The notes beneath the pieces are model-generated. The model did no database searches. It saw only the letters and a program-made list of their open reading frames with translations, and was not told the DNA's origin. DNA of 64,000 bases from a virus. Shown in pieces: positions 1-64,000 of the stretch. The translations under genes and the position numbers were made by a program. The stretch covers positions 1-64,000 of IMG/VR virus record IMGVR_UViG_3300031251_000007. The stretch is one strand, 5' to 3'. The number at the start of each line of letters is the position of its first letter. Positions within the stretch are counted from its first letter, which is position 1.

Positions 1-542
1 AGCGCCTCCCGCGTCGGCTGGGGTGCGAGATTGTTTAGGGCAGCAACATAGATCGGTCGCGCGCTCGTTCCTGCGCTAACTTCCTTCGCCTCGGCGGTGG
101 GCTGGGCGGCGAGGGCTCGCTGGCCTTGTTCGAGAAGCGCATTCAGCGCCTCTCCGTCTCTATCGTCTTCATGCCTGAAGACCGAGAAATCGAACTCGAC
201 CAGCGCTTGCAGCGCTCCCCGCAGCGCCAATGCTTCGGTACGGTCTTCTTGCAGGTCGGCGACCGCATCGCGCAGCTTGTCGACGAGCGACCGCGCCGCG
301 TGCTCGTCTGACTCGCACCAGTCGTTGACCGGCGCGAAGGCTTCCCGCAGCGCCTCCGCTTCCGCCTGGTGCTGCGCGGCGGCGTGACGGTATCCAGCAA
401 CGAACAGCGACCACAGCGCGCCCTCCCGATGCTCCTCGCGCGCAACCCACTTGAGGTCGTTTGCATATTCGTCAGTGGCCTTGTGCTTGTTCCACGCGAC
501 CATCATCGGGTGATCCGCAGGTAACGGAGACATGACGGTCAT
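1..542 (-). CDS. hypothetical phage protein, runs off the left window edge
   Basis: Manually translated frame from ATG at 542 (MTVMSPLPADHPMMVAWNKHK...) is open to position 1; the start overlaps the stop of the 539 ORF. It is absent from the ORF track because there is no stop in the window. Confidence 0.6.
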   Translation of the reverse strand, partial: MTVMSPLPADHPMMVAWNKHKATDEYANDLKWVAREEHREGALWSLFVAGYRHAAAQHQAEAEALREAFAPVNDWCESDEHAARSLVDKLRDAVADLQEDRTEALALRGALQALVEFDFSVFRHEDDRDGEALNALLEQGQRALAAQPTAEAKEVSAGTSARPIYVAALNNLAPQPTREA

Positions 543-844
543 AGTTCGGCCCCCTGCTGTTGCGAGGCGCGCGCCGCCTCAACTACTTCGGCAACCTCAG
601 CGCAGAGGCCGTCTTCAGCGCAGCCACTACACAGCGCCACGTGGCAAAGTGCCTCGCGGTATTGCTCCGCGCGCTGCCGCTCGGCCTGGAGGGCGATCTT
701 GCCGTCAGCGATCCCCAACCACAGGTGCAATTCCCGTAATGCGCGTTCTCGTACGTCGCCGGTTTCTGCTGCGTAGCCCTCCAGCACCCTGACGCGGACG
801 CGCTCAAGGTCCGTCAACACCGCCAGCTGCTCTGGGGTCAGCAT
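539..844 (-). CDS. hypothetical protein with C-terminal Cys cluster
   Basis: MLTPEQLAVLTDLERVR...LCHVALCSGCAEDGLC; part of a chain of overlapping minus-strand ORFs. Confidence 0.5.
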   Translation of the reverse strand: MLTPEQLAVLTDLERVRVRVLEGYAAETGDVRERALRELHLWLGIADGKIALQAERQRAEQYREALCHVALCSGCAEDGLCAEVAEVVEAARASQQQGAEL

Positions 845-1189
845 GGGGAGGCTCACGACGCACCTCCGATCAGCAGGCAGCCGAACAGCACGCCGAGTCC
901 GGCTACCAGGCTGCATCCGAAGCGTGTCGGCATCGTAGGCGCTGCGAACGACATCAAGGCCGCAACCGCTGCGACGGCGAATTCAAAGGCTGATCCTGTG
1001 TTCACGACGCACCTCGCACGATGGCGCGCGCGGCGTTCAGGCAAGAGAGCGCTCGCTGAAACAGTGGCTCAGCCTTCGCGAACCGCCGAAGCCGGCAGAG
1101 ATATGCGCCCATGAACGCGTTTGGGTCGGCGCTCTCGATGAGGCTGTGCACCTCCGCGCACTCCGCCTCGGTGAGAAACGGGCGGGGCG

Positions 1190-1702
1190 TCATCGGGAAG
1201 ACTCCTGCGCGGCGACAACTTCCCGCCGGCACTCCCACAGGCAGCGCTCGACGCCGCCGTTGCCGACCTCGTCGCGCAAATGTTTCAGCTTGACGCTCGA
1301 CTCGGCCCAACCTGCTCGCGGCGGGATGACGCGCACCAGCACAAACCCAGCTGCGCGAAGCGACGCGCCAGACTCGCCCTTCTGCGTATAGGTGATGACT
1401 CGCTCGTAGCCCATCGCGAAGGCCGCACGGCGGGCAGCGCCGTACAGCATCGAGTTCGCGTTGCGTGCGCCGTCGGTGCACGTGCGGTTGATCTCCAGCG
1501 TTGCGCCATCGTCGAGCGCGCGGGCGATCGGCCGACCCGACATCGCGACGCCGACGAGCCGCCCATGCGCCAGGACGCCGACCGAAAACTTGTGCCCGCG
1601 CGGTGGCTTGTTGTGGCGGTGTAGCTCCCTCACGAACGCGCATGCCGCCTTGAACGTCACCGGCACGATGCGCAGGCCCGGCGTGACTATCCGAGTGCTC
1701 AT
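1190..1702 (-). CDS. XF1762-family (GNAT-like) phage protein
   Basis: LRIVPVTFKAACAFVRELHRHNKPPRGHKFSVGV...GRPIARALDDGATLEINRTCTDGARNANSMLYGAARRAAFAMGY.RVITYTQ..ESGASLRAAG matches the family as recalled; start re-assigned to MSTRIV, which overlaps the upstream stop. Confidence 0.75.
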   Translation of the reverse strand: MSTRIVTPGLRIVPVTFKAACAFVRELHRHNKPPRGHKFSVGVLAHGRLVGVAMSGRPIARALDDGATLEINRTCTDGARNANSMLYGAARRAAFAMGYERVITYTQKGESGASLRAAGFVLVRVIPPRAGWAESSVKLKHLRDEVGNGGVERCLWECRREVVAAQESSR

Positions 1703-2040
1703 CGCAACTCCTCCCTCGCCACGAAGGCGTCGCACTCGTCGGAGGGGCCGAGGGGCGGCTGTGGCCACCGGGTGACGAACTCCCAGGTCGCGCCATGGCC
1801 AAGCCGGTCAACGAAGTCGTTGACAAACTGCGGCGCATTGCGCCGGCACTCGCCCGTGGCGGCGCGGTAGGCTCGACACAGCCCGCACCGCCGCTTGACA
1901 CCTTGCTCCACCACCGCTTCCTGCATCACCTCAGCCACGACCGCCTCCAACCGCCTCTGACCCCACCCACCTAGGGTGGTTTCTATTTTTCGCTCCAAAT
2001 GGAGCATTGGTCTTGCGAGCGCCCAGCGCTCGTGATTCAA
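1699..2040 (-). CDS. hypothetical protein (Cys-containing)
   Basis: CGLCRAY...GECRRNAP...ECDAF motif typical of small phage proteins; start uncertain. Confidence 0.45.
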   Translation of the reverse strand: MNHERWALARPMLHLERKIETTLGGWGQRRLEAVVAEVMQEAVVEQGVKRRCGLCRAYRAATGECRRNAPQFVNDFVDRLGHGATWEFVTRWPQPPLGPSDECDAFVAREELR

Positions 2041-2171
2041 TAGTTCTCATCTGGTTCTTTCTGCTGCGTTGACGCGCAGCGGTTCTGCACTCGAAGGCCG
2101 GGGTTGGCGCCCTGGCCTTTCGTGCGAAAAGAGGGCGCGCTACACGGCGCCCGACCTCCGCGACCTCATCG

Positions 2172-2909
2172 TTAGAACCGCTGGTCGCGTTCCATGCGAC
2201 GCAGACATTCTTCCGGCGTCTCGTCAGGCCACAGATCCTGACCGCAGCCGGTGCAGCCGCCTTTCCAGCTGCCCGTTTTCTCGCCGACCTCAGCGTTGAA
2301 TCTCACCTCGATCGATGTGCAGATCCGCCGCAGGAACGGCAGGCATTTGCGGCGCCAGATGCGGCGCTCGACGTGCACGGTCGCCTGCCGCTCTTGCACC
2401 TCGCCGCTGCGCAGCACGTAGCGATAGGGAAACGTCTTCGAGACAGCAGCGACCCGCGTTTGGTGCCTCTCCCAACTGCCCTTCTCGCCGATCCGGTAGA
2501 AGCGCTCGCCGTCGGCGCGCTCAACGGCGACGACGTTGCGGTCGAAGTCGAGTAGCTCGGTCGATCGCCAGTCGAAGTTCCACGGATACCACCAGACCCA
2601 ACTGCGACGCTCGGCGCGCGTGCCCTCCGTGGGGCCCCAGTGTAAGTGGAGCGCGTCTTCGTGAAACGAGAAGCCGTAGTCGAGCCACTCATCTCCCCAG
2701 TTGAGGCGACGGAGCGGAACGAACACCTTGACGAACACCGCGAAGATATAGAGGCATGGCCGGTCGCCGTACGCATGCACGCCGAGCCCGAAGCCAGGAG
2801 AAAGAGCGACCTCGCCCCAGCTGAAGCGCAGTGACTCCACCTTGCCACGTCGATAGTCGACCCACTGGAACCGCGACCACGACTTGATCGCAGCAACCAC
2901 GGTACTCAC
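2172..2909 (-). CDS. hypothetical phage protein
   Basis: 245-aa Trp-rich ORF ending ...EVGEKTGSWKGGCTGCG..., coupled to the upstream ORF. Confidence 0.65.
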   Translation of the reverse strand: MSTVVAAIKSWSRFQWVDYRRGKVESLRFSWGEVALSPGFGLGVHAYGDRPCLYIFAVFVKVFVPLRRLNWGDEWLDYGFSFHEDALHLHWGPTEGTRAERRSWVWWYPWNFDWRSTELLDFDRNVVAVERADGERFYRIGEKGSWERHQTRVAAVSKTFPYRYVLRSGEVQERQATVHVERRIWRRKCLPFLRRICTSIEVRFNAEVGEKTGSWKGGCTGCGQDLWPDETPEECLRRMERDQRF

Positions 2910-3099
2910 CGCCGCCCCCTGCGCGTGGCCGTGCGGGGCTCAACCGCTGCGGTGGCATGAGCGACCTCGACGCCACCGATTGTGCGCAGGTAGCCCAGCT
3001 CGCTCGTGGTGCTGAGGTCGGCAAACCGCGTAGCCGTCAAGCGATGCAGCGGCTCAACGCAATCCCGCAACTCCAAAGTTAGCAAAACGGTGCGGGGCT

Positions 3100-3453
3100 T
3101 CATCGTTCCACCAGCCCCGCCAATGCATGCACGACGCCGCGGAACAGCACGTCCTTCGCCTGCTGCTCGGCCGGCAAGTGATCGAACGGCACGATGCACG
3201 GATGCTGCTTCAGCGCCTCGTCTTTGATCCGGCCGTAGATCCAACCCATGCGCGCCTTCTCTTCCAGCCAGTTGTCATGGCTGGACGATGCGGTCGCGTC
3301 GGGATTGTTGAGGTGGAACACGACGCCGCTGATGGCGCTGTCGCGCTGCCAGGTTGGCGCGTCGTCCCACGGCTTCTGTGACGTGTCGCCCAGCCCCAAG
3401 CACAGCGCTCGGTTGGCTTCATGGGCGACACGGGCCACGTCGATAATCAGCAT
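3100..3453 (-). CDS. RyR-domain phage protein
   Basis: SHDNWLEEKARMGWIYGRIKDEALKQHPCIVPFDHLPAEQQAKD is the RyR repeat signature; RBS GAGGAGAGG. Confidence 0.85.
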   Translation of the reverse strand: MLIIDVARVAHEANRALCLGLGDTSQKPWDDAPTWQRDSAISGVVFHLNNPDATASSSHDNWLEEKARMGWIYGRIKDEALKQHPCIVPFDHLPAEQQAKDVLFRGVVHALAGLVER

Positions 3454-3463
3454 CCTCTCCTCC

Positions 3464-4456
3464 TCATCCTGCGGCGCTCACGGGCGCCGGGTCGTTGGGC
3501 GGCAGCACCAACCCTTCAGGCCGGTAGCCGTTGCGCACCCACGCGTCCCACGGCACACGCTTGTCGTAGGCGCCCGTGATCCAGCGCTGAAAGCCGACGA
3601 GTTCGCGCGTCCGCTCGAATGGCATCGGATACGGAACGGCGCCGAAATCACGCAGGCGCCGCCGCCGATATTCTCGGTCGACCGCAGTCTCGCCCGGCCA
3701 GTAGCCGACGAGCACGTAGACCATGATGTTGCGCGGGCTCACGCCGTGCGCGACGAGCCGTTCAAGGCCAGCGAATAGCCGCGCTTCGTCCTTGCGATTG
3801 TCCCACGCTGCATAGATCCGGCGCTCGCGCATCGACAGGCTGCGGTAGTCGACCGACGCAATCGCCGCCGCTTCCTCGTCGCCGATCGCGCGAACGTTAA
3901 TGCCTTGGCAGAAGCTGACGCGGAATTTGCCGGCGCGCAGCTCGTCGATGCGATCGCGCCATCGCGGCTGCCCGAAGAAATCGTTATCGAGCAGCACGAT
4001 GTCGCGCGGCCACGGATCGCCGCGCCAAATCTCGGCAATGGTCGCGGCTTCGCTGACAGCGCCCTCTTTGCGCGGCACCACGCAGAACGGACACTTTTGC
4101 CGGCAACCGCGCTGCGTGAATCCGATCGACGAGGTGAAGGCTGGAAAATCCGCGTAGTCGACCGCCCAACCGTCAACGCCGATCTGCTCCAGTGTCGTTT
4201 CGTTCCCACTCCCAGTGCCCCCGACGATGGCGCCGGGAAACTGGTGGCGTACCGCGTCGACGAGATTGCGGCTCTTGGCGAAGATCGCCGACGCGTAGAC
4301 GCGGTCCGGGCGGAACATCAGCTCCGGCGAAATGTCGCGCGCATGCGCCCAACGCCGCAGCTCGACATGATCGCCAAGCGCACGATGGTGCGCGGCGATC
4401 CGCATAAGCGCGAAGTTCGGCAGCGCGCCGTCGAGTTGGGCGAGGAGAATGTTCAC
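3464..4456 (-). CDS. radical SAM protein
   Basis: CxxxCxxC motif in FTQRGCRQKCPFCVVPRKEG; LLDNDFF; N-terminal PNFALMRIAAHH typical of the phage radical SAM family. Confidence 0.85.
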   Translation of the reverse strand: MNILLAQLDGALPNFALMRIAAHHRALGDHVELRRWAHARDISPELMFRPDRVYASAIFAKSRNLVDAVRHQFPGAIVGGTGSGNETTLEQIGVDGWAVDYADFPAFTSSIGFTQRGCRQKCPFCVVPRKEGAVSEAATIAEIWRGDPWPRDIVLLDNDFFGQPRWRDRIDELRAGKFRVSFCQGINVRAIGDEEAAAIASVDYRSLSMRERRIYAAWDNRKDEARLFAGLERLVAHGVSPRNIMVYVLVGYWPGETAVDREYRRRRLRDFGAVPYPMPFERTRELVGFQRWITGAYDKRVPWDAWVRNGYRPEGLVLPPNDPAPVSAAG

Positions 4457-5148
4457 GCACTCCTCCGCTCATCCACAGCATCATCGTCGCAGTAGAATCT
4501 GGCTCTGACGCCATCATGCTTCGCCACGATCGGTCCGAGCTTTCCCTTGCGCGCCAAGCCCACCAACGCCCGCGCGCTCTCGACCGTGCGGTAGTGCGTC
4601 ACCTGCGCAGCAAGGATCTCTTCGAGCGTGCAGCGGGGATGCTCACGCACGTACGCAATCAGCTGCTGCACGTCGCTGCGGAACACGGTGAAGTAGCTGC
4701 TGTCTGCATTCCCCGGCAGCGCCCAGAATTTGTGCTCTTCGCGGAGATGCTGCCCGAGCTCGCCCAGCTCCGTGCGCAAGAGTGGTGCCGGCACGGGCTC
4801 GGCGATGCCGCTCCTGCCGACGACGATCCACCCGAGCTTCAAACCTTCCAGTATCTCGCGCTTGATCGCTTCGTCCTCGCTGCGGCCGAGCGGCGGTGTG
4901 GCAACAGCGACCCAGTTCGCGTACGGGCGCCACTTCGCTGCCTGCAGCATCACGTCTAAGCCGAGGTGCATCTTGCACTCGACGACGAGGATGGATTGCG
5001 CGAGTTCCGGCGTGGCGACGATGTCGGGGCGCTTGCCGCCCTGCTCCATCTGGACCTCGCCGTAGACCTCGTATTTCTGGCGTCGCAGGTGTTGGGCGAC
5101 TTCAGAGGCGAGGGATTGTTCGTGGGCGGAGCGAACGCGGCGGGTCAT
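4453..5148 (-). CDS. PD-(D/E)XK nuclease-fold protein
   Basis: YGEV...RPDIVA...VVECK...MLQA motif arrangement. Confidence 0.55.
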   Translation of the reverse strand: MTRRVRSAHEQSLASEVAQHLRRQKYEVYGEVQMEQGGKRPDIVATPELAQSILVVECKMHLGLDVMLQAAKWRPYANWVAVATPPLGRSEDEAIKREILEGLKLGWIVVGRSGIAEPVPAPLLRTELGELGQHLREEHKFWALPGNADSSYFTVFRSDVQQLIAYVREHPRCTLEEILAAQVTHYRTVESARALVGLARKGKLGPIVAKHDGVRARFYCDDDAVDERRSA

Positions 5149-6203
5149 GCGGTGGCCTCCGCGACCAACGGCGGGTCATTGCGCAGCATCTCCAGCTGCC
5201 GCAGTGACCCGCGGCCGTTGGCGATCGCGTCCTCAATGTTGCGCAGCGCCTGGCTGTAGTACGACGGCTTCAACTCCACGCCGATCGCGCGCCGGTCGTT
5301 GCACAGCGCCGCCCAGACCTCAGAGCCCACGCCCATGAACGGCGTCAGCATAGTCTCGCCCGGATTCGACCACAGGGTCAGGAGGCGCTCGACGACATCG
5401 AGCTGTAGGGGGTGCAGGTGCTTCTCGTCCTCCGGATCGCGCGCCACCTTGTACTTCAGCACCCGATCGATACGGACATCGTCCCAGAAGGCGGATGCGT
5501 ACTGCCGCCAGATCCAGTGCGAATAGCGATTCTCGATCTGGTTGCCCTCAAAGCCGCGGTAGCGGAGCAGCTCGGCCGGGATCTGCCGCGCGCCGGCGTA
5601 TTCGAGTAGGCCATGCGGATGCGCGATCGGAATCGGGTTCTTGCCGTGCCGACGGAAGACCAGCACCTGATCGGCGGCCGCGTTGCTGCAGCGCGATGAG
5701 TCATCGACGATGGTCCGGTGCGCGAGGTTCTTCGCCATCGTCCGGTTGCGTACGCCGAGCGGCTCCTTCCAAACGTGGTACCGCGCGACGAGTTCGAACC
5801 AGCCGTGCCCACACTCGCCGTTGGCACGCTTGAGCGGCGCCGCCTTGCAGCTCGACTTGCGGCAGTGCGCGTGCAGCTTGATCACATCGCCGGGGAAGTC
5901 GATCAGGTGATCGGTGCCGGTGTTGCCCGACGGCACGTCCATGCAGTGCACGGCGGTCATCCGCCCCGGGATGGTGACGCGCTCCACCTCGCGCACGATG
6001 TGGTCGTAGTGTTCGAAGAATTTGTCGTAGGACGGCGCGTTCGACAGGTCGCGGTCCGATGACGAGTAGTGGAACAGGCCGACAAACGGCGGCGAGTAGA
6101 TCGACAGATGTATCGACTCGTCGTGCAGCGCCGAGAGGACCTCGCAGGAATCGCCGAGGTACACGGCGAAACGGTCGCTGATCTCTTGCGCGCCTACGCC
6201 CAT
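5145..6203 (-). CDS. DNA methyltransferase, N4-C/N6-A class
   Basis: GDSCEVL, SIYSPPF catalytic motif, HPLQLDVVERL, TPFMGVGSE SAM-binding motif, GVELKPSY. Confidence 0.9.
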   Translation of the reverse strand: MGVGAQEISDRFAVYLGDSCEVLSALHDESIHLSIYSPPFVGLFHYSSSDRDLSNAPSYDKFFEHYDHIVREVERVTIPGRMTAVHCMDVPSGNTGTDHLIDFPGDVIKLHAHCRKSSCKAAPLKRANGECGHGWFELVARYHVWKEPLGVRNRTMAKNLAHRTIVDDSSRCSNAAADQVLVFRRHGKNPIPIAHPHGLLEYAGARQIPAELLRYRGFEGNQIENRYSHWIWRQYASAFWDDVRIDRVLKYKVARDPEDEKHLHPLQLDVVERLLTLWSNPGETMLTPFMGVGSEVWAALCNDRRAIGVELKPSYYSQALRNIEDAIANGRGSLRQLEMLRNDPPLVAEATA

Positions 6204-7564
6204 GCCGGCACCTGTTCGACTTCAGGAAAGCTGCGTCGGTGATCGATGGCCGCGGCGCCACGCATGTGGCGCACCAGAGCGGCGAACATCTCGTCTGCGG
6301 CCGCCGCTTTGCGCCGCAGGTTCGCCATCACATTGCGGTCGCCTTCGGTACCAATGAGGTCGACCGTGACCGGGCGCGTCTGTCCGAAGCGCCAGCAGCG
6401 CCGGACTGCCTGATAGTACCGTTCGTAACTGTGGTCGGGGAAATAGGTGAGGTGCGCGCAGTGCTGCCAGTTGAGCCCGAAGCACCCGATCGGTGGCTTG
6501 GTGATCAGGCGGTCTATCTGCCCTCGCGCAAACGCGCTGAAGGCCTCTTCCTTCTCCTCATCGCTGTCGGTGCCGCTCACCTGCTTCGCGCCCGGAATGA
6601 GCTTCTCGAGCAGATCGGCCTCGGCGTTGAGGTGGCACCAGATGACCGAGCTGTCGTGGCCAGCCAGGCGCTCGGCCACCGCTTCGCAACGCTCGCGCAG
6701 CGTGCGCCGGCGCTCCTCACGTTGCTCCTGCAGGCCGACGGCCGCCATCGGGAAGAGCTGACCTGGCGCAAGCGTGCGCGATTCGATCAGCACTTCGTTC
6801 TCGATCAGTGCCGGCAGCGCAAAGCGCGCGTCGTCGAAGCCGAGGTCGGACGGTCGCCGCGCGGCGCGCGCCCACGAGGCGACCCAGCGCCAGAATGGCT
6901 CCTGCGCATGGCCCTTGAAACGGAACTTCTCGCCAGGCGCCGACCGTGCGAATTTCACGCCGTCCTGCGTCGGCCGGAAGAAGCGCGAGAGCATGTCGGT
7001 ATGGCCTAGGTAGCCGAGGGCCTCCGAGGACGTGCCGAGCTCCACGTAGTCGTTCGGCGCCGCCGTGGCGGTCGCGAGCAGCCGGAATGGGATCGTGCGC
7101 GCGAACTCCGTCACGGTCGCGCGGCGCTTGCCCTCGAAGTGCTTGATGGCGCTCGACTCGTCGCCGACGAACCCGCCGTAATCCCTCGGATCGAAGAGGT
7201 GCAGCCGCTCGTAATTGGTGACCGTGATGTTGGGACGCGGCTTGCCGTCGGAGGAGCGGTGCGCCTCGATGCCGAACTTCTCTGCCTCGGCGACGATCTG
7301 CGGACTGACCGCGAGCGCCGTGGCCAGCAGCACCGGCTTGTTGGTCTCACGTACGACGTTGTCGGCCCAGACAAGCTCGATCGGCGTCTTGCCCATGCCG
7401 CAGTCGGCGAAGATGCCGGCGCGACCGCGCGCGGCGCCGAATTCGAGCAGTGCGGACTGGAAATCGAACAGGAAGTCCGGCCGCCAGCGGAGCGGAAAGC
7501 CGGTGCAGTCGGCGTTCTGCGCTTTCGCCGCCAGGAACGCGCGATATTCTTCGAGCCGCGTCAC
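6194..7564 (-). CDS. SNF2/DEAD-like helicase coupled to the methyltransferase
   Basis: ADCGMGKT (Walker A), GDESS (Walker B), TATAAPND, QAVRRCWRFGQ. Confidence 0.88.
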   Translation of the reverse strand: MTRLEEYRAFLAAKAQNADCTGFPLRWRPDFLFDFQSALLEFGAARGRAGIFADCGMGKTPIELVWADNVVRETNKPVLLATALAVSPQIVAEAEKFGIEAHRSSDGKPRPNITVTNYERLHLFDPRDYGGFVGDESSAIKHFEGKRRATVTEFARTIPFRLLATATAAPNDYVELGTSSEALGYLGHTDMLSRFFRPTQDGVKFARSAPGEKFRFKGHAQEPFWRWVASWARAARRPSDLGFDDARFALPALIENEVLIESRTLAPGQLFPMAAVGLQEQREERRRTLRERCEAVAERLAGHDSSVIWCHLNAEADLLEKLIPGAKQVSGTDSDEEKEEAFSAFARGQIDRLITKPPIGCFGLNWQHCAHLTYFPDHSYERYYQAVRRCWRFGQTRPVTVDLIGTEGDRNVMANLRRKAAAADEMFAALVRHMRGAAAIDHRRSFPEVEQVPAWA

Positions 7565-7772
7565 TTCCCACCTCGCCCCGCACCCGAGCGCCGACCCGAA
7601 AGCCGACGCCCGGCCGTGCGAAAGGAGGTGAGATCCCGAGCTACTTCATGGTGCGCCTCCTGTGCTGTGGACTGCTCGAATAGGGAGACAGCCGAGCGTC
7701 CGTGGAGACGCCCGGCTGTCGTGGAACGGCTACGCGGGGGGGAGCCGGCAGCCGTCAGAGAACGTCCGGCGC

Positions 7773-7994
7773 TCAGCTCTCGGCGGGCGTGAAGTCGAGG
7801 TAGTACGACTTGCCCGGCTGCAAGAATCCTTGCGCCGCGGGATTGCTGATCGTGATCGTCAGCTCGCCGTTCGGCGACGCCTTGTTGAAGCGCTGGTTTT
7901 CCTCCAGCTCGTCGGCCATCACAGCGCGCAGCTTGGCCTGCTCCTGGCCGCCTTCCCAGGTGGTGATCGACTCGACCTTGAACTTCGCTCGCAT
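7773..7994 (-). CDS. small conserved phage protein
   Basis: MRAKFKV...EENQRFNKASPNGELTITISNPAA..FLQPGKSYYLDFT; RBS GGAGGAG. Confidence 0.75.
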   Translation of the reverse strand: MRAKFKVESITTWEGGQEQAKLRAVMADELEENQRFNKASPNGELTITISNPAAQGFLQPGKSYYLDFTPAES

Positions 7995-8039
7995 GGTGCT
8001 CCTCCAGTGTGGCGGCGAGATTGCCGCAGAGTGCCGTGC

Positions 8040-8342
8040 TCATGAGTCGCTCCGCTCGCGACCGCGCCAGTCGTCACCGCCCCAGGCCTCGTGCTTGGCG
8101 CGCGCCGATCGAGACTGCGGATGCGTCCGCTGAACGGTGACCTCTCGCACCTCAAGCTTCTTCTTCAGGCCGTCGAGCGTGGCGCCAGTCTTGTAGGCAA
8201 CGATCCGACTGTCGACGCGTTGCCCGTCGCGGAAGATTCCCTTGCGCCAGCCGAGCGCGCCGCACGCGCAGGAGTAACGCAGGCTCTCCGAGTCGGAGAT
8301 TTCCGGCTCGTGAGTCCAGGTGTGCTGGCGACCGTGCGTCAT
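8040..8342 (-). CDS. hypothetical protein
   Basis: Translationally coupled ORF with YSCACG motif. Confidence 0.5.
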   Translation of the reverse strand: MTHGRQHTWTHEPEISDSESLRYSCACGALGWRKGIFRDGQRVDSRIVAYKTGATLDGLKKKLEVREVTVQRTHPQSRSARAKHEAWGGDDWRGRERSDS

Positions 8343-8665
8343 GCGGCCTCCGACGCACCGGCAACGAACGTTCCGTCAGCGCAGTGCAGGTGAGAATGCC
8401 GAGGATCTGGGCAGGCGAGAACTTCCGGAGGAATCTGCTTCAGGCGCCAGCCCGTACGCTCGAGTGTCAGGCGCCCGTCGGTGAGCGTGTAGCTGGTGAA
8501 GGGGCAAGGATCGGTCCAGCTGCCGTGCAGCTTCAGCATGGTGATGGAGAACGTGCCGCCGTACTTGGCCCGAGAGGACGCGTGCAACACGACGCGCAGC
8601 ACGCCGCTGTTGCGCATGCGGACGACGTCGCCGGTGCGCAGCGAGAGGAACTCCGCGTGCGTCAC
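8339..8665 (-). CDS. hypothetical protein
   Basis: GTG start with RBS GAGGTG; coupled to the 8342 ORF. Confidence 0.55.
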   Translation of the reverse strand: MTHAEFLSLRTGDVVRMRNSGVLRVVLHASSRAKYGGTFSITMLKLHGSWTDPCPFTSYTLTDGRLTLERTGWRLKQIPPEVLACPDPRHSHLHCADGTFVAGASEAA

Positions 8666-9039
8666 GCCACACCTCGATCAAGAGAGGGGGCGGCGACGGA
8701 TCGGTGTTGAGCTTGGGCAGCCCGACCCGCCGCCGGAATGCCGCCGGGGGATCGCCGGACGGCAAGGATGATGGATTCAGACGGCGCGCCAGCCGCAGAA
8801 ATGCTGGCGCGCCGCCGTACCGCCCTCGAGCAAGCAAGCTGCACCTGCTCCTGCCGCCACCGGCGGCGTCGCGTATGCCCTCCGACCTGGTCGCGGGTAC
8901 TGGTACGCGCGGCGACCAGACCGTGCTCGCGTACCCCATGCCTTGTCGGGCTGACCGAAGTCAGCGAAGGGCTCTGTGGATTCTGGATAACTTCCGCTAC
9001 TGGTCCCGGAACCACTTTCGCCACCCGATTTAGGGTGGT

Positions 9040-9068
9040 TTGCCCCCGATTCGCACTCGGGCTATAGG
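9040..9068 (+). promoter_or_regulatory. putative sigma70 promoter upstream of the attP tRNA half
   Basis: TTGCCC-17 bp-TATAGG, about 25 bp before the tRNA 5' end. Confidence 0.45.
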
Positions 9069-9092
9069 ACGCAAGCCCTCGTAAACCCTTGC

Positions 9093-9136
9093 GCGCCCGT
9101 AGCTCAGTTGGACTAGAGCGTCTGGCTTCGAACCAG
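9093..9136 (+). mobile_element. attP-like site: 5' half of tRNA-Arg(TCG)
   Basis: GCGCCCGTAGCTCAGTTGGACTAGAGCGTCTGGCTTCGAACCAG = acceptor 5' strand, D arm and anticodon arm (CT-TCG-AA), with no T arm; it ends 13 bp from the integrase stop. Confidence 0.8.
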
Positions 9137-9149
9137 TAGTGAGCGTTAT

Positions 9150-10400
9150 TCACGGCGTTTCCCCCGATGTCCGCCGGACCAAAACCGGACCGTTTTCGCT
9201 GCCAATTTTTTCGAGCGCCTCGTTCAGCCGCATGAGCTGCGCTTCATCGGCGTGCGGCAGGTACCGGGCGTAGTGTTTCTCCAGCGTCGCCACCGAAGCG
9301 CCGACCTGGCGCGAGATCCAAAACAGGTCGACACCGCCAGAGACCGCCAGCGAAATGAACGTGCACCGCGTGTCGTAGAGGCGCCGTGGCCGCACCTCCG
9401 CAGAAGACAGTGCGGCGCGCCAGTGCGTCTTGGCGAAGCGGTCCTGGTTGATTGGGCAGCGGCTGGGCGTCGTGAATACGGGCAGCGCCTCGCCGGGATG
9501 AAGCGGGCGCAGCTCGCGCAGCAGATCGGTTGCATGCTGCGACAAGCGCACTGTGCGTCGGCTTGCGCGTGTCTTCGTTGAGCCGACGATGCCGCTCACC
9601 CGCGAGCGCCGAATAAACACGCGGCGCGCCGACAGGTCCACATCGCCCCAGGTGAGCCCGGTAGCTTCGGATGGCCGCATCCCTGTCGCGAACAGAAACG
9701 CAATCAGACCGTGCGACCAACGCCGGACGGTGCCCTTCTTCCGCGCGCTGAGCGGGGCCTCGCGCAGCTTCGCCAAGATCTTGTCGCGCTCCTCGGCGGT
9801 GAACGGATCCGGGTCCTCGATCTCCTTCGCCGGCCAGCGCAGCTTGAGGCATGGATTCACCTTGACGACGTGGTCGACGTCGAGTGCGGTGGCGAAGAGG
9901 CCGCTCAACGACCCCTGCAGGTAGTTGCGCGCCGATTTCATCTTGAGCCCGGCGCCGACCCACTGGCCGCGTGCTGCTTCCAGCACCGCAGGCGTGATCG
10001 CCCTTAGGCGCATGGCGCCGATCCGCACACCGTCGAGCTGCGTGGCAGCGAGTTTCTTGATCGCGGTATTGAGCTCCTTGTACCGCTTCGCCTTGACCGA
10101 CTGGCGCGCGAGCCATTCCGTCGCGTACCGATCGAAGGTCGGCTGCGCCGTCTCCTGCACCTCGATGCCGAGTGCGGCCTGCATCTCGGCGGCGCGCAGG
10201 CCGTGCGGGAAGAAGTGCAGATAGCGCGCCGGCCCGAAGTCGCCCGCCTTGATGGCCTCGGAGACGCGCGCGGCATAGCGCTCCGCCTTGGCGCGGTTCT
10301 CCGGCGTGTCGGGCCACGTCGTGCGCTCAGGCCAGCGTCGCCCCTGATGCCACAGGCGCAGCACGAGCTTGCCGTCGCGCGATTGCACCGCCGCGCCCAT
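9150..10400 (-). CDS. int: tyrosine integrase with N-terminal Arm DNA-binding domain
   Basis: FATGMRPSEATGLTWGDVD, STKTRASRR, RLYDTRCTF, KHYARY; N-terminal R.W.QGRR.PE. Confidence 0.92.
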   Translation of the reverse strand: MGAAVQSRDGKLVLRLWHQGRRWPERTTWPDTPENRAKAERYAARVSEAIKAGDFGPARYLHFFPHGLRAAEMQAALGIEVQETAQPTFDRYATEWLARQSVKAKRYKELNTAIKKLAATQLDGVRIGAMRLRAITPAVLEAARGQWVGAGLKMKSARNYLQGSLSGLFATALDVDHVVKVNPCLKLRWPAKEIEDPDPFTAEERDKILAKLREAPLSARKKGTVRRWSHGLIAFLFATGMRPSEATGLTWGDVDLSARRVFIRRSRVSGIVGSTKTRASRRTVRLSQHATDLLRELRPLHPGEALPVFTTPSRCPINQDRFAKTHWRAALSSAEVRPRRLYDTRCTFISLAVSGGVDLFWISRQVGASVATLEKHYARYLPHADEAQLMRLNEALEKIGSENGPVLVRRTSGETP

Positions 10401-10735
10401 CAGTCGATCAGCTCCTCGTTCAGCGGGCAGCCGCGGTGCGGTTGCGCAACGCCAGGGATCGGTTGCGGTGCGCCTTCGCGAACCCAGGTCTCGAGCGCTT
10501 TGCGGCTATAGAGCGGCGCCGAGCCCTTCGGCTTGAACCAATGCACGCCGCGCCGCCAGCGCTTGGATTTGCGCAGCGCGTCGATGGTCGCGGGCGCCTT
10601 GCGCAAGAGCGCTGCCGCTTCGTCGCGGGACAGAAAGTCGCCGAGCGGCGGCACAAGATCGCCACGCCCACGCTTTTGTTTGCCCGCCTCTACCACCTGC
10701 TCCGCCACGATCCCTATCCCACCTCGCTGTCCCAC
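10400..10735 (-). CDS. excisionase-like HTH protein
   Basis: FLSRDEAAALLRKAPATIDALRK...GVHWFKP...LYSRKALETWV; overlaps the integrase start. Confidence 0.75.
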   Translation of the reverse strand: MGQRGGIGIVAEQVVEAGKQKRGRGDLVPPLGDFLSRDEAAALLRKAPATIDALRKSKRWRRGVHWFKPKGSAPLYSRKALETWVREGAPQPIPGVAQPHRGCPLNEELID

Positions 10736-10777
10736 CCAGAACAGCGAGCCCCTTGCGGCACATGGCCGCGTTGAAAC

Positions 10778-10984
10778 CTAGACTGCTCTCAGCGTCCTGA
10801 CTTTCTTCTCGCGCCCGTCGCCATGTAGCGCGACGATGCGATAGGCCGCGCCGTCGACGTCCATGACGACACCGCGCTCGGCGTACCACCGCACTTCGCG
10901 CCGGCCCTTCTGCACGCCGGCGGCGCTGCCGACGAGATGGCCGATGAGGATGCCGAACAGCACGAGCCCGATGGCGAGCATCAC
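10778..10984 (-). CDS. small membrane protein
   Basis: Hydrophobic N-terminus MMLAIGLVLFGILIGHLVG. Confidence 0.55.
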   Translation of the reverse strand: MMLAIGLVLFGILIGHLVGSAAGVQKGRREVRWYAERGVVMDVDGAAYRIVALHGDGREKKVRTLRAV

Positions 10985-11021
10985 CGACGCGCCTCCGCGC
11001 GTGGCGCCCCTACGACTGCAG

Positions 11022-11094
11022 CCACCCAGGCCGCGGACTCGAAACCGCGCGCGGCGAGATTTGGAGTCTCACCTGTGCCCTGCACGCCTGGATG
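11022..11094 (-). tRNA. degenerate tRNA-like element with CCA (Trp) anticodon
   Basis: Minus strand CATCCAGGC-GTGCAGGGCAC-A-GGTGAGA CTCCAAA TCTCGCC-GCG-CGCGG TTTCGAGT CCGCG-GCCTGGGTG: four pairing stems, tiny D arm, 8-nt T loop, no 3' CCA. Confidence 0.55.
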
Positions 11095-12320
11095 ATAGGT
11101 AAGGGTGGCGAATTGTAGATCGCTATCTACCGGCCCTACCCTACCGCAATCGCTCGCGCTGCCCGCAGCGGATCCGCCAACAGCCGCAACGACATCGGCG
11201 ATTGCGCCAGGCGTCTGGCGTGTGTTAGCGTCCAGATTGTAGCTGTCAATTTGCGCTACCCCGTCGCTGCCCTGACGCGATATTACCTGGCGGCAGCCTG
11301 GCGATGTTATATCAACCGCGATCTTTCCCGTACGCGGATCGGCGAATGTCCCATCTGGCCTAAGCCGGTTGGCATCAGGCATCTCACTGACACCGCGCAC
11401 CTGTGGGGACCTGACGCGCGGGAAGGAAGAATGCCCGGAGCTTCGCCGACGGTTGGGACGACCGGCGGAGAGCCTTCGGTGGGATCGCGCATCGGGCGCA
11501 AGACGGGACTGGTGCGGGAAGAAGGAGCGCGATGGATCCGAGAGGCGCGATGGCGTGCGCAAGTGCGCGCATTCGTGTGGTGATCGCGTGCACGACGGCT
11601 CAGCCGCGTCAGGGCGCCGCAGCATTGCAAGCGTTCGCCGCTGAGCTGCGGCGCACGGAGCGAGGCGCCGGGCCGACGCCGATACAGGGAGGGCATCGGC
11701 ACGCTCGATGCTCAGCGCGTTCGCGTGCGCAATGTGAATGAACGTTCGCCGAATGCCTGCGTCAACGAAGGGCGCGGTCGCCACCGGGTGGCGGGGGCCG
11801 CGCGTATAGTTCCAGAGTAGCAGCCGGGATTGACCGGCGGGGGTAGCGATGGGAGCGAATGGAAGCGAGACACAAGCCCTTGTGTTCACAAAGCCTAAAA
11901 CAGTCGTATTGCGCGCGGGCGAAAATTCGGCGAATCTACGTCCGCGTCGTATGGCTTCCGCCCTGCGACATCCAACACTCAATTCGCGTGATCGGTCCAA
12001 CGCACGGTGCGTTCGGGTATCGCCGCGTGCTGACGAAGCCTGACTTGGGGGACAGATGGACCGATCGTCGCGGCGTGATAGGGGACGTGGCGTGGCGGAG
12101 GCGGATGTGGAAACGAACAATCGGCGCGTCGCATGCACAGCGGCGCTCCTCGACATCGCTTGCGGCTCGCGTCGAGGGCCACGAATCGAACTCTCCGACG
12201 AGGAGCGCTCAATCGGCGACGCACTCGCATCGGGCGAGACGGCGGCGGCGCTGAGTTCGCGACTCGGCATGGCGCCCGAGCGCTTGGCATACGCCTGCGT
12301 GCGCATCATCCACGCCTCGC

Positions 12321-12524
12321 CTACTGATTGACCGCGGCCGCCTGGGCGGGCTCGTCGAGCCCGAGATCTTGTCGAGCCCGCCCGACGGCTGCATCGCGGA
12401 TGTACTCCGCTCGCGAGAACTTCCGCGGCCCGGCCTTGCGCGCCTTGTCGACCAATCTCTTTTCGGGTGCGCTCAGGGTGATGCCGCCGATTCTCTCTCT
12501 GCCGCCTTTAACTGGGTCAGACAT
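12321..12524 (-). CDS. ribbon-helix-helix regulator (paralog 2)
   Basis: GGRERIGGITLSAPEKRLVDKARK...FSRAEYIRDAAV. Confidence 0.7.
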   Translation of the reverse strand: MSDPVKGGRERIGGITLSAPEKRLVDKARKAGPRKFSRAEYIRDAAVGRARQDLGLDEPAQAAAVNQ

Positions 12525-12549
12525 AGGTGGGGCCTGACTAGCATCAGTA

Positions 12550-12557
12550 TGGTACCA
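12550..12557. promoter_or_regulatory. operator-like palindrome TGGTACCA
   Basis: Lies within CAGTATGGTACCACTG upstream of RHH paralog 2; the same core recurs at 12984 and 13006. Confidence 0.55.
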
Positions 12558-12613
12558 CTGTAAAGCCGAATCCCGCCCAGTGAGAAAATTTTTCGAGGGG
12601 ACCACTTCGGTCC

Positions 12614-12904
12614 CTAATTGATAGCGCTGGGCTTTTTGACCGGGCGCTGGAGCTGCTGCAGCTGGGTCCGGGCCTTCAGGTAGAACTGCCACATAGCGGG
12701 ATCGGTCTGCGCCTCTTCGGGTGCGACTAGCTCGGCGCCAGTCTCCTGCTCGATCTGCGCAGCAAGGACTAAGGCTCCATTGCGCAGAAGCTCCGCTCGC
12801 GACCAGCCCTTCAACTTGGCGGCCCGATCGAGGATCTCGCGTTCGCCGTCGGCGAGGGTCAGTCCCCCGACCCGCTTACGCCCGCCCTCGATCTGATCCG
12901 CCAT
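12614..12904 (-). CDS. ribbon-helix-helix regulator (paralog 1, candidate repressor)
   Basis: GGRKRVGGLTLADGEREILDRAAKLKGWSRAELLRNGAL; divergent from the early plus-strand operon. Confidence 0.72.
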   Translation of the reverse strand: MADQIEGGRKRVGGLTLADGEREILDRAAKLKGWSRAELLRNGALVLAAQIEQETGAELVAPEEAQTDPAMWQFYLKARTQLQQLQRPVKKPSAIN

Positions 12905-12959
12905 CGTCGGCGGTGCCTACCAGCATGGCGCTAGGCGTCAAGAACCATCCGGATTTCAT

Positions 12960-13035
12960 GGTTAAGAGACAAAAATCTCACTCTGGTACCAGATTTCACT
13001 TCCAATGGTACCAGACTGGTGCTACAAGTACGGGC
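12960..13035. promoter_or_regulatory. divergent AT-rich control region with two TGGTACCA operators
   Basis: TGGTACCA at 12984-12991 and 13006-13013; the second lies in the 17-bp spacer of a possible TTCCAA/TACAAG rightward promoter. Confidence 0.6.
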
Positions 13036-13299
13036 ATGCAAAAGGTCGCTGCTCCGATAGCCACCCCGGTCCCTACCGCAACTCGGCCGGCCCCCTTCTC
13101 CATCCTCTCCGTCACCGTCTGGGGCGCGACCTACCGCTGCGAACACTGCGGCGGCGAGTGTGAAGTCGACCTTCAATTCGACGACCTCGACGCCTCCGAC
13201 CCCTGCTGCCCCGAGCCGCCGACGCCCGAGCAGGAGCAGGCGATCATCCAAGCGATCACGGAGGAGCGGGAGCCGTTCAACGCTTCCGCTTACGTATGA
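13036..13299 (+). CDS. hypothetical Cys-containing protein, first gene of the early operon
   Basis: YRCEHCGGEC; ATGA coupling to the next ORF. Confidence 0.55.
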   Translation: MQKVAAPIATPVPTATRPAPFSILSVTVWGATYRCEHCGGECEVDLQFDDLDASDPCCPEPPTPEQEQAIIQAITEEREPFNASAYV

Positions 13300-13559
13300 G
13301 CCGCGCCGCTCAATACGACCGCGACCGCCGCGCGGCGCAGGCTGAGCTTGCGCGACATATCTGCGCGACCTGCGACGGGTGCGGTCGGTGCACCGATCTC
13401 TGTGGACGGCATTTTGGCGACGAGAAGTGCGGCTGCATCACGGTGTGCACCGGCTGCACCAGCACGGTAATTCGCGACGACTGTCCGGTCGGCGATCATC
13501 GGCTGCTAGCGGCGATGATATTGGCGCCGCGCCCGCGGATCTTTCGGAGGGCTGCGTGA
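13296..13559 (+). CDS. Cys-rich hypothetical protein
   Basis: Multiple CxxC motifs. Confidence 0.55.
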   Translation: MSRAAQYDRDRRAAQAELARHICATCDGCGRCTDLCGRHFGDEKCGCITVCTGCTSTVIRDDCPVGDHRLLAAMILAPRPRIFRRAA

Positions 13560-13723
13560 TGGAGCCGCTATCCATCGTCGTTGCCGGCTCGAAGGGTGAC
13601 TACGTCGTGACGCGCAGCGCCGCCGGCAACTGGCACTGCAGCTGCCCAGCATTCGCTCGCCGTCCCACTCAGCTCTGCAAGCACATCTCGAGCATGCACA
13701 CGCCACGTGCGGAGGCCGCATGA
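13559..13723 (+). CDS. SWIM zinc-finger protein
   Basis: GSKGDYVV...WHCSCPAF......CKHI (CxC...CxH). Confidence 0.75.
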   Translation: MEPLSIVVAGSKGDYVVTRSAAGNWHCSCPAFARRPTQLCKHISSMHTPRAEAA

Positions 13724-14259
13724 AGACGCCACTCCCTTTGCAGCTGCCCTTCGACGATCAGGAGTTGTGGAAGCTCGCGACCGCCGCCAATGACGCGTGC
13801 GCCAGTGACTTCGCCATCACGCCGAGCGCGCTACTCGACTCGCTCAGCCGGCACGCGAGCGCCATCGACGACCGGATCATCTCCGCAGCGCACAATGAAA
13901 CGCTGCGCGCGGAACGTGACGAGCACCGGCGCCGAGCAGACCAGACACATGCGGCCTATGTCGGCGTCGATGGGCTCTATCGAGCGTCCCGCGAACGCGA
14001 GCACACCACCGAGGGGCATCGACAGGAGGCTTTTCGCTCGCTGGAGCACGAGCGAAAGCAAGTCGATCGGTGGCTCCGGGTCGCCCTGCTGTTAGCGAAA
14101 GGTGACGTCCCGCAGCTTGTCGACGCGGTTCGCGCCTTCGAGGCGCAACGCGATCGCGTCATCGCTGATCCGAACGCGGAGGCGCTCGCCGAATACAGGC
14201 GGGCGGGTAGTGCGATCCTGGAACTGATCGGGCACGCGCCCGGGGAATCAGCCGCATGA
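13720..14259 (+). CDS. hypothetical helical protein
   Basis: ATGA-coupled 179-aa ORF. Confidence 0.6.
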   Translation: MKTPLPLQLPFDDQELWKLATAANDACASDFAITPSALLDSLSRHASAIDDRIISAAHNETLRAERDEHRRRADQTHAAYVGVDGLYRASREREHTTEGHRQEAFRSLEHERKQVDRWLRVALLLAKGDVPQLVDAVRAFEAQRDRVIADPNAEALAEYRRAGSAILELIGHAPGESAA

Positions 14260-14498
14260 CCGACCGCGACCTGATCGAGCGTGTCGTCCGTATCGGCGTC
14301 GGCGCTGTCACCGCGCTCGAACTCTCTGGCCTCTTTCAACGCGGCTACATCGAGACGAGCAACGGCTTTCGGCTGACCGAGCGCGGGCAAGCGTTGCTCG
14401 ATGCAGAGCCGCCGCACTGTCCCGAGAGCGGCGAGAGTGTCGCGGACTGCGATCACTTGGTCGATCTCAGCGAGGTCGAGTTGGGCGGTGAGGGATGA
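14256..14498 (+). CDS. small winged-helix-like protein
   Basis: LFQRGYIE....FRLTERGQALL. Confidence 0.55.
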   Translation: MTDRDLIERVVRIGVGAVTALELSGLFQRGYIETSNGFRLTERGQALLDAEPPHCPESGESVADCDHLVDLSEVELGGEG

Positions 14499-14692
14499 TG
14501 AAACTCGGTTGGTTCCTGCTCGCGGCAAACGCGGTCGCGGTGCTCATGAACCTCGCCTGCGTCGTGGGCAATTCGATCGCCGGCAACACCGGCTGGGCGT
14601 TCGTCAATGGTGCGGGGGCGATCGTATCGCTGCTGGCCACGTGGCTATGCGTCGCGGGAATTCGCCGACGCCATCACCGAGCGGAGGCATAG
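14495..14692 (+). CDS. small two-TM membrane protein
   Basis: Two hydrophobic stretches; coupled ORF. Confidence 0.5.
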   Translation: MMKLGWFLLAANAVAVLMNLACVVGNSIAGNTGWAFVNGAGAIVSLLATWLCVAGIRRRHHRAEA

Positions 14693-14786
14693 ATGCAACT
14701 GCGCGATCTGTTCATCCCGGCGTTCATCTTCGCCGCCGCATACGCCTGCTTCTGGATACCGGCGCTGCTCCCCATCGGAGGTTGAG

Positions 14787-14972
14787 ATGGTCACCGTCCA
14801 CATCGGCAAGGTTAGTCCGCTCCCACCACGCCATTACCGCGACGACGACATCGAAGTCGTTCTCGTCCCCAACGGCTGCGTGTGGATGAAGGCGAAGAAT
14901 CTATTGCCCGGCGATCTGATCCAAAGTCGGGGCATCGTCACGCGCGTCGAGGCGATCAAGGAGGCGGCCTAG
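14787..14972 (+). CDS. hypothetical protein
   Basis: RBS GGAGG; MVTVHIGKV...KAKNLLPGDLI. Confidence 0.5.
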   Translation: MVTVHIGKVSPLPPRHYRDDDIEVVLVPNGCVWMKAKNLLPGDLIQSRGIVTRVEAIKEAA

Positions 14973-14974
14973 TC

Positions 14975-15208
14975 ATGCCCGACCGCTCCGCAAACGACAT
15001 CGTCCTCGGCGCGCGCGCTGAGCTGGAAACAAAGGATCAAGCGCGCCGACTCGATCATTTCGCCGCTGCCGCACTGACCGGTCTCTTGTCGGTATCGCCA
15101 CCCGATCGCGACTGCTTGACGCCCGAGGCGCTCGTGGCGACCGCTTGGCACTACGCACACCTGATGCTCGGCGAGTCTGAGAAGTGGAAGGCGGAGGTGA
15201 AGTCGTGA
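14975..15208 (+). CDS. conserved small phage protein
   Basis: RLDHFAAAALTGLL...AWHYAHLML motif; RBS AAGGAGG. Confidence 0.65.
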   Translation: MPDRSANDIVLGARAELETKDQARRLDHFAAAALTGLLSVSPPDRDCLTPEALVATAWHYAHLMLGESEKWKAEVKS

Positions 15209-15290
15209 GCCGCGCCTTTCTGCTCGTCCTCGCCGTCATCGCAATCGAAGGCGCCGTGGTCTGGCACCTCGTCGCGCCGGTGTTCTCGCG

Positions 15291-15584
15291 ATGACGTGCT
15301 GGAGCATTCTGGTTGTGCTGCACGGCTACGTCGTCACCCGGCTCGGCGGTCGCGGCGAGCCGCTGCGCGAGTTGCTCAACAGTGCAGCCGTCGCCGACAC
15401 GCCAGCCGCCGTGCTCGCGCATCTGATTCTTGAAGACGCCGAGATGCCGAGCGGCGCCCGGGAATGCGACGTGCTGGTGCGGCTCCATCTTGCACCGCAG
15501 CTGGAGAAGAAAGGCCAAGCGCACGTCACACGCACACAGCTTGAGCGCTGCGTGGCCGAAGCTGAGCGCGGAGCGGCGGCGTGA
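15291..15584 (+). CDS. hypothetical protein
   Basis: Coupled to the exonuclease gene. Confidence 0.5.
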   Translation: MTCWSILVVLHGYVVTRLGGRGEPLRELLNSAAVADTPAAVLAHLILEDAEMPSGARECDVLVRLHLAPQLEKKGQAHVTRTQLERCVAEAERGAAA

Positions 15585-16402
15585 GCGACAAGCCCTACAT
15601 CTCGACGTCGCAGATCACGACGTTCGACGGCTGCGGCGAGCAGTATCGCCGGAAGTACATCGAACGTGAATTTCTGCCGTCAGGGGTCGCGGGCCTGCGC
15701 GGCTCAGCGGTGCATGGCGCCTCCGAAGTGAACCTGCGCCAGAAGATCGCGAGCGGCGTCGATCTGCCGCTGTCTGACCTGGTGGATGCTGCGGCGACGG
15801 CCTTCGAACGGCGCAAGGACGAGGGCTACATGCTGACGCCGGAAGAGAAGGCGATCGGCGCCTCGATCGTGCTGGGGCAAGCGAAAGACCGGGCGGTAAA
15901 GTTGACCGGGCTCTATGCCGATCGCGTGGCGCCGCACATCCAGCCGAAGAAGGTCGAGACGCGCCAGCGCATCGCATTGCCCGGTGAGTACGATTTGCTG
16001 GGCATCCTCGACGTCACCACCACCGACGACCGAATCAAGGATCTGAAGACCGGCAAGGCGCTCGCGCAAGAGACCGTCGACCAGTCGCTGCAGTTCTCGA
16101 TGTATGCGCTCACGTTCCGCGCAGTTGAGGGCGTAGACCCGACCGGTATCGACGTCGAGAATCTCGTCGACACGCGCGTGCCCAAGCATGTTCGCCTGAC
16201 CACGACGCGCGGGCGGCGCGACTACGAAGTGCTGGTGAATCGCCTGAACGCCCTGCTCGCCGCGCGCGAGGCAGGCGTCTTTGCGCCAGCGGCGATCGGC
16301 GATTGGAGGTGCTCCGCGAGGTGGTGCAGTTTTTTCACCACCTGCCGGTTCGCGAATTCCGAGCGTCGCGCTGCTGCCGACCAAGTCGACGTCGAGCAGT
16401 GA
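15581..16402 (+). CDS. RecB-family/Cas4-like PD-(D/E)XK exonuclease
   Basis: ISTSQITTFDGCG..Y, GSAVH, GILDV, DLKTGK, Q..MY, C-terminal CSARWCSF..TC. Confidence 0.85.
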   Translation: MSDKPYISTSQITTFDGCGEQYRRKYIEREFLPSGVAGLRGSAVHGASEVNLRQKIASGVDLPLSDLVDAAATAFERRKDEGYMLTPEEKAIGASIVLGQAKDRAVKLTGLYADRVAPHIQPKKVETRQRIALPGEYDLLGILDVTTTDDRIKDLKTGKALAQETVDQSLQFSMYALTFRAVEGVDPTGIDVENLVDTRVPKHVRLTTTRGRRDYEVLVNRLNALLAAREAGVFAPAAIGDWRCSARWCSFFTTCRFANSERRAAADQVDVEQ

Positions 16403-16419
16403 CCCTCACGGAGGAAGAC

Positions 16420-17643
16420 ATGATCAAAGGCATTGTCCCCGCGCTCGCTGAAGGCGGAAAATTGAAGCTCGGCGGCCTCGGCGAGACGCGGAAATCGCGC
16501 AAGGGCGAAGACTACCGCATGCCGGTGAAGCTCGATCACTTCATCGTGACGACCACCGAGCGCGACGCGTCGACTGGCGACCTCATCATCGACGACGAGA
16601 TGATGGCCGCGCTGCCAAAGGATGAAGACGGGCACTGTCGGCAAATCCCGATCGTACTGCACGACGACGACATCGAGCGCGTCTTCCCGACTACCTATGC
16701 GCTCTACCAAGGGCGCACGCTCGTCTGTCGCGGGGATGGCGAGAGCGCCACGCGGTTCGAGGTGAAGAACGGGGAGAAGACGGGCGCATTCAAGGACGTC
16801 GACTGCACCTGTGCATTTCTCGATGCAGACAGCGGACCGATCTGTAAACCGCACGGCACGCTGCACTGCTCGATTCGCATTCCGGGCCACGCAGTTGCCG
16901 GGTCGGTGCACAAGTGGCGCACGACCTCGATCATCTCGATTCGGCAGATGATCGGCAGCCTACAGCAGATTCGCGACGTCTGCGGCGCGCTCACCGGGAT
17001 TCCGCTCTGGCTGGTCGTGAAGCCGATCAAGGTGACGCCGGTCGGCTCGACCCCGACCACCGTCTACTGCTGCCACGTCGAGCTGCGCGCCACCGACGTG
17101 CAGGCCGTGCAGCGTGACGCGATCGCCGCGGCCGAGATGCGGCGTCGGGTGCGGCAGTCGATCGGGTACCGCGCTTTCACGCCGCCGGCGGTGGACGAGA
17201 CGCCCGAGGAAGAGGCGGACGTCCAACAAGAGTTCCACCCGGACGTCGATCCGAACGCCCCGCCGGTGAACGGCAACGGTAACGGCACAGCGAAGACGGT
17301 CACGCTTGACGACGTGATGAGGGGCGCCGGCGCCACCAAAGACCCGGCTCCGCCTACGCAGCCAGTCGTGTACCTCGGCGACTACATCCAGGCCGTCAAC
17401 GAGCTGGTGCAGGAAATCGAAGCGCGCAAGGCCGGCCAGGGCAAGAACGCGCTCATCATGGCGGTCGGCAAAGACGATCTCGACGGGCTCACCAAACAGC
17501 AGCTCGAAGAGGCCGCCGAGTTCCTGCGCTCGATTCTCCCCAGCTTCAAGGCGGCACCGGCGGAGCCGGAACCGACGACCGATCTGCCGCCCCCGAAGAC
17601 GCAACCGACGCCCGACGCCAACGGCCAGCGCCGCCTCATGTAG
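16420..17643 (+). CDS. Gp3-like recombination protein (recombination directionality factor-like)
   Basis: LAEGGKLKLG...PVKLDHFIVT...VCRGDGE...CKPHGTL...WRTTSIIS; RBS GGAGGAA; adjacent to the exonuclease. Confidence 0.7.
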   Translation: MIKGIVPALAEGGKLKLGGLGETRKSRKGEDYRMPVKLDHFIVTTTERDASTGDLIIDDEMMAALPKDEDGHCRQIPIVLHDDDIERVFPTTYALYQGRTLVCRGDGESATRFEVKNGEKTGAFKDVDCTCAFLDADSGPICKPHGTLHCSIRIPGHAVAGSVHKWRTTSIISIRQMIGSLQQIRDVCGALTGIPLWLVVKPIKVTPVGSTPTTVYCCHVELRATDVQAVQRDAIAAAEMRRRVRQSIGYRAFTPPAVDETPEEEADVQQEFHPDVDPNAPPVNGNGNGTAKTVTLDDVMRGAGATKDPAPPTQPVVYLGDYIQAVNELVQEIEARKAGQGKNALIMAVGKDDLDGLTKQQLEEAAEFLRSILPSFKAAPAEPEPTTDLPPPKTQPTPDANGQRRLM

Positions 17644-17671
17644 GCCGCGCGCCACCCCGGAGAACCCGACC

Positions 17672-20026
17672 ATGCGTATTGTCACCTCAGGGCTGAAATC
17701 TCACCCGCTCAGCATCGAGCTGCCGAAGTTGGCGTTGATCACCGCCGGAAATGGCGGCCACAAGACTGCCATCATCGACGCGATCAATTTTGCCGTCCTT
17801 GGTTACGTTCCCAGACTCGGCAAAGAGCCTGCGCGCACCGCCAAGATCATGAGCGCCAGCGCCCGCGAAATGCGCGTGCAGCTGACGCGCGACAACGGGA
17901 CGCAGATCACCCGCACGCTCACCCGCAAAGCGGACGGCGGGTTTTCGCGAGAGGTGCGTGCGTCGTGGGTGACGAGCAAGAGCGAGGACGAGCATCAGGC
18001 GGCGATCTTCGAGCTGTTCGGCGGGTCGGCTGTGGAAGCCGAAGAGGCGCTCAACATCACGGGCTTGATCCGCCTGCCCGAGAACCAACGACAGGCCCGG
18101 CTGCAAAGCCTAATCGAACGCGGGCAGGACACCGACGCCATCTCGGTGGCGGTCGCGAAACGGTGGACGCAGATCCTCGCCGACGTCGAGGACGCGCGCG
18201 TTCCGCCCGACTTCGACGACCCCGCTGGCGGCTCGCAGAAGATCCCCGGCTACATCCGGCTGCGCCCGCTGATCAACGGCTACAGCGATAACGAAGCGCT
18301 CAAGCCGCACACCGGCCAGTACGCATGCGCGGTCTACATGGCGGACGAGCTGTGGCCGAAGATCAAGCACGGCGGCATCGCGGGTGCGCTCACTTGGGCC
18401 AACGAAGAGAAGAAGAACGCGAGCGCGAGCCTCACCAAGAAGAAGCAGGCCCGCAAGGAGCTGTCCGAAAGTCTCGAGGCGATGCCCGCACCGGACGCGG
18501 GAGAGATCGACCGACTGGCCAAACGTGTCGCCGAGCTCGACCAGCAGATCGGCGCCGCAGAGGAGCGCGCGCAAGCGACCGCCCGCGCCGCCAAGCTGCT
18601 CAGCGATGCGAAGCTGCATCAGGGCGCGGCCGGGCAGGTGCTCTTCTGGGCGATAGTGGATCGCGTCATCTTCGAAGACGAACAGGCCCAGTTGCCAACC
18701 TGGCGCGCGCAGCTGCCGGAGATCATCGCGGCGCTCGACGCGTTGACCGCCCCCACCCTGCCCGACTTCAGCGAGGCTGAACGCTCAGAGCGTCAGGCGA
18801 CAGATGCGGATGAAGCTGCAGCCGCGGTCATCATCCCGGACGCGCTCGATCTGGCGCCGCTCAGCCAAGCGGTGCTGCGCGCGAGCGGTGCCCTGTTGCT
18901 GGCGAAGCAGTCCCCATGGGCACGCGCCGCAGAGATCGCCGCCGCCTTGAACCTCGAAGCGGTCGCTCTCGGCAAGAATAAGAACCTCGTCGTGAAAACG
19001 GCGAGCGCGCACATCGTCGAGTACGCGACCGAGCTGTCGACACTGGCCAGCACGCACGGCGCGGCCGATGTCGAGGCGTGCACCGCGGATCTGAAGCGGG
19101 CGGATGCGGCACTCGCGAACGCGGAGCGCGATGCGAACGTGTCGTCGACCGCGCGCACGGCCGCACTCGCTCGGCGCACTGCCCTGCAGGATGAAGGCAC
19201 CAAGGCGCGAGGCGCGGCCAAGGATCTGCGCGCCAAGCTGACCGAAACGTACGAGCAGGAGCGCGCGCTCTACCAGCAGCGCCAGGCCGAGTTGACCACG
19301 GAACGCGACCGGCTCCGCCCGCTCGTCGATGGTGCCACCACACGGGAGCAGTCGACGGCCGAGGCGGTGCGCGACGCCGCGCAGATCCTGATCGCCGCGC
19401 AGCAGCGCGTCGCCGATCTGCTCTCAACGCCGATGCCGAGCGGCACAGCATCACTGGTCGCCGATCTCACCACTGAGCGCACGGCGGCAGCGACGCGCCT
19501 CTCGACCCTGAATGCCACCCAAGCCACGCGCGACAAGTTCGAAGAGCTGGTGCGCGAGATCGACGCGCTCATGGCGGCCGAAGTGGTCTGCAAGGCGTTG
19601 GAGAAAGCGCTCCAGCGCGTGCGCAGCGAGGAGATCACCCAAGGCGCGGAGCCGCTGCTCTCGATTGTGCGCGACTACCTGAAGGGAGCGGGACGATCCG
19701 AATCGCCACGTCTCCTCGGATGGGAACGGGCTGGTGAACCGATCGACATCGAAGCGTTCTCCGGCGGCGAGTTTGCGCTCTTTGCCTTGGGCTTTGTCGC
19801 CGCGGTCGACATTCGGCGCGGGATCTCCCTGCGGCTGCTGCTGAGTGAAGCGGCCGAAGCCGACGCCGAGACGCTGGCGCAGATCATGATGGGCATCAGT
19901 GCAATCGGCGATCGCTTGACGGGGGCGATCATCGCCTCGCCGCATGAGCCGGCGCGCATTCCTCCGAACTGGGTTCAGATGACGCCGACGGGGGAGCGCA
20001 TCGAGCGCGGGAGGAAAGCGGCATGA
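17672..20026 (+). CDS. SMC/Rad50-like coiled-coil ATPase
   Basis: N-terminal TAGNGGHKTAIIDAINFAVLG, long coiled coil, C-terminal FSGGE signature and LLLSEA Walker B-like motif. Confidence 0.75.
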   Translation: MRIVTSGLKSHPLSIELPKLALITAGNGGHKTAIIDAINFAVLGYVPRLGKEPARTAKIMSASAREMRVQLTRDNGTQITRTLTRKADGGFSREVRASWVTSKSEDEHQAAIFELFGGSAVEAEEALNITGLIRLPENQRQARLQSLIERGQDTDAISVAVAKRWTQILADVEDARVPPDFDDPAGGSQKIPGYIRLRPLINGYSDNEALKPHTGQYACAVYMADELWPKIKHGGIAGALTWANEEKKNASASLTKKKQARKELSESLEAMPAPDAGEIDRLAKRVAELDQQIGAAEERAQATARAAKLLSDAKLHQGAAGQVLFWAIVDRVIFEDEQAQLPTWRAQLPEIIAALDALTAPTLPDFSEAERSERQATDADEAAAAVIIPDALDLAPLSQAVLRASGALLLAKQSPWARAAEIAAALNLEAVALGKNKNLVVKTASAHIVEYATELSTLASTHGAADVEACTADLKRADAALANAERDANVSSTARTAALARRTALQDEGTKARGAAKDLRAKLTETYEQERALYQQRQAELTTERDRLRPLVDGATTREQSTAEAVRDAAQILIAAQQRVADLLSTPMPSGTASLVADLTTERTAAATRLSTLNATQATRDKFEELVREIDALMAAEVVCKALEKALQRVRSEEITQGAEPLLSIVRDYLKGAGRSESPRLLGWERAGEPIDIEAFSGGEFALFALGFVAAVDIRRGISLRLLLSEAAEADAETLAQIMMGISAIGDRLTGAIIASPHEPARIPPNWVQMTPTGERIERGRKAA

Positions 20027-20670
20027 CGCGCGAACAGCTGGACGAGTTTCGCTCCATTCTCGGACGTTCGTTTCTAGGCGATCAGTACCCGCTGTGCTCG
20101 TTTCTCGGATGGACCGTGGCATTCGGACCGCATTCGCTCTTCGCGATTCAAGACACCGACGGCGAAGAGCTTCCGGAGTTGCACGAGGAGCTGCAGCGAT
20201 ATTTCCGGCTGAACGTGATCGGGCGCGTAGACTCGGCGTATTTGCGTGAGGTCGTCGGGACGCTCGAACAGATGACCGTGCAGTGCCCGAAGTGCGCCGA
20301 CGGCAAGCTGCCGCCCTGCGACGAGTGTACGGGCGGCGGCGAAGAGACGCACCAGTGCAATGAGTGCGACGAAAGCCACACGGCGGTCTGCAACGCCTGC
20401 GACGGCGCAGGGACGCAGGCCTGCGAGTGCATCGACGGCAAAGCTCGGACACCGCAAGAGCAGTGCCTCATCCTGATCGGTGACAAGATCTTCGACCGCT
20501 ACCGCCTCGCGCCACTGGTGGAACGACTGGAAGGCGCAACGATCGATGTATCGCTCATCGACGACGTGGTGTTGCTCTCCACGGATCAGACGCGCGCGCT
20601 CGTCATACGGATGCGCGATACCGACGCCGCATCGGCGCGACGACTCGAACTGGAGGCACTGCCCGCATGA
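20023..20670 (+). CDS. DnaJ-type zinc-finger protein
   Basis: CPKC..G, CDECTGGG, CNEC, CNACDGAG repeats. Confidence 0.65.
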   Translation: MTREQLDEFRSILGRSFLGDQYPLCSFLGWTVAFGPHSLFAIQDTDGEELPELHEELQRYFRLNVIGRVDSAYLREVVGTLEQMTVQCPKCADGKLPPCDECTGGGEETHQCNECDESHTAVCNACDGAGTQACECIDGKARTPQEQCLILIGDKIFDRYRLAPLVERLEGATIDVSLIDDVVLLSTDQTRALVIRMRDTDAASARRLELEALPA

Positions 20671-20996
20671 GCGCCGAGCGTCGCAATTCTTCCGTGGTGG
20701 TGGAGTCGCTCGTCAACGATGACCAAGAGCCTCTCGTTCAGGTCACATTCACGCGTGAAGGCGTTGGCACCGTAGTCCAGCTGACCGTCGCCGAGGCGAA
20801 GCGCACCGGCATGGACTTCCTTGAGGTGGCGATCGCCGCCGAGTCCGACGCGGCGGTGCTGCAGACGCTCTTTCACGACGCGCGCGGCGTGACCGAGGAG
20901 CAGGCCATGCACGTGCTGCGCGGGATTCGCCGCCGCCGCAATACCCCGATCGCCTTGGCGGTCGACAACAAGCCGAAATGCGGAGTGCCGTCGTGA
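20667..20996 (+). CDS. hypothetical protein
   Basis: Coupled ORF. Confidence 0.6.
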   Translation: MSAERRNSSVVVESLVNDDQEPLVQVTFTREGVGTVVQLTVAEAKRTGMDFLEVAIAAESDAAVLQTLFHDARGVTEEQAMHVLRGIRRRRNTPIALAVDNKPKCGVPS

Positions 20997-21177
20997 ACGA
21001 ATCGCATGCATCAGCGCGGAGGGCGCGGGGCGTACAGATGGCGAGGCCCCGGCGCCGTCTCAGTGGGGGCGTACGTAACAGGATGTATCCGGCTCATCGC
21101 TCTGGGTGTCTTCGGATCTCATGTGCCGAGGGGAATCCGGGATGCTGGCAAACCGGTCGCACCCTCCGCGGTGATGC

Positions 21178-21870
21178 ATGAGCAAGCGCCCGCAGAACGA
21201 AGAAGCAACCGGCTCGTTCATAGACGATCTCGACCCGGGCATCCGCGATACGGTCATGCTGCTGCGCGACCGAGGCTTCGAGACCACCGATTCGGGCGAC
21301 GGCCAGAGCAAGGACGGCTGCGGCGTCGCTGACGATAACGGCGTCGTGCATCACCTCGCCTTTCCGCACGTCGCGGCGAAGACGACCTGTCCGCATCTGT
21401 TCGAAGACGCCAAGCGGATGCAGGCGCTGCTGCGTGAGCACGGGCCCGACGGGCTCTCCGACTGGAGTGTCGAAGGAACATTCAGCCCGGACGGTGGTTG
21501 CACACTGTTCGCGCGAGCCAACCCGCCGGACATGTGGAACGCAATGCGCACCGCCATCTGGCGCGCAATCAAGCTCTATGCGGTCGCCAACGCCGAACCG
21601 CTTCGATCCACTTGCGCCGAAGAGGTGGACCGACTGCTGACGTGGCTTGTCATCGACATCGCGCTCCAGACGATAGAGGACGTCCGGTTTCAGATCGCTG
21701 CGCACGTTGAGAAGTTCCGCGATCGGCACCATCCGGACGACGGACCAGCGCGCAACGCGCTCACCGAACTCGCCCTAGAGATCGAAGACGGAGCAGACTT
21801 CCGCGAGACTCGAGTGCTTGATCGAAACGGCTTCGACGTCAATGCGATCCGCCGAGAGGGGCGGCGATGA
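21178..21870 (+). CDS. hypothetical protein
   Basis: LDPGIRDTVMLLRDRGFETTDSGDG conserved-looking N-terminus; coupled to the methyltransferase. Confidence 0.6.
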   Translation: MSKRPQNEEATGSFIDDLDPGIRDTVMLLRDRGFETTDSGDGQSKDGCGVADDNGVVHHLAFPHVAAKTTCPHLFEDAKRMQALLREHGPDGLSDWSVEGTFSPDGGCTLFARANPPDMWNAMRTAIWRAIKLYAVANAEPLRSTCAEEVDRLLTWLVIDIALQTIEDVRFQIAAHVEKFRDRHHPDDGPARNALTELALEIEDGADFRETRVLDRNGFDVNAIRREGRR

Positions 21871-23906
21871 GCGATCGTCAGCCCACAGCACTCCATCTCT
21901 TCTGCGGCGTCGGCGGCGCCGCGCTCGGCTATCAGCGCGCAGGCTTCACTTCGGTCGGCGCCTTCGACATCGACGCGCTCGCCTGCAAGGCGTTTGACTA
22001 CCTGACGGGTGAGAAGGCGACGCAGGCCGACCTCTTCGCGATGTCGCCAGCCGATCTCCGCAACGCGTGCACCGGCCGCCCCGACGTCGTCTTCACCTCG
22101 CCGCCGTGCAAGCCGCATAGCCGCTGCCTGCCGCAAGCGAAGTCCGAAGAGCCCGAGTACGTCGCCATGGCCGCGGTCGCGCTGCACTCTATCTGGCTGG
22201 TGCTCGAAGCCTGGGAGACACCGCCGCCGCTGATCCTGCTGGAGAACGTGCCCGGCATGCTCTCGCGCGGCAAAGACTGGATGCGCCACATCAAGGCGCT
22301 GCTGCGCTCCTACGGCTACGCGATCAAGGACGACCCGCACGACTGCGGCCAGCTAGGCGGCCTCGCGCAGCGCCGCAAGCGCGTGCTGCTCGCCGCGCGC
22401 CACATGGAGCAGGTGAAGGCGCATCTGCGTTTGCCGCCGCTTCAGCGCCTGCGCGGCGTCGGTGAAGTACTCGGCCAGCTGCCGGTGCCGCTGCCCGGCT
22501 CGAAAGAGGGCGGCCGCATGCACCGCCTGCCGCGAATGAGCGCCATGAACTGGGTGCGCCTGGCGCTCATTCCGGCCGGCGGTGACTGGCGCGACCTGCC
22601 GCCAGCTGTCGCGATCAACGGCGGTCCCGATCGCCACCATGGCGGGTACGGCGTCAACGACTGGGACGAGCCGAGCAAGACGGTCGTCGGCGCCGCCGAG
22701 CCGCGCAACAAGCCGGTGTCGATCGCCGACCCGCGTCTCGGCGATCGCGCCGGCCGGCAGAACGGCGGCTTCGGGGTCAATGAGTGGCCCGAGCCGAGTC
22801 ACGCCGTGTTGGCCGAGGGCACGGTGCGCAACACCTGGGCGAGCGTCGAAGATCCGCGGGTCAACGCGAGCCCTGATCGGCACACGAGCGGCCTCGGTAT
22901 CAACGAGTGGAAAGAGCCGGCGCGCACGGTGGTCGCGAAGGGACGCGTGCGCAGCGCGCGCTACTCGGTCCAAGATCCTCGTCTCTCCGACAAGGCGCGA
23001 CACAACTCGCAGTATGGCCTCGGCGATTGGGGCGAGCCGGCGCAGACGATCACGGCGAGCGCGCGCTTCGGCGGCGGCTGGTCGGCGATCGCTGATCCGC
23101 GCCTGGCGTCGACGCCGCGCAGCGACAGTTACGGCGTGGGCGGCTGGGACGATCCGGCGCACACGGTGCTCGCATCGGAGAGCCACGACAACAGCCGCGC
23201 GTCGGTTGCTGATCCTCGCATTGAGAAGCAGCGCCGCGAGGGCGCCGTCGGCGTCACCGGATGGGAGGAGCCGTCCACGACCGTCATCGGGCGGGCCATG
23301 GTGCAGAACGGGCCGTGGCAGGTCGCTGACCCCCGCCTCGGTCATCAGCCGCGCTCGGGCATCTTCCACGTCCAGGCCGGCGACGAGCCTTCGAACACGG
23401 TCATCGCCAGCGCGGGCAGCAAGACCGCTGGCGGCACGTTCGGCCTTGCCGATCCGCGCATCGATTACACGCCTCGTCCGGGCACGTATGGTGTCGTCGG
23501 TTGGGCTGAGCCGTCGCATGTCGTGCGCGCCAACTTTGCGCCGAACCGCGCTCCGTCGAGCGTTGCCGATCCGCGTATGCCCGAGATCGTCGGTCCCTCG
23601 ATCGACACGCAGAACAAACGACCTTGCTACCTGATCATCCAGGCGGCCGACGGCACCTGGCATCGGCCGATGACCACGCTGGAACTCGCGGCGCTACAGG
23701 GCTTGCCGATGATGGTCGACGGCAAATGGCTCGATCTGCCTGGCAACCACGAGCAGATGCGGGAGTTGATCGGCAACGCCGTTCCAGTGCCAGCGGCCGA
23801 AGCGATCGCACGCGCCTGCGCCGCCGCACTGCGCGAGGCCGGCGTCTTCACGCTGTCGAATGACGAGATCTGGGTCGCGCCGCCCGTTGAGGCGTTGAGC
23901 GTCTGA
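21867..23906 (+). CDS. DNA (cytosine-5) methyltransferase with eight internal ~40-aa repeats
   Basis: LFCGVGG, SPPCK, LENVP, Q.RKR, LAALQG, IGNAVP motifs; repeats G.G...W.EP..TV.......ADPR. Confidence 0.9.
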   Translation: MSDRQPTALHLFCGVGGAALGYQRAGFTSVGAFDIDALACKAFDYLTGEKATQADLFAMSPADLRNACTGRPDVVFTSPPCKPHSRCLPQAKSEEPEYVAMAAVALHSIWLVLEAWETPPPLILLENVPGMLSRGKDWMRHIKALLRSYGYAIKDDPHDCGQLGGLAQRRKRVLLAARHMEQVKAHLRLPPLQRLRGVGEVLGQLPVPLPGSKEGGRMHRLPRMSAMNWVRLALIPAGGDWRDLPPAVAINGGPDRHHGGYGVNDWDEPSKTVVGAAEPRNKPVSIADPRLGDRAGRQNGGFGVNEWPEPSHAVLAEGTVRNTWASVEDPRVNASPDRHTSGLGINEWKEPARTVVAKGRVRSARYSVQDPRLSDKARHNSQYGLGDWGEPAQTITASARFGGGWSAIADPRLASTPRSDSYGVGGWDDPAHTVLASESHDNSRASVADPRIEKQRREGAVGVTGWEEPSTTVIGRAMVQNGPWQVADPRLGHQPRSGIFHVQAGDEPSNTVIASAGSKTAGGTFGLADPRIDYTPRPGTYGVVGWAEPSHVVRANFAPNRAPSSVADPRMPEIVGPSIDTQNKRPCYLIIQAADGTWHRPMTTLELAALQGLPMMVDGKWLDLPGNHEQMRELIGNAVPVPAAEAIARACAAALREAGVFTLSNDEIWVAPPVEALSV

Positions 23907-23924
23907 TGCTGCTCGATCTTCAAA

Positions 23925-24065
23925 GGGAGCGCTGGCCGGGTGCTGATACACCCGACCAGCACCCTCCGACCACAGTCGTAGCCTGTGACCCTCGGGCCCA
24001 AGGCTCCCCCGCCTCGTACGAAGCGCGCGGACCCTATCGGCCCTCACTCCACGCGACAACAGGAG
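23925..24065 (+). ncRNA. structured leader upstream of the D12 adenine methylase (candidate D12-methyl RNA motif)
   Basis: Hairpin GCTGG-CCGGGTG CTGATA CACCCG-A-CCAGC and further stems in the ~165-bp intergenic gap; motif identity inferred from gene context only. Confidence 0.45.
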
Positions 24066-24070
24066 GGTCA

Positions 24071-24841
24071 ATGCGCAGTCCGATTCCATGGATGGGGAGC
24101 AAGCGGCGGTTGGCGGGGATGATCTTGGAACGACTGCCCGAGCATCGGTGCTTCGTGGAGGTCTTCGCCGGCAGTGCCGCGTTACTGTTCGCGCGCGACG
24201 AGGCCGCCGACGTTGAGGTGCTGAACGACATCGACGGGGACCTGGTGAACTTCTTTCGAGTGCTGAAGCATCACCTCGAAGAGTTCTGCCGCCAATTCAA
24301 ATACGCCATCGTCAGTCGGCAGATCTGGGAGTGGACCAAGGCCACTCCACCGGAGACGCTGACCGACATTCAGCGGGCGGCGCGGTTCTTCTACCTGCAG
24401 AAGCTCGGCTTTGGCGGGAAGCCCACCGGGCGCACGTTCGGCTACAGCCCGACGGCGCCGCCGAAACTCAACCTCGTGCGCCTCGAAGAGGATTGCTCGG
24501 CCGTGCACCTGCGCTTGTCGCGGGTCCTGATCGAACAACTCTCGTGGGAGAGCTGCCTCGATCGGTACGACCGGCCAACGACACTTTTCTTTCTCGATCC
24601 GCCATACTTCGAGACGGCCGGTTACGGCGGCGCGCGGTGGACGCGCGAGCAGTATGAGGCGATCGCCGTCGCGCTCCGAGCGATAGCCGGCAAGGCGCTA
24701 CTCACCGTCAACGACCATCCGGTGATGCGCCAGGTGTTCGCAGCATTCCCGCTCGAGCGCGTCGCGCTGAAGTACACGGTGGCTCGGGCCAGGGGTGACC
24801 GACCCAGCAGCGGTGAGTTGCTGATTCGGACGTGGAAGTGA
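24071..24841 (+). CDS. D12-class DNA adenine methyltransferase (Dam-like)
   Basis: PWMGSKRRLA, FVEVFAGSAA, NDIDGDLVNFF, FFLDPPY; RBS AGGAGG. Confidence 0.92.
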   Translation: MRSPIPWMGSKRRLAGMILERLPEHRCFVEVFAGSAALLFARDEAADVEVLNDIDGDLVNFFRVLKHHLEEFCRQFKYAIVSRQIWEWTKATPPETLTDIQRAARFFYLQKLGFGGKPTGRTFGYSPTAPPKLNLVRLEEDCSAVHLRLSRVLIEQLSWESCLDRYDRPTTLFFLDPPYFETAGYGGARWTREQYEAIAVALRAIAGKALLTVNDHPVMRQVFAAFPLERVALKYTVARARGDRPSSGELLIRTWK

Positions 24842-24851
24842 GGAGGAGTAC

Positions 24852-25466
24852 GTGAGCGACGAATCTGCCTCACGCGCCATCACCATCGTCACCGGCCTCG
24901 GCCGCTGCGGCAGCTCACTCGTCATGCGCATGCTGCACCGCGGCGGCATGCCGGTCGTTGCCGACGACTTCGCCTCCTACGAAGATCTCCGCGTCACGCT
25001 TCTTCCGGCGCATGCCGAGTGGCTGCCTGAATGCGTAGGCAAGGCACTGAAGATCCTCGATCCGCACGAGCACCTGTTGCCCTCGGCAATCTACGCCTAT
25101 CGCTTCCTGTGGTTGACTCGCGATCTTCGAGAGCAGGCGCGCTCACAAGTGAAGTTCATCCGCGCCAACGGCTTCCGCATCGAGTCGCAGGCCTGGCGCT
25201 GGACGGAGCGTGGGCTCGCCAAAGACGTCAAGCGGAGCATCGACGTCCTGCAATCGCGGTATCAGTCGTCCACGCTGCTGCCGATCCGCTTCGAGCATCT
25301 GCTTGCCCAGCCTGGGGCCGAGGCGCGCCGCATCGCTGAGTTCTGCGGCCTAGCGCCTGAGCGCGCGCCGATCATGGCCGCCTGCGTGAAACAGCGCACG
25401 CCGAAGTGCCTGCCGTACCTCATGGAGTACGAGATCGTGGCCGAAGAGGAAGCCGCTCGTGGGTAA
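24852..25466 (+). CDS. sulfotransferase-like P-loop protein
   Basis: IVTGLGRCGSSLVMRML (5'-PSB-like), WLTRDLREQARS (3'-PB-like), IRFEHLLAQP....RIAEFCG. Confidence 0.7.
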   Translation: MSDESASRAITIVTGLGRCGSSLVMRMLHRGGMPVVADDFASYEDLRVTLLPAHAEWLPECVGKALKILDPHEHLLPSAIYAYRFLWLTRDLREQARSQVKFIRANGFRIESQAWRWTERGLAKDVKRSIDVLQSRYQSSTLLPIRFEHLLAQPGAEARRIAEFCGLAPERAPIMAACVKQRTPKCLPYLMEYEIVAEEEAARG

Positions 25467-26013
25467 GGCGAGCCGCAGAAAGCGGGAACGCGAGCGCGCA
25501 AAGATGGACTTCGCCGTGTCGCGCTTCAACCTCGCGATGGACGCGCTCGCTGCCGATCCCTGCGAGACGTGCGCGTTTCGCGATCCGGAGGCGTGGATTG
25601 CCGATCCCGCCATCCCGCAAAAGCTCGCCGATGCGATGGCGCGCCACCAGCCGTTCTACTGTCACCAAGGGCTGGAGACGATCGACAACGTGTACCAGCC
25701 GGCGCCCGACCCCAGCACGATGAAGATGTGCGCGGGCTTCGCGCGGCTCTACCGGCGATTGGGCAGTCGGTCGGCGATAGAACAGTTGGCGGCGATTCGC
25801 GCGCTGCAGAGTGGTCTCTTGAAGCGGTACCTCACCACCGACGACGAGACGCCGAATCGTCTGCGCGGGCCTGGTGGTGTCGAAGCACTGGCCCAGGCGC
25901 TCGACGTCATGGCGGACCTACGCCGGCGGGGCATCGATCCTGAGACGCTAGACGAGCCGGACATCATCGCCGAGCTCGCGGCGGCAGAAAGTCGTGCGGG
26001 GGCTGTCCAATGA
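25459..26013 (+). CDS. hypothetical protein
   Basis: PCETCAFR...FYCH...CAGF Cys pattern. Confidence 0.6.
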   Translation: MGKASRRKRERERAKMDFAVSRFNLAMDALAADPCETCAFRDPEAWIADPAIPQKLADAMARHQPFYCHQGLETIDNVYQPAPDPSTMKMCAGFARLYRRLGSRSAIEQLAAIRALQSGLLKRYLTTDDETPNRLRGPGGVEALAQALDVMADLRRRGIDPETLDEPDIIAELAAAESRAGAVQ

Positions 26014-26711
26014 TCGAACGGCCGATCCTCTTCAGCGCGCCGATGGTCAAGGCGATCCTCGCCGGCACGAAGACGCAGACGCGGCGTGTGGTGAAGCCGC
26101 AGCCGGAGATGCTCAAGCCGCTCGGCCCGAACGGTACGCCGTGGCCCTACCGCGTCGGCCGGCCGATTGCCGATATGCCCTCGGCCCGTTTCCATGAGCC
26201 ATTTCGCTGCCCATACGGCGCGCCTGGCGATCACCTCTGGGTCCGCGAACACTATTTCGTCGCCGAGGTCACAGGCTGCGGGTCCGGTTATCCGTTCGTC
26301 GTGTTCGACGATGAATGGACGCAGGACGGGGGCGCGAAAGAGCCGTGCCCGACAAAGCTGCGCCCGATCACCGGCCAAAAGTGGGGCAGTCACGCCGGCT
26401 TTCATCTGCCACGCGCCGCGTCCCGCATCACGCTTGCCGTCGAATCGGTGCGCATCGAGCGCGTGCAGGACATCACCCTGGACGACGCCCGAGCCGAAGG
26501 TATTCCGCAGACCGCCGGCGAGGCTCAGGCACTAGGGCTGCATGATCTGACCAAGTCGCCAGGTCACGAGTGGGACAACCGAACGAGCGCCGAGAACTAT
26601 GCGCGCCTCTGGGATTCCATCAACGCCGCGCGGGGCTTCGGCTGGGATGCCAACCCCTGGGTTTGGGCGATCACGTTCCGTGTACTCGAGTCGAAGAGCG
26701 CAGCGGGCTGA
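26010..26711 (+). CDS. ASCH/PUA-like conserved phage protein
   Basis: ERPILFSAPMVKAILAGTKTQTRRVVKPQP...CPYG.PGD.LWVRE...RVQDIT..DARAEG...NPWVW. Confidence 0.8.
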   Translation: MIERPILFSAPMVKAILAGTKTQTRRVVKPQPEMLKPLGPNGTPWPYRVGRPIADMPSARFHEPFRCPYGAPGDHLWVREHYFVAEVTGCGSGYPFVVFDDEWTQDGGAKEPCPTKLRPITGQKWGSHAGFHLPRAASRITLAVESVRIERVQDITLDDARAEGIPQTAGEAQALGLHDLTKSPGHEWDNRTSAENYARLWDSINAARGFGWDANPWVWAITFRVLESKSAAG

Positions 26712-26732
26712 CCACCACTGAAGGAGACCGCC

Positions 26733-27227
26733 ATGCCATCGCCTCACATCGATCTGACGACAGTCCAGAGCAGCAACGTCGAAGCGGTCGGCTACGACGC
26801 CGCGACGCGGACGCTGCGCGTTCGCTTCAAAGGCGGCAAGGCGTACGACTATGCCGCCGTCCCTGCTGAGATCTATGCCGCACTGACGGGCGCCGCCTCG
26901 ATCGGCAGCTTTCTCGCCACGCAGATCAAAGGCACATACGTCGCCAGCCCGGTCGCCCCGGAGCCCGTGGCAGAGGCCGCCAAGCGATTCGTCAAGGCGT
27001 ACGTCGAGCACATCGAATCGGACGGCGCCGTGCGCCTGACGATAAACGCCGACATCGTGCGCGAGCTCGAGGCGCAGCCCGACGACTGCGAAGTGCACCT
27101 GCTGCTGGTGCAGCGTGACGGCAAGCCACTGGTCGACGTGCTCTATGACCGCGGCGCCGCGCCGTCCCTCAGCGTTGGCGGGTTGCAGTACCCCATGCCC
27201 AACCCCGATCCGCTCAGCCGCACATGA
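26733..27227 (+). CDS. KTSC domain protein
   Basis: VQSSNVEAVGYDAATRTLRVRFKGGKAYDYAAVPAEIYAALTGAASIGSF. Confidence 0.85.
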   Translation: MPSPHIDLTTVQSSNVEAVGYDAATRTLRVRFKGGKAYDYAAVPAEIYAALTGAASIGSFLATQIKGTYVASPVAPEPVAEAAKRFVKAYVEHIESDGAVRLTINADIVRELEAQPDDCEVHLLLVQRDGKPLVDVLYDRGAAPSLSVGGLQYPMPNPDPLSRT

Positions 27228-27290
27228 TGGGCGCACCGTGAGACCGAAGCGAGCCGCATTTCAGGGAGTACCGAATCGAGGAGCGCCCAG
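27213..27290 (+). repeat. upstream dual-repeat (TIGR-like) array, about 2 units
   Basis: CTCAGCCG cacatgatgg GCGCACCG tgagaccgaa GCGAGCCG catttcagg GAGTACCG aatcgagga GCGCCCAG. Confidence 0.7.
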
Positions 27291-27318
27291 AGTGCTGGGT
27301 GGTGAGGAGGACGCGGAG

Positions 27319-28158
27319 ATGGACGAGGCGCTGAGCGAAGACGAGCAACACGCGGTCGTGACACGGCTCCGGCGCGACGTCGCCGAAGCGGCGCGCACGA
27401 TGAACCAACGCGAGGGCGAGTATCTGGTGCGCGTCTATCACCAGCAACAGCGCCATCGCCTGGCGCTCGAAGCCCAGTTGCGCAGCCTCGGCGGCGCACC
27501 ATCGGCCACGCTCGGCTTTCTGGTGGAACAGGCGCGCACGCTTGAGGCGCAGGTGCGGCGATCGCTCGATCTCTGGACCCGCGATCATCCGCCCAGTCAG
27601 TGGGCGAGAGGGATTGTCGGAGTCGGCCCGGTCGTCACCGCCGAGCTCCGCGCGTACACGCACATCGAGCACTGCCCAACGGTCGGCCATCTCTGGGCGT
27701 TCGCCGGACTCGATCCGACCAAGACGTGGGAGAAGGGCCAGCGCCGGCCGTGGAATCCCGATTTCAAGCGCCTCGCGTTCATCTTGGGCGACAGCTTCAC
27801 CAAGGTGCGCGGCAAGCCGGGCGACATCTACGGCCAGGTCTATTTCGATCGGCGCGCCTACGAAGAGGCGAAGAATCTCGCCGGTGATTACGCCGAGCAG
27901 GCCGCGGCGAGTCTCGGGCGCGTCGGCAAAGAGACCGGCGCGCACAAGCATTACGCGGAGGGCCGCTTGCCGCCGGGGCGCATCTTCCTGCGCGCCAAAC
28001 GCTACGCGGTGAAATTGTTTCTCGCGCACTATCACCACGTCACCTACGTGCACGTGCACGGGACGGAGCCACCGCTGCCCTACCCCGTCGTGCATCTGGG
28101 CCATGCACACGTCTTCGCGCCGCCGGCGTTCAAGAAAACGGGCACCGAAGACGTGTGA
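27319..28158 (+). CDS. tasA: Nop-domain / IS110-related RNA-guided protein without nuclease domain (TasA-like)
   Basis: Coiled coil followed by GIVGVGPVVTAEL...TVGHLWAFAGLDP...RRPWNPDFK...IFLRAKRYAVKLFLAH; no N-terminal DEDD RuvC domain, no HNH, no IS110 catalytic SG after AGLDP; flanked by arrays. Confidence 0.8.
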   Translation: MDEALSEDEQHAVVTRLRRDVAEAARTMNQREGEYLVRVYHQQQRHRLALEAQLRSLGGAPSATLGFLVEQARTLEAQVRRSLDLWTRDHPPSQWARGIVGVGPVVTAELRAYTHIEHCPTVGHLWAFAGLDPTKTWEKGQRRPWNPDFKRLAFILGDSFTKVRGKPGDIYGQVYFDRRAYEEAKNLAGDYAEQAAASLGRVGKETGAHKHYAEGRLPPGRIFLRAKRYAVKLFLAHYHHVTYVHVHGTEPPLPYPVVHLGHAHVFAPPAFKKTGTEDV

Positions 28159-28166
28159 CGTTTCAC

Positions 28167-28438
28167 CTGAGCCGCATCAGCCGAGAGCACCGTGGTGTTG
28201 GAGCGATCCACACAGACAGGCAGTGAGCCGACATTCCGGGAGTACCGAGGTGTGGGAGCGAGCCGTCAACTGCGAGAGCACCGAGGAGGTTCAAGCGAGC
28301 CGATTACCCGAGGAGTACCGAAAGGAGGAGGCGAGCCGAATTGGATCTGGGAGCACCGTGGAGGTGGAGCGAGCCGATCGTTCTGGGAGCACCGTGGAGA
28401 GCGGGCGCACCGATCGCTGTGAGTACCGAAGAGGGGAT
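28167..28438 (+). repeat. TIGR-like array: about 7 units of alternating GCGAGCCG and GAGYACCG repeats with 8-12 nt spacers
   Basis: Period about 36 nt, e.g. GCGAGCCG tcaactgcga GAGCACCG aggaggttcaa GCGAGCCG attacccgag GAGTACCG aaaggaggag. Confidence 0.88.
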
Positions 28439-28443
28439 TCTGC

Positions 28444-28905
28444 ATGGGTAAGCGTCGGGGCAAAACCGATCACGTTCTATTCGGCGGCGCGATCGGTGAG
28501 GTGGCGCATTGCACGCGCTGCGGCGAGGGCTTGCGCATGGGCATGCCCGTATTGGTCGACGTGCTCGTGGCAGCAGGCAACGCGTTCGCGAAGGCGCACA
28601 AGAACTGCCCGGATACCGGCCGCGTCGAACCGGCACCAACGACACCTGGGGAGTGGATCGCCAGCCGCGATGTCGGCGTTAGTTCTGCAACGATCTGGTC
28701 GGTGATGACCGGCAAGCCGTCGCCGCTGGAGCGGTACAACACGCCGATGGACGAAGCCGACTTCGGCCGCTGCGATCGGCTGCTGGCGTTGTTTCCGGAA
28801 TGGCGTACGCGGCTGCACGAGGTCGCAGAGAAGTTTCCGGCGTGGCGATCCGTCGTTACGCGCTGGGAGGAACGCACCCCGCAAGCGGCCGGAGCGGACC
28901 GCTAG
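28444..28905 (+). CDS. hypothetical phage protein
   Basis: HCTRCG; W...RDVGVSSATIWSVM...P.DEADFGRC.RLL..FPEWR. Confidence 0.7.
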   Translation: MGKRRGKTDHVLFGGAIGEVAHCTRCGEGLRMGMPVLVDVLVAAGNAFAKAHKNCPDTGRVEPAPTTPGEWIASRDVGVSSATIWSVMTGKPSPLERYNTPMDEADFGRCDRLLALFPEWRTRLHEVAEKFPAWRSVVTRWEERTPQAAGADR

Positions 28906-28907
28906 CA

Positions 28908-29084
28908 ATGGCCGGCCGCTCTCAGTCTACCCAAGATCTGCGCAACGCGCTCGTTCGCGCCGACGAGCTGTTCTCGCTGCTCCGAGACTACTGGAACAAC
29001 GAGGACGACATCGGCGAGCTGATGCCGCGCATTCGAGAGTTTCAGGAAGAGGCACGAGCGATCCTCCGGAGGGAAACGACATGA
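28908..29084 (+). CDS. hypothetical protein
   Basis: 58-aa coupled ORF. Confidence 0.5.
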   Translation: MAGRSQSTQDLRNALVRADELFSLLRDYWNNEDDIGELMPRIREFQEEARAILRRETT

Positions 29085-29665
29085 ACATCGAATCGATCAC
29101 TATGGCTAAGCCCGACGCGCGCGCCGCCTTCGTCGAGTACCGCGACGCCTTGAAGGCCCGACACACGGCCGAAGACGAAGCGCTGATGCGCGGCTACAAG
29201 GCGCTCGCCAAGGGACAGCAGGTCATCGACCTGCACAACGTGATGCGCGCGGCTGGGCTCGACGAGGAAGGACGGCCGCGGCTGGCGATCTGTCGCGCAG
29301 ACATCGGATGGGTGCGCTTCCGTCGCTATGACAGGCGCTTTGAATTCAGCGACGCACCCGACACGTTCTGGGGCATCCAGAATCGCCATCGACGACTCTA
29401 CGTCGATCTACCGAAAGAGACGTGGCCCGACGACAAGCTTACGCGCCGCGACTGCCGCGCGATCGTCCCGCCGATCCCGCCGCGCTTCCGTCCCCAAGGA
29501 TCACTCAGCCGCTACCACATCCTGTGGGAAGCCGAGTGGCAGGACGTGCCGACCGATCCGCTGCTGCTCAGACACCTCGGCGGCGCGCTGTATGCGGTGC
29601 TGGCGCAATGGGACCTCTCCGCATTGGAAAGGGCCGTGCTGCGCGGCCGGCTCGGGGCGCGATGA
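29081..29665 (+). CDS. conserved hypothetical phage protein
   Basis: GRPRLAICRAD...AIVPPIPP...YHILWEAEW...DPLLLRHLGG.LYAVLAQWDL. Confidence 0.75.
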   Translation: MNIESITMAKPDARAAFVEYRDALKARHTAEDEALMRGYKALAKGQQVIDLHNVMRAAGLDEEGRPRLAICRADIGWVRFRRYDRRFEFSDAPDTFWGIQNRHRRLYVDLPKETWPDDKLTRRDCRAIVPPIPPRFRPQGSLSRYHILWEAEWQDVPTDPLLLRHLGGALYAVLAQWDLSALERAVLRGRLGAR

Positions 29666-29970
29666 ACGAGAGGCCAAAACGGGGCGCGGGGCCTAGGACA
29701 TCTCGCAGGGGGCCGCTGCTCGATCGGTTCTCGCAGCGAAGGCTCAAGGCGCTGGCCGATCGCTTCCATCAGGAGCGCATCGCCCTGGAGCATGCCCAAA
29801 CGCTGGCGCGCGCCGGATTCCTTTGCGGGTTCTCCGATCACGATCTCAGCATCCTATGGCGCGCCGGGTTCTTGTCGCTGCACGACCTCTTCATCTTGAA
29901 GCGCTCGTTCCGCAATGATCCGCGCACGACCATCCAGAGTGGCGCCAACCGGCGCAAGGCGCACCGATGA
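29662..29970 (+). CDS. hypothetical protein
   Basis: ATGA-coupled on both sides. Confidence 0.5.
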   Translation: MNERPKRGAGPRTSRRGPLLDRFSQRRLKALADRFHQERIALEHAQTLARAGFLCGFSDHDLSILWRAGFLSLHDLFILKRSFRNDPRTTIQSGANRRKAHR

Positions 29971-30179
29971 AACGGCGCACCGATCGCCAGCTCGTGGACA
30001 CCGCCAATGCGCTCGCGCGGCGCTTCTACGCGCGCATGGGCTATCAGGTACCCGAAGGGTATCGCTTCGATGAGGCGACCCATCCGCACGAGGTGATGTG
30101 CTGGGAGAACGCCGTCGACGCCTTCACCATCATCGCCGACGTGTCGGTCTACGACGCGCTGGCCAACATTGAGGACTAG
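29967..30179 (+). CDS. hypothetical protein
   Basis: Coupled 70-aa ORF. Confidence 0.55.
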   Translation: MKRRTDRQLVDTANALARRFYARMGYQVPEGYRFDEATHPHEVMCWENAVDAFTIIADVSVYDALANIED

Positions 30180-30275
30180 GCTCGGCGCCCCGCGTTTCGC
30201 TGGTTTTCGCGGTGGCGTTTGGCGCGCCCGGCGCTGGTGGGGGCCTCGTAGGGAGGCTCCCCGCCGGGCGGAGAA

Positions 30276-30542
30276 ATGGAGGAGACAATGCGAGGCGATT
30301 TGCGACTGACCGATTTGGGACCGCGCCGGACAGAGAGCAAGCTGATGAACACGAAGGTGCCTGAGAATGTGCTGCAGGCGATCGGGGCCGCGGCCGCCGA
30401 GCTCGGGTGCTCGAAGACGGATGTCATTGTGGCGCTGTTCAACGAAGGGCTGGATGTGTTCGAGGCCAAGCGGGCGGAGTTTGAGACGATTGGGGCGCCG
30501 AGGGTACGGCGGGGGCGGCCGCCGGTGGCGCGCGCGGAGTAG
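30276..30542 (+). CDS. RHH-like DNA-binding protein
   Basis: LMNTKVPENVLQAIGAAAAELGCSKTDVIVALFNEGL plus AT-hook-like RRGRPP. Confidence 0.6.
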   Translation: MEETMRGDLRLTDLGPRRTESKLMNTKVPENVLQAIGAAAAELGCSKTDVIVALFNEGLDVFEAKRAEFETIGAPRVRRGRPPVARAE

Positions 30543-30771
30543 TGGCGCTCACGATCAACGCCCAGCGTAGAACAGGCCGACGAACGTGACGGCGGCGATT
30601 GCCCAGATCAGCGGCGCGACAAGCTCGACGGCGCGGTCCTGGTCAAGGGTGACGGCGAGCTGGCGCAGCCGGCGGATGATCAACAACAGGTCTCGCATGC
30701 CAACCTTATGGGCGGCGCGCTTTTGATCGGTACGCCGTTGGTACATCGGCTCGATTTTCTTTGCGGCGGAG

Positions 30772-31134
30772 GTGGAGATGGCGGCGGCAGATGTGGCGGC
30801 GATCGCTGAGCAGATCCGCGCGCACGCCTATGCGTTCACCGACGAACGCGAGCTGCAGGACGGGCTTGCCATCGTCCTGGCCGACGTCGCCGGCCTGCAC
30901 CGCGAGCACAGTTTCAGCCCGCAGGACCGCATCGACTTCCTGCTTCCGGACGGCGTCGGCATCGAGGTGAAGATCGACGGCAGCCTGTCCGACCTGGCCC
31001 GCCAGGTGCACCGCTACGCGCAGCGCGAGGAGATCACGGCGCTGATCGTCGTCACCAACCGGCTGCGCCTGGCGGAGCTGCCTGAGACGATCAACGGCAA
31101 ACCGGTTGTGGTGGTGAAGGTAGGTGGATTGTGA
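30772..31134 (+). CDS. small PD-(D/E)XK nuclease-fold protein
   Basis: ERELQ...DRIDFL...GIEVK...QVHRYA; coupled to the helicase. Confidence 0.65.
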   Translation: MEMAAADVAAIAEQIRAHAYAFTDERELQDGLAIVLADVAGLHREHSFSPQDRIDFLLPDGVGIEVKIDGSLSDLARQVHRYAQREEITALIVVTNRLRLAELPETINGKPVVVVKVGGL

Positions 31135-32873
31135 GGACGTTCGGCACCGCAGAGCTGAAGGGCACAGAATGGGAGATCCGGTGCGAGCCGCACGTCGCCA
31201 TTCGGCTGAAGCGCATGTTCGGGAAGGCGCAGCGCGCCGGCGGCAAGGTGCGGCTCAGTGACACGATCGAAACGGCGCGCGACCTGCAATGGTTCTGCGA
31301 GCGCTTCCCGCTGGCGATCACGCCGCAGGAGCATCTGAACCGACGCGCCGCCGCGCACCGCGAGCGCGAGGCGACGGTCTCGGCGCTCCTGTCAGGTGAT
31401 TACGTCGCCCGCCCTTTCGAGCTGGCGATCCCAGCCCGCGACTACCAGAAGCTCGCAGCGGAGATGACGCTGCAGGTCCGCGGCCTGCTGCTCGCCGACG
31501 ACGTCGGCATTGGAAAGACCGCGTCGGCGATCTGCATGCTCACTGAGCCGGCGACCCGTCCGGCCCTCGTCGTCACGCTCACCCATCTGCCGCGGCAGTG
31601 GCAGGACGAGCTGCGCCGCTTCGCCCCTACCCTGCGCGTGCACATCGTGAAGACGGGCAAGCCCTACGATCTGGTCGGCGCACAGCGTGGGCTCTTTGGC
31701 GAGTTCCCCGACGTGATCGTGATCAACTACCACAAGCTTGCCGGCTGGGCCGACACGCTGGCGCCGCACATTCGCTCGATCGTCTTCGACGAGGTGCAGG
31801 AGTTGCGGCACCGCAAGACCGGCAACAAGCCCTCGCGGAAATACGAGGCGGCAAAGCATCTGGCGGAGAGCTGCACCTATCGACTCGGCCTCTCAGCCAC
31901 ACCGATTCACAACCTCGGCGGCGAGATGTGGTCGGTGCTCGATGTGCTGAACGAAGGCGCACTCGGCTCGTGGCCAGAGTTCTTGCGCGAATGGTGCGGC
32001 GACGGCGTCGACGACAAGGGGCGCGCGAAGATCAGCAATCCCAAAGCGTTCGGTTCCAGCCTGCGCGAGCAGGGCCTGATGCTCCGCCGCACGAGAGCGG
32101 ACGTCGGCCGTGAGCTGCCCGACTTGACCAAGATCGAGCACTACGTCGACGCCGACACGCGCGCGATCGATGCCGGCGAGTCAGCCGCAATGGAGCTGGC
32201 GCGCATCATCCTCGATCAGAACCCGCTCGCAAAAGGTGACAAGTGGAAGGCGTCTCACGAGTTGAACAGCATGCTGCGCCAGGTGACCGGCCTCGCGAAG
32301 GCGCCGTACGTCGCGGACTTCGTTCGGCTCTTAGTCGAGAACGGCGAGCGGGTCGTGCTCTACGGCTGGCACCGCGAGGTCTACAAGATCTGGATGGAGC
32401 GGCTGCGCGACTTGCAGCCGGCGATGTACACCGGATCGGAATCGCCGACGCAGAAGCTCGAGGCCAAGCGGCGGTTCGTCGACGGCGAGACGGACGTGCT
32501 GATCATGTCGCTACGTGCCGGCGCCGGGCTTGATGGCTTGCAGGGCTGCTGCCGCACCGTGGCGTTCGGCGAGCTCGACTGGTCGCCAGCCGTGCACGAG
32601 CAGGCGATCGGGCGCGTGCATCGCGACGGGCAAGGCGATCCGGTGGCAGCCTACTTCCTGATCGCCGACAGCAAGATCGACAAGGTGATAGCCGACACGC
32701 TGCAGGTGAAGAAGATCCAGATTCACGGGATACGTGATCCGGATGCAGCGTTGGTGGAGAGGCTGCAGGTGTCGCCGGATAACGTTAAACGGCTCGCGCG
32801 CTCGCTCTTAGAGCGCCGAGCTACGACATCGTCAGGGTCCGGATCCGTAGCTCTAGCGAACGATCGATGCTAG
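31131..32873 (+). CDS. SNF2-family helicase
   Basis: LADDVGIGKT, FDEVQ, LSATP, GAGLDGLQ, QAIGRVHRDGQ. Confidence 0.9.
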   Translation: MRTFGTAELKGTEWEIRCEPHVAIRLKRMFGKAQRAGGKVRLSDTIETARDLQWFCERFPLAITPQEHLNRRAAAHREREATVSALLSGDYVARPFELAIPARDYQKLAAEMTLQVRGLLLADDVGIGKTASAICMLTEPATRPALVVTLTHLPRQWQDELRRFAPTLRVHIVKTGKPYDLVGAQRGLFGEFPDVIVINYHKLAGWADTLAPHIRSIVFDEVQELRHRKTGNKPSRKYEAAKHLAESCTYRLGLSATPIHNLGGEMWSVLDVLNEGALGSWPEFLREWCGDGVDDKGRAKISNPKAFGSSLREQGLMLRRTRADVGRELPDLTKIEHYVDADTRAIDAGESAAMELARIILDQNPLAKGDKWKASHELNSMLRQVTGLAKAPYVADFVRLLVENGERVVLYGWHREVYKIWMERLRDLQPAMYTGSESPTQKLEAKRRFVDGETDVLIMSLRAGAGLDGLQGCCRTVAFGELDWSPAVHEQAIGRVHRDGQGDPVAAYFLIADSKIDKVIADTLQVKKIQIHGIRDPDAALVERLQVSPDNVKRLARSLLERRATTSSGSGSVALANDRC

Positions 32874-32882
32874 GATGGCCGA

Positions 32883-33314
32883 ATGAGTAAAACACTTGAG
32901 GACGGGATTGCCGCGTTGTTCGCCGATCTAGAAGCCGGTGACGAGCAGCGGCAGAAGGCCGCGCTTGAGGAAGAGAAGCTGCGCGAGGGCCGCGATCAGC
33001 TCTGCCGCACCGTGCTGTATCCGGTGCTACAGGCTGCCGCTCTCCTGGTCAGCAAGCGATTCCCGCAGGCGACCGTATCGTACGACTATTCGGCTAGCCG
33101 CGACCCTCGGATGACCCTGACATTGGATGCCACGCGATCGCTCCAGTACACACCAGGGGTGAAGCCGCAGCGTCGGCTCATTGTCTCAGGAACGGAACCG
33201 ACGAACATGCTCGATGCAGTGATAGCACTGCCGGACGATGCGGTAGGATTCGAAAAGCAGGTCGTTGCGGATCTCCGAGATCTTACAGAAGCGAAAAGAA
33301 AGGAACTGCCGTAG
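32883..33314 (+). CDS. hypothetical protein (lower GC, possible moron)
   Basis: 143-aa ORF with visibly more AT-rich codons. Confidence 0.55.
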   Translation: MSKTLEDGIAALFADLEAGDEQRQKAALEEEKLREGRDQLCRTVLYPVLQAAALLVSKRFPQATVSYDYSASRDPRMTLTLDATRSLQYTPGVKPQRRLIVSGTEPTNMLDAVIALPDDAVGFEKQVVADLRDLTEAKRKELP

Positions 33315-33382
33315 ATTTCGCAGGTCACGGGGGGCCGTGCACTTGAACCAGAGACGGCAGCCCTAACCGCCTCAGGCATCGC

Positions 33383-33601
33383 TCAGGGCAAGCCCTTCTC
33401 CATCGGCAGCACGTCGCTCTGCTCAACCCACCGGTGATCACAGTGCGAGCACCGCCGGTGGTAGTGCCCGTCGCCGCCGTACGCGTCCGCGCAGCGCCAG
33501 CAGAAGCCGACCGACGCCGGCGGTCCGCCTCCGCACTTCGGACAGCGGACGCGCATGTTCGAGAATGGCGGGAGCTTGGAGACATGGACGGAGCCGGGCA
33601 T
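33383..33601 (-). CDS. small zinc-ribbon protein
   Basis: CPKCG...CWRC...CSHCDHRW. Confidence 0.5.
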   Translation of the reverse strand: MPGSVHVSKLPPFSNMRVRCPKCGGGPPASVGFCWRCADAYGGDGHYHRRCSHCDHRWVEQSDVLPMEKGLP

Positions 33602-33663
33602 GGGCCGGCGCTCTAGCACATCTTGCTGGCGAGCGGTCTCGGCCGTCGCTACCGTAAGCCGGC

Positions 33664-34269
33664 GTGCCGCTCCCCCGCTTCATTCCGATCGCGCCCCGCA
33701 AGATCGCCGGCCCAGTTGATCACCCCGGCATGAGCTGGGAGCTGAAGCACGATGGATTCAGGGCGCTCCTCTATCTCGACCGCGGCCGCGCGCAATTCGC
33801 TTCGCGCCGCGACATCGTGCTCGCGCGGTTCCAGCCGCTGGCCGACCGGTTGGCAGAACACCTCGGGGCGATCTCGCTCGTCTTGGACGGCGAGCTGTGC
33901 GTGCTCGACGACGCCGGCCGCTCGCACTTTCGGGACCTGCTGCGGCGCGACGCGGTGCCCGTCTTCTACTGCTTCGACATCCTAATGCACGGCGAGGACG
34001 ACGTCCGCCGTGAACCGTTGACCGCGCGGCGTCGGCGTCTGGAAGATCTGCGCGGCCGCGCCCGCGAGTTAGTTATCGGCTCACACATTGTCGGTGACGG
34101 CATTGCCCTGTTCGGTGAAGTCTGCCGCGCCAACTGCGAGGGCATCGTCGGCAAGCCGCTCGAGTCGCCGTACGAGGCTGTTGGCGGCAAGAGTCCCTGG
34201 GTGAAGGTGTTGAATCCCGACTACACGCAAAAGCGCGGGCGGGCGGAGGCATTCAATCGGCGGCGGTGA
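33664..34269 (+). CDS. minimal ATP-dependent DNA ligase (adenylation domain only)
   Basis: ELKHDGFR (motif I), LDGEL, YCFDIL, EGIVGK..SPY, WVKV; no OB domain. Confidence 0.8.
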   Translation: MPLPRFIPIAPRKIAGPVDHPGMSWELKHDGFRALLYLDRGRAQFASRRDIVLARFQPLADRLAEHLGAISLVLDGELCVLDDAGRSHFRDLLRRDAVPVFYCFDILMHGEDDVRREPLTARRRRLEDLRGRARELVIGSHIVGDGIALFGEVCRANCEGIVGKPLESPYEAVGGKSPWVKVLNPDYTQKRGRAEAFNRRR

Positions 34270-34459
34270 GTTCACGAACGCGGCTGGCGCGCCGCCGTCT
34301 ACGCGCTACGCTGGCTCTGTGCCGAAGCGAGACGACCCAACCGACCGCGAGATTGCCGCCCTGCTCCGGGGTCCTCGCAAGCCATCGATCCGCAAGGAGC
34401 CGCGGCGGAATATGAAACGCGACGGCGACGGGCAGCGGTAGCGGCTCAGATTATAGCGC

Positions 34460-34487
34460 TTGACTTATATAGCGCACGCGCTATACT
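34460..34487 (+). promoter_or_regulatory. sigma70 promoter with overlapping palindromic operator for the TA operon
   Basis: TTGACT-16 bp-TATACT; palindrome TATAGCGC-AC-GCGCTATA at 34468-34485; ATG follows 6 bp after the -10 box (leaderless). Confidence 0.75.
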
Positions 34488-34493
34488 GCTCGC

Positions 34494-34859
34494 ATGGTTG
34501 AGGTGATCGTCACCCGCGAGTTCAAGGCCTGGTATCGCGGCATCACCGACACGGTCATTGACCAAGCGATCGACCGCGCCATCCTGTGGTTGGAGCGGTT
34601 CGGCGTCGCGCTCGGTCATCCTCAATCAAGCCAGGTGCTCGGCAGTCGCTATGCGATGCGTGAATTGCGCGTCAGCGCGAAGGGCCAGGCCATTCGCATT
34701 TTCTACATCTTCGATCCGCGCCGCCGCGCCGTGCTGCTGGTCGGCGCCATCAAGACCGGCGGCGCGCGCCGGTTCTACCGTGAGCACATCGCCCTGGCTG
34801 AGCAGAGCTACGAGACGTACTTGAAGGAGATCGATGATGGCGACGAAGAAGAAGACTAG
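34494..34859 (+). CDS. RelE/ParE-family toxin (HigB/Gp49-like)
   Basis: EFKAWY...LGHPQSSQVLGSRYAMRELRV...IRIFYIFDPRRRAVLLVG. Confidence 0.88.
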   Translation: MVEVIVTREFKAWYRGITDTVIDQAIDRAILWLERFGVALGHPQSSQVLGSRYAMRELRVSAKGQAIRIFYIFDPRRRAVLLVGAIKTGGARRFYREHIALAEQSYETYLKEIDDGDEEED

Positions 34860-35262
34860 CCAACCGTGGCGCGAGCTGCGCGCCGAGAAGTTCAGCGCGG
34901 CCGAGCGCGCGGCGATGGATGCTGCTTTCGAGCAGGAGCTGCTCGATATGGACCTGCGCCAGATCCGCGAGATGACCGGCGCCACGCAGGTCGGGCTCGC
35001 CAAGGCGGCGAAGATGACACAGCCGGAAGTGTCGCGCCTCGAGCGCAACACCGGGACGGCGCATCTCGCGACACTGCGGCGGGTAGTGAAAGCGCTCGGC
35101 GGGGAGCTGGAGATCGTCGCGAGCTTCGGCGACAAGCGCGTGCGACTGCGGGCTGCGGATGATCTGCTCGGGCATTCGGTCAAGTGGCGCAAGCGCGATG
35201 AGGCTGTCGGTATGTTGATTCCGCCGGCGGCGAAAGCGGTCGCCAAGCGCAAGCGAGCATAA
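34834..35262 (+). CDS. XRE-family HTH antitoxin (HigA-like)
   Basis: LRQIREMTGATQVGLAKAAKMTQPEVSRLE...LATLRRVVKALGGELEIVASF. Confidence 0.88.
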   Translation: MMATKKKTSQPWRELRAEKFSAAERAAMDAAFEQELLDMDLRQIREMTGATQVGLAKAAKMTQPEVSRLERNTGTAHLATLRRVVKALGGELEIVASFGDKRVRLRAADDLLGHSVKWRKRDEAVGMLIPPAAKAVAKRKRA

Positions 35263-35287
35263 AGTAACTGCGAAGCTGAGAAGCCCC

Positions 35288-35968
35288 ATGCGACCGACAC
35301 CCCTTGATCACATGCGCGAATACGACCGCTCGATCCGAGAGTGTGCCGAGTGCGGCCTGACGTACGCACCGGGCAACCCCGACGACCAACGTGAACATCG
35401 CAGGCGTCATCGACGCCTATCGCTTCGCTGGCGGTCGGCCCCGGGCGAGCAGATTGCTGGCGTCGACGGCGACCTTCGTGTGCTCGTCGTCAACTGCGCC
35501 TCGAAAGCGTGGCTGCGCCGGCGCGCAGATGGCATCGGGCGCCGCGCCAACTTGGAGATGCACTACGACTTCGGCGTCTACGACGGTGACGCGGTCAATG
35601 AGTTCCGCGAACACGCGTTCATTGGCATTGCCGCCGATCAGGTCGCCAGCTTCGTCGTCGTCGACTGCCGGACATCCTTCATGCGCGTGCCGTGGGAGCA
35701 GATCCACCGCAATCCTGTCGGCGATACCTGGCGCATGTACACGCACGGACGAGCGTTCGAGCGGCGTCGCGGATGGACGGTGAGCTTTGTCTGGACCCCC
35801 CAGGCAATCAGGCGGGCCGGCTTCGCGAGGCGAACGATTGCGATCGTCGCGAAGACCCTGCAGCTGCCTGTCGCCGACCTAGCATGGCACGATCCGTTTA
35901 CGGACGCGGGACGAGATTTCGTGCGCTCGCTGTCACCCGAGACGGTGCTGATCGGGTGGTCGGACTGA
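35288..35968 (+). CDS. Eco1/ESCO-like zinc finger plus GNAT acetyltransferase
   Basis: CAECGLTY.PGNPDDQREHRRRH (Eco1-type C2H2) and VSFVWTPQAIRRAGFA...LAWHDPFTDAGRDF (ESCO-type acetyltransferase C-terminus). Confidence 0.7.
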   Translation: MRPTPLDHMREYDRSIRECAECGLTYAPGNPDDQREHRRRHRRLSLRWRSAPGEQIAGVDGDLRVLVVNCASKAWLRRRADGIGRRANLEMHYDFGVYDGDAVNEFREHAFIGIAADQVASFVVVDCRTSFMRVPWEQIHRNPVGDTWRMYTHGRAFERRRGWTVSFVWTPQAIRRAGFARRTIAIVAKTLQLPVADLAWHDPFTDAGRDFVRSLSPETVLIGWSD

Positions 35969-36003
35969 CGCGCGGCGAGCCGTAACCCGCCGCGCCAGCG
36001 CTT

Positions 36004-36270
36004 CTAGTTGACCGGCACCAACCCCGCGTTGATGCCGTCGATGCACGCCTCGGTCGCACCAGCTACCGTCGACAGATATTGCGCCGTTGTCTTCGCGGCG
36101 TCCGGCTGATCCTTCGCGAACTGCTCGCACTGCTTCTGCGAGGCGACGTCGATCTGCCCCTGCACCGCCGGGTTCTGCTGTGCGTTGCCGACGTCGGTGA
36201 ACACCTTGCCTACCGTCGAGCATCCCGCCAGCGCGATGAGCGCCAGCCCTGCGATGATCCGTGTTCCCAT
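36004..36270 (-). CDS. lipoprotein (possible o-spanin)
   Basis: Lipobox LAGC; located at the end of the lysis region. Confidence 0.6.
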   Translation of the reverse strand: MGTRIIAGLALIALAGCSTVGKVFTDVGNAQQNPAVQGQIDVASQKQCEQFAKDQPDAAKTTAQYLSTVAGATEACIDGINAGLVPVN

Positions 36271-36305
36271 CTTCCACCTCCGTTGTGGGCCTTGCGGCCG
36301 TTGAT

Positions 36306-36680
36306 TCACTTCGTCGGGTCCTTTGGCGGAAACGGCCCGGTCCATCCGGCGCCGATGAGCGCCACCGTCGCGAGCGCGTTGACGCTCGTCGGCAAGTCGG
36401 CCGACCAGTCGACCTCGGAATTCAGGACCAAGATGCGCACCGCTTCGACCACCTCGTCGCAGACCCACTGCGGGTTCGCCGTCGGGTTCTGCGCGATCAC
36501 GCCGGCAGCGACCTGCAGCGCGAGTGGAGCGCCCTGCGGCTTGAGCGTCGATGACTTGATCGCCGCGACGAGCTGCCCGAAGCCCCACGTCAGGAGATCG
36601 GCGGCGTCTTGCTCGAGATCCGGCGACGCCTTGGCGAGCACATCGAGCGCGAACGTACCGAGTAGTGCCGCTGCTCCCAT
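36306..36680 (-). CDS. hypothetical protein
   Basis: RBS GGAGG; 124 aa. Confidence 0.55.
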   Translation of the reverse strand: MGAAALLGTFALDVLAKASPDLEQDAADLLTWGFGQLVAAIKSSTLKPQGAPLALQVAAGVIAQNPTANPQWVCDEVVEAVRILVLNSEVDWSADLPTSVNALATVALIGAGWTGPFPPKDPTK

Positions 36681-36905
36681 CTATCCTCCGCTCCGAATCT
36701 TCTGCGCGACGACCGTGGCGCCGCAGCTCTCACAGCGCTCGGCGAGCTGGCCGGCGCTCTCGCGAACGTGACCACAGGCGCACTCGAAGCGCCGCCGAAA
36801 CGAGCGCCGCGCGATCAGGCCCTGCGCCGCCTGACAGAGTTCCGCTGTCTCGTCGGCGGTCAGCTGGGTTGCGAGCTCCAGCAGCTCGTTCAGGCGCGCG
36901 CTCAT
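36681..36905 (-). CDS. small zinc-ribbon protein
   Basis: FECACGH...RCESCG; coupled to the endolysin. Confidence 0.5.
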   Translation of the reverse strand: MSARLNELLELATQLTADETAELCQAAQGLIARRSFRRRFECACGHVRESAGQLAERCESCGATVVAQKIRSGG

Positions 36906-37480
36906 ACCGTAACCTCCACCACGCCCTGCTCCACCAACCGCCTGAGCATCGTCGCCGCGCCGCACTGCTTCGACACTGCCGTAGCCGACCACTGGTGATC
37001 AGCCACGAACTTCCCCGCCGTGTAGTGATTCGAGAAGCTCCACAGATACGGCGTCAGCACCTCCGGGTGCTGCGTGCGGTATCCGAAGCCGTTCCAGCCT
37101 TCGATTTCGTAGAGCAGCCCCGCGGCGCTCCAGTCGTTCCACGCCGGCAGGTTCCGGATGCGCAGCGCGTCGGCGGCGGACTCTTCCCAGGTAAACGGTG
37201 GATCGCCCGGCGGTCGGCTGGTCGGGTAGTGCACCGTTCTGGCCGTCAGCGGATCGCCGTTGTGCAGGTGGCAGTCGAAGCGCCCGCTTGATTCCATCTG
37301 GTGGATGACGGCGACGACGACCCAAGGCACCTCTATCGAGGCTTCGACGGCTTCATAGCGACCCTGGTGGGCGAGGATGCGCGTGGCGACCTGGTCGACT
37401 TCGGCGGCGTGCGCAGGACGGATTTCGCAGGTGCGCCAGAGGTCTTGGTACTCGGCGCGGAGGTTGGCGGTGAGGATCAT
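36902..37480 (-). CDS. endolysin, lysozyme-like fold
   Basis: VPWVVVAVIHQMESSGRFDCHLHNGDPL...EGWNGFGY...PYLWS...Y..GKFVAD...SKQCG. Confidence 0.85.
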   Translation of the reverse strand: MILTANLRAEYQDLWRTCEIRPAHAAEVDQVATRILAHQGRYEAVEASIEVPWVVVAVIHQMESSGRFDCHLHNGDPLTARTVHYPTSRPPGDPPFTWEESAADALRIRNLPAWNDWSAAGLLYEIEGWNGFGYRTQHPEVLTPYLWSFSNHYTAGKFVADHQWSATAVSKQCGAATMLRRLVEQGVVEVTV

Positions 37481-37818
37481 CGGCCGCGCCCCTTCAGCGC
37501 GTCGTCGATCCGCTCGAGGTGGCGCTCGTGGTCCCTGAGTTTGTCGGTGTGGCCGTCGACGCGCTCAGTGATCGTCGCCATATGCTCGCGCATGAGGCCC
37601 CAGTTCACGACAAACGCCCCGACGCCCGCGACAAGGCCGGTAAGCGCGCAGCCGACTACCAGCTGCGCCCACGACGTTCCTCCGCCGCCCTCGCGCGACA
37701 GGGCCAGCGCGCGTGCGTCGGCCAGCGCCTGCGCGGCCTGCTGCAGAGTCGCCGCGGCCGCCTCTTGCCGCGCAACCAGGCGCTCGTACTTGTCTGCGTC
37801 ATCCGCCGCCATCCCCAC
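37477..37818 (-). CDS. membrane protein with coiled coil (lysis accessory candidate)
   Basis: One TM segment plus coiled coil, directly upstream of the endolysin. Confidence 0.55.
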   Translation of the reverse strand: MGMAADDADKYERLVARQEAAAATLQQAAQALADARALALSREGGGGTSWAQLVVGCALTGLVAGVGAFVVNWGLMREHMATITERVDGHTDKLRDHERHLERIDDALKGRGR

Positions 37819-38275
37819 CCCCGGCGCGGCGCTCGCGGCGGCGCACCTCTTTTTGTAGCTGGCGCGTCGCCGCCTGCGATGCGGCGATCGCTTTGCCGAA
37901 CGTGTCGAAGGCCGCGTCGACCGATGGGTGTTCCGGCAGTTTCCAGGTCACGCCGCCGGCGCGCTTCTCGCGCAGCGATTGCACGATGGTGATCCAGCCC
38001 AGCGCGGCGGTGAGGATGGAGATCGCGCCGCCGACCGCCGAGGAGACCGGTCGCGAGGTCACGGCTCCGACCAGGAAGGGGATGCTCAGACACGAGAGAA
38101 AGGCGCCGTACCAGATGTAGAGCCGCAGCGTGCCGTCGCCGGCCGCGATACGCATCCGGCTGCCGTGCCGGCGATAGTCGTCCATCATCCCGACGCCGAG
38201 CACCAGGCACGCAACGAACGTGGCCAGGTTGGCCGGGCCTTGCAGCGAACGAAGGATCGCAAAAGAGGCGTCCAT
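37799..38275 (-). CDS. three-TM membrane protein (holin candidate)
   Basis: Three hydrophobic segments; lysis cassette context. Confidence 0.55.
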   Translation of the reverse strand: MDASFAILRSLQGPANLATFVACLVLGVGMMDDYRRHGSRMRIAAGDGTLRLYIWYGAFLSCLSIPFLVGAVTSRPVSSAVGGAISILTAALGWITIVQSLREKRAGGVTWKLPEHPSVDAAFDTFGKAIAASQAATRQLQKEVRRRERRAGGGDGGG

Positions 38276-38285
38276 CGTTTCGCCC

Positions 38286-38675
38286 TCAGCCCGCGGCAGC
38301 CGCCGGCGCTTTCTGTGCAAGCTCGACGATCTGTTGCGGCGTGAGCTGCGCGAGCGCGTTCACATGGTCGGGCGTTAGGTTACCGAACGCTGGTGCGAGA
38401 TCTTTCAAGGACTGCGGCGTGACGTCGCCGCCCTTCACCAGCACCGTGAGCAGCAGCATGATGCCGCTGCCGACATAGCCCGTTGAGCCGAGCCACTGCG
38501 TGATCGGCGCGAAGGGCCCAAAGCCGGACAGAATGCCGAGCGCCGCGACCAGCAGCATGCCGCGGATCTTGCCGGCGTTCGCGGCGATGTACGCCTTCAA
38601 CCTGCCCGACGGTCCGTTGACCGCGGCGCGAAACGTTGCCTCATCGGTCAGGAGCTTCCACAGCCAACCCAGCAT
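38286..38675 (-). CDS. two-TM membrane protein (holin candidate)
   Basis: Two hydrophobic segments; RBS GGAGG. Confidence 0.55.
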   Translation of the reverse strand: MLGWLWKLLTDEATFRAAVNGPSGRLKAYIAANAGKIRGMLLVAALGILSGFGPFAPITQWLGSTGYVGSGIMLLLTVLVKGGDVTPQSLKDLAPAFGNLTPDHVNALAQLTPQQIVELAQKAPAAAAG

Positions 38676-38807
38676 CTCCGCCTCCGTCCGATGACGACGG
38701 TGCGGGCGCTGGTCTGTACCAACCTGCTGCTTCTCCCACCGTCGAACGCCATCGCTCCTCAGCCCGCGGGAGTGCCGCGGGAAGTCAGGTGGGGGCCCTA
38801 ATCGCTC

Positions 38808-39590
38808 CTATGCCACAACGGCCGCGCGTTGCGAAGAGGTGTTGGAATAGGTCCGGCCGGCATTGACCGTGCCCGCCACTGACAGCCGGCCGGCCAGCGC
38901 AAACTCCTTCACCGTGCCCCCGTCGGCGGTCAGCGTCGCGCCGCCGAGCGTGCCGATCTGAGCGCCGCTGGCCACCTGCAGGCCGAACGGTCCGTCACAG
39001 TGAAGTACGATGCCACCGCCCGCGCCGTTGCCGGCCGAGGCCTCGCCTTCCGGCGCGCCGTGCGCGAAGACAGCCGCTGTCGCCGCGATGTGCAGCGCTG
39101 CCCTGGCGAAGAGACGGATCAGTCCGCCGCCGGCGCCGCCCGGCTGTGTGGTGCCCCCGCCGCCGCCGGATCCCTTCACGGCTGAGGTATCGGTGGTGCT
39201 GTCGCCCTGCCCTGCGCCGGCCAGATAGCCGCCGTCAACGCCGGCCGCGCCGCCGAATGGCCCCTCACCCGCAGCCGTCGCGGCGCCGCCGCGGTAGCCG
39301 AACGTCGATGAGACGAGCGCGCCCTCGAGGTCGATCGAGTGCGCATGCACTTCGAGCTCACCGAAGCTCGAGCCGTCGTAGGCCGCGACGTTGACCAGCA
39401 CACCCGGAGCGATCCAAAGCCGGCCGACGTTGCGGTGCACGCCCGCGATGACCGTGTCGGCATCGACCAGCCAGTCGTCGCCGCCGTGGTTGCCGCCGGC
39501 GGTTTCGGTCCAGCCGACGGGATCGCCGGTGGTCGCATCGGCGGTGATGCCGTATTTGGCCGCCGAGTATTTGAAAGACCCGTATTTCAT
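38808..39590 (-). CDS. Gly-rich virion-associated protein
   Basis: MKYGSFKY..AKYG start; GSGGGGG..GGAGGG and GNGAGGG repeats. Confidence 0.6.
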   Translation of the reverse strand: MKYGSFKYSAAKYGITADATTGDPVGWTETAGGNHGGDDWLVDADTVIAGVHRNVGRLWIAPGVLVNVAAYDGSSFGELEVHAHSIDLEGALVSSTFGYRGGAATAAGEGPFGGAAGVDGGYLAGAGQGDSTTDTSAVKGSGGGGGTTQPGGAGGGLIRLFARAALHIAATAAVFAHGAPEGEASAGNGAGGGIVLHCDGPFGLQVASGAQIGTLGGATLTADGGTVKEFALAGRLSVAGTVNAGRTYSNTSSQRAAVVA

Positions 39591-39591
39591 C

Positions 39592-40158
39592 CTACGGCAG
39601 CGGCACAAACCGCAGGTTCTGGACCGGCACGTCCACGTGAAACGTGTATTGCTGTCCCGTGCCGGGCTGACAGACGCCGGTCAGCACGTGCGGCTGCGTC
39701 ACCTCGTCGCTGCTGCGGCTGCAGGTTCCCGGCGCGCATTCGGCGTTGCTAGTGCACGGCTGATCCTTCTTCGGCGGCGGCGCGACGCACTTTCCAACAT
39801 AGCCGCCCGTCGCCGGCGGCAGGCGGACGGTGGCGCAGCCGGCCTGCAGCGCACAGAGCCCGGAAGTCCCGGGCGGGCAACCGGCGTCGTCGATGCAATA
39901 GTCGCCGGTGTTGGTCCCGCCGGTGCACTTCCGCGGGCATGGCTTGCTGCCCGGCGATGCTTCGGTCGTCTTGGCGAGCAGCACCTTGCCGCTGTTCACG
40001 TCGTTCACCTGATAGTCGAACGTCGGACACAGAGCGGGCTGGTGCGCCGAGTCGGTGAAGCTGAGATCGACGTCGCAGTAGCTGTCTTCGCGGCAGGCAT
40101 CGTCGGCGCGCGCCGCGATCGGCAGCGCCAGGCAGAGGCTCAGAATCAGTCGGCGCAT
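39592..40158 (-). CDS. secreted Cys-rich protein
   Basis: Signal peptide MRRLILSLCLALPIAARA; CTGGTNTGDYCIDDAGCP motif. Confidence 0.65.
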   Translation of the reverse strand: MRRLILSLCLALPIAARADDACREDSYCDVDLSFTDSAHQPALCPTFDYQVNDVNSGKVLLAKTTEASPGSKPCPRKCTGGTNTGDYCIDDAGCPPGTSGLCALQAGCATVRLPPATGGYVGKCVAPPPKKDQPCTSNAECAPGTCSRSSDEVTQPHVLTGVCQPGTGQQYTFHVDVPVQNLRFVPLP

Positions 40159-40168
40159 CGGTCCCTCC

Positions 40169-40774
40169 TCAGCGGATGACGGCCTGCACAGCGGGCGCGC
40201 GCGGCCCGGCCGAGACGTTGGGTTCGCGCACCACGATGGCCGCCCCCGGTCCGCGGATCACGGCGCCCTTCAGGAGGTAGCCGCTGCCGGGTGTTGGCGT
40301 GATCGTCGCGGTCCCCGTCGCCGTGCGCGTGTCGGTGCGCGTCGGCGTTGCCGTGACAGTCCCTGTTGGTGTCGCGGTCCGGGTGGCCGTACTCGACGGC
40401 GTCGGCGTGAACGTGTCGGTGGCGCTCGGCGTTGGCGTTGCCGTCGGCGTCGCCGTGCGCGTCACGGTGGCTGTCCCGGTCGGCGTGTCGGTTGCAGTGA
40501 GCGTGCTGCTCGGCGTCAACGTCGCCGTGCGTGTGCTGGTGCGCGTCGGCGTGTCGGTCGGCGTGGCGGTCATGCTTGGCGTCAACGTCACCGTCGGCGT
40601 GTCGGTCGGCGTCGAGCCCGGCAGCGGCGTATCGGTCGCCGTCGGCGTCATGGTGGGGGTCGGCGGCGGACCGAACAGCGGCACGAGGCCGTGCGCCGGG
40701 CGCGGATACACCGCGGCGATCGCCGCCATCAGCAGCAGCGCCAGCAGTGCGATGATGTCCGGCCAGCGCCACAC
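40169..40774 (-). CDS. exported Thr/Pro-repeat protein
   Basis: Hydrophobic N-terminus followed by about 130 aa of TPTxT repeats. Confidence 0.7.
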
Positions 40775-40846
40775 TCAGAGGCCCCGCGCACCGACGATCG
40801 CAGGCGTTGCGGACGCATTTGCGGGTATGCTCTGATCTACCCACAC

Positions 40847-41245
40847 ATGGGGTCGTCTCGCCTGCCCGCGCTGGGGATTCTGCTTGTCGGTATCGTACTG
40901 ATCGCCCGCGTAGCGGTGCGCCCCGGCGATGTCGACGCGCGTCTCGGGCACATCGCCGCCGAGCTGACCTGCGATCGAGAGCTGTCGGGCGGCAAGCGCA
41001 TCCAGCTTGTCGGAACGCAGACGGCGGCGCTCAGCGGCCCCACCAATGAGCACACGTGCGGCGATCTGCGCGTGTCGCTCGATCACGGATGCGGCGCCGA
41101 CATCGCGATCCTGCTCAACGGCGAGCTGACCGCGCTCACGTGCCATGTCGCATCGGGCGCCACGGATGCGTGCCGGAGCGGTCGGATCGTGTTGCCCGAC
41201 GGCATCCTGTCGTTGCGCGCGGTCGCCACAGACTGCCCGGCGTAG
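40847..41245 (+). CDS. membrane-anchored small protein on the opposite strand
   Basis: N-terminal TM; Cys-containing beta domain; fills the gap between minus-strand genes. Confidence 0.55.
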   Translation: MGSSRLPALGILLVGIVLIARVAVRPGDVDARLGHIAAELTCDRELSGGKRIQLVGTQTAALSGPTNEHTCGDLRVSLDHGCGADIAILLNGELTALTCHVASGATDACRSGRIVLPDGILSLRAVATDCPA

Positions 41246-41259
41246 GGTTCGTGGGCAGC

Positions 41260-43833
41260 TCATAGGTTCCCGCACGACGCGTAGGTGTCGCTGGTGCCCG
41301 TCAGGCAGTGGGTCATGAGATCGGCAAGCACCTGATTGCCCGTCGTCTGCATCGGGTTCGGGCAGCCCTGGCTACTACTGAACAAGCCGTAGGTCGGGTC
41401 GACCGAGAGATGTAGCGCGTCGCGCTCACAGCATGCGACGCGATGATTGTCGCAGCGGTTCTGCATCGCGCCGTCTGGGTCGATGGTCATCCAGCTGCGG
41501 CGCGCCGCCTCATGCTCCCAGTAGCCGCGGCTCGCCCGCAGATCGTCGCGGACGTTGGTGAACCGACACGTGAAGGTCGCCGTATCTGCCGCGTTGGTCT
41601 CCCACGTGCGCCACGGCAGGATGGCGATGAACTTCGTGCCGTGCGCCACGCCGTACGCGTCCATCGCGTCGAGGATCTTGCCGAGATAGTCCTGAAAAGT
41701 TGATTCGGTGGTGCGCTGCGCGCAGAGCCCTTGTGGGCAACCGTTCGCATTTTTCGCCGCCGGGACGCAGATGGTCGCGCCGGCACCGGTCAAGTTGCAT
41801 TGCGCCGTGCCGCCCGCGATCGGCGTTCCGCATGCCGTCGCCGGATTGGCGCCGAGCCCGCAGAAGACGCCGAAGAAGCCGGGATTGTTGCAGTAGGACG
41901 TGAAGCTGGCGAGGTCGACGGCGCCGGCCGGAATCGAGCAGGTCGAGCCCTGGATCGTGTCAGGCGTCGGCGTCGCGGGTCCGCCCGGTGTCGGCGTCGG
42001 CGCTCCCGGCGTCGGTGTAGCCGGCGCAAAACAGTATCCATCGGTCGGCGCACTGGGCGCGGTGCCGTAGTCGTTCGCGCCGTCCCACAGAAAAAAGACA
42101 TAGTCGCAGATCGCGCCGGTGGTGCCCTTGTAAACCTGCTGTTTCCAGCAGGTCGGATTGCCGCCCGCGAGCGCGCTGTTCACGCACGAGGCCGAGCCCG
42201 GCCAGAGCATGCCGAGCTTCGTGCCCTCGTTGCCGTAGTCGTAGATGTTGTCGGCGCCGTCGAGCTGCGCGGCGAGCGCCGTATACAGTGCCTGATCGTT
42301 CACCAGGCTCGTGCCGAACACGCACACGGTGTTCTTGGTGTCGCCGGTGGGGTCGGTCATCACCACGGTGGCCGGCGTCGGCGTCGGCCGGGTGACTTCC
42401 ACCTCCGCCCAGGCGTCTGTGACACGCACACGAAAGCCGGAGCTGTTGGTCGACTGTGCGTCGAGCGCGAAATCCAGCGCGTTGATGTCGGTCAGGTTCC
42501 ACGACGCGCTGCTCCAGTCAGAAGAGAACAGCGATGTCGGAGAACTCCAGTAACTCGTGCCATATCCGTTCGGGTCGAACGTCGAAGCGTAGCGCGTGGT
42601 GGTTCCGTTGCTGACACCGAAGCGGATCGGCTTGGAATTGCCATTAGCCGCCGTCTCGCGCAGGGAGGCGTTGAACCCCACCATCGCGTCCGGGCGGATT
42701 GATTCGCCGGTTCCGAGCGTCACATCTTGTAGCTGGAACAGATCAAGGTCGGTGCCCTGGATCTGCACATAGTTCGTCTCGTTGGTGTGGCCGCTCGTGC
42801 CGCTGATCGTGTCCTGCACGCATTGGTAGTCATTCGCCGGCGAGGTCCCGGTGCAGCCCTGGTTGTCGGAGGCGCCGTCTCCGCCGCTGGGCGAGCCGTT
42901 GGGGTGCAGATCCGCGAGCCGGAAAAATAGCCCAGTGTTGACGCTGCCTTCGTGCGCCAGGTTGTCGATCGAGTAGTCGATCGCGCCGGTGTTCGTATCG
43001 GTCACGCCCCAGCGAATCTCGCTCGTGTTACCGAGTGTCGTGACCGAGCACGTGCCCGCTGCGTCGCCTTCGGTGGTCTGCGAGCAATCTGTCGACTTCG
43101 CGCACGCCTCGCCGGGATGGAGCCCGCCCGTGCACACACCCTGCGCGCGTGTCTGGTTGCCTTGCAGCTTGCCGTTGACGAGCAGCCCGCACTGCACGTT
43201 GCCGGGATCGGTCAACGTGGTGTCGGTGGTAACCGCGACCTCGGAGCACGTGCCGACCTGCAAGACGGTCGAGCTTTGCGCAAAGTTGGCGGGCGCGCAC
43301 GACGCGGCGCCCGGATTCACCTCACGACACACGGTGGTATCGGTGCAGTTGGTGCCGTTATCCAACGAGCCGACGCACTCCAAGCCCGTGTCGTGAAAAT
43401 AGACGCGCAGACGCACGCCGGGGCTCTCGGCTTCCGCCATGAGGAAGCACTGCTTGGACGAGGTGGTCGCCGAGTAGAACGACACGACCTCGCGGTTGGT
43501 GCCGGTCGCCGGCGCTGCGCGCAGGCAGAACTCAAGATGCACCGTGCCGTCGGCTGTCGCGGTGACCGACGTCACCACATATTCGGTGCCACCGCTGGCT
43601 GGATTGATTCGGAGGCTGAAGTCGTCGCCGCTGTCGAGCCCACTGAGCCCGGTATTGGCCTCGATCGTGGGCGAGCCGACTACGCTGGAGAACGCTTTCG
43701 ACATGGTCGACAACGTCCACGGCGTCGCGCCGCTATCGCCGCCGCCCTCGAAACCCTCCAGCACGTCACGAGCGGCGAAGCTGGTCGAAGCAACCAGCAC
43801 GAGGGCGGCAGCGGCAATCAGTTCGCGCTGCAT
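41260..43833 (-). CDS. large secreted Cys-rich protein with C-terminal SGNH/GDSL hydrolase domain
   Basis: Signal peptide ...ASTSFA; SGNH blocks FGTSL, GNEG, GAND, DALH. Confidence 0.7.
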   Translation of the reverse strand: MQRELIAAAALVLVASTSFAARDVLEGFEGGGDSGATPWTLSTMSKAFSSVVGSPTIEANTGLSGLDSGDDFSLRINPASGGTEYVVTSVTATADGTVHLEFCLRAAPATGTNREVVSFYSATTSSKQCFLMAEAESPGVRLRVYFHDTGLECVGSLDNGTNCTDTTVCREVNPGAASCAPANFAQSSTVLQVGTCSEVAVTTDTTLTDPGNVQCGLLVNGKLQGNQTRAQGVCTGGLHPGEACAKSTDCSQTTEGDAAGTCSVTTLGNTSEIRWGVTDTNTGAIDYSIDNLAHEGSVNTGLFFRLADLHPNGSPSGGDGASDNQGCTGTSPANDYQCVQDTISGTSGHTNETNYVQIQGTDLDLFQLQDVTLGTGESIRPDAMVGFNASLRETAANGNSKPIRFGVSNGTTTRYASTFDPNGYGTSYWSSPTSLFSSDWSSASWNLTDINALDFALDAQSTNSSGFRVRVTDAWAEVEVTRPTPTPATVVMTDPTGDTKNTVCVFGTSLVNDQALYTALAAQLDGADNIYDYGNEGTKLGMLWPGSASCVNSALAGGNPTCWKQQVYKGTTGAICDYVFFLWDGANDYGTAPSAPTDGYCFAPATPTPGAPTPTPGGPATPTPDTIQGSTCSIPAGAVDLASFTSYCNNPGFFGVFCGLGANPATACGTPIAGGTAQCNLTGAGATICVPAAKNANGCPQGLCAQRTTESTFQDYLGKILDAMDAYGVAHGTKFIAILPWRTWETNAADTATFTCRFTNVRDDLRASRGYWEHEAARRSWMTIDPDGAMQNRCDNHRVACCERDALHLSVDPTYGLFSSSQGCPNPMQTTGNQVLADLMTHCLTGTSDTYASCGNL

Positions 43834-45314
43834 AGGAACGTGCCGTAGGGATACAGCGCGGTGGTGTTGTCAGTGCACGTCCCGCTGCACACCGCGTAGA
43901 AATGCACGCGGTCGCCTTGCGTGAACGTGTTCGTGGTGGTGTCGGTACAGGTGCCCGCAGCCGCGGTGACTGCACAGCTCGCGAGGGAAGTGGCACTTTC
44001 GTTCTTGGTGTAGCCAATGGTGATTGTGGCGCCGGTGGGCCACGTCCCGAAGGCATTGACCCTCGCCGAGAACGTGCCGGTGGTGCAGCTCTCCGGCAAG
44101 ATGTCGAATTCGTAGACGGTCAGTAGCGCGTTCGAAGTGTTGTCCTTGATGTACTTCCGGGACGAAAGGGTCGACGCTGTCACCTGAGCGACGCCGCGCA
44201 TAGCGAACGAGAGCCTCGCTGAGACATTGGCCTTGGTCGCAACGTCGGCGCTGTTGGAGTAGCTGCCGGCGTAGCGACACGACGTTGACGAGGTGTTGCC
44301 GCAGTCGATGACGCTGGTCACCACCAGCTTCGTCATCGTCTGCAGATTTGCGCCGAAGCTGTTCGCTTCGTCCTCATAGGCGATCGCTGTCGGGAGATCC
44401 GCCTTATCGATCGCCCCGTCCTGCGTGATCTGCGAGCCGGGTGCGACGTTGATCTTCGACGGGTCACTCGAATCGACCGACACGTCGAACAACGAGCTGA
44501 AGTTCAGGGTGAAGCCAGAGCCGATGAGTGTGCTGTTGTTCTCGACGCGCATCGGCGTCCGATCGACCGTCCACACGCCGGCCTCGCTGTAGAACATGCG
44601 CATCGACTGGCCGGCGGCGATATAGACCGGGCTGCCGGGTGTGTTCAGCACGTTGGTCACATCGGCAAATTTCACCCGCCCGGCCGATGCTTTGACGTTG
44701 AAGATCGTAACGACCTGGCCGGCGCGCGCGCTCGTCTCCTGCATCGTGCCGTCACAGCCGCCGCTGGTGTCGCTGCACGTGATCTCGACGTAGGACTTCG
44801 ACGGATCGAGGTTGAACGTCGCGGCTGAGCTGTTGCCCGAGTCGGCGACGCTGACGGCCTGCGTGTCGAGGTCGAGCACCTTCAGATCGGCGCGGCCGGT
44901 CGAGGCGTCGGAGATGCGCAGCACGCCGGCGGCGTCGCGCGCCAGGCCGACGTCGCTCCACGGCACCTGCTGGCTGTTGCCGAGCGCGCCGCTCATCAGC
45001 GCCCAGTTCTGCACGCGGGTCCAGCCCGACGCGTTGCAGCTCGAGCCGGGGCACGAGTACATCACCCCGAGATCGTCGATGATGACCTCGCCGTTCAGGC
45101 CGTCGGTCTGCGCGGTCGGTGTGTCGGCGCGACGTAGCTGCAGCGTCGGCGAGTTGGCGGCGCGACTGGTGCCGCTCGACGAATCGCCGGGGTCGATCTT
45201 GATGACGTCGACGGCGCCGTTCTTCAGGCTGACCGAGCCAGACGCGCCCGGCTGCAGAGCGAGCGACGGCGCCGCGAGCAGCAGCGCGCCAAATGCCAGA
45301 AGTACCCGGCGCAT
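43818..45314 (-). CDS. secreted fibre-like protein
   Basis: Signal peptide MRRVLLAFGALLLAAPSLA; DVGLARDAAGVLRI fibre-type motif; C-terminal beta domain. Confidence 0.65.
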   Translation of the reverse strand: MRRVLLAFGALLLAAPSLALQPGASGSVSLKNGAVDVIKIDPGDSSSGTSRAANSPTLQLRRADTPTAQTDGLNGEVIIDDLGVMYSCPGSSCNASGWTRVQNWALMSGALGNSQQVPWSDVGLARDAAGVLRISDASTGRADLKVLDLDTQAVSVADSGNSSAATFNLDPSKSYVEITCSDTSGGCDGTMQETSARAGQVVTIFNVKASAGRVKFADVTNVLNTPGSPVYIAAGQSMRMFYSEAGVWTVDRTPMRVENNSTLIGSGFTLNFSSLFDVSVDSSDPSKINVAPGSQITQDGAIDKADLPTAIAYEDEANSFGANLQTMTKLVVTSVIDCGNTSSTSCRYAGSYSNSADVATKANVSARLSFAMRGVAQVTASTLSSRKYIKDNTSNALLTVYEFDILPESCTTGTFSARVNAFGTWPTGATITIGYTKNESATSLASCAVTAAAGTCTDTTTNTFTQGDRVHFYAVCSGTCTDNTTALYPYGTFLCSAN

Positions 45315-46186
45315 CACGACAGCCTTTCGAGGCTCCAGGTGACGTACTGACTGTTTGAGAGCGTGGCAGGTGTGGCGATTTTCAACGTGGCACATTGTCC
45401 CGCCGTCGTGGTGGTGACGTGCGTGGAGTCGCTGCAACTCGCCGCCGACGCACCGCCCGTGATGGAGCAGGTCGTCGTCGCGTCAGACATGGTGCCGTTG
45501 CAGGTTCCCGTGCGCAGCGTGCAGCTGACCGTGTTGCTAGCGCCCGCGGCCGTCGTCTCCATGCAGCGCAGGTTGCTGAAAGTGCCTGCGCCGACCGGGA
45601 TCTCGGCGCGCGCCTCGGTCGTATCGGCTGTTCCGCCACCAGAGTAGACCGTTTGGTTGGTAGTCAGGTCTGTGACCGACGTGCCCCAGAGGATCGGCTG
45701 CGGGATCGCCGAGCACGTGCAGGTCGTTCCGCCACAGGTTAGCCGCTCATTGCTTGCGCAGGTCGGCTGCGTGGCGCCCAAGCCGCCGCGGCTACCGGCG
45801 AGCGTTGCCTCGCTCGACAGGTTGCCGCTGCCGTCGTTGATGACGACGTGGTTTGCGGTGCCAGCGGCAATCTTGCTTCGCGCAATCGCCGCGGCCGCAT
45901 CGATCATCGCGTTGACGACGGGCGCGAACGCCGGCGCACCAGATACGAAGGCGAACACCGTGTTCGCGCTGCCGGCCGAGGTGCATGTCATCGCCGAGCT
46001 GCCCTGTCCGTACGGCACGCCGTTGGTCGCACACGACGTCAGCGCCGGCGGTCCGGTGACCGAGATCGTGCCGTTCTGCATGCTGATGTTCGTGCCGCCG
46101 ACCAGCGCCCAAGCTATGCCCGCCAGAAGCCACACGCTGACGAGCGCCACCGCACCGACAAAGAACCGTTCGCGAATCCGCTTCAT
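45314..46186 (-). CDS. secreted fibre-like protein
   Basis: Signal peptide ...LLAGIAWA; DAAAAIARSKIAAGTANHVVINDGSGNLSSE and SRGGLG fibre-type motifs. Confidence 0.65.
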   Translation of the reverse strand: MKRIRERFFVGAVALVSVWLLAGIAWALVGGTNISMQNGTISVTGPPALTSCATNGVPYGQGSSAMTCTSAGSANTVFAFVSGAPAFAPVVNAMIDAAAAIARSKIAAGTANHVVINDGSGNLSSEATLAGSRGGLGATQPTCASNERLTCGGTTCTCSAIPQPILWGTSVTDLTTNQTVYSGGGTADTTEARAEIPVGAGTFSNLRCMETTAAGASNTVSCTLRTGTCNGTMSDATTTCSITGGASAASCSDSTHVTTTTAGQCATLKIATPATLSNSQYVTWSLERLS

Positions 46187-46196
46187 CTTCCACCCC

Positions 46197-46661
46197 TCAA
46201 AATGCTGCGACATGAGCGTGCGGCGCGCTGGCGGCCGCTCCTGCCGAATACGTAGCTTTCCAGACGGCACAGTTGCCGTCGGGAACTGTGATCGAGTGCG
46301 TGAGATCATCGGCGGTCGTGCTGGTGCCGCTGACCGTGACCACCAGCGTGCTATCGGCGAGGGCCGTGCCGCAGGTGCCTGTCTGCGCGGTGAGCGTCAC
46401 CGTCTCGCCGGCGCCAGGTGCGGTCGGTAGCGTCACGCGCGCGCGCCGAAGCACCGTTGCGTTGAGTCGCTGCGCAACTTTCGATTGCGTCGTGCTTAGG
46501 TCGGCACCGTCGATCGACAGATAGACCGTCGAGCCCGGCGTGATGTCGGTGACCGGCGTACTGCTGAACGCGTGCGGTCGCACCACCGCCGGCGACCCCG
46601 GCAGCTGCGCTGCGGCGCTCGAAGCGGCCAGCAGCGCGGCGAAGATGAGGCCGGCCCGCAT
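46197..46661 (-). CDS. secreted small beta-domain protein
   Basis: Signal peptide MRAGLIFAALLAASSAAA; paralogous to the C-terminus of 45314-46186. Confidence 0.65.
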   Translation of the reverse strand: MRAGLIFAALLAASSAAAQLPGSPAVVRPHAFSSTPVTDITPGSTVYLSIDGADLSTTQSKVAQRLNATVLRRARVTLPTAPGAGETVTLTAQTGTCGTALADSTLVVTVSGTSTTADDLTHSITVPDGNCAVWKATYSAGAAASAPHAHVAAF

Positions 46662-47215
46662 CACGGCGTGATGACCTCCAACTGCTGGCCGCTGGTACAC
46701 AGAAACTCGATCGTGCCGCAGTCGTCATCGGCCGCCGGTGCGATCGTAAAGTCGTAGGTGCCGGGCTCTAGGCGCCGACTGTTCGATGTCGTCACACCCG
46801 GGTAGCCGACGTGCGCGATGTCGTTGCCGAGCGGGTTGGTGATGCGCAGCTGTACGCACGGGCGCCAGCCGCTGCCGAGCGTAACGGCAGTGCCGGTACC
46901 GGCGCAGTTGATGCGGCCGTTCTTCCGCACAGCGCTGCTCGGAAGGCGGCTGACGATGTCTTGTGCCGGCGCCTGTGCGCAGCGCCCGACGACCGCGCTC
47001 CCGGGACAATCGGAGTCGAGGTTGCAGCCGGCGTCGTTGGCGTCGCCGGCATTACAGCGATTGCGGACGTCGAGCCCGACGACGGTGCCAGTGCTGTCCT
47101 CGTACGGATTGATGACGCCGAACTGCGCGCGCGCCATACCGCCGAGTAAGAGCACAGCACCGAACGCAGCGGCCCGCGCCACCGCGCCACCCATCCACCG
47201 CCACGTTCGGTGCAT
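46661..47215 (-). CDS. secreted Cys-rich protein
   Basis: Signal peptide ...GGMARA; CNAGDANDAGCNLDSDCPG motif; RBS GGAGGAGG. Confidence 0.65.
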   Translation of the reverse strand: MHRTWRWMGGAVARAAAFGAVLLLGGMARAQFGVINPYEDSTGTVVGLDVRNRCNAGDANDAGCNLDSDCPGSAVVGRCAQAPAQDIVSRLPSSAVRKNGRINCAGTGTAVTLGSGWRPCVQLRITNPLGNDIAHVGYPGVTTSNSRRLEPGTYDFTIAPAADDDCGTIEFLCTSGQQLEVITP

Positions 47216-47246
47216 CCGCTCCTCCTCCACCCAACCGTTGAGGTGC

Positions 47247-47618
47247 TTAGCTCTGCGCGGCCGACTGATCGGCCGGCGGCGCGCTCGGCACCGGGTTCTC
47301 CGGGTCGGCGCCGATGGCGCGCAGCGCGTCCAGGTGCGCGTTGATCTCCGTCTGGATCTGCGCCGCCTGCTCGTCGGTGAGGCCGCCGGCTTGCTGCTGC
47401 GCAACGAGGGCGGCCAGCTTGTCGGCGATGCGCGTGGTCTCGCTGTCGACCGCGCTCAGCGCGCTCTGAATGTCATCGAATCGGGGCATGAGTTCCTCCT
47501 TCGTGGCGATCCGCGCCACACGGGCATTGGTGCGCAGCGTGGCGCACAAGTTGACGACGCCGAGCGCGGCCAGTCCGCAGACCGCCGCGCCGGCGCCAAT
47601 GAGAAGAGCCGTCGTCAC
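47247..47618 (-). CDS. membrane-anchored coiled-coil protein
   Basis: N-terminal TM followed by a helical region. Confidence 0.55.
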   Translation of the reverse strand: MTTALLIGAGAAVCGLAALGVVNLCATLRTNARVARIATKEELMPRFDDIQSALSAVDSETTRIADKLAALVAQQQAGGLTDEQAAQIQTEINAHLDALRAIGADPENPVPSAPPADQSAAQS

Positions 47619-47622
47619 GGCG

Positions 47623-47955
47623 TTAGGAATTCGGACCCGGATCGACGACCTGCTCGATGTTCCACTGCACCGCCGCGATCGGGTTGAAGTTGATCAGCGG
47701 CAGGTACGTCTGCGCGGCGATCGACGAGAGCGGCGTCAGCACGTTGGCCACCGCCTTCAGGTCGTTCAGCGCATCCGCCAGATTCACCTTCGAGCTGACC
47801 GGCACGACCAGCGGGGCCGGCGGCGTCTTGCCGGCCGGCACGCCGAAGACGATCCGCACCGACACGTTCCAGTGCGACGTCTGGGCCTGCGCCTGCGGGG
47901 CGCCGAGGGCGGCGAGGCCGACCAAGGCGCAGATGAACAGGAACTTGCGAAGCAT
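47623..47955 (-). CDS. secreted small protein
   Basis: Signal peptide MLRKFLFICALVGLAALGAPQAQA; RBS AAGGAG. Confidence 0.65.
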   Translation of the reverse strand: MLRKFLFICALVGLAALGAPQAQAQTSHWNVSVRIVFGVPAGKTPPAPLVVPVSSKVNLADALNDLKAVANVLTPLSSIAAQTYLPLINFNPIAAVQWNIEQVVDPGPNS

Positions 47956-48172
47956 GTGCGACTCCTTCTGCCGCCTCAGGGGCGGCGGTTTCGGTTTCCC
48001 AGCCCAGGTACCCGCGCCCCGGCTTGAGGCGCGGCGTCCGTGGGACGTTGGCGGCGAGTAGAAACGCGTCCGGCAGTGCCCAGCCGAGCGCGACGTAGGC
48101 GCGGCGCACCTCGGCCTGGAGCTCGGCCGCGATGTGCAGCCGAAAGGCAGCGACCTGACGCGACTTGGCCAT

Positions 48173-48523
48173 TTAGGCGCACGCGCATCCCTCCGGGGTC
48201 GGCGCCCAGTACGGGCCGCTGGCGCGCTTGCCCGGTGCGCAGACCCGCGGACAGGCGCAGATGTGCGGCTCACAGGTGGGCGCCGAAGCGAAGCAGCCAG
48301 CCGGCACCTGTGGACAGGCGGCGGCGCGCGCCGTGACGGCCGAGGCGATCGCCGTCTGCCAGGCGCTCGACGGCGTCGGCTCGGCGGCCGGCGCCAGCTG
48401 CACCAACGCGGCGCGCTGTGCCGCGAACCCCGACGAGACCGGCGTCGGGCTACAGGCAGCGATGCACAGCGCGATCAGGACCGCGCCGAGTAGCGTCTTG
48501 CCTTGTTCCTCTGCGACACCCAT
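48173..48523 (-). CDS. Cys-rich putative lipoprotein
   Basis: Lipobox-like IAAC; many Cys at the C-terminus. Confidence 0.5.
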   Translation of the reverse strand: MGVAEEQGKTLLGAVLIALCIAACSPTPVSSGFAAQRAALVQLAPAAEPTPSSAWQTAIASAVTARAAACPQVPAGCFASAPTCEPHICACPRVCAPGKRASGPYWAPTPEGCACA

Positions 48524-48832
48524 GCACCAACCTCCACGGCGGTGAAGCCGTGCGTGATTGCAGGGGCGTCGGGCGGGGCGGGCACGCGGTGGAACGCGCG
48601 GGCACCCCAGACGGGCCTGTATGTTCTTAGCGGCGCTCTACCACATTGCCGCGGGCTTGAGAATTCTCCTCGCTGAGTAGGTCCATAATCGCCCGCAAGC
48701 GCTGGTTGTACTCGCGAAAGTCGCGGGCGCGGTGCGCCTCACGGGCGGCGCGCGCATGCCGACGTACGTTGACGTCGAAGGGGTCGGGCGCCGGCGTGCT
48801 GCCAGCCCCCGACCGGATGTGGGGAGTTCGAT

Positions 48833-49102
48833 TCACGCGACCCTGAATATTGGATAGACGACAGGAACTTCCGCGCCGGCGGCCATTGGATCGAAGGAGT
48901 CATGCGCGAAGACGAGCCGAAATACGTCCTCGGCACCGACGTAGCCTGATCGGACAAGCTCTGCAGTCTCCGGGATCACCACCGGCTCAGTGGGGGCCGA
49001 ACCTGGCGCGCCGCGCCGTATCAGCGACGCAACGACTTCAGGCGCCACATGGACTTCTCGAAAGCGACCTTCCGCAATTGCCTTGAGCTGCTTCTCCACC
49101 AC
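48833..49102 (-). CDS. hypothetical protein
   Basis: RBS GGAGG; 89 aa. Confidence 0.55.
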   Translation of the reverse strand: MVEKQLKAIAEGRFREVHVAPEVVASLIRRGAPGSAPTEPVVIPETAELVRSGYVGAEDVFRLVFAHDSFDPMAAGAEVPVVYPIFRVA

Positions 49103-49131
49103 ACACCTCCGCCAGTTGACCGCCGGGCGCC

Positions 49132-49686
49132 TTACGCGGCGTCTTCCGCCTCGAAGCCCGCCTGCGCCGCCGCATCGGTGAACAGCGGCGTCAGGATCAT
49201 CAGCGCCAATGTAGAGAGCTTCTTCGCGGGAATCAGCTTGTAGCCAAAACGCTGCACCTTGACCTCGACTTCCTGCTTCATGAAGTCGTCGAAGCCCTGC
49301 CGGCGCTGCTCCTCCGCGTTGATCGCCGCCATGTGCGTCTCGCGCAGCTCGGCGAACTTCTGATCGAACTCGGCCTCGCGTGCCTTCTCCATGACGTACC
49401 GGCTGCCGCCCTCGGGCAGCGCCAGCACCTTCGCCTCGCCGCCCTCGCCCTTCTCGGCATACTCCTGCGCAAGCGCGCTGCGCGCCTGCTCAAACGCCAG
49501 GAACGCCTTGCCGGGCTTCTGCGCCTCGCGCACCGCATCGACCTCGCTGCGCAGGCTGTCGCGTGAGAGCTTCAGCGCATAGGCGAGCTTGTAATCGGGG
49601 CCGTCCATCGCGCCGGCGACGTGATCGATGGTGCCGGCGAGCTCCAGCACGTCGCGGCGCTGCATCTTGATCGTATCGAGGGCCAT
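49132..49686 (-). CDS. helical protein downstream of the tail fibre (possible chaperone)
   Basis: RBS AAGGAG; KLAYALK..., coiled coil, EVEVK motif typical of fibre-adjacent genes. Confidence 0.6.
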   Translation of the reverse strand: MALDTIKMQRRDVLELAGTIDHVAGAMDGPDYKLAYALKLSRDSLRSEVDAVREAQKPGKAFLAFEQARSALAQEYAEKGEGGEAKVLALPEGGSRYVMEKAREAEFDQKFAELRETHMAAINAEEQRRQGFDDFMKQEVEVKVQRFGYKLIPAKKLSTLALMILTPLFTDAAAQAGFEAEDAA

Positions 49687-49717
49687 CGGGGGTCTCCTTC
49701 TGCGTTGGGGGTTGGGG

Positions 49718-52700
49718 TCACGCAATGTTGGAAAAGTACGGGACGTAAACGATGTTGCCGGCGTTATCGTGCACCTGCAGATAGCCGGTGTTGTCGCGAC
49801 TCGTGCCGGCGGTGAGCTTTAGCGATCCGACGCCGGTTGACAGGGAGGTGTTCACCGCCTGGACGCCCAGCACGCAGCGCTCGGTGCCGTCCTCGGCGCG
49901 GAAGAACACCCAGGACTTTCCGGCCGCCGCGTCCTTCGCGTAGATCTGCACGGAATCGGCCGGCGACGATGTCGGCGCCGTCGCGTTGGTAATGCCGATC
50001 ACGTTCTTTGCCGACGTGCCCACCGACGTGCTGCCCAGCTTCAGGTTCACGCCATCGCTGAACATGCTGAAGCCGCCGAGCGTGGTGCCACTGGTGTCGC
50101 GCAGCGAGACGAACGAGGAGCAGATGAGCGCGCCGTCGGCGTTGACGGCGAACATGACCGTCGTCCCGTTGTTCGCGAAGCCGGTGATCAGGTTTGCCGA
50201 CTGGCTCGACGTCCGCCGGATGGTGATCGCCGTCATGTCGCTCGGGATCTCGAACACCATCTGCGCGGTCAGCGTGGAGGTGCTGGAGCCGATGACCAGC
50301 TTGTCGGTCGCGGTGACCAGGCGGATGGTCGTGCCGTCGTCACTCCAGCCGCCACCACCGCCGCCGGACGTCAGGTCGAGCCACGTCGAGCCGTTGTAGA
50401 AGTAGAGCTTGCTGTCGCTGCTCTTGGTGTAGAGCGCGCCCAGCTCGGTCGGCGGCGCGCCGCTCTGCGGGTAGAGGATCATCCCGCCGGCGGCGTAGAA
50501 GCCGAAGCGTACGTTCAGATCGTTGGTCGCGGATCCCGTGTCGATGCCGCACAGGATGAACTTGTCCTTGCGGTAGCTCGACGAGGTGCCGATGCCGTCC
50601 CAGTACGACGCGACAATCATCGCCGCCGGAATCGGGTACGACGTGTCGGCCATGTTCAGCAGGCTGGCGTTGGTCAATACGGCGCCGTTCAGCGGCGCGT
50701 AGTCGAACCCCCAGAGCGAGCGCGGCCCGTGCGACGTCAGCCCTGCGTGACCTTCGACGCTGATGGGCCGGTACTGCCGGTTCATCTTCTCGGCGCCGGC
50801 GGTGGCGAATCCGGCCGTAACGGCGAGCGGGTTGATGTGCAGCCCGCGGATCGTCCACGAGGTGTTCGTGATGTTGTGCGTGATGCTCTGGCCGAGCGTA
50901 ATGCCGGTGTTGCCGCGGAAGTAGAAGCCGATCAGGTTGTGATAGGTCGACGTCGACGACTCGAGTTGCGTGTGGCCCGCCATGAAGCAGGCTTCCGGCG
51001 AGGTGCCGCCGGCCGCACCGACGTCCGCGCCGTTGTAGTTGAGCTCGCCGCCGACGCCGACGATCAGATTCCACTGGCCAATGCCGGCGCCGAGCTCGCA
51101 CGTCGCGTCGACGCCGTACAGGTTGTAGCTCGCGAACGTGCCGGCATAGTCCGCGCCACCAGAGCCCTTGGCGAACTGGCAGTGCATGCCGCAGTACACG
51201 GCCGACTGCGCGTTCGTCGTGCCGGCGAACATATTGAGCGCGATTGCGTTTGACGGGATCATCAAACGCATTTCGTTCGTGTAGATCGCGCAGAACCGCC
51301 GCGTGGCGCTGTTGGTCGAGACGCCGTCGATCTCGTAGCGCAGGTCGCCGACCAAGCTGATGCCGGCCTGGTAGACGCTGTCGCCACCCTTCGGGATGGC
51401 GCGCGCGCCCGGGCCGATGGTCAGGTAGCGCGTTTTCATGACCGTGCGGCCGCCCTCGAGCCATGCCGCCTGGCCAGAGATGGCGTCAGCGTGGAACGTC
51501 CGCAGCGGATACGCCGTCGACGTCGTCAGCGCCTTGGCGTAGAGCACGTTGCCGCCGGCGGAGGCCGCGACCGACTCGCCGAGCGTCAGGCCGGCCACAT
51601 CGCCGGCGCCGAGCGCCCAATTCCACACCTGCGCGTTGGCGCCGTTGGCAATCGTGTTGCCGCCCGCGGCGGCTGTTAGGCTGCTGAGCGCGGCCGTGCC
51701 GGCGACGCCGCTGACCCAACTGAGTACGCCGGTGCCGTCGGTCGCGAGCACCTGGCCTGCGCTGCCGTCGTCGGGCGGCAGCGTGTACGTGATCGTGCCG
51801 CCGGACGCCGGTGCCTTGATCAGCGTCGCGCCACTCGTCGCGCCGGTGAGCGTGATGCCGAAGCCGGCTTGCGTGGTGAGCGCGCGCGTCGACAGCGCAC
51901 CGGCGCTGCTGACGCTGACGTAGGTGCTGGCGCCCGAGTTGTCTTGAACTTCGAGAATGTTCGCCGACTGCGACGCCGCGCCGCGGATGCGCGTGGCAAC
52001 CTTGGTCGCCAGCGACGACACGACGCCGAGCTGCGCGGCGATGTCAGCCGTTGCCGCCGCTGAATCACCGAACAAGGCGTTCAGGCTCGGGCCGAAGATC
52101 TTGAGCGCCAGATGCGCGGCGGAGAACAGATTCGCTTCGGTGTCGATGTTGACGCCGAAGAAGTGGCCGGTGCTGTTGGTGGCCCCGAGGATCGCGCCGG
52201 CGGCGCCGAGCAGGCCCGCGGCCGCCGTCGCCGTCGTCTTCGAGAAGAATCCGCCCGCTGCGGTCACACTCGCGATCGGCGTGCCACCGCTGCTTCGCCA
52301 TTCGGTGAACGCGCCCGTCGGCGTCGCCGCATGTTTGATGACCAGCGGAATGTCAGATGCCGACCCGGCCTCGACGTACAGCCGCGAGTTCGCCGCCGCG
52401 GTGGTTGCGCCGACCGCCACCTGGTCGCTGACCGTCGACAGACGCACGACCGTACCATCGTCCTGCCATCCGCCACCGCCGCCGCCGGATACGGTTGCCC
52501 ACGCGCACACGCCACCGGAGCCGACCTGTAGGAACTGGCCGGCGGTGAACGTCGACGGCAGCGTATAGGTGACCGTGCCGGCGCCCGAGGTTGCGGCGAT
52601 CGATACCGCCTCGCTGCCGGCGCCGCCGAGCTTGATACCCTGCTTGAACGCGGGGACAGTCCCGTTGAACGTCCAGGCGCCGATGATCGTCTCGTTGCCC

Positions 52701-53047
52701 GCATTGCGCGCGAGGATCGCGCCGTCGACGATGTCCGCCTCGACGATCGCGCGGAAGCCGCAGGCGGTTGCCGAAGAGGCGAACAGCGCATGCCCGACCG
52801 TCAGACCTGAGAGCGAAAGCGCGCCGAGCGTGTGCTTGTGGCCGGGGTCGATCGAGGCCGCGTTCTTGATCAGCCACTCGTGCGAGGTGGTGACCGCGGA
52901 GCTATCGATCCCGACTTTGGCCTCAAGCGCTAAGATTGCCGCGGCTCGGTCGTTCTGATGCGCCGCCAGCACATCGTCGACGCCGTCGGTCAGGACGGGG
53001 AACGTCGTGCCGGTGGTGTCGAGCGCCGCAGGATAGTTGATTGCCAT
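49718..53047 (-). CDS. tail fibre / receptor-binding protein
   Basis: MAINYPAALD...ILALEAKVG N-terminus; YTLP..DGSAGQVLATDGTGVLSW; duplicated GGGGGGW.DDGT.(V/I)RL motif. Confidence 0.8.
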   Translation of the reverse strand: MAINYPAALDTTGTTFPVLTDGVDDVLAAHQNDRAAAILALEAKVGIDSSAVTTSHEWLIKNAASIDPGHKHTLGALSLSGLTVGHALFASSATACGFRAIVEADIVDGAILARNAGNETIIGAWTFNGTVPAFKQGIKLGGAGSEAVSIAATSGAGTVTYTLPSTFTAGQFLQVGSGGVCAWATVSGGGGGGWQDDGTVVRLSTVSDQVAVGATTAAANSRLYVEAGSASDIPLVIKHAATPTGAFTEWRSSGGTPIASVTAAGGFFSKTTATAAAGLLGAAGAILGATNSTGHFFGVNIDTEANLFSAAHLALKIFGPSLNALFGDSAAATADIAAQLGVVSSLATKVATRIRGAASQSANILEVQDNSGASTYVSVSSAGALSTRALTTQAGFGITLTGATSGATLIKAPASGGTITYTLPPDDGSAGQVLATDGTGVLSWVSGVAGTAALSSLTAAAGGNTIANGANAQVWNWALGAGDVAGLTLGESVAASAGGNVLYAKALTTSTAYPLRTFHADAISGQAAWLEGGRTVMKTRYLTIGPGARAIPKGGDSVYQAGISLVGDLRYEIDGVSTNSATRRFCAIYTNEMRLMIPSNAIALNMFAGTTNAQSAVYCGMHCQFAKGSGGADYAGTFASYNLYGVDATCELGAGIGQWNLIVGVGGELNYNGADVGAAGGTSPEACFMAGHTQLESSTSTYHNLIGFYFRGNTGITLGQSITHNITNTSWTIRGLHINPLAVTAGFATAGAEKMNRQYRPISVEGHAGLTSHGPRSLWGFDYAPLNGAVLTNASLLNMADTSYPIPAAMIVASYWDGIGTSSSYRKDKFILCGIDTGSATNDLNVRFGFYAAGGMILYPQSGAPPTELGALYTKSSDSKLYFYNGSTWLDLTSGGGGGGWSDDGTTIRLVTATDKLVIGSSTSTLTAQMVFEIPSDMTAITIRRTSSQSANLITGFANNGTTVMFAVNADGALICSSFVSLRDTSGTTLGGFSMFSDGVNLKLGSTSVGTSAKNVIGITNATAPTSSPADSVQIYAKDAAAGKSWVFFRAEDGTERCVLGVQAVNTSLSTGVGSLKLTAGTSRDNTGYLQVHDNAGNIVYVPYFSNIA

Positions 53048-53059
53048 CGCCTACCTACC

Positions 53060-53797
53060 TCACGGGGGGGCAAGGGTTCCGGTGACGAGCAGAGCGTTGC
53101 CGCCCGGTGTGGTGGAGCCGACCGAGGTGATGCCGAGTTGCACCCGGTCGCCGGCGAGCAGCGCCATCGGCGAGCCGACGACACTGTGAATCGCGTTGGT
53201 GCCGGTGGCGATCGTCGCGCTACGCGAATCGTCAGCGACCGACACGCGCTTGCGCGTCAGTGTTACTGTCAGCCCAGCGCCGACGGGTGCCGTCTCGCCG
53301 TACATCCAGATGTCGGTGAGCTTGCAGTCTTGCTCGACGAGGGCCTGCGCGATCTTGCTCGCGACCGAGGCGTTGCCTTGCACGAGGAAACGCAGCGGCG
53401 CAGGTCGGCTGGTGGCATCGACGTACGTCTTGGTCGCCGCGTGCAGCCCCGTCGTCGGCGCGCCGGCGAGCACGAGCGGTCCCAACATCGTGCCGCCGGC
53501 CAACGGCAGCATGGCGTTGATCAGCGCCAAGATCGCCGGGCCCGGCGTGCCGTCGAGCTTCAGCAACGTCACCCACGACGTGTTGGCGGCGTCGCGCACC
53601 TTCAACTCGTCCGGCGTCGGCGTCGTGTCCCACCAGAGGAATCCGGGTTGGACGTTGAAGGTCGCCGGCTGCGTGGCCGGATCGATGGGGCCGAACTCGC
53701 ACGACTGCGCCGCGGCGATCGCCGCGTTCAGGAGTCCAATTGTCGTCGCGCCGTCCGCGAGCGCCGCCGAGGGAAGTATGGTTGCGTCTTGTGCCAT
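53060..53797 (-). CDS. tail-associated protein
   Basis: LPLAGGTMLGPL...HAATKTYVD fibre motif. Confidence 0.7.
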   Translation of the reverse strand: MAQDATILPSAALADGATTIGLLNAAIAAAQSCEFGPIDPATQPATFNVQPGFLWWDTTPTPDELKVRDAANTSWVTLLKLDGTPGPAILALINAMLPLAGGTMLGPLVLAGAPTTGLHAATKTYVDATSRPAPLRFLVQGNASVASKIAQALVEQDCKLTDIWMYGETAPVGAGLTVTLTRKRVSVADDSRSATIATGTNAIHSVVGSPMALLAGDRVQLGITSVGSTTPGGNALLVTGTLAPP

Positions 53798-53798
53798 C

Positions 53799-56700
53799 TC
53801 AGAACCCCGCCGCCTGCCAGGTGAAGTCTCGCACTAGGCGCATCCCGCCCGTGGTGACGACGTCCAAATCGAATCCGGTCGTCGTCTCGTTGGTGACCCG
53901 CATCTGCTCGATCTGCGTCGGCACACCGGCTGCCCGGGGCGTCACCACCAGCCCTGGGTTGCCGCCGATCGGATAGAACGCCTTTGGATAGGTGACGTGC
54001 ACCACGCCCGACACCGACGTCGTGACGCGCCCGGTGAGCGTGTAGTCGGGCGCCTCGACCGTCCACGTGAGCGCGCGGAGCTCGGCCACGATCCCGTCGA
54101 CCTTGGATTCGAGAAACACGCGGAGCCGAACCCGTCCGACCAGGTAGCTCCCTGGCTTGTACGGCGCCCACTCGGGCCGTGTGTCGCCGCCGGTCCAGTC
54201 ATCGCCGCTCAGATCGTCGGAGATCGAGATCTCCGGCCGGGCGGTGATCAGGTTCGCCGCGTCGACGACGTTGACCTGTCCGATCGCGCCGAAGTCTGCC
54301 GCATCGCGAATCGAGGTCGCGTCGACGGCGACGGCATCCCAGCCGACGTTGATCCGCACCAGCATCCGCCGCGCGAGCGTCACGATGTGCGCGTCGGGGA
54401 TCTGATAGTAGCCCGACATCTTCGGCGTGGCGCGCAGGTAGCCGCTGCTCGTCACCTCCAGGTTAGTGATGTGCTGCCCGAACTGCGCGGCCATCGCGTG
54501 CGCGGCGATGCGGTCGATCGTGAGTCCGTGATTGTAGAGCGCGATCTCATCGACCACGCCGGCAAAACGCGAGAAGCCGGTGAGCGGCGCCTCGGCGCAG
54601 ATGAGCTGCGCGCCGGTGGCGATCGGCGCCCCGATGGTCGCGGGCGCCACGATCGGCGTGCCGCCATTGACCACCAGGACCAGCAGCCCAAAGGTGGCGT
54701 CGCAACCGGCCACCACGTGGAGGCGCTGGCCGGCGCTGTACGCGCCTGGCGGCGTCGCGACGACCTGATCGGTGGTGTCGAGCTTCGGGAAGTGCGCCTC
54801 GATCGACCCGTCGGCTTTGACCGCGATGAACGGACCGTTGGTGTAGATGCCCTGCACGTAGCCAGACGCAACGGCGTCGGGCTGGAACACGCATTCGAGC
54901 GCCACCTGCAACAGGTTCGCCCCGACCGGGAAGCCGACGCTTGCCGCGTTCGAGCCAGAGACGCCGGTGAAGTCGACCGCCTGATCGTCGTCGCCGTTCA
55001 GAAGGCCCGGCACGAACGAGGTCTCGGTCGATGCGATCAGCGGATGCGGCCCGCCCATCTGGTCGATGATGTGACGACTGGTCGGCGCTTCGTTGAACCG
55101 GCAGTAGGTGAGCGGCTTGGCCGCCATCACATACGAGCGGTAGACGCCTGGCCCGAACTCCCGTGCCGCGCGCCACCACGAGCGCAGCTGGTTGTGGTTC
55201 ATGTACTGCGGGATCAGCGCGTACTCGTCGAAGTACCCGTTGAAGCTGCCGCTGACCGGTGAACCCCGATCGCCGAAGTAGGTTGTGCCGGTGGTCACCG
55301 GGAAGGTCGCGCCGTTGATCGCGCCCTCCGGCAGCCCGTCCATCGTGAGCTCGAGGAGCCGCGTCTCCATCCCGTGCGCATCGAAGCGCCGGAACGAGAG
55401 CGCGATCATGTGCATCTGCCCGTCGCGGAAATTCGACCCGCCCAAGATCTGCGAGCCCGAGGTCTGCGCCAGCCAGCGGAGCACACCGGAAGCCTCGACG
55501 GTGATCCACGCCCCGGTGCCCTTCGAGTACAGATAGGCTTGCGAAGTCCCCAGGCCGCTCCACTGCGCCCAGAAGATCAGCGTGAATTCGTCACGGTTCA
55601 GGTCGTTGACCGACCGCGTCAGCGTAATCCGGTCGCCGCCGCCGGCGGTGTAGACGTACGCCGAATTGGGGAAGAGATCGTTCACCACTGCCCCACCCGG
55701 CTGGAACATCTGCGTGTCGGGAACAGTCAGCGTGTAGCTGCCGGCCGACGTGCCGGGCGTGACCTCGTCGAAGACTTTCAGCGTGCCGCCCGGATAGGGC
55801 GACATCCGCCAGTAGGCGAGCGGCGCGTCGGTGATCACCAGGCTCGCGAAATCGCTCCAGCCCATCGCAAGCTCATCGGCGCCGCCGACGATGTTGCTGG
55901 CAGTCTCCGCGCTTTCCTTCAGCGGGATGCCGTACGGTTCGCCGTAGACGAATTGCGGATCACCGCCCAGGGAGACCGCGACGCGAGCGGCCACCCAGTA
56001 GACGCCGTCGGACACGACTTCGAAGCGCGTCTCGCGCGTAGTGCCGAGCACCACCGCACGCGCCCAGCCTTGGCTGCCCTTGCGGATTTCGTACTCGACC
56101 ACGCCGCGGTAGTCGGCGACCGGATCCCAGGTGAGATAGAGCCGCGCGCCGCCAGTGACGTCGACGAACTGCGCCGCCAGATTGGTCGCCTGTGCGACCG
56201 GGCCCCAGAGATAGGTCCCGCGCACCACGTAGGTAAGCTCGGCGACGTCCTCGAGGGCCTGTTCGCCGCCGCCGTAGCGGTTGAAGGAGGTGAGCTTGAA
56301 TTTCAGCGGCACCCCCACCAGTCGCGCCGGCAGGGCCAGCTTGAAGATCGCCGGGTCATCGATCCGCACGACGTTGGCGCCAGCGCGGTGGAGCTGATCC
56401 GGCGTGCCGAACCCGCCGCGGCGCAAGCCGGAGAGCGTGTAGCGGTTCGGCGCGGTCAATGCGGGATCGATGTACGACAGCACCTCGTACGGCACGCGCA
56501 GGCTCGTATCGCCGCCGTCGATATAGAGCTGCGCTTTGAAGCGGATCGCATCGGCGATGGTCTGCACTTCCAGCTCGACGGTGCTGCCCGCTGGCGCGCG
56601 GAGCTGCACATCGAGGCTGGTGCTGGTGTCGGTCATAGCCGCCTGCAGCTTGCCCATGCGTGCGCGGTCGGTGATGCGCCCCTGCGCCTCGTAGGTCACG

Positions 56701-58424
56701 CCGCCGTCCTCGGACATCCAGACGGTGGCGCCGCCCCACTGTTCTTCTTGGCCGTCGGCGGCGATCCACAGCTCGAGGTCGCCGCCCGTGAGCTCGGCGG
56801 TCGGCTCGAAGAGCACGGGCTCGAATATCTTGCCGGGCTCGCCGCTGAAATCGGGATCCGCGCTGGACGTCAGCGACGCTTGGCGCGGATAGCGCACGAC
56901 AGTGTTGAGCCCGGTAATGACCTGATCCGCTTCGACATCGATCCGCTGTCCGGTGTCGTTCTCTTTCAGCGAGCTGATGCGTACGACGAAGTTGGAGAGC
57001 TTGCGGCGTGTATGCGTGAGCGCCAACAGGTCGCCCACTTCCAGACGGGAGTACCGGAAGTCGACGGTGAACTTGGCCGTCGGGCGTCCGGATACGGCGG
57101 CGCGCACGCGCGTCTCGCCGAGCTCCTGCGCCGAGTAGGAGTCGGTCAGGTAGTGCGCCTGGAATGTGCTCGCTTCATGCGCGCCGATTTCGTCGACCGA
57201 CGCTTGATCTTTCGCCTCAACGGACTTCGCCGTATAGTCGTCGCGTCGATCCAGATACTCGATCGTGTGGATGTTCTCGGCATCGGCCGGGTCGGGATAC
57301 TCCAGACTCAGATCGCCAATGAAGTCGTCGTCGGTGAGCGAGTAGCAGACCTGGATGCTGTAGCTGCCGTCAGCATTCTGCTGCAGAAACTTCGGCGTGT
57401 GCTTGACCTGATCTTGCGGCGCGGCCCACACGGGGCCCGTCGTGACGCTGTCCCACAGCGGCAGCACCTCGAGCGCGCCGTTGCTCATGCGCACGAGCGA
57501 ATTGCTCTGCTCCAAAATATCGCTAATCCACTCGCGTGCTGCGCGCTGACTGTCGCACGGCACGCCCATCAAAAAGCCGTGCGCCAGGCATGCGGTGCGG
57601 TAGTCGTCGAGCGCCTCGCTGCCCGGCCAGTCCATGCCGAACACCGGGTTGGTCAGGATCTGCTGAATGATGTCGGCCGGATTCGCCCCAACCTTCAGGA
57701 CCGGATGCTCACCGTCGCTGTCGGTGTAGGTCGCCTCGCTGCTCGCGTGCGGAACGAACGTCGGTTGCGGCGGCCCGTCTTCGATGCCTTCGGTCGGGAG
57801 ACTCCAGTCGCGCACGGACTGCTCGAGCGCGATGCAGAATCCCTCGAAGGTGAGGTTCGGCAGCTGCGCCTGCTGATAGAGCGGCCATTCGAGGCGACCG
57901 AGGCTTGCGAGGAACGGATACGCCAACTCGATCGAGTTGTCGGTGGACCCCACATGGCCGGGCGTCAGCGAGGTCCAGAGCTTGCGGCCCGAACCGAGCA
58001 GCCGGTCATACGAATCGCGCCACGCGGGCTGATGCTCGGAGCCCGGAAAGATCCGCCCGCCGAAGTTGGGCGGGCGAATGACCCCGTCGTCGCCGACGTG
58101 GTCGAAGTCCGCGAGCGTGATGAACGTGTCACGCTTGTAGAGCGTGCGAATGCCCTCGATTGGCCCCTCGCCGATCGCCCACTGCAGCGAGACGAAATAG
58201 ATGTATTGATCGTTGGTCGGATGCGCGGCGCCGAATCCTGACCCCGGTGTCTTGAACACGATTCCGGCCGCCGGCTGGTGCTGCAGCTTGCCCATCCAGA
58301 TGAGCCGCGGCGTGACCATACAGCGACCGAAGTTGACGGCAATGACCTCGCCGTAGGCCGTCGTCGATACATCGACGCCCTTGGCGGGCTTCGTGCCCTG
58401 CGACTTGGGGAGCTTCGCGCCCAT
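53799..58424 (-). CDS. tail tip/hub protein (GTA phage-tail-3 type) with two LamG-like domains
   Basis: YGEVIAVNFG, AIGEGPI, ANPADII, LRRGGFGT...H.AG, FKLTSFNRYG; two PLxYxR...FxGxxDExALY domains. Confidence 0.85.
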   Translation of the reverse strand: MGAKLPKSQGTKPAKGVDVSTTAYGEVIAVNFGRCMVTPRLIWMGKLQHQPAAGIVFKTPGSGFGAAHPTNDQYIYFVSLQWAIGEGPIEGIRTLYKRDTFITLADFDHVGDDGVIRPPNFGGRIFPGSEHQPAWRDSYDRLLGSGRKLWTSLTPGHVGSTDNSIELAYPFLASLGRLEWPLYQQAQLPNLTFEGFCIALEQSVRDWSLPTEGIEDGPPQPTFVPHASSEATYTDSDGEHPVLKVGANPADIIQQILTNPVFGMDWPGSEALDDYRTACLAHGFLMGVPCDSQRAAREWISDILEQSNSLVRMSNGALEVLPLWDSVTTGPVWAAPQDQVKHTPKFLQQNADGSYSIQVCYSLTDDDFIGDLSLEYPDPADAENIHTIEYLDRRDDYTAKSVEAKDQASVDEIGAHEASTFQAHYLTDSYSAQELGETRVRAAVSGRPTAKFTVDFRYSRLEVGDLLALTHTRRKLSNFVVRISSLKENDTGQRIDVEADQVITGLNTVVRYPRQASLTSSADPDFSGEPGKIFEPVLFEPTAELTGGDLELWIAADGQEEQWGGATVWMSEDGGVTYEAQGRITDRARMGKLQAAMTDTSTSLDVQLRAPAGSTVELEVQTIADAIRFKAQLYIDGGDTSLRVPYEVLSYIDPALTAPNRYTLSGLRRGGFGTPDQLHRAGANVVRIDDPAIFKLALPARLVGVPLKFKLTSFNRYGGGEQALEDVAELTYVVRGTYLWGPVAQATNLAAQFVDVTGGARLYLTWDPVADYRGVVEYEIRKGSQGWARAVVLGTTRETRFEVVSDGVYWVAARVAVSLGGDPQFVYGEPYGIPLKESAETASNIVGGADELAMGWSDFASLVITDAPLAYWRMSPYPGGTLKVFDEVTPGTSAGSYTLTVPDTQMFQPGGAVVNDLFPNSAYVYTAGGGDRITLTRSVNDLNRDEFTLIFWAQWSGLGTSQAYLYSKGTGAWITVEASGVLRWLAQTSGSQILGGSNFRDGQMHMIALSFRRFDAHGMETRLLELTMDGLPEGAINGATFPVTTGTTYFGDRGSPVSGSFNGYFDEYALIPQYMNHNQLRSWWRAAREFGPGVYRSYVMAAKPLTYCRFNEAPTSRHIIDQMGGPHPLIASTETSFVPGLLNGDDDQAVDFTGVSGSNAASVGFPVGANLLQVALECVFQPDAVASGYVQGIYTNGPFIAVKADGSIEAHFPKLDTTDQVVATPPGAYSAGQRLHVVAGCDATFGLLVLVVNGGTPIVAPATIGAPIATGAQLICAEAPLTGFSRFAGVVDEIALYNHGLTIDRIAAHAMAAQFGQHITNLEVTSSGYLRATPKMSGYYQIPDAHIVTLARRMLVRINVGWDAVAVDATSIRDAADFGAIGQVNVVDAANLITARPEISISDDLSGDDWTGGDTRPEWAPYKPGSYLVGRVRLRVFLESKVDGIVAELRALTWTVEAPDYTLTGRVTTSVSGVVHVTYPKAFYPIGGNPGLVVTPRAAGVPTQIEQMRVTNETTTGFDLDVVTTGGMRLVRDFTWQAAGF

Positions 58425-58906
58425 TAGGTCGCCGCCTCCCAGCAGTGCAGACTCCAGAGACTATCCGTGATGTCAGCGAGCGTGCGGTCCTGATCAAGGT
58501 TGGTGCGCACGACGCGACCCGCCGGCTGGTACGCATGGATGACCCATGGCCACGCTTCGACGATCGCGCCGTGCGTGACGCGCGCCACGACGCGCCGCCC
58601 CGTCGTCATCGGCACGCGAAAGAGCACGATGTCGCCGGGCAGCGCTGCGCGAATCACCTCGCGCGCAAAGCGGCCAATGACCTCGCGATACATCTGCTCG
58701 CCGGCGCGCAGGCGCGCGAGCGCGCCCTTGTACGGCTGCGGCTCAGGTTGCGAGATGAGGCAGCAGGCCGCGTAGACCCGCAAGAGAATCATCGCGCAAT
58801 CGACGCCGGCGCCCTTGCAGCCCTGGCTTGCGACGTACGGCGTATCGATCCAGCTTGCGGCCTCGATAGCCACCTGCGCGCGCTGTTCCATCTGCAACAC
58901 CGTCAT
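58424..58906 (-). CDS. NlpC/P60 tail peptidase
   Basis: EAASWIDTPY...KGAGVDC...PGDIVLF...HGAI...IHA. Confidence 0.88.
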   Translation of the reverse strand: MTVLQMEQRAQVAIEAASWIDTPYVASQGCKGAGVDCAMILLRVYAACCLISQPEPQPYKGALARLRAGEQMYREVIGRFAREVIRAALPGDIVLFRVPMTTGRRVVARVTHGAIVEAWPWVIHAYQPAGRVVRTNLDQDRTLADITDSLWSLHCWEAAT

Positions 58907-59988
58907 GACTCGGGATCCGTCTCGGGAACCTTCACGACCACGTCGGTCAGATCCTTCATCTTGGTGCCGGTGATCGCTGCTTCCGGTGGGACGTTCGGGA
59001 AACCGCGATAGCGCGCCTGGTTCGAGAGTTTCGCGCAGCCGCCGCCGTACGTCTTGTCGCAGCCAGGCGAGAGCACGAACTGATCGCCCTGCGCCGGTGG
59101 ATATGGCAACGGCATCGTCAGCTCGAAATTTCCGTCGCCGGGATGCTGCTTGACGGTGCGCCGCACAAAGGAGTTGAGCCCCGTCGTGAAGCGGATGACA
59201 CCCTCATCGAAGTACCCCGGCGGCTTGTTGCGTGCGCCGACGGTTCGCACCGCATCGGCGCGGATCGATGACAGTGTCGAACCGATCGCCACCGCCCCCG
59301 GCAGTTCGAAATCTTCACGACGGAGACCGCAACCTGTACCGAACAGCGGCCATACGCAGCCCGGCCGATATACGTAGCGAGGGAAGTCGGCGGCGAGCAG
59401 ATTGAGTGCGGACTTGACCGTCAGCTCGATGCGCGTCTCGGTCGGCACCGTTACCTTACCGACGTAGCCGGTGAACCGCTCGAGCGCGCCCGTGGCGTTG
59501 AAGATCAGCACGCGCGACTGCGGCGATGCGTTCACATTATTCGGCAGCAGTGCATTCGGATCGGTGAACGTTGGGTCGAGGATCGGTCCCGGCATCGGCG
59601 CAAAGGCGCGCCACACGGTCACCGACGCTCCAGCTGAGAACAGGCCGTTTTGCGCGGCAATCAGCAACGGGGCCGGAAGCAATGGTTGCGCCACGGTGCC
59701 GGTAACACCGGGGTCCGTTCCGCCCGCGGTATCGATTGGTGCCAGCTTTATCGTCAGGTCATCGACCTGCAGCCCCGGCTTCTCGCTGACCGCGCCAATG
59801 GTGACCCGGGCGCCGTCATGACGGAACACGGCGGCGCCCTTTTCGGGGAACTGCAGGCTGACGTCGGCCTCGGTGTATCTCAGCGTGAAGCCGTAGCGGG
59901 TGACGATCTCAACGGCGCGCGTCGACCAGAAACGGCGCGCCCCAGACTGCTCCAAGAGCGCCACGAGAGCCGGCAGGGCGGTCTTCAT
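58903..59988 (-). CDS. DUF2163/BR0599-family baseplate hub protein
   Basis: PGCVWPLFGTGCGL...PGCDKT...C..LSNQARYRGFPNVP. Confidence 0.88.
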   Translation of the reverse strand: MKTALPALVALLEQSGARRFWSTRAVEIVTRYGFTLRYTEADVSLQFPEKGAAVFRHDGARVTIGAVSEKPGLQVDDLTIKLAPIDTAGGTDPGVTGTVAQPLLPAPLLIAAQNGLFSAGASVTVWRAFAPMPGPILDPTFTDPNALLPNNVNASPQSRVLIFNATGALERFTGYVGKVTVPTETRIELTVKSALNLLAADFPRYVYRPGCVWPLFGTGCGLRREDFELPGAVAIGSTLSSIRADAVRTVGARNKPPGYFDEGVIRFTTGLNSFVRRTVKQHPGDGNFELTMPLPYPPAQGDQFVLSPGCDKTYGGGCAKLSNQARYRGFPNVPPEAAITGTKMKDLTDVVVKVPETDPES

Positions 59989-60608
59989 CGCTTCACGCTC
60001 TTGATGTGCACCTCGCGCAATGCGTGCAGGAGGTAGGTGAAGTTTTCGAAGTCGATCGAGTCGTCGTCGAACTCGACGCGGAAGTAGAATTCGCAGCTCG
60101 CCTTGATCTGCGTGACCGTTCCCGGTGGCGCGACCGCGAACTGCACCAGTCCTTGCGACTCGGTCCAGCCAGTCAACGTGGTGCCGCTTTGGTTCTTCAC
60201 CACCAGCGTGCCAGCCTTGATCTCGTATATCGGCTCGACAAACCCGCCGTAGTTGCGAAGGATCTGGAAATTCTTCGTGACGCCATTCCCGGCACCGATG
60301 AATTGATTGGTGATGGCGAAGTCTTCCGGGTCCCGGAACAAGAACGTGTCGCCGCGGGCCCGGTGCGTCAGGAAATGGCCGACGATCGGCCGCAGCATGT
60401 CGCCGAGCTGCGGGTGCCCGGCTTGACCGATCGAACCGTAGGCGAGCTTCCAGTGCCAGCGCGGAAAGGCCCACGTCGCGGCGGCCGTATCGAGGCCGCT
60501 GGCGACCTCTTCAGTCAGCGTCTTGAACTCAGGACTGCGCGCGCTCGACCAGTCGAGCCGCCCGGTGCCGGTGCCCGTTGCGGCGGGGGGGAAGACGGCG
60601 TTGCTCAT
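59985..60608 (-). CDS. DUF2460-family distal tail protein
   Basis: RSPEFKT...SG...RARGDTFLFRDPED...GNGVTKNFQILRNYGG...EFYFRVEFDDD. Confidence 0.88.
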   Translation of the reverse strand: MSNAVFPPAATGTGTGRLDWSSARSPEFKTLTEEVASGLDTAAATWAFPRWHWKLAYGSIGQAGHPQLGDMLRPIVGHFLTHRARGDTFLFRDPEDFAITNQFIGAGNGVTKNFQILRNYGGFVEPIYEIKAGTLVVKNQSGTTLTGWTESQGLVQFAVAPPGTVTQIKASCEFYFRVEFDDDSIDFENFTYLLHALREVHIKSVKR

Positions 60609-60658
60609 GCAGCGACCCTTGACGGCGAATCCCGCTGCGGCGTAGGCAGCGCGTCCTG

Positions 60659-61207
60659 ATGACGACACAGACGGCCAGGCCGTTTCTCTGCGCCGCTTCG
60701 CTCCTCCTCCTCGCTGGGTGCTGGACCTACGGAACGAAATTCACCCAGGACCAAGTCCGCCAACTGAAGCCGGGCATGACCGTTGACGAAGTCGAGGCGA
60801 TCATGGGGCCACCGAACTCCATGATGGCCGGCACCGTTACGCGTGCGACATGGGTGTACGCCACGGCCCTCGGCGCGGTGAACTCGCTGAATCTCGTCTT
60901 CGGCGCCGACGGTCGGCTTACCGCCGTCCCGGGCTCCGCAACTCCCGCGCAGGCCCCCTCGCTGCTCGGCCATGCGGACCAACTGAAGGCCGGCATGACG
61001 ATGGAGCAGGTGACCGCCATCATCGGGCCACCCGATCAGGCGACTGCCGGAATCCCGGCGGTTGATCCGGCGACCGGCCAGACAACCGGTTCGCAGACCA
61101 TCGCGACATGGGTTGCGCCGCCCGGCACGCCAGGCCTTAAGGCGCTGACGCTGATGTTCGGTCCAGACGGACGCGTCACATCGATCCCACCCTTGCCGCA
61201 CAGCTGA
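60659..61207 (+). CDS. lipoprotein with two BamE/SmpA-like domains (moron)
   Basis: Lipobox LAGC; QLKPGMTVDEVEAIMGPP and QLKAGMTMEQVTAIIGPP repeats, each ending L.FG.DGR. Confidence 0.75.
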   Translation: MTTQTARPFLCAASLLLLAGCWTYGTKFTQDQVRQLKPGMTVDEVEAIMGPPNSMMAGTVTRATWVYATALGAVNSLNLVFGADGRLTAVPGSATPAQAPSLLGHADQLKAGMTMEQVTAIIGPPDQATAGIPAVDPATGQTTGSQTIATWVAPPGTPGLKALTLMFGPDGRVTSIPPLPHS

Positions 61208-61209
61208 CC

Positions 61210-64000
61210 TCACCGCAGCCTCCGGGCCATGTTCTGATCGAAGCCGCGGACGCGATCACCGAAGAAACGGCTGAATCGGTCGCCGTGCTCTTGGAGCACA
61301 CGATCGACGCCCGTCGCATCCATCGCCTGGATGACCGGCGCAAAGGTGAACTGGTTACCGGCCTGCGCCTTCGCGCCGGTGTCGTGGCTGCGTCGCTGCA
61401 CGCTGTCCGCGATCCGATCACCGAGCTGCGCATAGTGCGGCATGGTGAGCATCGGTGCGTTCACCCGCTTCACGCTCCGAACGAGATCGACCGCTCCCAC
61501 GACCGTCTCAGAGATCCGTCGCGGCAGCACGAGTTCCTTCGCGTGCGCCTGCAGCATCATGTCGCTTTGTAGGTAGGCGCCGCCGGCCGCCGAGCCGCTG
61601 GCGGTGACGGTGGCCTGGCCACTGGCAATCATCGCGGCGGTGATCACTGCCGTCGGGCCCGCGGCGAAGCCGCCGATGTACGGGATCATCGCGACGGACT
61701 CAGCGGACAGCGCGATCGCAGCAACCGCGGCGCCGACCGCCACTTCGTGCATCGCTGAGGCGAGCGCGCCGGCCTCGATAGCGATCAGCGGCTGCAGGAT
61801 CGCCATCACGATCATGCTCGCCGCCGCGACGGCGAACGCCGCAGCAAGCTCGATCGTCTGGGCCACGAGCTGAATGGTCCCCGCCAGAGAGACGGCGATG
61901 GTCGCGGCAGATGCGGCCAGCTTCAGCGCCTCGCCGGCCACCCATGCAGAGACCTCGCCGATCTTTGCACCGATCGACGTCGCGATCTCGCCAAGCGTCA
62001 ATCCGGTGCGGCTGCCGGAGTTGACGGCCGTCGCCGTCGTCTTCGCCGTTTCCGCTACGCCGTGCGCCAGGGCTTCGCCATCTTTGGCGGCGATGCTCTG
62101 ATAGGCCTCTGCCCACGCCATTCCCGTACGGGCGTTGCTGCCCGCTTCTGTCGCACCGATAATGCCCGCCTGCGCCGCCCAAGCGACGACGACATTCTTC
62201 GCCTGGCCCGCCGCCCATTCGGCGGAGCCCTTCACCGCCGCATCGCTCAGCGAGAGCAACATCGACTGCCCCGCGGCACGTGCCGCCTGCCCGAGCGTGG
62301 TCGTGCCCTGGATGATGCCCTGCACTGACGTCGAGAACGCGCTGGAGATGCTATCCGCGACGGTGGTGAACGTGTCCCCGATGAGGTTTGCGACCTTGAG
62401 CGCCTGCTCGTAGCCCTTCACTTCGATTGCGACGGTCTGAATCTCCTCTTGTCGCCCCTGCTCTTCTTCGGGGTTGGCCTTCTCGGCACCTGGTGCCGTG
62501 AGGGTATCGAGCCGCGACCGCCCGGCGCTGATCTTCTGCTGCAGCGCCCCGGTGACATCGTCGCTGCCCTGGAGGCCGAACGCCCTGAAGATGGCGGCCT
62601 TCTGTCCGATGGCGACCAGCTGCTTGTCGTAGTCTTCGAGCGCGGCGCGCTGCGCCTGCAGGCCCTTGGCATTGGCCAACTGCTCGTTCAGGTCGCGGTA
62701 TTGCCGGCCGAGTGCATCGACATCGGCGGTCAGCTTGACGACCGATGGATCGGTTGCGCCGAGGGCCTTCTGCTGCTGCGCAAGCAGCGTGATCTGCTGA
62801 TCCAACTCCGTCTTGGTCGCGCTGACCTGCCCTTCAAGTGCCAGCTGGCTGTCGCCGTAGACACGTGCACGGATCGATGCCGCGTCGAATTGCGATGCGA
62901 GCCCCGACGTGTCGCCGGCAAGCGCGCTGACGCGCTGCTGCAGCGCCGTAATGATGGCGCCATTCGCCCCCGGCAGCGAGGCGATTTCCTGTATCGCACC
63001 GCGTAGAAAGTCAATTGAGCGCGCGGACACGTCGAACGACGGCCCAACCGCCGCCGCTTGCCGCCCGATCTTGGCCAGCTCGTTCTCAACAGGCGGCCCG
63101 ACCTTCTGCAAGTCCATCAGCTGCGCGCGAAGCGACGCGGCGGCGCCGGAATTTCCTTGCGATTCGAATTCAGCAATCTTGCTCTGCAGCGCGGAGACTT
63201 GCTGCTGCCAGGCGCCGAACGCATCGCCGGTGAGCCCGGCTTGCGCGCGGATGGCCACCATCTGCTGATCGAATTGGAAGGTGCTGCTTTGCGCGGCGGC
63301 GAGCTCGCTCGCGTATTTCTTCGCGGCATCGGATGCCGGATTCAACCCCGCATCGCCCGCCTTCTTCAGTGCGGCCTCGATCGCATTGGCGCGCTCCGCA
63401 GCAATATCGAAATTCGGCCCCAGGAACTTCGCCGAGACGTTGATACCCTGGAGCTGTAGCTCCAGGTCCCTGAAGATATTCTTGACCTCGTTCGTATCGG
63501 CGCCCATCGACTGCGTCGACGTGCTCATGCTGGCGGCGGACGCCGCGGCTTGCTGCGCTGCTTGCGCAACCGCTTGCGCGCTCTGCTCGCGATCGCCCTC
63601 GGCGCGCGTATCAATCTCCGATTGGCGCAACGTCACCGGTGCTGATGGCGGGGTAGGCGTTGCGAACGTTGGCACTGCGGGCCGGAACGCTGGCGGCGTC
63701 GGGGTCGGTGTTTCCGCACCGCCTTGAACAAACGGTGGCGTATAGGCCCCACCGTAGGCCGGCATCGAGATCGCCGTCGGCGGCGGCACATAAGGCGCCT
63801 GCGGTGCACCCGTGCCCACCCTATTCGCTGACTCGTTCAGCAGATCGATCGTACCCTTTGCTTCGGCCGCCCTCTTGCCGACATCTTCGATCCGCTCACC
63901 CATCGTCTGAAGCGGCGCACCGGCGGCCGTGGCAGAGCCGCTGAGTCCATTGACCGCGTAGCCCGCTCCGGTCGCGGCGACGCTGAGCGCAACGGCGCCG
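61210..64000 (-). CDS. tape measure protein (5' end beyond the window)
   Basis: Ala-rich helical repeats, C-terminal SAAGG...AHAKELVLP...IQAMDA; frame open from 63903 to the window edge; directly upstream of the distal tail gene. Confidence 0.85.
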   Translation of the reverse strand, partial: GAVALSVAATGAGYAVNGLSGSATAAGAPLQTMGERIEDVGKRAAEAKGTIDLLNESANRVGTGAPQAPYVPPPTAISMPAYGGAYTPPFVQGGAETPTPTPPAFRPAVPTFATPTPPSAPVTLRQSEIDTRAEGDREQSAQAVAQAAQQAAASAASMSTSTQSMGADTNEVKNIFRDLELQLQGINVSAKFLGPNFDIAAERANAIEAALKKAGDAGLNPASDAAKKYASELAAAQSSTFQFDQQMVAIRAQAGLTGDAFGAWQQQVSALQSKIAEFESQGNSGAAASLRAQLMDLQKVGPPVENELAKIGRQAAAVGPSFDVSARSIDFLRGAIQEIASLPGANGAIITALQQRVSALAGDTSGLASQFDAASIRARVYGDSQLALEGQVSATKTELDQQITLLAQQQKALGATDPSVVKLTADVDALGRQYRDLNEQLANAKGLQAQRAALEDYDKQLVAIGQKAAIFRAFGLQGSDDVTGALQQKISAGRSRLDTLTAPGAEKANPEEEQGRQEEIQTVAIEVKGYEQALKVANLIGDTFTTVADSISSAFSTSVQGIIQGTTTLGQAARAAGQSMLLSLSDAAVKGSAEWAAGQAKNVVVAWAAQAGIIGATEAGSNARTGMAWAEAYQSIAAKDGEALAHGVAETAKTTATAVNSGSRTGLTLGEIATSIGAKIGEVSAWVAGEALKLAASAATIAVSLAGTIQLVAQTIELAAAFAVAAASMIVMAILQPLIAIEAGALASAMHEVAVGAAVAAIALSAESVAMIPYIGGFAAGPTAVITAAMIASGQATVTASGSAAGGAYLQSDMMLQAHAKELVLPRRISETVVGAVDLVRSVKRVNAPMLTMPHYAQLGDRIADSVQRRSHDTGAKAQAGNQFTFAPVIQAMDATGVDRVLQEHGDRFSRFFGDRVRGFDQNMARRLR

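Follow-up and report, generated by a model that had tools for sequence, protein, structure and literature searches.

A tas gene between two repeat arrays in a soil phage genome

The locus lies in a window of 64,000 nucleotides, the whole stretch of viral DNA analysed here, in which tasA, a gene encoding a protein of 279 residues, stands between two arrays of short repeats, with two units upstream and seven units plus an orphan half-unit downstream, all on the same strand (Table 1). The gene and its motifs GVGPVVTAEL (aa 101-110) and LWAFAGLDP (aa 125-133), named in an earlier note made from the DNA letters, are present in the sequence, as are the dual-repeat, dual-spacer arrays that the note had placed on both sides of the gene. 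The sequence GGAGGA is found 7 nt 5' of the tasA ATG, and the database copy of the protein (P0001) starts nine codons earlier, at GTG 27292. Two repeat types alternate with a period of about 36 nt, an edge repeat, GCGAGCCG, and a loop repeat, GAG[C/T]ACCG. Both begin with G and end with CCG, the equivalents of box D and box C, and the 14 downstream repeats all fit the pattern G-N4-CC[A/G], 13 with CCG and one with CCA. The downstream repeats and spacers listed in the earlier note match the sequence, but the list omitted the orphan piece, and its spacer lengths of 8-12 nt included GA positions: in the protein family, repeats measure 10 nt (GA plus an 8-nt core) and spacers 8 nt.

The genome that carries the locus, 87,781 bp long with 66% G+C, is that of an uncultured soil phage from rhizosphere metagenomes, and it has a recognisable attachment-site core, a 44-nt tRNA-Arg(TCG) sequence. 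Pieces of tasA and of the arrays also occur in contigs from four other rhizosphere metagenome runs, possibly of one single sampling campaign; the array pieces in these runs show 0 differences, which excludes an assembly artefact. Rfam families gave no match at E ≤ 1 within positions 26900-28700, PADLOC returned no meaningful match, no Cas domains were found in the neighbouring genes, and RNA runs containing the stretch were sought, with none listed.

Table 1. Coordinates of tasA and of the two arrays in the window.
Feature	Coordinates	Strand	Description or basis
Upstream mini-array, 2 units	27216..27285	+	Sequence; family-specific motif chain
Upstream, first unit	27216-27220, 27221-27230, 27231-27238, 27239-27248	+	5'-truncated edge AGCCG, spacer, GCGCACCG in loop position, spacer
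Upstream, second unit	27249-27256, 27257-27265, 27266-27273, from 27274	+	Edge GCGAGCCG, spacer, loop GAGTACCG, spacer
Upstream, 3' end	27281-27285	+	Truncated edge GA-GCG
tasA	27319..28158	+	Solo-Nop TIGR-associated protein without a nuclease domain
Codons Y255 (28081-28083) to H262 (28102-28104)	28081..28104	+	Candidate catalytic pair, pre-tigRNA cleavage
Downstream array, T1-T7 and orphan piece	28167..28437	+	
Unit T1, 36 nt	28167..28202	+	Sequence; repeat families D1-D6
Parts of T1	28169-28174, 28175-28184, 28185-28192, 28193-28202	+	Truncated 5' edge GAGCCG, spacer A, loop GAGCACCG, spacer B
Orphan piece	28203..28222	+	Variant edge GCGATCCA plus 12 nt, without loop repeat or second spacer; member of the 14-repeat chain
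Units T2-T6	28223..28404	+	Sequence; chain detector; TRF
Edges of T2-T6	28223, 28258, 28295, 28331, 28369	+	
Loops of T2-T6	28240, 28276, 28313, 28351, 28387	+	
Terminal unit T7	28405..28437	+	Variant edge GCGCACCG, 8-nt spacer, loop GAGTACCG 28421-28428, purine-rich last spacer

TasA is related to Tas proteins and has no nuclease domain

TIGR-Tas systems were described in 2025 as having 36-nt guides bound by TasA, TasR or TasH proteins, with tandem spacers that target opposite strands (Faure 2025, PMC12045711), and a later catalogue comprises 20,096 tas loci and 6,685 arrays (Xu 2026, 10.64898/2026.09.09.750476). TasA of this phage passed the curated NCBIfam model NF052498.1 (TIGR_Tas_endo) with 158.1 bits against a cut-off of 100 (E 3.1e-46, aa 35-241) and matched phrog_4285 over its full length (E 1.1e-34). 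As a single sequence it retrieved TasR (9mty, E 4.5e-9) and TasH (E 3.1e-7) from the PDB. With the family profile, the comparison with Tas and IS110 proteins that the earlier note had proposed came out in favour of the former, at 4.4e-24 for 9mty and 4.3e-15 for TasH, against 1.4e-4 for IS621 and 2.6e-4 for ISCro4. Neither Pfam nor NCBIfam detected an HNH or RuvC nuclease domain, and the alignment with TasR begins at query residue 39 and TasR residue 123, indicating that the N-terminus of TasA is too short to hold a nuclease domain.

An hhalign comparison of the family alignment (A1) with the SpTasH coding sequence of Salicola phage CGphi29 (probability 98.3%, E 1.8e-14) placed Y255 on Y289 and H262 on H296, the residues named as catalytic in SpTasH in the account of PMC13421893. 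Y255 and H262 are invariant in 25/25 aligned relatives, and TasA retains all 43 family-invariant residues of this alignment. The assignment to the nuclease-less TasA type made in the earlier note is thus borne out by the curated model, the TasR and TasH homology, the Tyr/His pair and the missing nuclease domain. By sequence homology, TasA is predicted to adopt a Nop fold.

TaTasR (9mty) and SpTasH (PDB 21kl, 9w03 and others) share with TasA homologous coiled-coil and Nop regions and a Tyr/His pair in a C-terminal loop, but they carry an N-terminal RuvC or HNH nuclease and cut DNA, whereas TasA here has neither. MbTasA, as described in 10.64898/2026.09.09.750476, likewise lacks a nuclease and provides a published precedent for binding without cutting.

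The arrays exceed chance and recur beside related genes

The arrays were evaluated with a chain detector that joins G-N4-CC[A/G] repeats spaced 15-22 nt apart on both strands of the 87,781-bp genome. It returned one chain of at least 5 repeats, with 14 repeats at 28185-28428, and the longest chain in 100 shuffles had 8. A genome-wide search with the family-specific motif G[CA]G[ACT][AG]CCG returned chains of at least 3 repeats at the two arrays alone (11 repeats in one, 3 in the other), and 100 shuffles produced no chain of that length. TRF reported a period of 36 at 28324-28416, with 83-86% matches.

Of 4,918 candidates, 1,107 proteins belong to the TasA family at E ≤ 0.001. Chains of at least 5 repeats were present on the plus strand in 113 of 160 homologous loci and on the minus strand in 1 of 160, in line with the earlier note's expectation that homologous genes carry arrays, and a TRF row of period 35-37 was found in 118 of the 160. 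Arrays flank the gene on both sides in 19 of the 113 array-bearing loci. Of 12 neighbouring genes, none recurs in the 160 loci, suggesting that tasA and its array form a self-contained module. The proteins P0002-P0004 are relatives at 58-75% identity. When viral and metagenome contigs were scanned with the single protein, no relative appeared, and scans with the alignment found only relatives of at most 52% identity. Among known phages, megablast of positions 20000-40000 gave no match, and tblastn matched only Mycobacterium phage proteins (79 records, with identity no higher than 31% across 49% of the query).

The repeats themselves are typical of this family. Box C is CCA in the TasR consensus described by Faure 2025 (PMC12045711), and the earlier note had taken CCG as a possible sign of a divergent subtype. 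This idea fails because, among 100 non-duplicate related loci, 29 have at least 80% CCG, alongside 55 with at least 80% CCA and 16 that are mixed; moreover, GCGAGCCG, GAGCACCG and GAGTACCG, letter for letter as they occur here, rank with the family's commonest repeats. Both repeat types of this phage carry the same box C variant, CCG, and the description of Faure 2025 (PMC12045711) leads one to expect a shared variant for a symmetric dimer. Positions 2 and 5 of the edge repeat co-vary in the family (C-G 787, T-A 105, T-G 69, C-A 33), in agreement with the additional base pair of the edge repeat that is known from TasR arrays (Faure 2025, PMC12045711); counted by dominant pair per locus, C-G prevails (75 loci, with T-A in 8, T-G in 5 and C-A in 1), and this phage has C-G.

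On this sequence evidence, we conclude that the locus, on a phage genome of 87.8 kb, is very probably a TIGR-TasA system of the dual-repeat type. Like other dual-repeat TIGR-TasA loci, it is a phage-borne, single-protein module. By its description in PMC12045711, FpTIGR of Flavonifractor plautii shares the solo Nop-domain Tas protein, the two alternating repeats and the two spacers per unit of about 36 nt. Set against that description, the present locus has CCG and not CCA as box C, CCG being common in this protein family, and it shows units of 34-38 nt, eroded box D positions, skewed spacers and no terminator after the array.

Other classes of RNA-guided system were considered and rejected. 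An IS110-family RNA-guided recombinase would have an N-terminal DEDD RuvC-like domain, a C-terminal Tnp domain with a catalytic Ser, and a single bridge RNA. TasA has no DEDD domain, its only trace of that family in Pfam being a sub-threshold PF02371 piece. IS621 (8wt6), a bridge-RNA recombinase, shows distant homology to TasA in the Nop-like RNA-binding region (family profile E 1.4e-4), and IS110/IS621 elements combine a DEDD RuvC-like domain with a single bridge RNA, whereas the phage locus has neither and carries a guide array instead. A CRISPR-Cas system was discarded since two repeats of 8-10 nt alternate here around spacers of 7-10 nt, in place of a single repeat of 25-36 nt with spacers of comparable length, and Cas domains are absent from the neighbouring genes.

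An irregular array with skewed spacers

As a TIGR-TasA member the locus is ordinary, but its array stands out for its irregularity and its skewed base composition. Units measure 34 to 38 nt across both arrays (36 and about 34 nt for the two upstream units; 35, 37, 36, 38 and 36 nt for T2-T6). The 18-nt spacing between repeats is kept in 0.62 of the steps, the second lowest value of 88 arrays (median 0.99), and GA stands ahead of 5 of 14 repeats (0.36), again second lowest of the 88 (median 0.90). At the box D position, 6 of the 14 repeats carry G in place of A. T1 is the sole unit that combines the canonical length with GA ahead of both subsequent repeats, and T7 lacks a closing edge repeat. 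A fixed 36-nt guide is stressed as important for cleavage by the Tyr/His pair in the account of Xu 2026 (10.64898/2026.09.09.750476), and probably only some units of this array give fully functional guides.

These departures would suit a decaying system, a true TIGR-TasA by descent in which few or no units still yield working guides, and so would the orphan half-unit and the protein itself: of the 94 columns with a conservation of at least 90%, it deviates at 15, more than any other of the 120 sequences compared (median 3). These deviations include G109E, within the GxGPxxAxGL motif. We nevertheless regard decay as unlikely. The tasA reading frame is intact and keeps all the invariant residues and the Tyr/His pair, no downstream repeat has lost the G-N4-CC[A/G] pattern, and the sequence is identical in contigs of the four other runs. 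In addition, 10 of the 15 deviations also occur in P0002, a relative with 75% identity, indicating that the unusual substitutions are partly a lineage trait and suggesting a diverged lineage and not a dying gene. Finally, random erosion would not yield a spacer B with a single C among 56 positions when the genome has 66% G+C.

In spacer A, G occupies 9 of 56 positions. Across the family, spacer B shows a weaker plus skew, with a mean of +0.16, and in this phage adjacent units look like duplicates. The array might be read not as a varied collection of guides but as a few related units that multiplied by tandem duplication, drifted, and stayed tied to a single type of target, DNA of about 16-18 bp in which one strand is poor in G; we consider this reading quite unlikely.

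The arrays might alternatively act chiefly in cis, as RNA-processing elements that cut a polycistronic transcript and uncouple both tasA and the downstream gene from the operon in a form of autoregulation, targeting in trans being secondary or lost. The layout lends itself to such a role: no promoter-like or plus-strand terminator-like site was found in positions 25300-29800, the intergenic spaces are wholly filled by the arrays, the first upstream spacer takes in the stop codon (27225-27227) of the KTSC gene, the last spacer of T7 lies 6 nt ahead of ATG 28444 of the next gene, at the expected position of its ribosome-binding site, and the spacer B sequences are purine-rich and GGAGG-like. We nonetheless judge this role improbable, because seven different units exceed what cleavage in cis would need, GGAGG-like spacers also lie inside the array with no start codon after them, the arrays of relatives stand in unrelated contexts, as the absence of recurring neighbours illustrates, and the function given in the published descriptions is DNA binding in trans (Faure 2025, PMC12045711; Xu 2026, 10.64898/2026.09.09.750476). 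That the gene is no guide-system component at all, but the remnant of an IS110-family transposase beside unrelated repeats (iterons, REP-like elements or chance), is suggested by its sole Pfam match, PF02371 (Transposase IS116/IS110/IS902), and by the name 'transposase' given to relatives by PHROGs and some depositors, yet it has hardly any probability, since the match covers only aa 99-135 below threshold (17.5 against 21.3 bits), the E-values of the family profile for TasR and TasH are 10 to 20 orders of magnitude below those for IS621 and ISCro4, the DEDD domain is missing while the TIGR-Tas model is passed, and the same repeat words accompany relatives on the gene's strand so much more often than on the opposite one.

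Searches for targets of the guides

The earlier note had proposed a search for sites made of spacer A followed by the reverse complement of spacer B, and this returned none, either in the phage genome or in three genomes of the candidate host clade. For self-targets, T1-T7 and the second upstream unit were compared with all 87,781 bp of the genome after masking of the arrays; with gaps of 0-4 nt, the best site matched at 13 of 16 positions for every unit, and three control arrangements gave 12-14 of 16. The genomes G001-G003, selected as candidate members of the host clade by the 44-nt tRNA-Arg(TCG) core, are incomplete and may not be those of the host (G003 is unpublished). Exact sites for T1-T6, six of the nine units, with 8 nt of each spacer and gaps of 0-4 or 0-6 nt, gave 0 matches in G001-G003 in forward, reverse and control arrangements. 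TasA itself was found in 0 of these 3 genomes, and 401 genomes of the phylum of G003 yielded 1 marginal match (E 4.8e-4).

Several rules for the spacers were tried and set aside. Targeting of the anti-Shine-Dalgarno region at the 16S 3' end by spacer B, scanned in the last 100 nt of the 16S gene and 100 nt downstream at locus L164 of the unpublished genome G003, reached 9-12 of 16 at best, no better than controls. Guides laid over a ribosome-binding site and start codon (sense strand composed of B and the reverse complement of A) gave a plausible start, by eye, in at most 3 of 7 units. The other geometry, under which a stop codon with a Shine-Dalgarno sequence could be read in 6 of 8 units, clashes with the published 3' overhangs, and we consider this pattern-seeking. 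Complementarity between spacers A and B of the same unit, inspected by eye in T1-T4, was 5 of 8 in T1 and lower in the rest, giving no rule.

A possible mechanism and its implications

TasA is described as an RNA-guided repressor, as shown for MbTasA (Xu 2026, 10.64898/2026.09.09.750476), and a repressor mechanism in this phage seems to us more likely than not, though less certain than the identity of the locus. Its steps follow what has been published for FpTasA, TaTasR, SpTasH and MbTasA. Transcription of the surrounding plus-strand operon would take in the arrays, a dimer of TasA would bind the box C/D motifs, and Y255 and H262 would cleave within the edge repeats. Each resulting ribonucleoprotein would bind double-stranded DNA at a site of which one strand reads 5'-spacer A plus the reverse complement of spacer B-3', and, with no nuclease, would block transcription or another DNA transaction there without cutting. 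The natural targets would probably belong to the host or to competing mobile elements. The phage genome has a recognisable attachment-site core, so that the host and the targets of the guides could in principle be traced.

TIGR-Tas proteins are recently described, compact and motif-free RNA-guided DNA binders, whose natural targets, role in phages and way of gaining spacers are listed as open questions in the accounts of Faure 2025 (PMC12045711) and Xu 2026 (10.64898/2026.09.09.750476). The present locus contributes little to how the class is defined. Its irregular, duplicated and skewed array may, however, serve as a natural test of how far TasA tolerates deviations in box D and in unit length, and of whether TIGR arrays grow by duplication of units. 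If the array did arise by tandem duplication and drift and is tied to a single type of site, TasA would be the phage's fixed regulator of a set of related sites, TIGR arrays would have one way to grow without acquisition machinery, and the skew of spacer B across the family would suggest that TasA targets follow a general strand rule.

A Tas gene between two repeat arrays

The virus record is a single contig of 87,781 bp (66% G+C), of which the window covers the first 64 kb. Two repeat units lie within the 91 nt separating the stop codon of the KTSC-domain gene from the tasA ATG, and seven units and one orphan piece lie within the 285 nt between the tasA stop codon and the next ATG. The two 8-nt repeat words described in the earlier note, GCGAGCCG and GAG[C/T]ACCG, were both read in the sequence, together with three variants. 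We assigned GCGAGCCG as the edge repeat because its positions 2 and 5 are pairable and because the downstream array opens with its 3' part; published arrays likewise open with the 3' part of the edge repeat (PMC12045711).

Features of the tasA locus
Feature	Position	Strand	Remark
KTSC-domain gene (Pfam PF13619)	stop codon 27225-27227	+	precedes tasA
tasA ORF, 279 aa	27319-28158	+	GGAGGA 7 nt 5' of ATG
Variant repeat GCGATCCA	28203		
Variant repeat GTGAGCCG	28223		
Variant repeat GCGCACCG	28405 and 27231		
Gene after tasA	ATG 28444	+	

Repeats matching G-N4-CC[A/G] were chained at spacings of 15-22 nt over the whole genome, on either strand, with 100 shuffles as control. A single chain of at least five was found, comprising 14 repeats (28185-28428), and the longest chain among the shuffles had 8. 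A stricter motif, G[CA]G[ACT][AG]CCG, gave the upstream and downstream arrays as the only chains of at least three, and no such chain in any of the 100 shuffles. Both arrays are far beyond chance. Contigs from four other rhizosphere metagenome runs, possibly of one campaign, match parts of tasA and the array with no differences, indicating that the array is not an assembly artefact. The tasA frame is open for 68 codons 5' of the ATG, to GTG 27115 (27115-27318), a stretch that takes in the upstream mini-array and part of the KTSC gene; since relatives start near the ATG, this is probably chance in G+C-rich DNA.

TasA belongs to the Tas family and lacks a nuclease domain

Pfam gave only a sub-threshold match to the IS110 C-terminal domain (PF02371, 17.5 vs 21.3 bits, aa 99-135), and PHROGs a full-length match to phrog_4285 (E 1.1e-34), labelled 'transposase'. 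TasA passes the curated NCBIfam release 20 model NF052498.1 at 158.1 bits against a cut-off of 100 (E 3.1e-46, aa 35-241); the model is named 'TIGR-Tas system RNA-guided endonuclease'. In a single-sequence search of solved structures, TasA matched TaTasR (9mty, E 4.5e-9) and, at E 3.1e-7, SpTasH (21kl and seven further entries), and a profile of 25 relatives matched 9mty at 4.4e-24, TasH at 4.3e-15, IS621 at 1.4e-4 and ISCro4 at 2.6e-4. As this profile ranks TasR and TasH above IS621 and ISCro4, the family is Tas and the IS110 recombinases are distant kin. The alignment to TasR starts at residue 123 of TasR and residue 39 of the query, leaving no space for an N-terminal nuclease. The word 'endonuclease' in the model name misfits TasA, which has no nuclease domain. 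The 'transposase' label is also carried by relatives, in PHROGs and several phage records; both names are misleading for the TasA type.

SpTasH processes its own guide precursors through Y289 and H296 (PMC13421893). Aligning the family profile with the SpTasH gene from the Salicola phage CGphi29 record (98.3% probability, E 1.8e-14) placed Y255 and H262 of TasA on Y289 and H296, respectively; the two TasA residues are invariant across the 25-sequence family alignment. TasA is the most deviant of 120 aligned sequences, differing at 15 of the 94 columns conserved at 90% or more (median 3), with Y41H, G109E and H113Y among the changes, in a set picked by similarity to TasA, so that a diverged lineage will look deviant. 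In a relative with 75% identity, 10 such deviations occur, of which TasA shares 8. Three longer relatives outside the window (P0121, P0123 and P0124, 671-995 aa) contain Hint and LAGLIDADG domains (PF13403, PF14528) and hence inteins inserted in the Tas protein.

Most related loci carry same-strand arrays with the same repeats

The family comprises 1,107 proteins at E<=0.001 out of 4,918 candidates; the nearest relatives are P0002 and P0003 (75% identity) and P0004 (58%), and the others reach at most 54%. A relative is encoded in 488 of 537 pattern-matched viral-contig stretches and in 419 of 598 metagenome-contig stretches; the best 80 of each were used, giving 160 loci with 42-52% identity to TasA. 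A motif chain of at least five repeats lies on the gene's strand in 113 of these loci and on the opposite strand in one, and TRF, independently of motif chains, found a period of 35-37 in 118. Arrays are downstream only (63 loci), upstream only (30), on both sides (19) or overlapping the gene (1); none was detected in 47 loci, some of them short contigs. Array-bearing loci have a median of 18 repeats, the window 17 plus truncated ends.

Among 2,158 repeats from 100 loci, counted after dropping duplicate arrays, the commonest were GCGAGCCA (481), GCGAGCCG (306), GAGCACCA (165), GAGAACCA (133) and GAGCACCG (102): the relatives use the same repeat words as the window. Read in register, the family's repeats measure 10 nt (GA plus an 8-nt core), their spacers 8 nt and the period 36 nt. 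Edge positions 2 and 5 covary family-wide (C-G 787, T-A 105, T-G 69, C-A 33), the dominant pair per locus being C-G in 75, T-A in 8, T-G in 5 and C-A in 1. In the published description, both TIGR repeats have box D first and box C last, and UG/CCA may diverge but edge and loop co-vary (PMC12045711), with which the family structure agrees. Box C ends as CCG in at least 80% of repeats in 29 of 100 loci and as CCA in 55, with 16 mixed. Its last base is therefore not diagnostic, and the earlier note's suggestion of a divergent CCG subtype is unsupported.

The window array is irregular, skewed and partly duplicated

We compared 88 arrays, those of 87 relatives and that of the window, each having no fewer than four A and four B spacers (duplicate contigs retained). 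The window is second lowest both in its share of 18-nt repeat spacings (0.62; family median 0.99) and in GA preceding the repeats (5/14, 0.36; median 0.90). It has the highest spacer B G-C skew (+0.66; family mean +0.16), the highest difference between the skews of B and A (0.95; next 0.72) and the second highest pairwise identity of B spacers (0.37; family mean 0.28). Automatic sorting put the spacers after two variant edges on the B side, diluting rather than inflating the skew. Read by hand, the first 8 nt of the seven B spacers add up to 56 positions with 31 G and a single C; the A spacers, also seven, have 9 G. By TRF, the last three downstream units (T5-T7) show 83-86% matches to one another, against a median of 70% for the relatives' best row, which reaches 83% in just 3 of 118 loci; this similarity points to recent unit duplication. 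The deviant array and protein may reflect protein-repeat co-adaptation, erosion, or selection for G-poor target strands.

Across the 160 related loci, spacer B has a mild excess of G over C (mean skew +0.16) and spacer A has none (-0.02), an asymmetry of which the cited passages of the TIGR-Tas papers make no mention.

Genomic context, mechanism and targets

The same-strand neighbours of tasA are phage DNA-metabolism genes of a typical kind: a D12 adenine methyltransferase, a sulfotransferase-like gene, the KTSC protein, several proteins matching PHROGs of unknown function and an SNF2 helicase; no ParB-like gene adjoins tasA. None of 12 neighbouring genes recurs across the 160 related loci; gene and array therefore move as a self-contained module, as also in the published account (PMC12045711). 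A search of 25300-29800 revealed neither a sigma-70-like promoter nor a terminator-like site on the plus strand, from which we infer that the array and the operon are transcribed together. A truncated edge repeat and a terminator usually close published arrays (PMC12045711); by contrast, the window array continues directly into the ribosome-binding position of the next gene.

What was observed directly is the homology, the motif content and the gene-array association; the working steps that follow are drawn from the literature. A TasA dimer would bind the box C/D motifs of the transcript, Y255 and H262 would cleave inside the edge repeats to yield guides of ~36 nt, the two spacers of a guide would pair with opposite DNA strands, and the nuclease-less complex would block transcription or another DNA transaction. 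Reported cleavage leaves 8-nt 3' overhangs, with a cut at the fifth spacer position on each strand (PMC12045711). By our deduction, only base-pairing of every spacer with its strand's 3' half can give this outcome, and one strand of the target therefore runs 5'-spacer A + reverse complement of spacer B-3'.

No target was found in the phage genome, where the best match in this arrangement was 13/16, the same as for the three control arrangements. Two candidates prompted by the GGAGG-like B spacers, pairing of B spacers with the 16S 3' end and of guides with ribosome-binding sites (the latter checked by eye), failed against the controls.

In three MAGs of the species-genome collection, tRNA-Arg(TCG) genes have a 5' portion, running through the anticodon arm, that is identical to 48 nt of the window (9087-9134). 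This stretch probably represents the attP core, offering a lead to the host; with a 44-nt part of it as query, full tRNA-Arg genes were matched in only three species genomes among those scanned. The MAGs are an unclassified bacterium, one labelled Mycobacterium sp. and one Phycisphaerales; the tRNA-Arg flanks of the latter two are nearly identical, so one of them is possibly mis-binned. These MAGs contain no TasA and no exact targets for six of the nine units, results of little weight since none of the three need be the host. The sole tRNA found by ARAGORN in the window is tRNA-Trp(CCA) (11023-11093, minus strand).

The locus is real and was correctly recognised in the earlier note. It is a TIGR-TasA of the kind published in 2025 and already covered by a curated NCBI model; its interest is limited to the irregular, duplicated and skewed array and to a near-complete temperate-phage context for target hunting.

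Follow-up and report, generated by a model that had tools for sequence, protein, structure and literature searches.

A conserved phage gene cassette for cysteine-rich proteins with predicted export signals and a likeness to receptor-binding proteins

Ten consecutive ORFs in the genome of a temperate phage form what is, judged by sequence comparison, a conserved cassette, with G, F, E, D, C and B as its core and J, I, H and A as accessory members here. The sequences support products built for export and disulfide bonding. Given export signals together with paired cysteines, the proteins probably fold outside the cytoplasm, which would be unusual for tail-fibre/tailspike-like proteins of tailed phages. 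D, E and F look like assemblies of receptor-binding-protein parts (a shaft motif, a tailspike-type beta-sandwich and trimeric TNF/C1q-like heads), C like a possible lectin-like half paired with an SGNH-type esterase, and B like a Thr/Pro-rich spacer, membrane-anchored or secreted. Tentatively, we favour an explanation in which glycan binders derived from receptor-binding proteins, together with an esterase, are produced late, mature in the periplasm and target envelope glycans without being part of the virion. Literature searches turned up no account of a cassette like this one, in line with the suggestion of the first-pass annotation that it may be undescribed.

Gene order and genomic setting

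The window, the 64,000-nt stretch analysed here, comes from record IMGVR_UViG_3300031251_000007, the 87.8 kb genome of a phage from soil whose integrase, with an Arm domain, adjoins tRNA-Trp and marks it as temperate. On the minus strand, from 48523 to 39592, the order is J, I, H, G, F, E, D, C, B, A (Table 1); start codons were picked by Shine-Dalgarno context. Nine of these ORFs had been named in the first-pass annotation by what prove to be their low, stop-side ends, and all nine are present on the minus strand. Its observation of a signal-bearing, Cys-rich block is confirmed, with H added as a tenth ORF. By codon usage, the minus-strand frame scores better in I, H, G, F, E, D, C and A and in the flanking gene K; for J and B the scoring is ambiguous between it and an antisense frame.

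Table 1. Cassette members, their domains and flanking or overlapping features (window coordinates).
Feature	Coordinates	Strand	Description
Putative tail fibre	49718..53047	-	1109 aa; upstream flank; without signal peptide; 0.9% Cys
J	48173..48523	-	116 aa; predicted lipoprotein, lipobox I-A-A-C24, SPII score 6.4
I	47623..47955	-	110 aa; ATG 47955, AGGAG 6 nt upstream; signal AQA|Q; mature part without Cys
H	47247..47618	-	123 aa; GTG 47618; uncharged hydrophobic N-terminus, then helical, coiled-coil-like part
G	46661..47215	-	184 aa; signal ARA|Q; 8 Cys; C-x-G-x-C-x-D-C-x-G-x-C type mini-motif
F	46197..46661	-	154 aa; signal AAA|Q; homologs in L002, L011, L012
E	45314..46186	-	290 aa; signal AWA|L; conserved mature N-terminus; 12 Cys
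E domains			shaft motif, residues 87-137 (one tail-fibre motif); Cys-rich jelly-roll head, 160-290
D	43818..45314	-	498 aa; signal SLA|L; conserved ~80-aa N-domain; 12 Cys
D domains			tailspike-type beta-sandwich, 149-252; TNF/C1q-like head, 366-498
C	41260..43833	-	857 aa; signal SFA|A; 34 Cys; SGNH-type esterase domain, about 490-857
Opposite-strand ORF	40847..41245	+	132 aa; in the 485-nt C-B gap; hydrophobic N-terminus, 6 Cys; gene status uncertain
B	40169..40774	-	201 aa; MWRW + hydrophobic N-terminus; AHG|L signal or uncleaved anchor; no Cys
A	39592..40158	-	188 aa; signal ARA|D; AGGAGG 5 nt upstream; 14 mature Cys
K	38808..39590	-	260 aa; Gly-rich, 1 Cys, without signal peptide; downstream flank

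The cassette shares its strand with the late structural genes, and gaps within G-F-E-D-C run from -16 to 31 nt, a layout suggestive of late co-transcription; other gaps measure 103, 217 and 485 nt. Promoter-like and terminator-like sites are not in excess, the promoter scan covering the sigma-70 consensus only. The ORF on the opposite strand has no PHROG match and an indecisive codon score, and is absent from the related locus L002.

The earlier placement of the block between tail fibre and lysis genes stands in part. Upstream, a Phage-tail_3/Rcc01698/LamG protein (53799-58424) and a BR0599 hub are family-confirmed. The 1109-aa protein owes its label to its position after the Phage-tail_3 protein and gave no match in family, phage-genome or PDB sequence searches, and the putative lysis region consists of three TM proteins, one lipoprotein and below-cutoff matches only. 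One gene, K, separates the end of the cassette from that region; as the downstream flank it serves as a boundary marker and is not counted as a member. Signal-less fibre-like genes (49718-53047 and 38808-39590) flank the cassette on either side, and the phage encodes a full set of signal-less tail proteins. Within the tail module, the other strand carries an envelope moron that encodes a BamE-domain lipoprotein.

Export signals and cysteine content

Signals were called by a rule-based test (n-region charge, uncharged h-region, -3/-1 rule or lipobox, score >= 3.4). Nine of the ten block ORFs pass, compared with 2 of the 108 called elsewhere in the genome (Fisher p 6e-11); the rule is permissive, since a lax setting (any score, start in the first 40 codons) flags 18 of the 108 outside ORFs. 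The exception is H, at 3.09, so the Sec-type signal peptides or lipobox first reported for the nine named ORFs are recovered in every one. These nine adjacent proteins display the canonical n-h-c layout, with small residues at -3/-1. Among relatives, signals are kept in 13/16 proteins of the D family (two misses stem from a truncated or fused gene call, and the third, P0031, scored 3.2, just below the bar) and in 8/9 of the E family. At 26-63% identity the position of the signal is conserved and its sequence variable.

Cysteine makes up 2.4-8.6% of J, G, E, D, C and A as against at most 1.4% in 12 other large proteins of the phage, which bears out the description of several members as Cys-rich; cassette densities are 2 to 6 times those of other phage proteins. 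Mature counts (8, 8, 2, 12, 12, 34 and 14) are even in all seven Cys-containing members. Of 34 relatives, all cut at residue 32, 30 likewise have an even count (binomial p 3e-6), and two stay odd after correction of the cleavage site. Gains and losses come in pairs in the cassette families: of 11 sequences, 9 have the first Cys pair of the D N-domain and 2 lack it, with no case of a split pair. Signal cleavage and disulfide formation would be expected from these patterns.

Domains of E, F and D

Two members had been credited with motifs typical of tail fibres, a claim upheld for E by profile-profile match and for D at the level of fold and domain. Residues 87-137 of E match signal-less fibres (hhalign probability 97%, E 9.9e-11, 51 columns, 69% identity). 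Partial matches of E are signal-less by the rule-based test and Cys-poor in 45 of 50 cases, and its fibre-motif relatives hold 0-1.2% Cys with a single exception at 2.6%. No alignment was obtained between the mature N-terminus of E and those of signal-less fibres.

For the E head, solved matches include XepA (6i56_D; Z 9.7, rmsd 2.6, 103 aligned) and 4-1BBL (Z 8.9); TNF-like and other jelly rolls score within about 1 Z unit of XepA, in effect a tie. Multimer structure prediction, proposed as a check in the first-pass annotation, gives a trimer for E 140-290 (score 0.92, best control 0.00; partner pLDDT at least 91; contact agreement between runs at least 92%). Of the proteins solved as one-chain pairs, 20 of 30 reached this mark, compared with 1 of 23 single-chain structures. 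Resemblance to TNF-like trimers of known structure may account for the pass. The body of F is homologous to the head of E (E 169-269 vs F 35-135, E 2e-8).

The central domain of D matches a tailspike depolymerase (24qj_A; Z 9.9, rmsd 2.4, 85 residues aligned), with a weak Pfam Phage_depo_C match, and its head matches 4-1BBL (6fib_C; Z 9.9, rmsd 2.8, 117 aligned), with XepA at only Z 7.4; common beta-sandwich arrangements also score in this Z 8-10 range. Against PRD1 P5, a cyanophage short fibre and fibres of Agrobacterium phage 7-7-1, the D and E heads score Z 6.6-8.1. Within the D family the N-domain is conserved right behind the signal and the distal modules are shuffled. The central domain is common in secreted glycan-active proteins, as judged from relatives sharing only that domain, 77 of 134 of which carry signals by the rule-based test (the 134 being among the best 150 of 176 matches); some are beta-helix depolymerase-like. 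Atlas feature neighbours of D include Mtd_N clusters.

C and the remaining members

Searches with C found nothing in Pfam, up to E 10, or among PDB sequences. The family alignment of C holds SGNH blocks I (GDS in three homologs, GTS in the window), III (GxND) and V (DxxH), with a large Cys-rich insert between III and V. All four sequences can be aligned through blocks I and III, and three through block V, which the cut L011 sequence does not reach. The GTS of the window protein in place of GDS counts against the esterase reading. Atlas structure neighbours of residues 490-857 are SGNH/GDSL clusters (TM by row 0.6-0.78; leads only), and the N-terminal half is possibly LamG-like or lectin-like, also as an Atlas lead. 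The SGNH motifs lend some support to host-surface remodelling, which had been offered as an alternative at the outset.

J is Pro- and Cys-rich, with 8 Cys beyond the lipid-modified one; family searches with J and I returned no match. H shows a below-cutoff Flagellin_N match; an alternative start at internal ATG 47489, with AGGAGG, would make it a soluble 80-aa protein. The body of B consists of about 150 aa of Thr/Pro-rich repeats (repeat family D1), followed by a short variable tail. Six homologs of A stand at 58-65% identity, one of them encoded together with D and E homologs on an 83,880-b contig.

Conservation in related loci

Synteny extends over four loci including the window, which answers the proposed check of conservation in related phages. 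L002 is a prophage of a 'Deltaproteobacteria' MAG, and L011 and L012 are metagenome contigs. L002 keeps the order F, E, D, C at 50%, 48%, 50% and 28% identity (tblastn), and has a small ORF with signal peptide and coiled coil at 7979-8272 as counterpart of H. L011 holds G-F-E-D-C, including a G homolog (tblastn E 4e-9), and L012 holds F-E-D-C. B-like ORFs occur in L002, where C and B abut, and in L012, where a Pfam-confirmed GDSL lipoprotein gene follows C.

The cassette lies within structural-gene operons at 4/4 loci, and phage neighbours at the relative loci include RadC, portal, an HslV-like peptidase and the major head protein phrog_752 (E 1e-61). The possibility of unrelated host cargo fails on location, as the cassette was found only beside phage genes, in the MAG prophage and on two contigs. 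In L002 it is placed between the genes for the portal and the major head protein, with no lysis gene seen nearby. The large terminases of the window and L002 phages are 63% identical; other structural genes show no detectable similarity, a comparison limited to the extent that the L002 contig ends before its tail genes.

Possible functions

Sequence and models directly support the export signals, cysteine parity, four-locus synteny, fibre-motif homology, jelly-roll folds and SGNH motifs; we infer that members bind glycans, that C is an active esterase and that the products work independently of the virion. The cassette genes would be transcribed with the structural genes late in infection. Their products would cross the inner membrane by Sec or lipoprotein signals, become oxidised and oligomerise in the periplasm, and reach cell-surface glycans before or at cell lysis. 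There D, E and F would bind, and C would de-esterify, an envelope or matrix polysaccharide, as free proteins rather than virion parts. The receptor would be masked or destroyed on the dying cell and its debris, or neighbours would be conditioned. Against access to surface glycans before lysis, a Sec signal alone leads only to the periplasm in a diderm host. A non-virion precedent is XepA of PBSX, encoded before the lysis genes, late, exported and, as reported, absent from particles (PMC6834076).

The architecture of D, with its N-domain after the signal and shuffled distal modules, resembles that of virion-attached receptor-binding proteins, so that virion assembly in two compartments, the main idea of the first-pass annotation, fits at least as well; overall we consider it unlikely. 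Here D, E, F and perhaps C would be accessory receptor-binding fibres or spikes, exported, joined by disulfides and trimerised in the periplasm, and docking at lysis once holin lesions or lysis mix the compartments. Speaking for it are the receptor-binding-protein-like heads with shaft or tailspike modules in D, E and F, the predicted trimer of E, the position of the window cassette in a tail-fibre region between signal-less fibre-like genes, and its housing in structural-gene operons at every locus. However, we know of no tailed-phage precedent for exported fibres that dock on virions, and none was found in the literature. The L002 location leans against a fixed docking site, and no conserved docking partner is evident, since only the large terminase and the cassette are detectably common to the two phages, the L002 contig being without tail genes. 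The unaligned mature N-terminus of E and the full signal-less tail set already encoded also count against docking, as does the reported absence from particles of XepA, the nearest described analogue (PMC6834076).

Expression of the cassette, or of part of it (J, the opposite-strand ORF, B), from the prophage into the lysogen envelope is quite unlikely. Adhesins, receptor masks or surface-modifying enzymes would then alter adhesion or block superinfection, in the manner of Lom, Bor, Cor and Llp. The phage is temperate and one relative is an integrated prophage, the genome has its other envelope moron in the BamE-domain lipoprotein, J is a predicted lipoprotein, and the 103, 217 and 485 nt gaps could house internal promoters. 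Against this, the core genes overlap or abut on the late strand, no promoter-like site was found in the sigma-70 consensus scan, and ten genes over about 9 kb far exceed, to our knowledge, known exclusion morons.

A role in lysis or antagonism, in which the exported proteins would help to disrupt the envelope from beyond the cytoplasm or, once released, would kill neighbouring bacteria, follows proposals for cytotoxic XepA or lectin-like bacteriocins and appears improbable. The cassette stops one gene short of the putative lysis region and the XepA N-domain is the best solved match of the E head; XepA is reportedly cytotoxic in plate assays (PMC6834076). That match is, however, tied with TNF-like jelly rolls, D scores lower, the predicted E trimer differs from the XepA pentamer, the L002 cassette is distant from any lysis gene seen, and family searches found no toxin, pore or peptidoglycan-hydrolase family in any member.

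That the hydrophobic N-termini are not export signals, and belong to ordinary cytoplasmic proteins (of the virion or accessory) or in part to miscalled ORFs, is very improbable: the rule is permissive, the J and B frames are ambiguous and H lacks a charged n-region, but nine adjacent proteins share the canonical layout, signal position outlasts sequence change, cysteines are dense and even in number, and relatives with the fibre motif but no signal are Cys-poor.

Nearest known systems

XepA (Bacillus subtilis defective prophage PBSX, PDB 6i56) resembles the cassette in being a late-operon gene just before the lysis genes, and no solved structure matches the E head better than its N-domain. It is a single gene of a monoderm host whose product is a pentameric dumbbell without fibre-shaft motif, whereas the cassette has 6-10 genes in a diderm host, and its products combine classical signals with many disulfide-type cysteines and, in E, a predicted trimer. 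XepA is listed as one of the proteins secreted without a classical signal (PMC1266369). Because its match is tied with TNF-like proteins, the likeness stays at fold level and homology is not claimed.

Classical tail fibres have the shaft motif in common with E, and tailspike depolymerases carry a C-terminal beta-sandwich resembling the D central domain; fibre-motif relatives are, however, mostly signal-less and Cys-poor, unlike the Cys-rich cassette proteins with their predicted export signals. Lambda Lom and Bor, Cor, and T5 Llp are proteins of phage origin that work in the host envelope and bear Sec or lipoprotein signals; their genes often lie next to those for tail fibres or lysis. By masking the receptor, Llp keeps progeny from being lost on debris. 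These are single small genes, usually early or prophage-expressed and unrelated to fibres, in contrast to a conserved multi-gene set on the late strand with large fibre-derived proteins and an enzyme.

Receptor-destroying esterases of SGNH type include phage tailspike O-acetyl esterases, which are cytoplasmic virion parts, and the haemagglutinin-esterases of influenza C and coronaviruses. The Ser, Asn and Asp-x-x-His motifs typical of SGNH hydrolases are retained in C, which, like the viral haemagglutinin-esterases, is built for a secretory route with many cysteines, its enzyme maybe paired with a lectin-like half (an Atlas lead). It differs from SGNH esterases in having no detectable sequence-family membership and a large Cys-rich insert, and its esterase role is putative.

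No template/variable repeat pair was found in 36000-53100, and no reverse transcriptase among the subset of window ORFs scanned. Legionella LdtA and Treponema TvpA are exported Mtd-like variable proteins of diversity-generating retroelements; of receptor-binding-protein ancestry, they bear export or lipoprotein signals and sit in the bacterial envelope. The cassette resembles them in combining predicted export signals with such ancestry, and D neighbours Mtd_N clusters in the Atlas.

Export signals and paired cysteines

The cassette consists of ten consecutive ORFs, named J to A from upstream to downstream, which lie in a row on the minus strand after three small signal-less ORFs. Start codons were picked by Shine-Dalgarno context, and codon usage backs the minus-strand frames with the exception of J and B, for which it is ambiguous. 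Eight ORFs (I, G, F, E, D, C, B and A) begin with a canonical n-h-c signal and small residues at -3/-1; all eight pass the criteria applied for Sec export and signal peptidase I, i.e. a charged n-region, an uncharged h-region of 8-20 residues and small -3/-1 residues. J has an n-region of about neutral charge and, at the end of its h-region, a lipobox, L-I-A-A-C24, of the pattern [LVI][ASTVI][GAS]C expected for signal peptidase II. The N-terminus of H is hydrophobic and uncharged. By a crude scoring rule built on these features (pass at 3.4 or more), a signal is called in nine of the ten block ORFs and, elsewhere in the genome, in 2 of 108 ORFs (Fisher p 6e-11); run at a lax setting the rule is permissive and flags 18 of those 108.

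Signals are also found by the rule in 13 of 16 members of the D family and 8 of 9 members of the E family, their position being kept while their sequence drifts. The D-family misses comprise a truncated gene call with a full signal at its locus, a protein with an upstream HNH-like extension, and the relative P0031, scoring 3.2; the ninth E-family member (P0156) shares the N-terminal pattern of its relatives. In the D-family protein P0013 an HNH-endonuclease-like N-terminal extension precedes a signal-like segment within one ORF; the gene call has probably merged it with a homing-endonuclease gene lying upstream.

The cysteine content of J, G, E, D, C and A is 2.4-8.6%, as against 1.4% or less in 12 other large phage proteins. 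The mature cysteine counts (8, 8, 2, 12, 12, 34 and 14) are even in all seven cysteine-containing members in the window. Among relatives with mature cysteines, counted with a fixed cut at residue 32, the number is even in 30 of 34 (binomial p 3e-6), and two of the four odd ones turn even at the evident cleavage site. In 11 sequences of the D N-domain the two cysteines of the first pair always go together, both being present in nine and both absent in two. By inspection, a short Cys-rich motif of the type C-x-G-G-x-G-x-x-C-x-x-x-D-C-x-G-x-C is repeated in A, C, G and the homologs of C.

The predicted cassette proteins are thus shown to carry the marks of export and disulfide bonding. The first-pass annotation had reported export-type N-termini on almost every ORF of the block and a high cysteine content in several; the signal-rule counts, the cysteine content and the even parity confirm that observation, and it seems most unlikely that the signals of J to A are not real export signals. 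Tat as the main route, raised by several signals beginning MRR, was rejected on reading the sequences, the signals being short (18-30 residues) with strongly hydrophobic cores. H and J as a second spanin pair were considered and set aside, the gene order being reversed and another lipoprotein/transmembrane pair being present at 36004-36680.

Conservation of the cassette in related loci

A HMMER search with D returned 176 proteins at E 0.001 or better, 19 of them at 1e-10 or better. The close relatives share the signal and an N-domain of about 80 residues directly after it, and have shuffled middle and C-terminal modules. The top-ranking relative, a hypothetical protein, comes from a 6.8-Mb MAG labelled 'Deltaproteobacteria bacterium'. 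Its locus (L002) lies in a prophage that extends from an integrase-like gene at about 14.9 kb as far as the end of a 54.3-kb contig of 70% G+C. Here homologs of F, E, D and C follow one another in unchanged order at 50, 48, 50 and 28% identity, followed by a B-like Thr/Pro-rich ORF; four more signal-bearing ORFs flank them. The portal/RadC-InPase genes lie on one side of the site and the gene for the major head protein (phrog_752, E 1e-61) on the other; the cassette is not beside tail fibres here. The window phage and this prophage share the large terminase (63% identity) and the cassette, with no other structural gene in common by tblastn at E 1e-4.

Two metagenome contigs hold the same arrangement, L011 as RadC-G-F-E-D-C and L012 as F-E-D-C followed by a Pfam-confirmed GDSL lipoprotein, an HslV-like peptidase and a B-like ORF. 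Further cassette homologs sit on contigs of 83,880 b (P0014, P0158 and P0219), 90,721 b (P0031) and 134,135 b (P0152); A has six relatives, one of them on an 83,880-b contig that also carries relatives of D and E. The block of predicted genes is therefore a conserved cassette and not loose cargo, and the same-order homologs at L002, L011 and L012 bear out the conservation in related phages that had been proposed as a check.

Outside these loci the searches were negative. No match was found in isolated phage genomes (blastn of 39500-47400, tblastn of D and E), nor among IMG/VR contigs searched with C and with the D-family alignment. Across 401 genomes of the MAG's phylum, the D-family profile recovered the MAG itself and one marginal match (E 8e-4, internal stop). 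None of J to A could be placed in a family above cutoff by Pfam, PHROGs or NCBIfam. BLAST found no similarity between K, the Gly-rich protein flanking A, and the Gly-rich C-terminus of P0031.

Several neighbours of these loci are of separate note. A RadC-like JAB-domain gene precedes the cassette in both L002 and L011, and in L002 it is fused to an inorganic-pyrophosphatase-like domain. The C homolog of L012 has 1044 aa and an extra C-terminal domain, with the small GDSL-family lipoprotein gene after it and then the HslV-family peptidase homolog. The related prophage encodes a further signal-bearing, Cys-rich protein between terminase and portal.

Fibre-derived architecture of E, F and D

E has two conserved parts, the mature N-terminus and a Cys-rich C-terminal domain, with an exchangeable module between them. 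In the window protein this module (residues 87-137) is a fibre-shaft motif, which matches signal-less fibres with a probability of 97% (E 9.9e-11, 69% identity over 51 columns), in keeping with the tail-fibre motifs first noticed in the block. Of 50 partial E matches sharing only this motif, 45 lack a signal by the rule, and nearly all contain 0-1.2% cysteine; several carry the Pfam tail-fibre families Phage_phiTE_241_C, Phage_depo_C and Collar. Equivalence of the mature N-terminus of E with the N-terminus of the signal-less fibres found no support, the shaft motif alone being aligned.

The AlphaFold2 model of E has a mean pLDDT of 61, with its C-terminal part (160-290) at 72-89 forming a predicted jelly-roll head; F is homologous to this head (E 2e-8). 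The best solved matches of the head are XepA (6i56_D; Z 9.7, rmsd 2.6, 103 aligned) and 4-1BBL (Z 8.9), and in BFVD it matches collagen-like and fibre proteins that bear heads of this kind. Multimer prediction, another check proposed at first pass, gave a trimer for three copies of E 140-290 with a score of 0.92, the best control reaching 0.00, with partner pLDDT of at least 91 and contact agreement of at least 92%. Of proteins solved as one-chain pairs 20 of 30 attain the same score, as does 1 of 23 solved as single chains, and likeness to solved TNF-like trimers may have driven the result.

The model of D (mean pLDDT 64) is well resolved at residues 150-255 and 370-498. For the central beta-sandwich the structural match is the C-terminal domain of a tailspike depolymerase (24qj_A; Z 9.9, rmsd 2.4, 85 aligned); the C-terminal head is matched by 4-1BBL (Z 9.9, rmsd 2.8, 117 aligned), by phage fibre heads (Z 8) and by XepA (Z 7.4). 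These structural matches of D and E are read as fold class, not homology, since the Z values just modestly exceed those of unrelated beta-sandwiches. As for membership of a XepA-like class, the XepA match of the E head lies within about 1 Z unit of that to 4-1BBL, the XepA match of the D head is the lower one, and the assembly modelled was one of three copies, XepA itself being a pentameric dumbbell. D matches Pfam Phage_depo_C at E 2e-4, below cutoff. A PDB sequence search with profile A3 gave nothing meaningful. Taken at the level of sequence, the cassette proteins are shown to derive from receptor-binding-protein modules.

Among the best 150 of the 176 D matches, 134 share the central domain of D alone, and 77 of these 134 carry signals by the rule. 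Several of the 41 central-domain relatives scanned are right-handed beta-helix, pectate-lyase-like proteins. Given these signals and beta-helix-like relatives, the central domain appears to move between phage tailspikes and secreted glycan-active proteins, and secreted proteins with phage-depolymerase architecture may be widespread. Among the matches P0016-P0151, the 77 signal-bearing relatives span seemingly very different taxa.

Proteins C and B

In a word-indexed search of 5.8 billion proteins (1 match, 8000 candidates scored) C found only itself. Alignment with its cassette homologs reveals SGNH-type sequence blocks. Block I reads GDS in three homologs and GTS in the window protein, the serine being invariant; block III (GxND) reads GAND, GAND, GAND and GYND across the four sequences; and block V (DxxH), to which three of the sequences extend, reads DALH, DCIH and DGVH. 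In the region of the block II glycine the homologs align over a GG(R/T) stretch where the window sequence is gapped, and a large Cys-rich insert separates blocks III and V. C has no match to Pfam Lipase_GDSL or Lipase_GDSL_2 even at E 10, and profile A4 has no PDB sequence match. Structural neighbours in the Atlas, taken as leads, place residues 490-857 near SGNH/GDSL clusters and the N-terminal half near LamG-like proteins. C is shown to keep putative esterase motifs, and is filed as SGNH-like by motifs and not as profile-confirmed, because Pfam and the PDB gave no match and the SGNH pointers are structure and feature neighbours in the Atlas.

In B a predicted signal or anchor precedes Thr/Pro repeats that span about 150 residues. 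The idea of variable proteins of a diversity-generating retroelement (DGR) was dropped: 36000-53100 holds no long near-identical repeat pair that could be template and variable repeats, and no reverse transcriptase family was found among the window ORFs scanned.

Expression

The cassette lies on the late-gene strand. Gaps within G-F-E-D-C are -16 to 31 nt, with wider gaps of 103, 217 and 485 nt before J, I and B, respectively. A consensus scan found no excess of promoter-like (0 versus 1.4 expected) or terminator-like sites (10 versus 9.5 expected) and is uninformative. Eight DNA sequencing runs and no RNA run contain parts of the stretch; contigs of four of the DNA runs yielded short identical pieces at low depth and low-complexity repeat noise, uninformative as to variation and expression. 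As the scans and the sequencing runs add nothing, late co-transcription is inferred from the layout.

The 485-nt gap between C and B, which is missing from the related prophage, contains an opposite-strand ORF of 132 aa; codon usage is indecisive as to whether it is a gene.

Possible roles of the cassette proteins

The cassette proteins would be made together with the structural proteins and would cross the inner membrane via Sec, or via the lipoprotein route in the case of J. Oxidation and oligomerisation would follow in the periplasm, and contact with cell-surface polysaccharide would come at lysis or earlier.

The tentatively preferred reading, plausible though short of probable, is that the proteins work free of the virion, as glycan binders plus a de-esterifying enzyme that mask or destroy the receptor on the dying cell and its debris or condition neighbouring cells. 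It is favoured because the position of the cassette is not tied to tail genes, because the cassette moves between phages with little else in common, because the central domain of D is common in secreted enzymes, and because there is a described analogue, XepA of PBSX, which according to PMC6834076 is late, exported and not in particles. Such action, if true, would establish late exported phage factors for the binding and modification of host surface glycans as a new class, and would bear on the avoidance of loss on debris, on spread in matrix-rich soil communities and on host alteration.

The first-pass annotation had raised the possibility that an appendage assembled in the periplasm joins virions at lysis. 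In the D family the N-domain is conserved and the distal modules are shuffled, the arrangement typical of anchored receptor-binding proteins. Joining is rather unlikely. Unlikely, too, is a fuller version with a two-compartment virion, in which capsid and tail would be cytoplasmic, while disulfide-bonded accessory fibres and an esterase spike would pass through Sec, be oxidised and trimerised in the periplasm, and be added only once the holin or lysis joins the two spaces. On that view phages of soil Deltaproteobacteria/Myxococcota-like hosts would be passing the cassette among themselves as a portable 'periplasmic fibre kit'. Joining to the virion would imply an assembly route not known for tailed phages and categorically new. 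Lysogenic conversion or exclusion is a distinctly unlikely use of the cassette, and a lytic or antagonistic role a very unlikely one.

Receptor-binding proteins of tailed phages are held to fold in the cytoplasm and to be disulfide-poor. The fibre-derived family here appears to have gained conserved export signals and paired cysteines, and moves as a multi-gene cassette within late operons. It offers a natural contrast, the same shaft motif occurring with or without a signal and in Cys-rich versus Cys-poor proteins. Single exported phage proteins such as Lom, Bor, Cor and Llp are known. Full-text literature searches, extended to the main text of a 2026 preprint on myxobacterial viruses, turned up no account of signal-bearing, fibre-derived late-gene cassettes. 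So far as these searches go, the suggestion that the block may be undescribed stands, XepA being another of the single exported phage proteins already known.

Phage genome and gene neighbourhood

The record, of which the window covers bases 1-64000, comprises 87,781 b, is rated about 90% complete and has a G+C content of 64-69%. By gene content the phage is temperate and siphovirus-like. The genes for terminase, portal, major head protein, adaptor and major tail protein are outside the window, and a tape-measure-sized gene lies on the minus strand within it.

Coordinates of features in the window and elsewhere
Feature	Position	Strand	Remarks
Counter-defence/modification genes	1190-1768; 2172-2909; 24852-25466	minus; minus; plus	three sites
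Integrase with Arm DNA-binding domain	9150-10400		beside tRNA-Trp gene
tRNA-Trp gene	11023-11093
Presumed lysis region	36004-38675	minus	three TM proteins, 192-aa protein, lipoprotein with weak Lpp-like matches
K	38808-39590	minus	260 aa, Gly-rich
Cassette, J to A	48523-39592	minus	ten ORFs
ORF in C/B gap	40847-41245	plus	hydrophobic N-terminus, 6 cysteines
Putative fibre	49718-53047	minus	1109 aa
Phage-tail_3/Rcc01698_C/Laminin_G_3 protein	53799-58424	minus	1541 aa
BR0599/gp84-type hub	58903-60474	minus
BamE-domain lipoprotein	60659-61207	plus	182 aa; lipobox LLAG/C; Pfam E 6e-14
RadC-like gene, L002	4592-6304	plus	InPase, E 1.4e-51
RadC-like gene, L011	3-926	plus
GDSL-family lipoprotein, L012	6199-6801	plus
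HslV-family peptidase homolog, L012	6776-7570	plus	phrog_1040, E 1e-12
Signal-bearing Cys-rich protein, related prophage L006	11735-12898 (= G001:C23 31735-32898)	plus	DUF4215 match, E 4e-6
Portal protein, L007	11252-13684 (= G000:C1 75252-77684)	minus	810 aa

After the Phage-tail_3 protein come a 245-aa protein, whose matches to tail-fibre PHROGs are weak, and then the 1109-aa putative fibre, for which families, isolated phage genomes (tblastn) and PDB sequences gave no match. A Gly-run motif, GGGGGGW-x-DDGT..RL.T, occurs twice in the latter, near residues 190 and 905, which suggests an internal duplication of a module boundary. The 192-aa protein of the presumed lysis region has no family match and no PDB sequence match; if it is the endolysin, it would lie outside every family in the libraries searched.

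The host is presumably diderm, because the phage encodes a BamE-domain lipoprotein. The gene for the latter lies on the opposite strand within the tail module, with the tape-measure-sized gene on one side and the hub gene on the other, and resembles an envelope moron. Counter-defence and modification genes comprise an Acb3 CBASS-inhibitor homolog (E 1.7e-42), a Mom-family protein, three DNA methylases and a sulfotransferase-family protein. The C-terminal third of the portal protein also matches head-morphogenesis and head-maturation-protease PHROGs, suggesting a portal fused to a MuF-like or protease-like domain.
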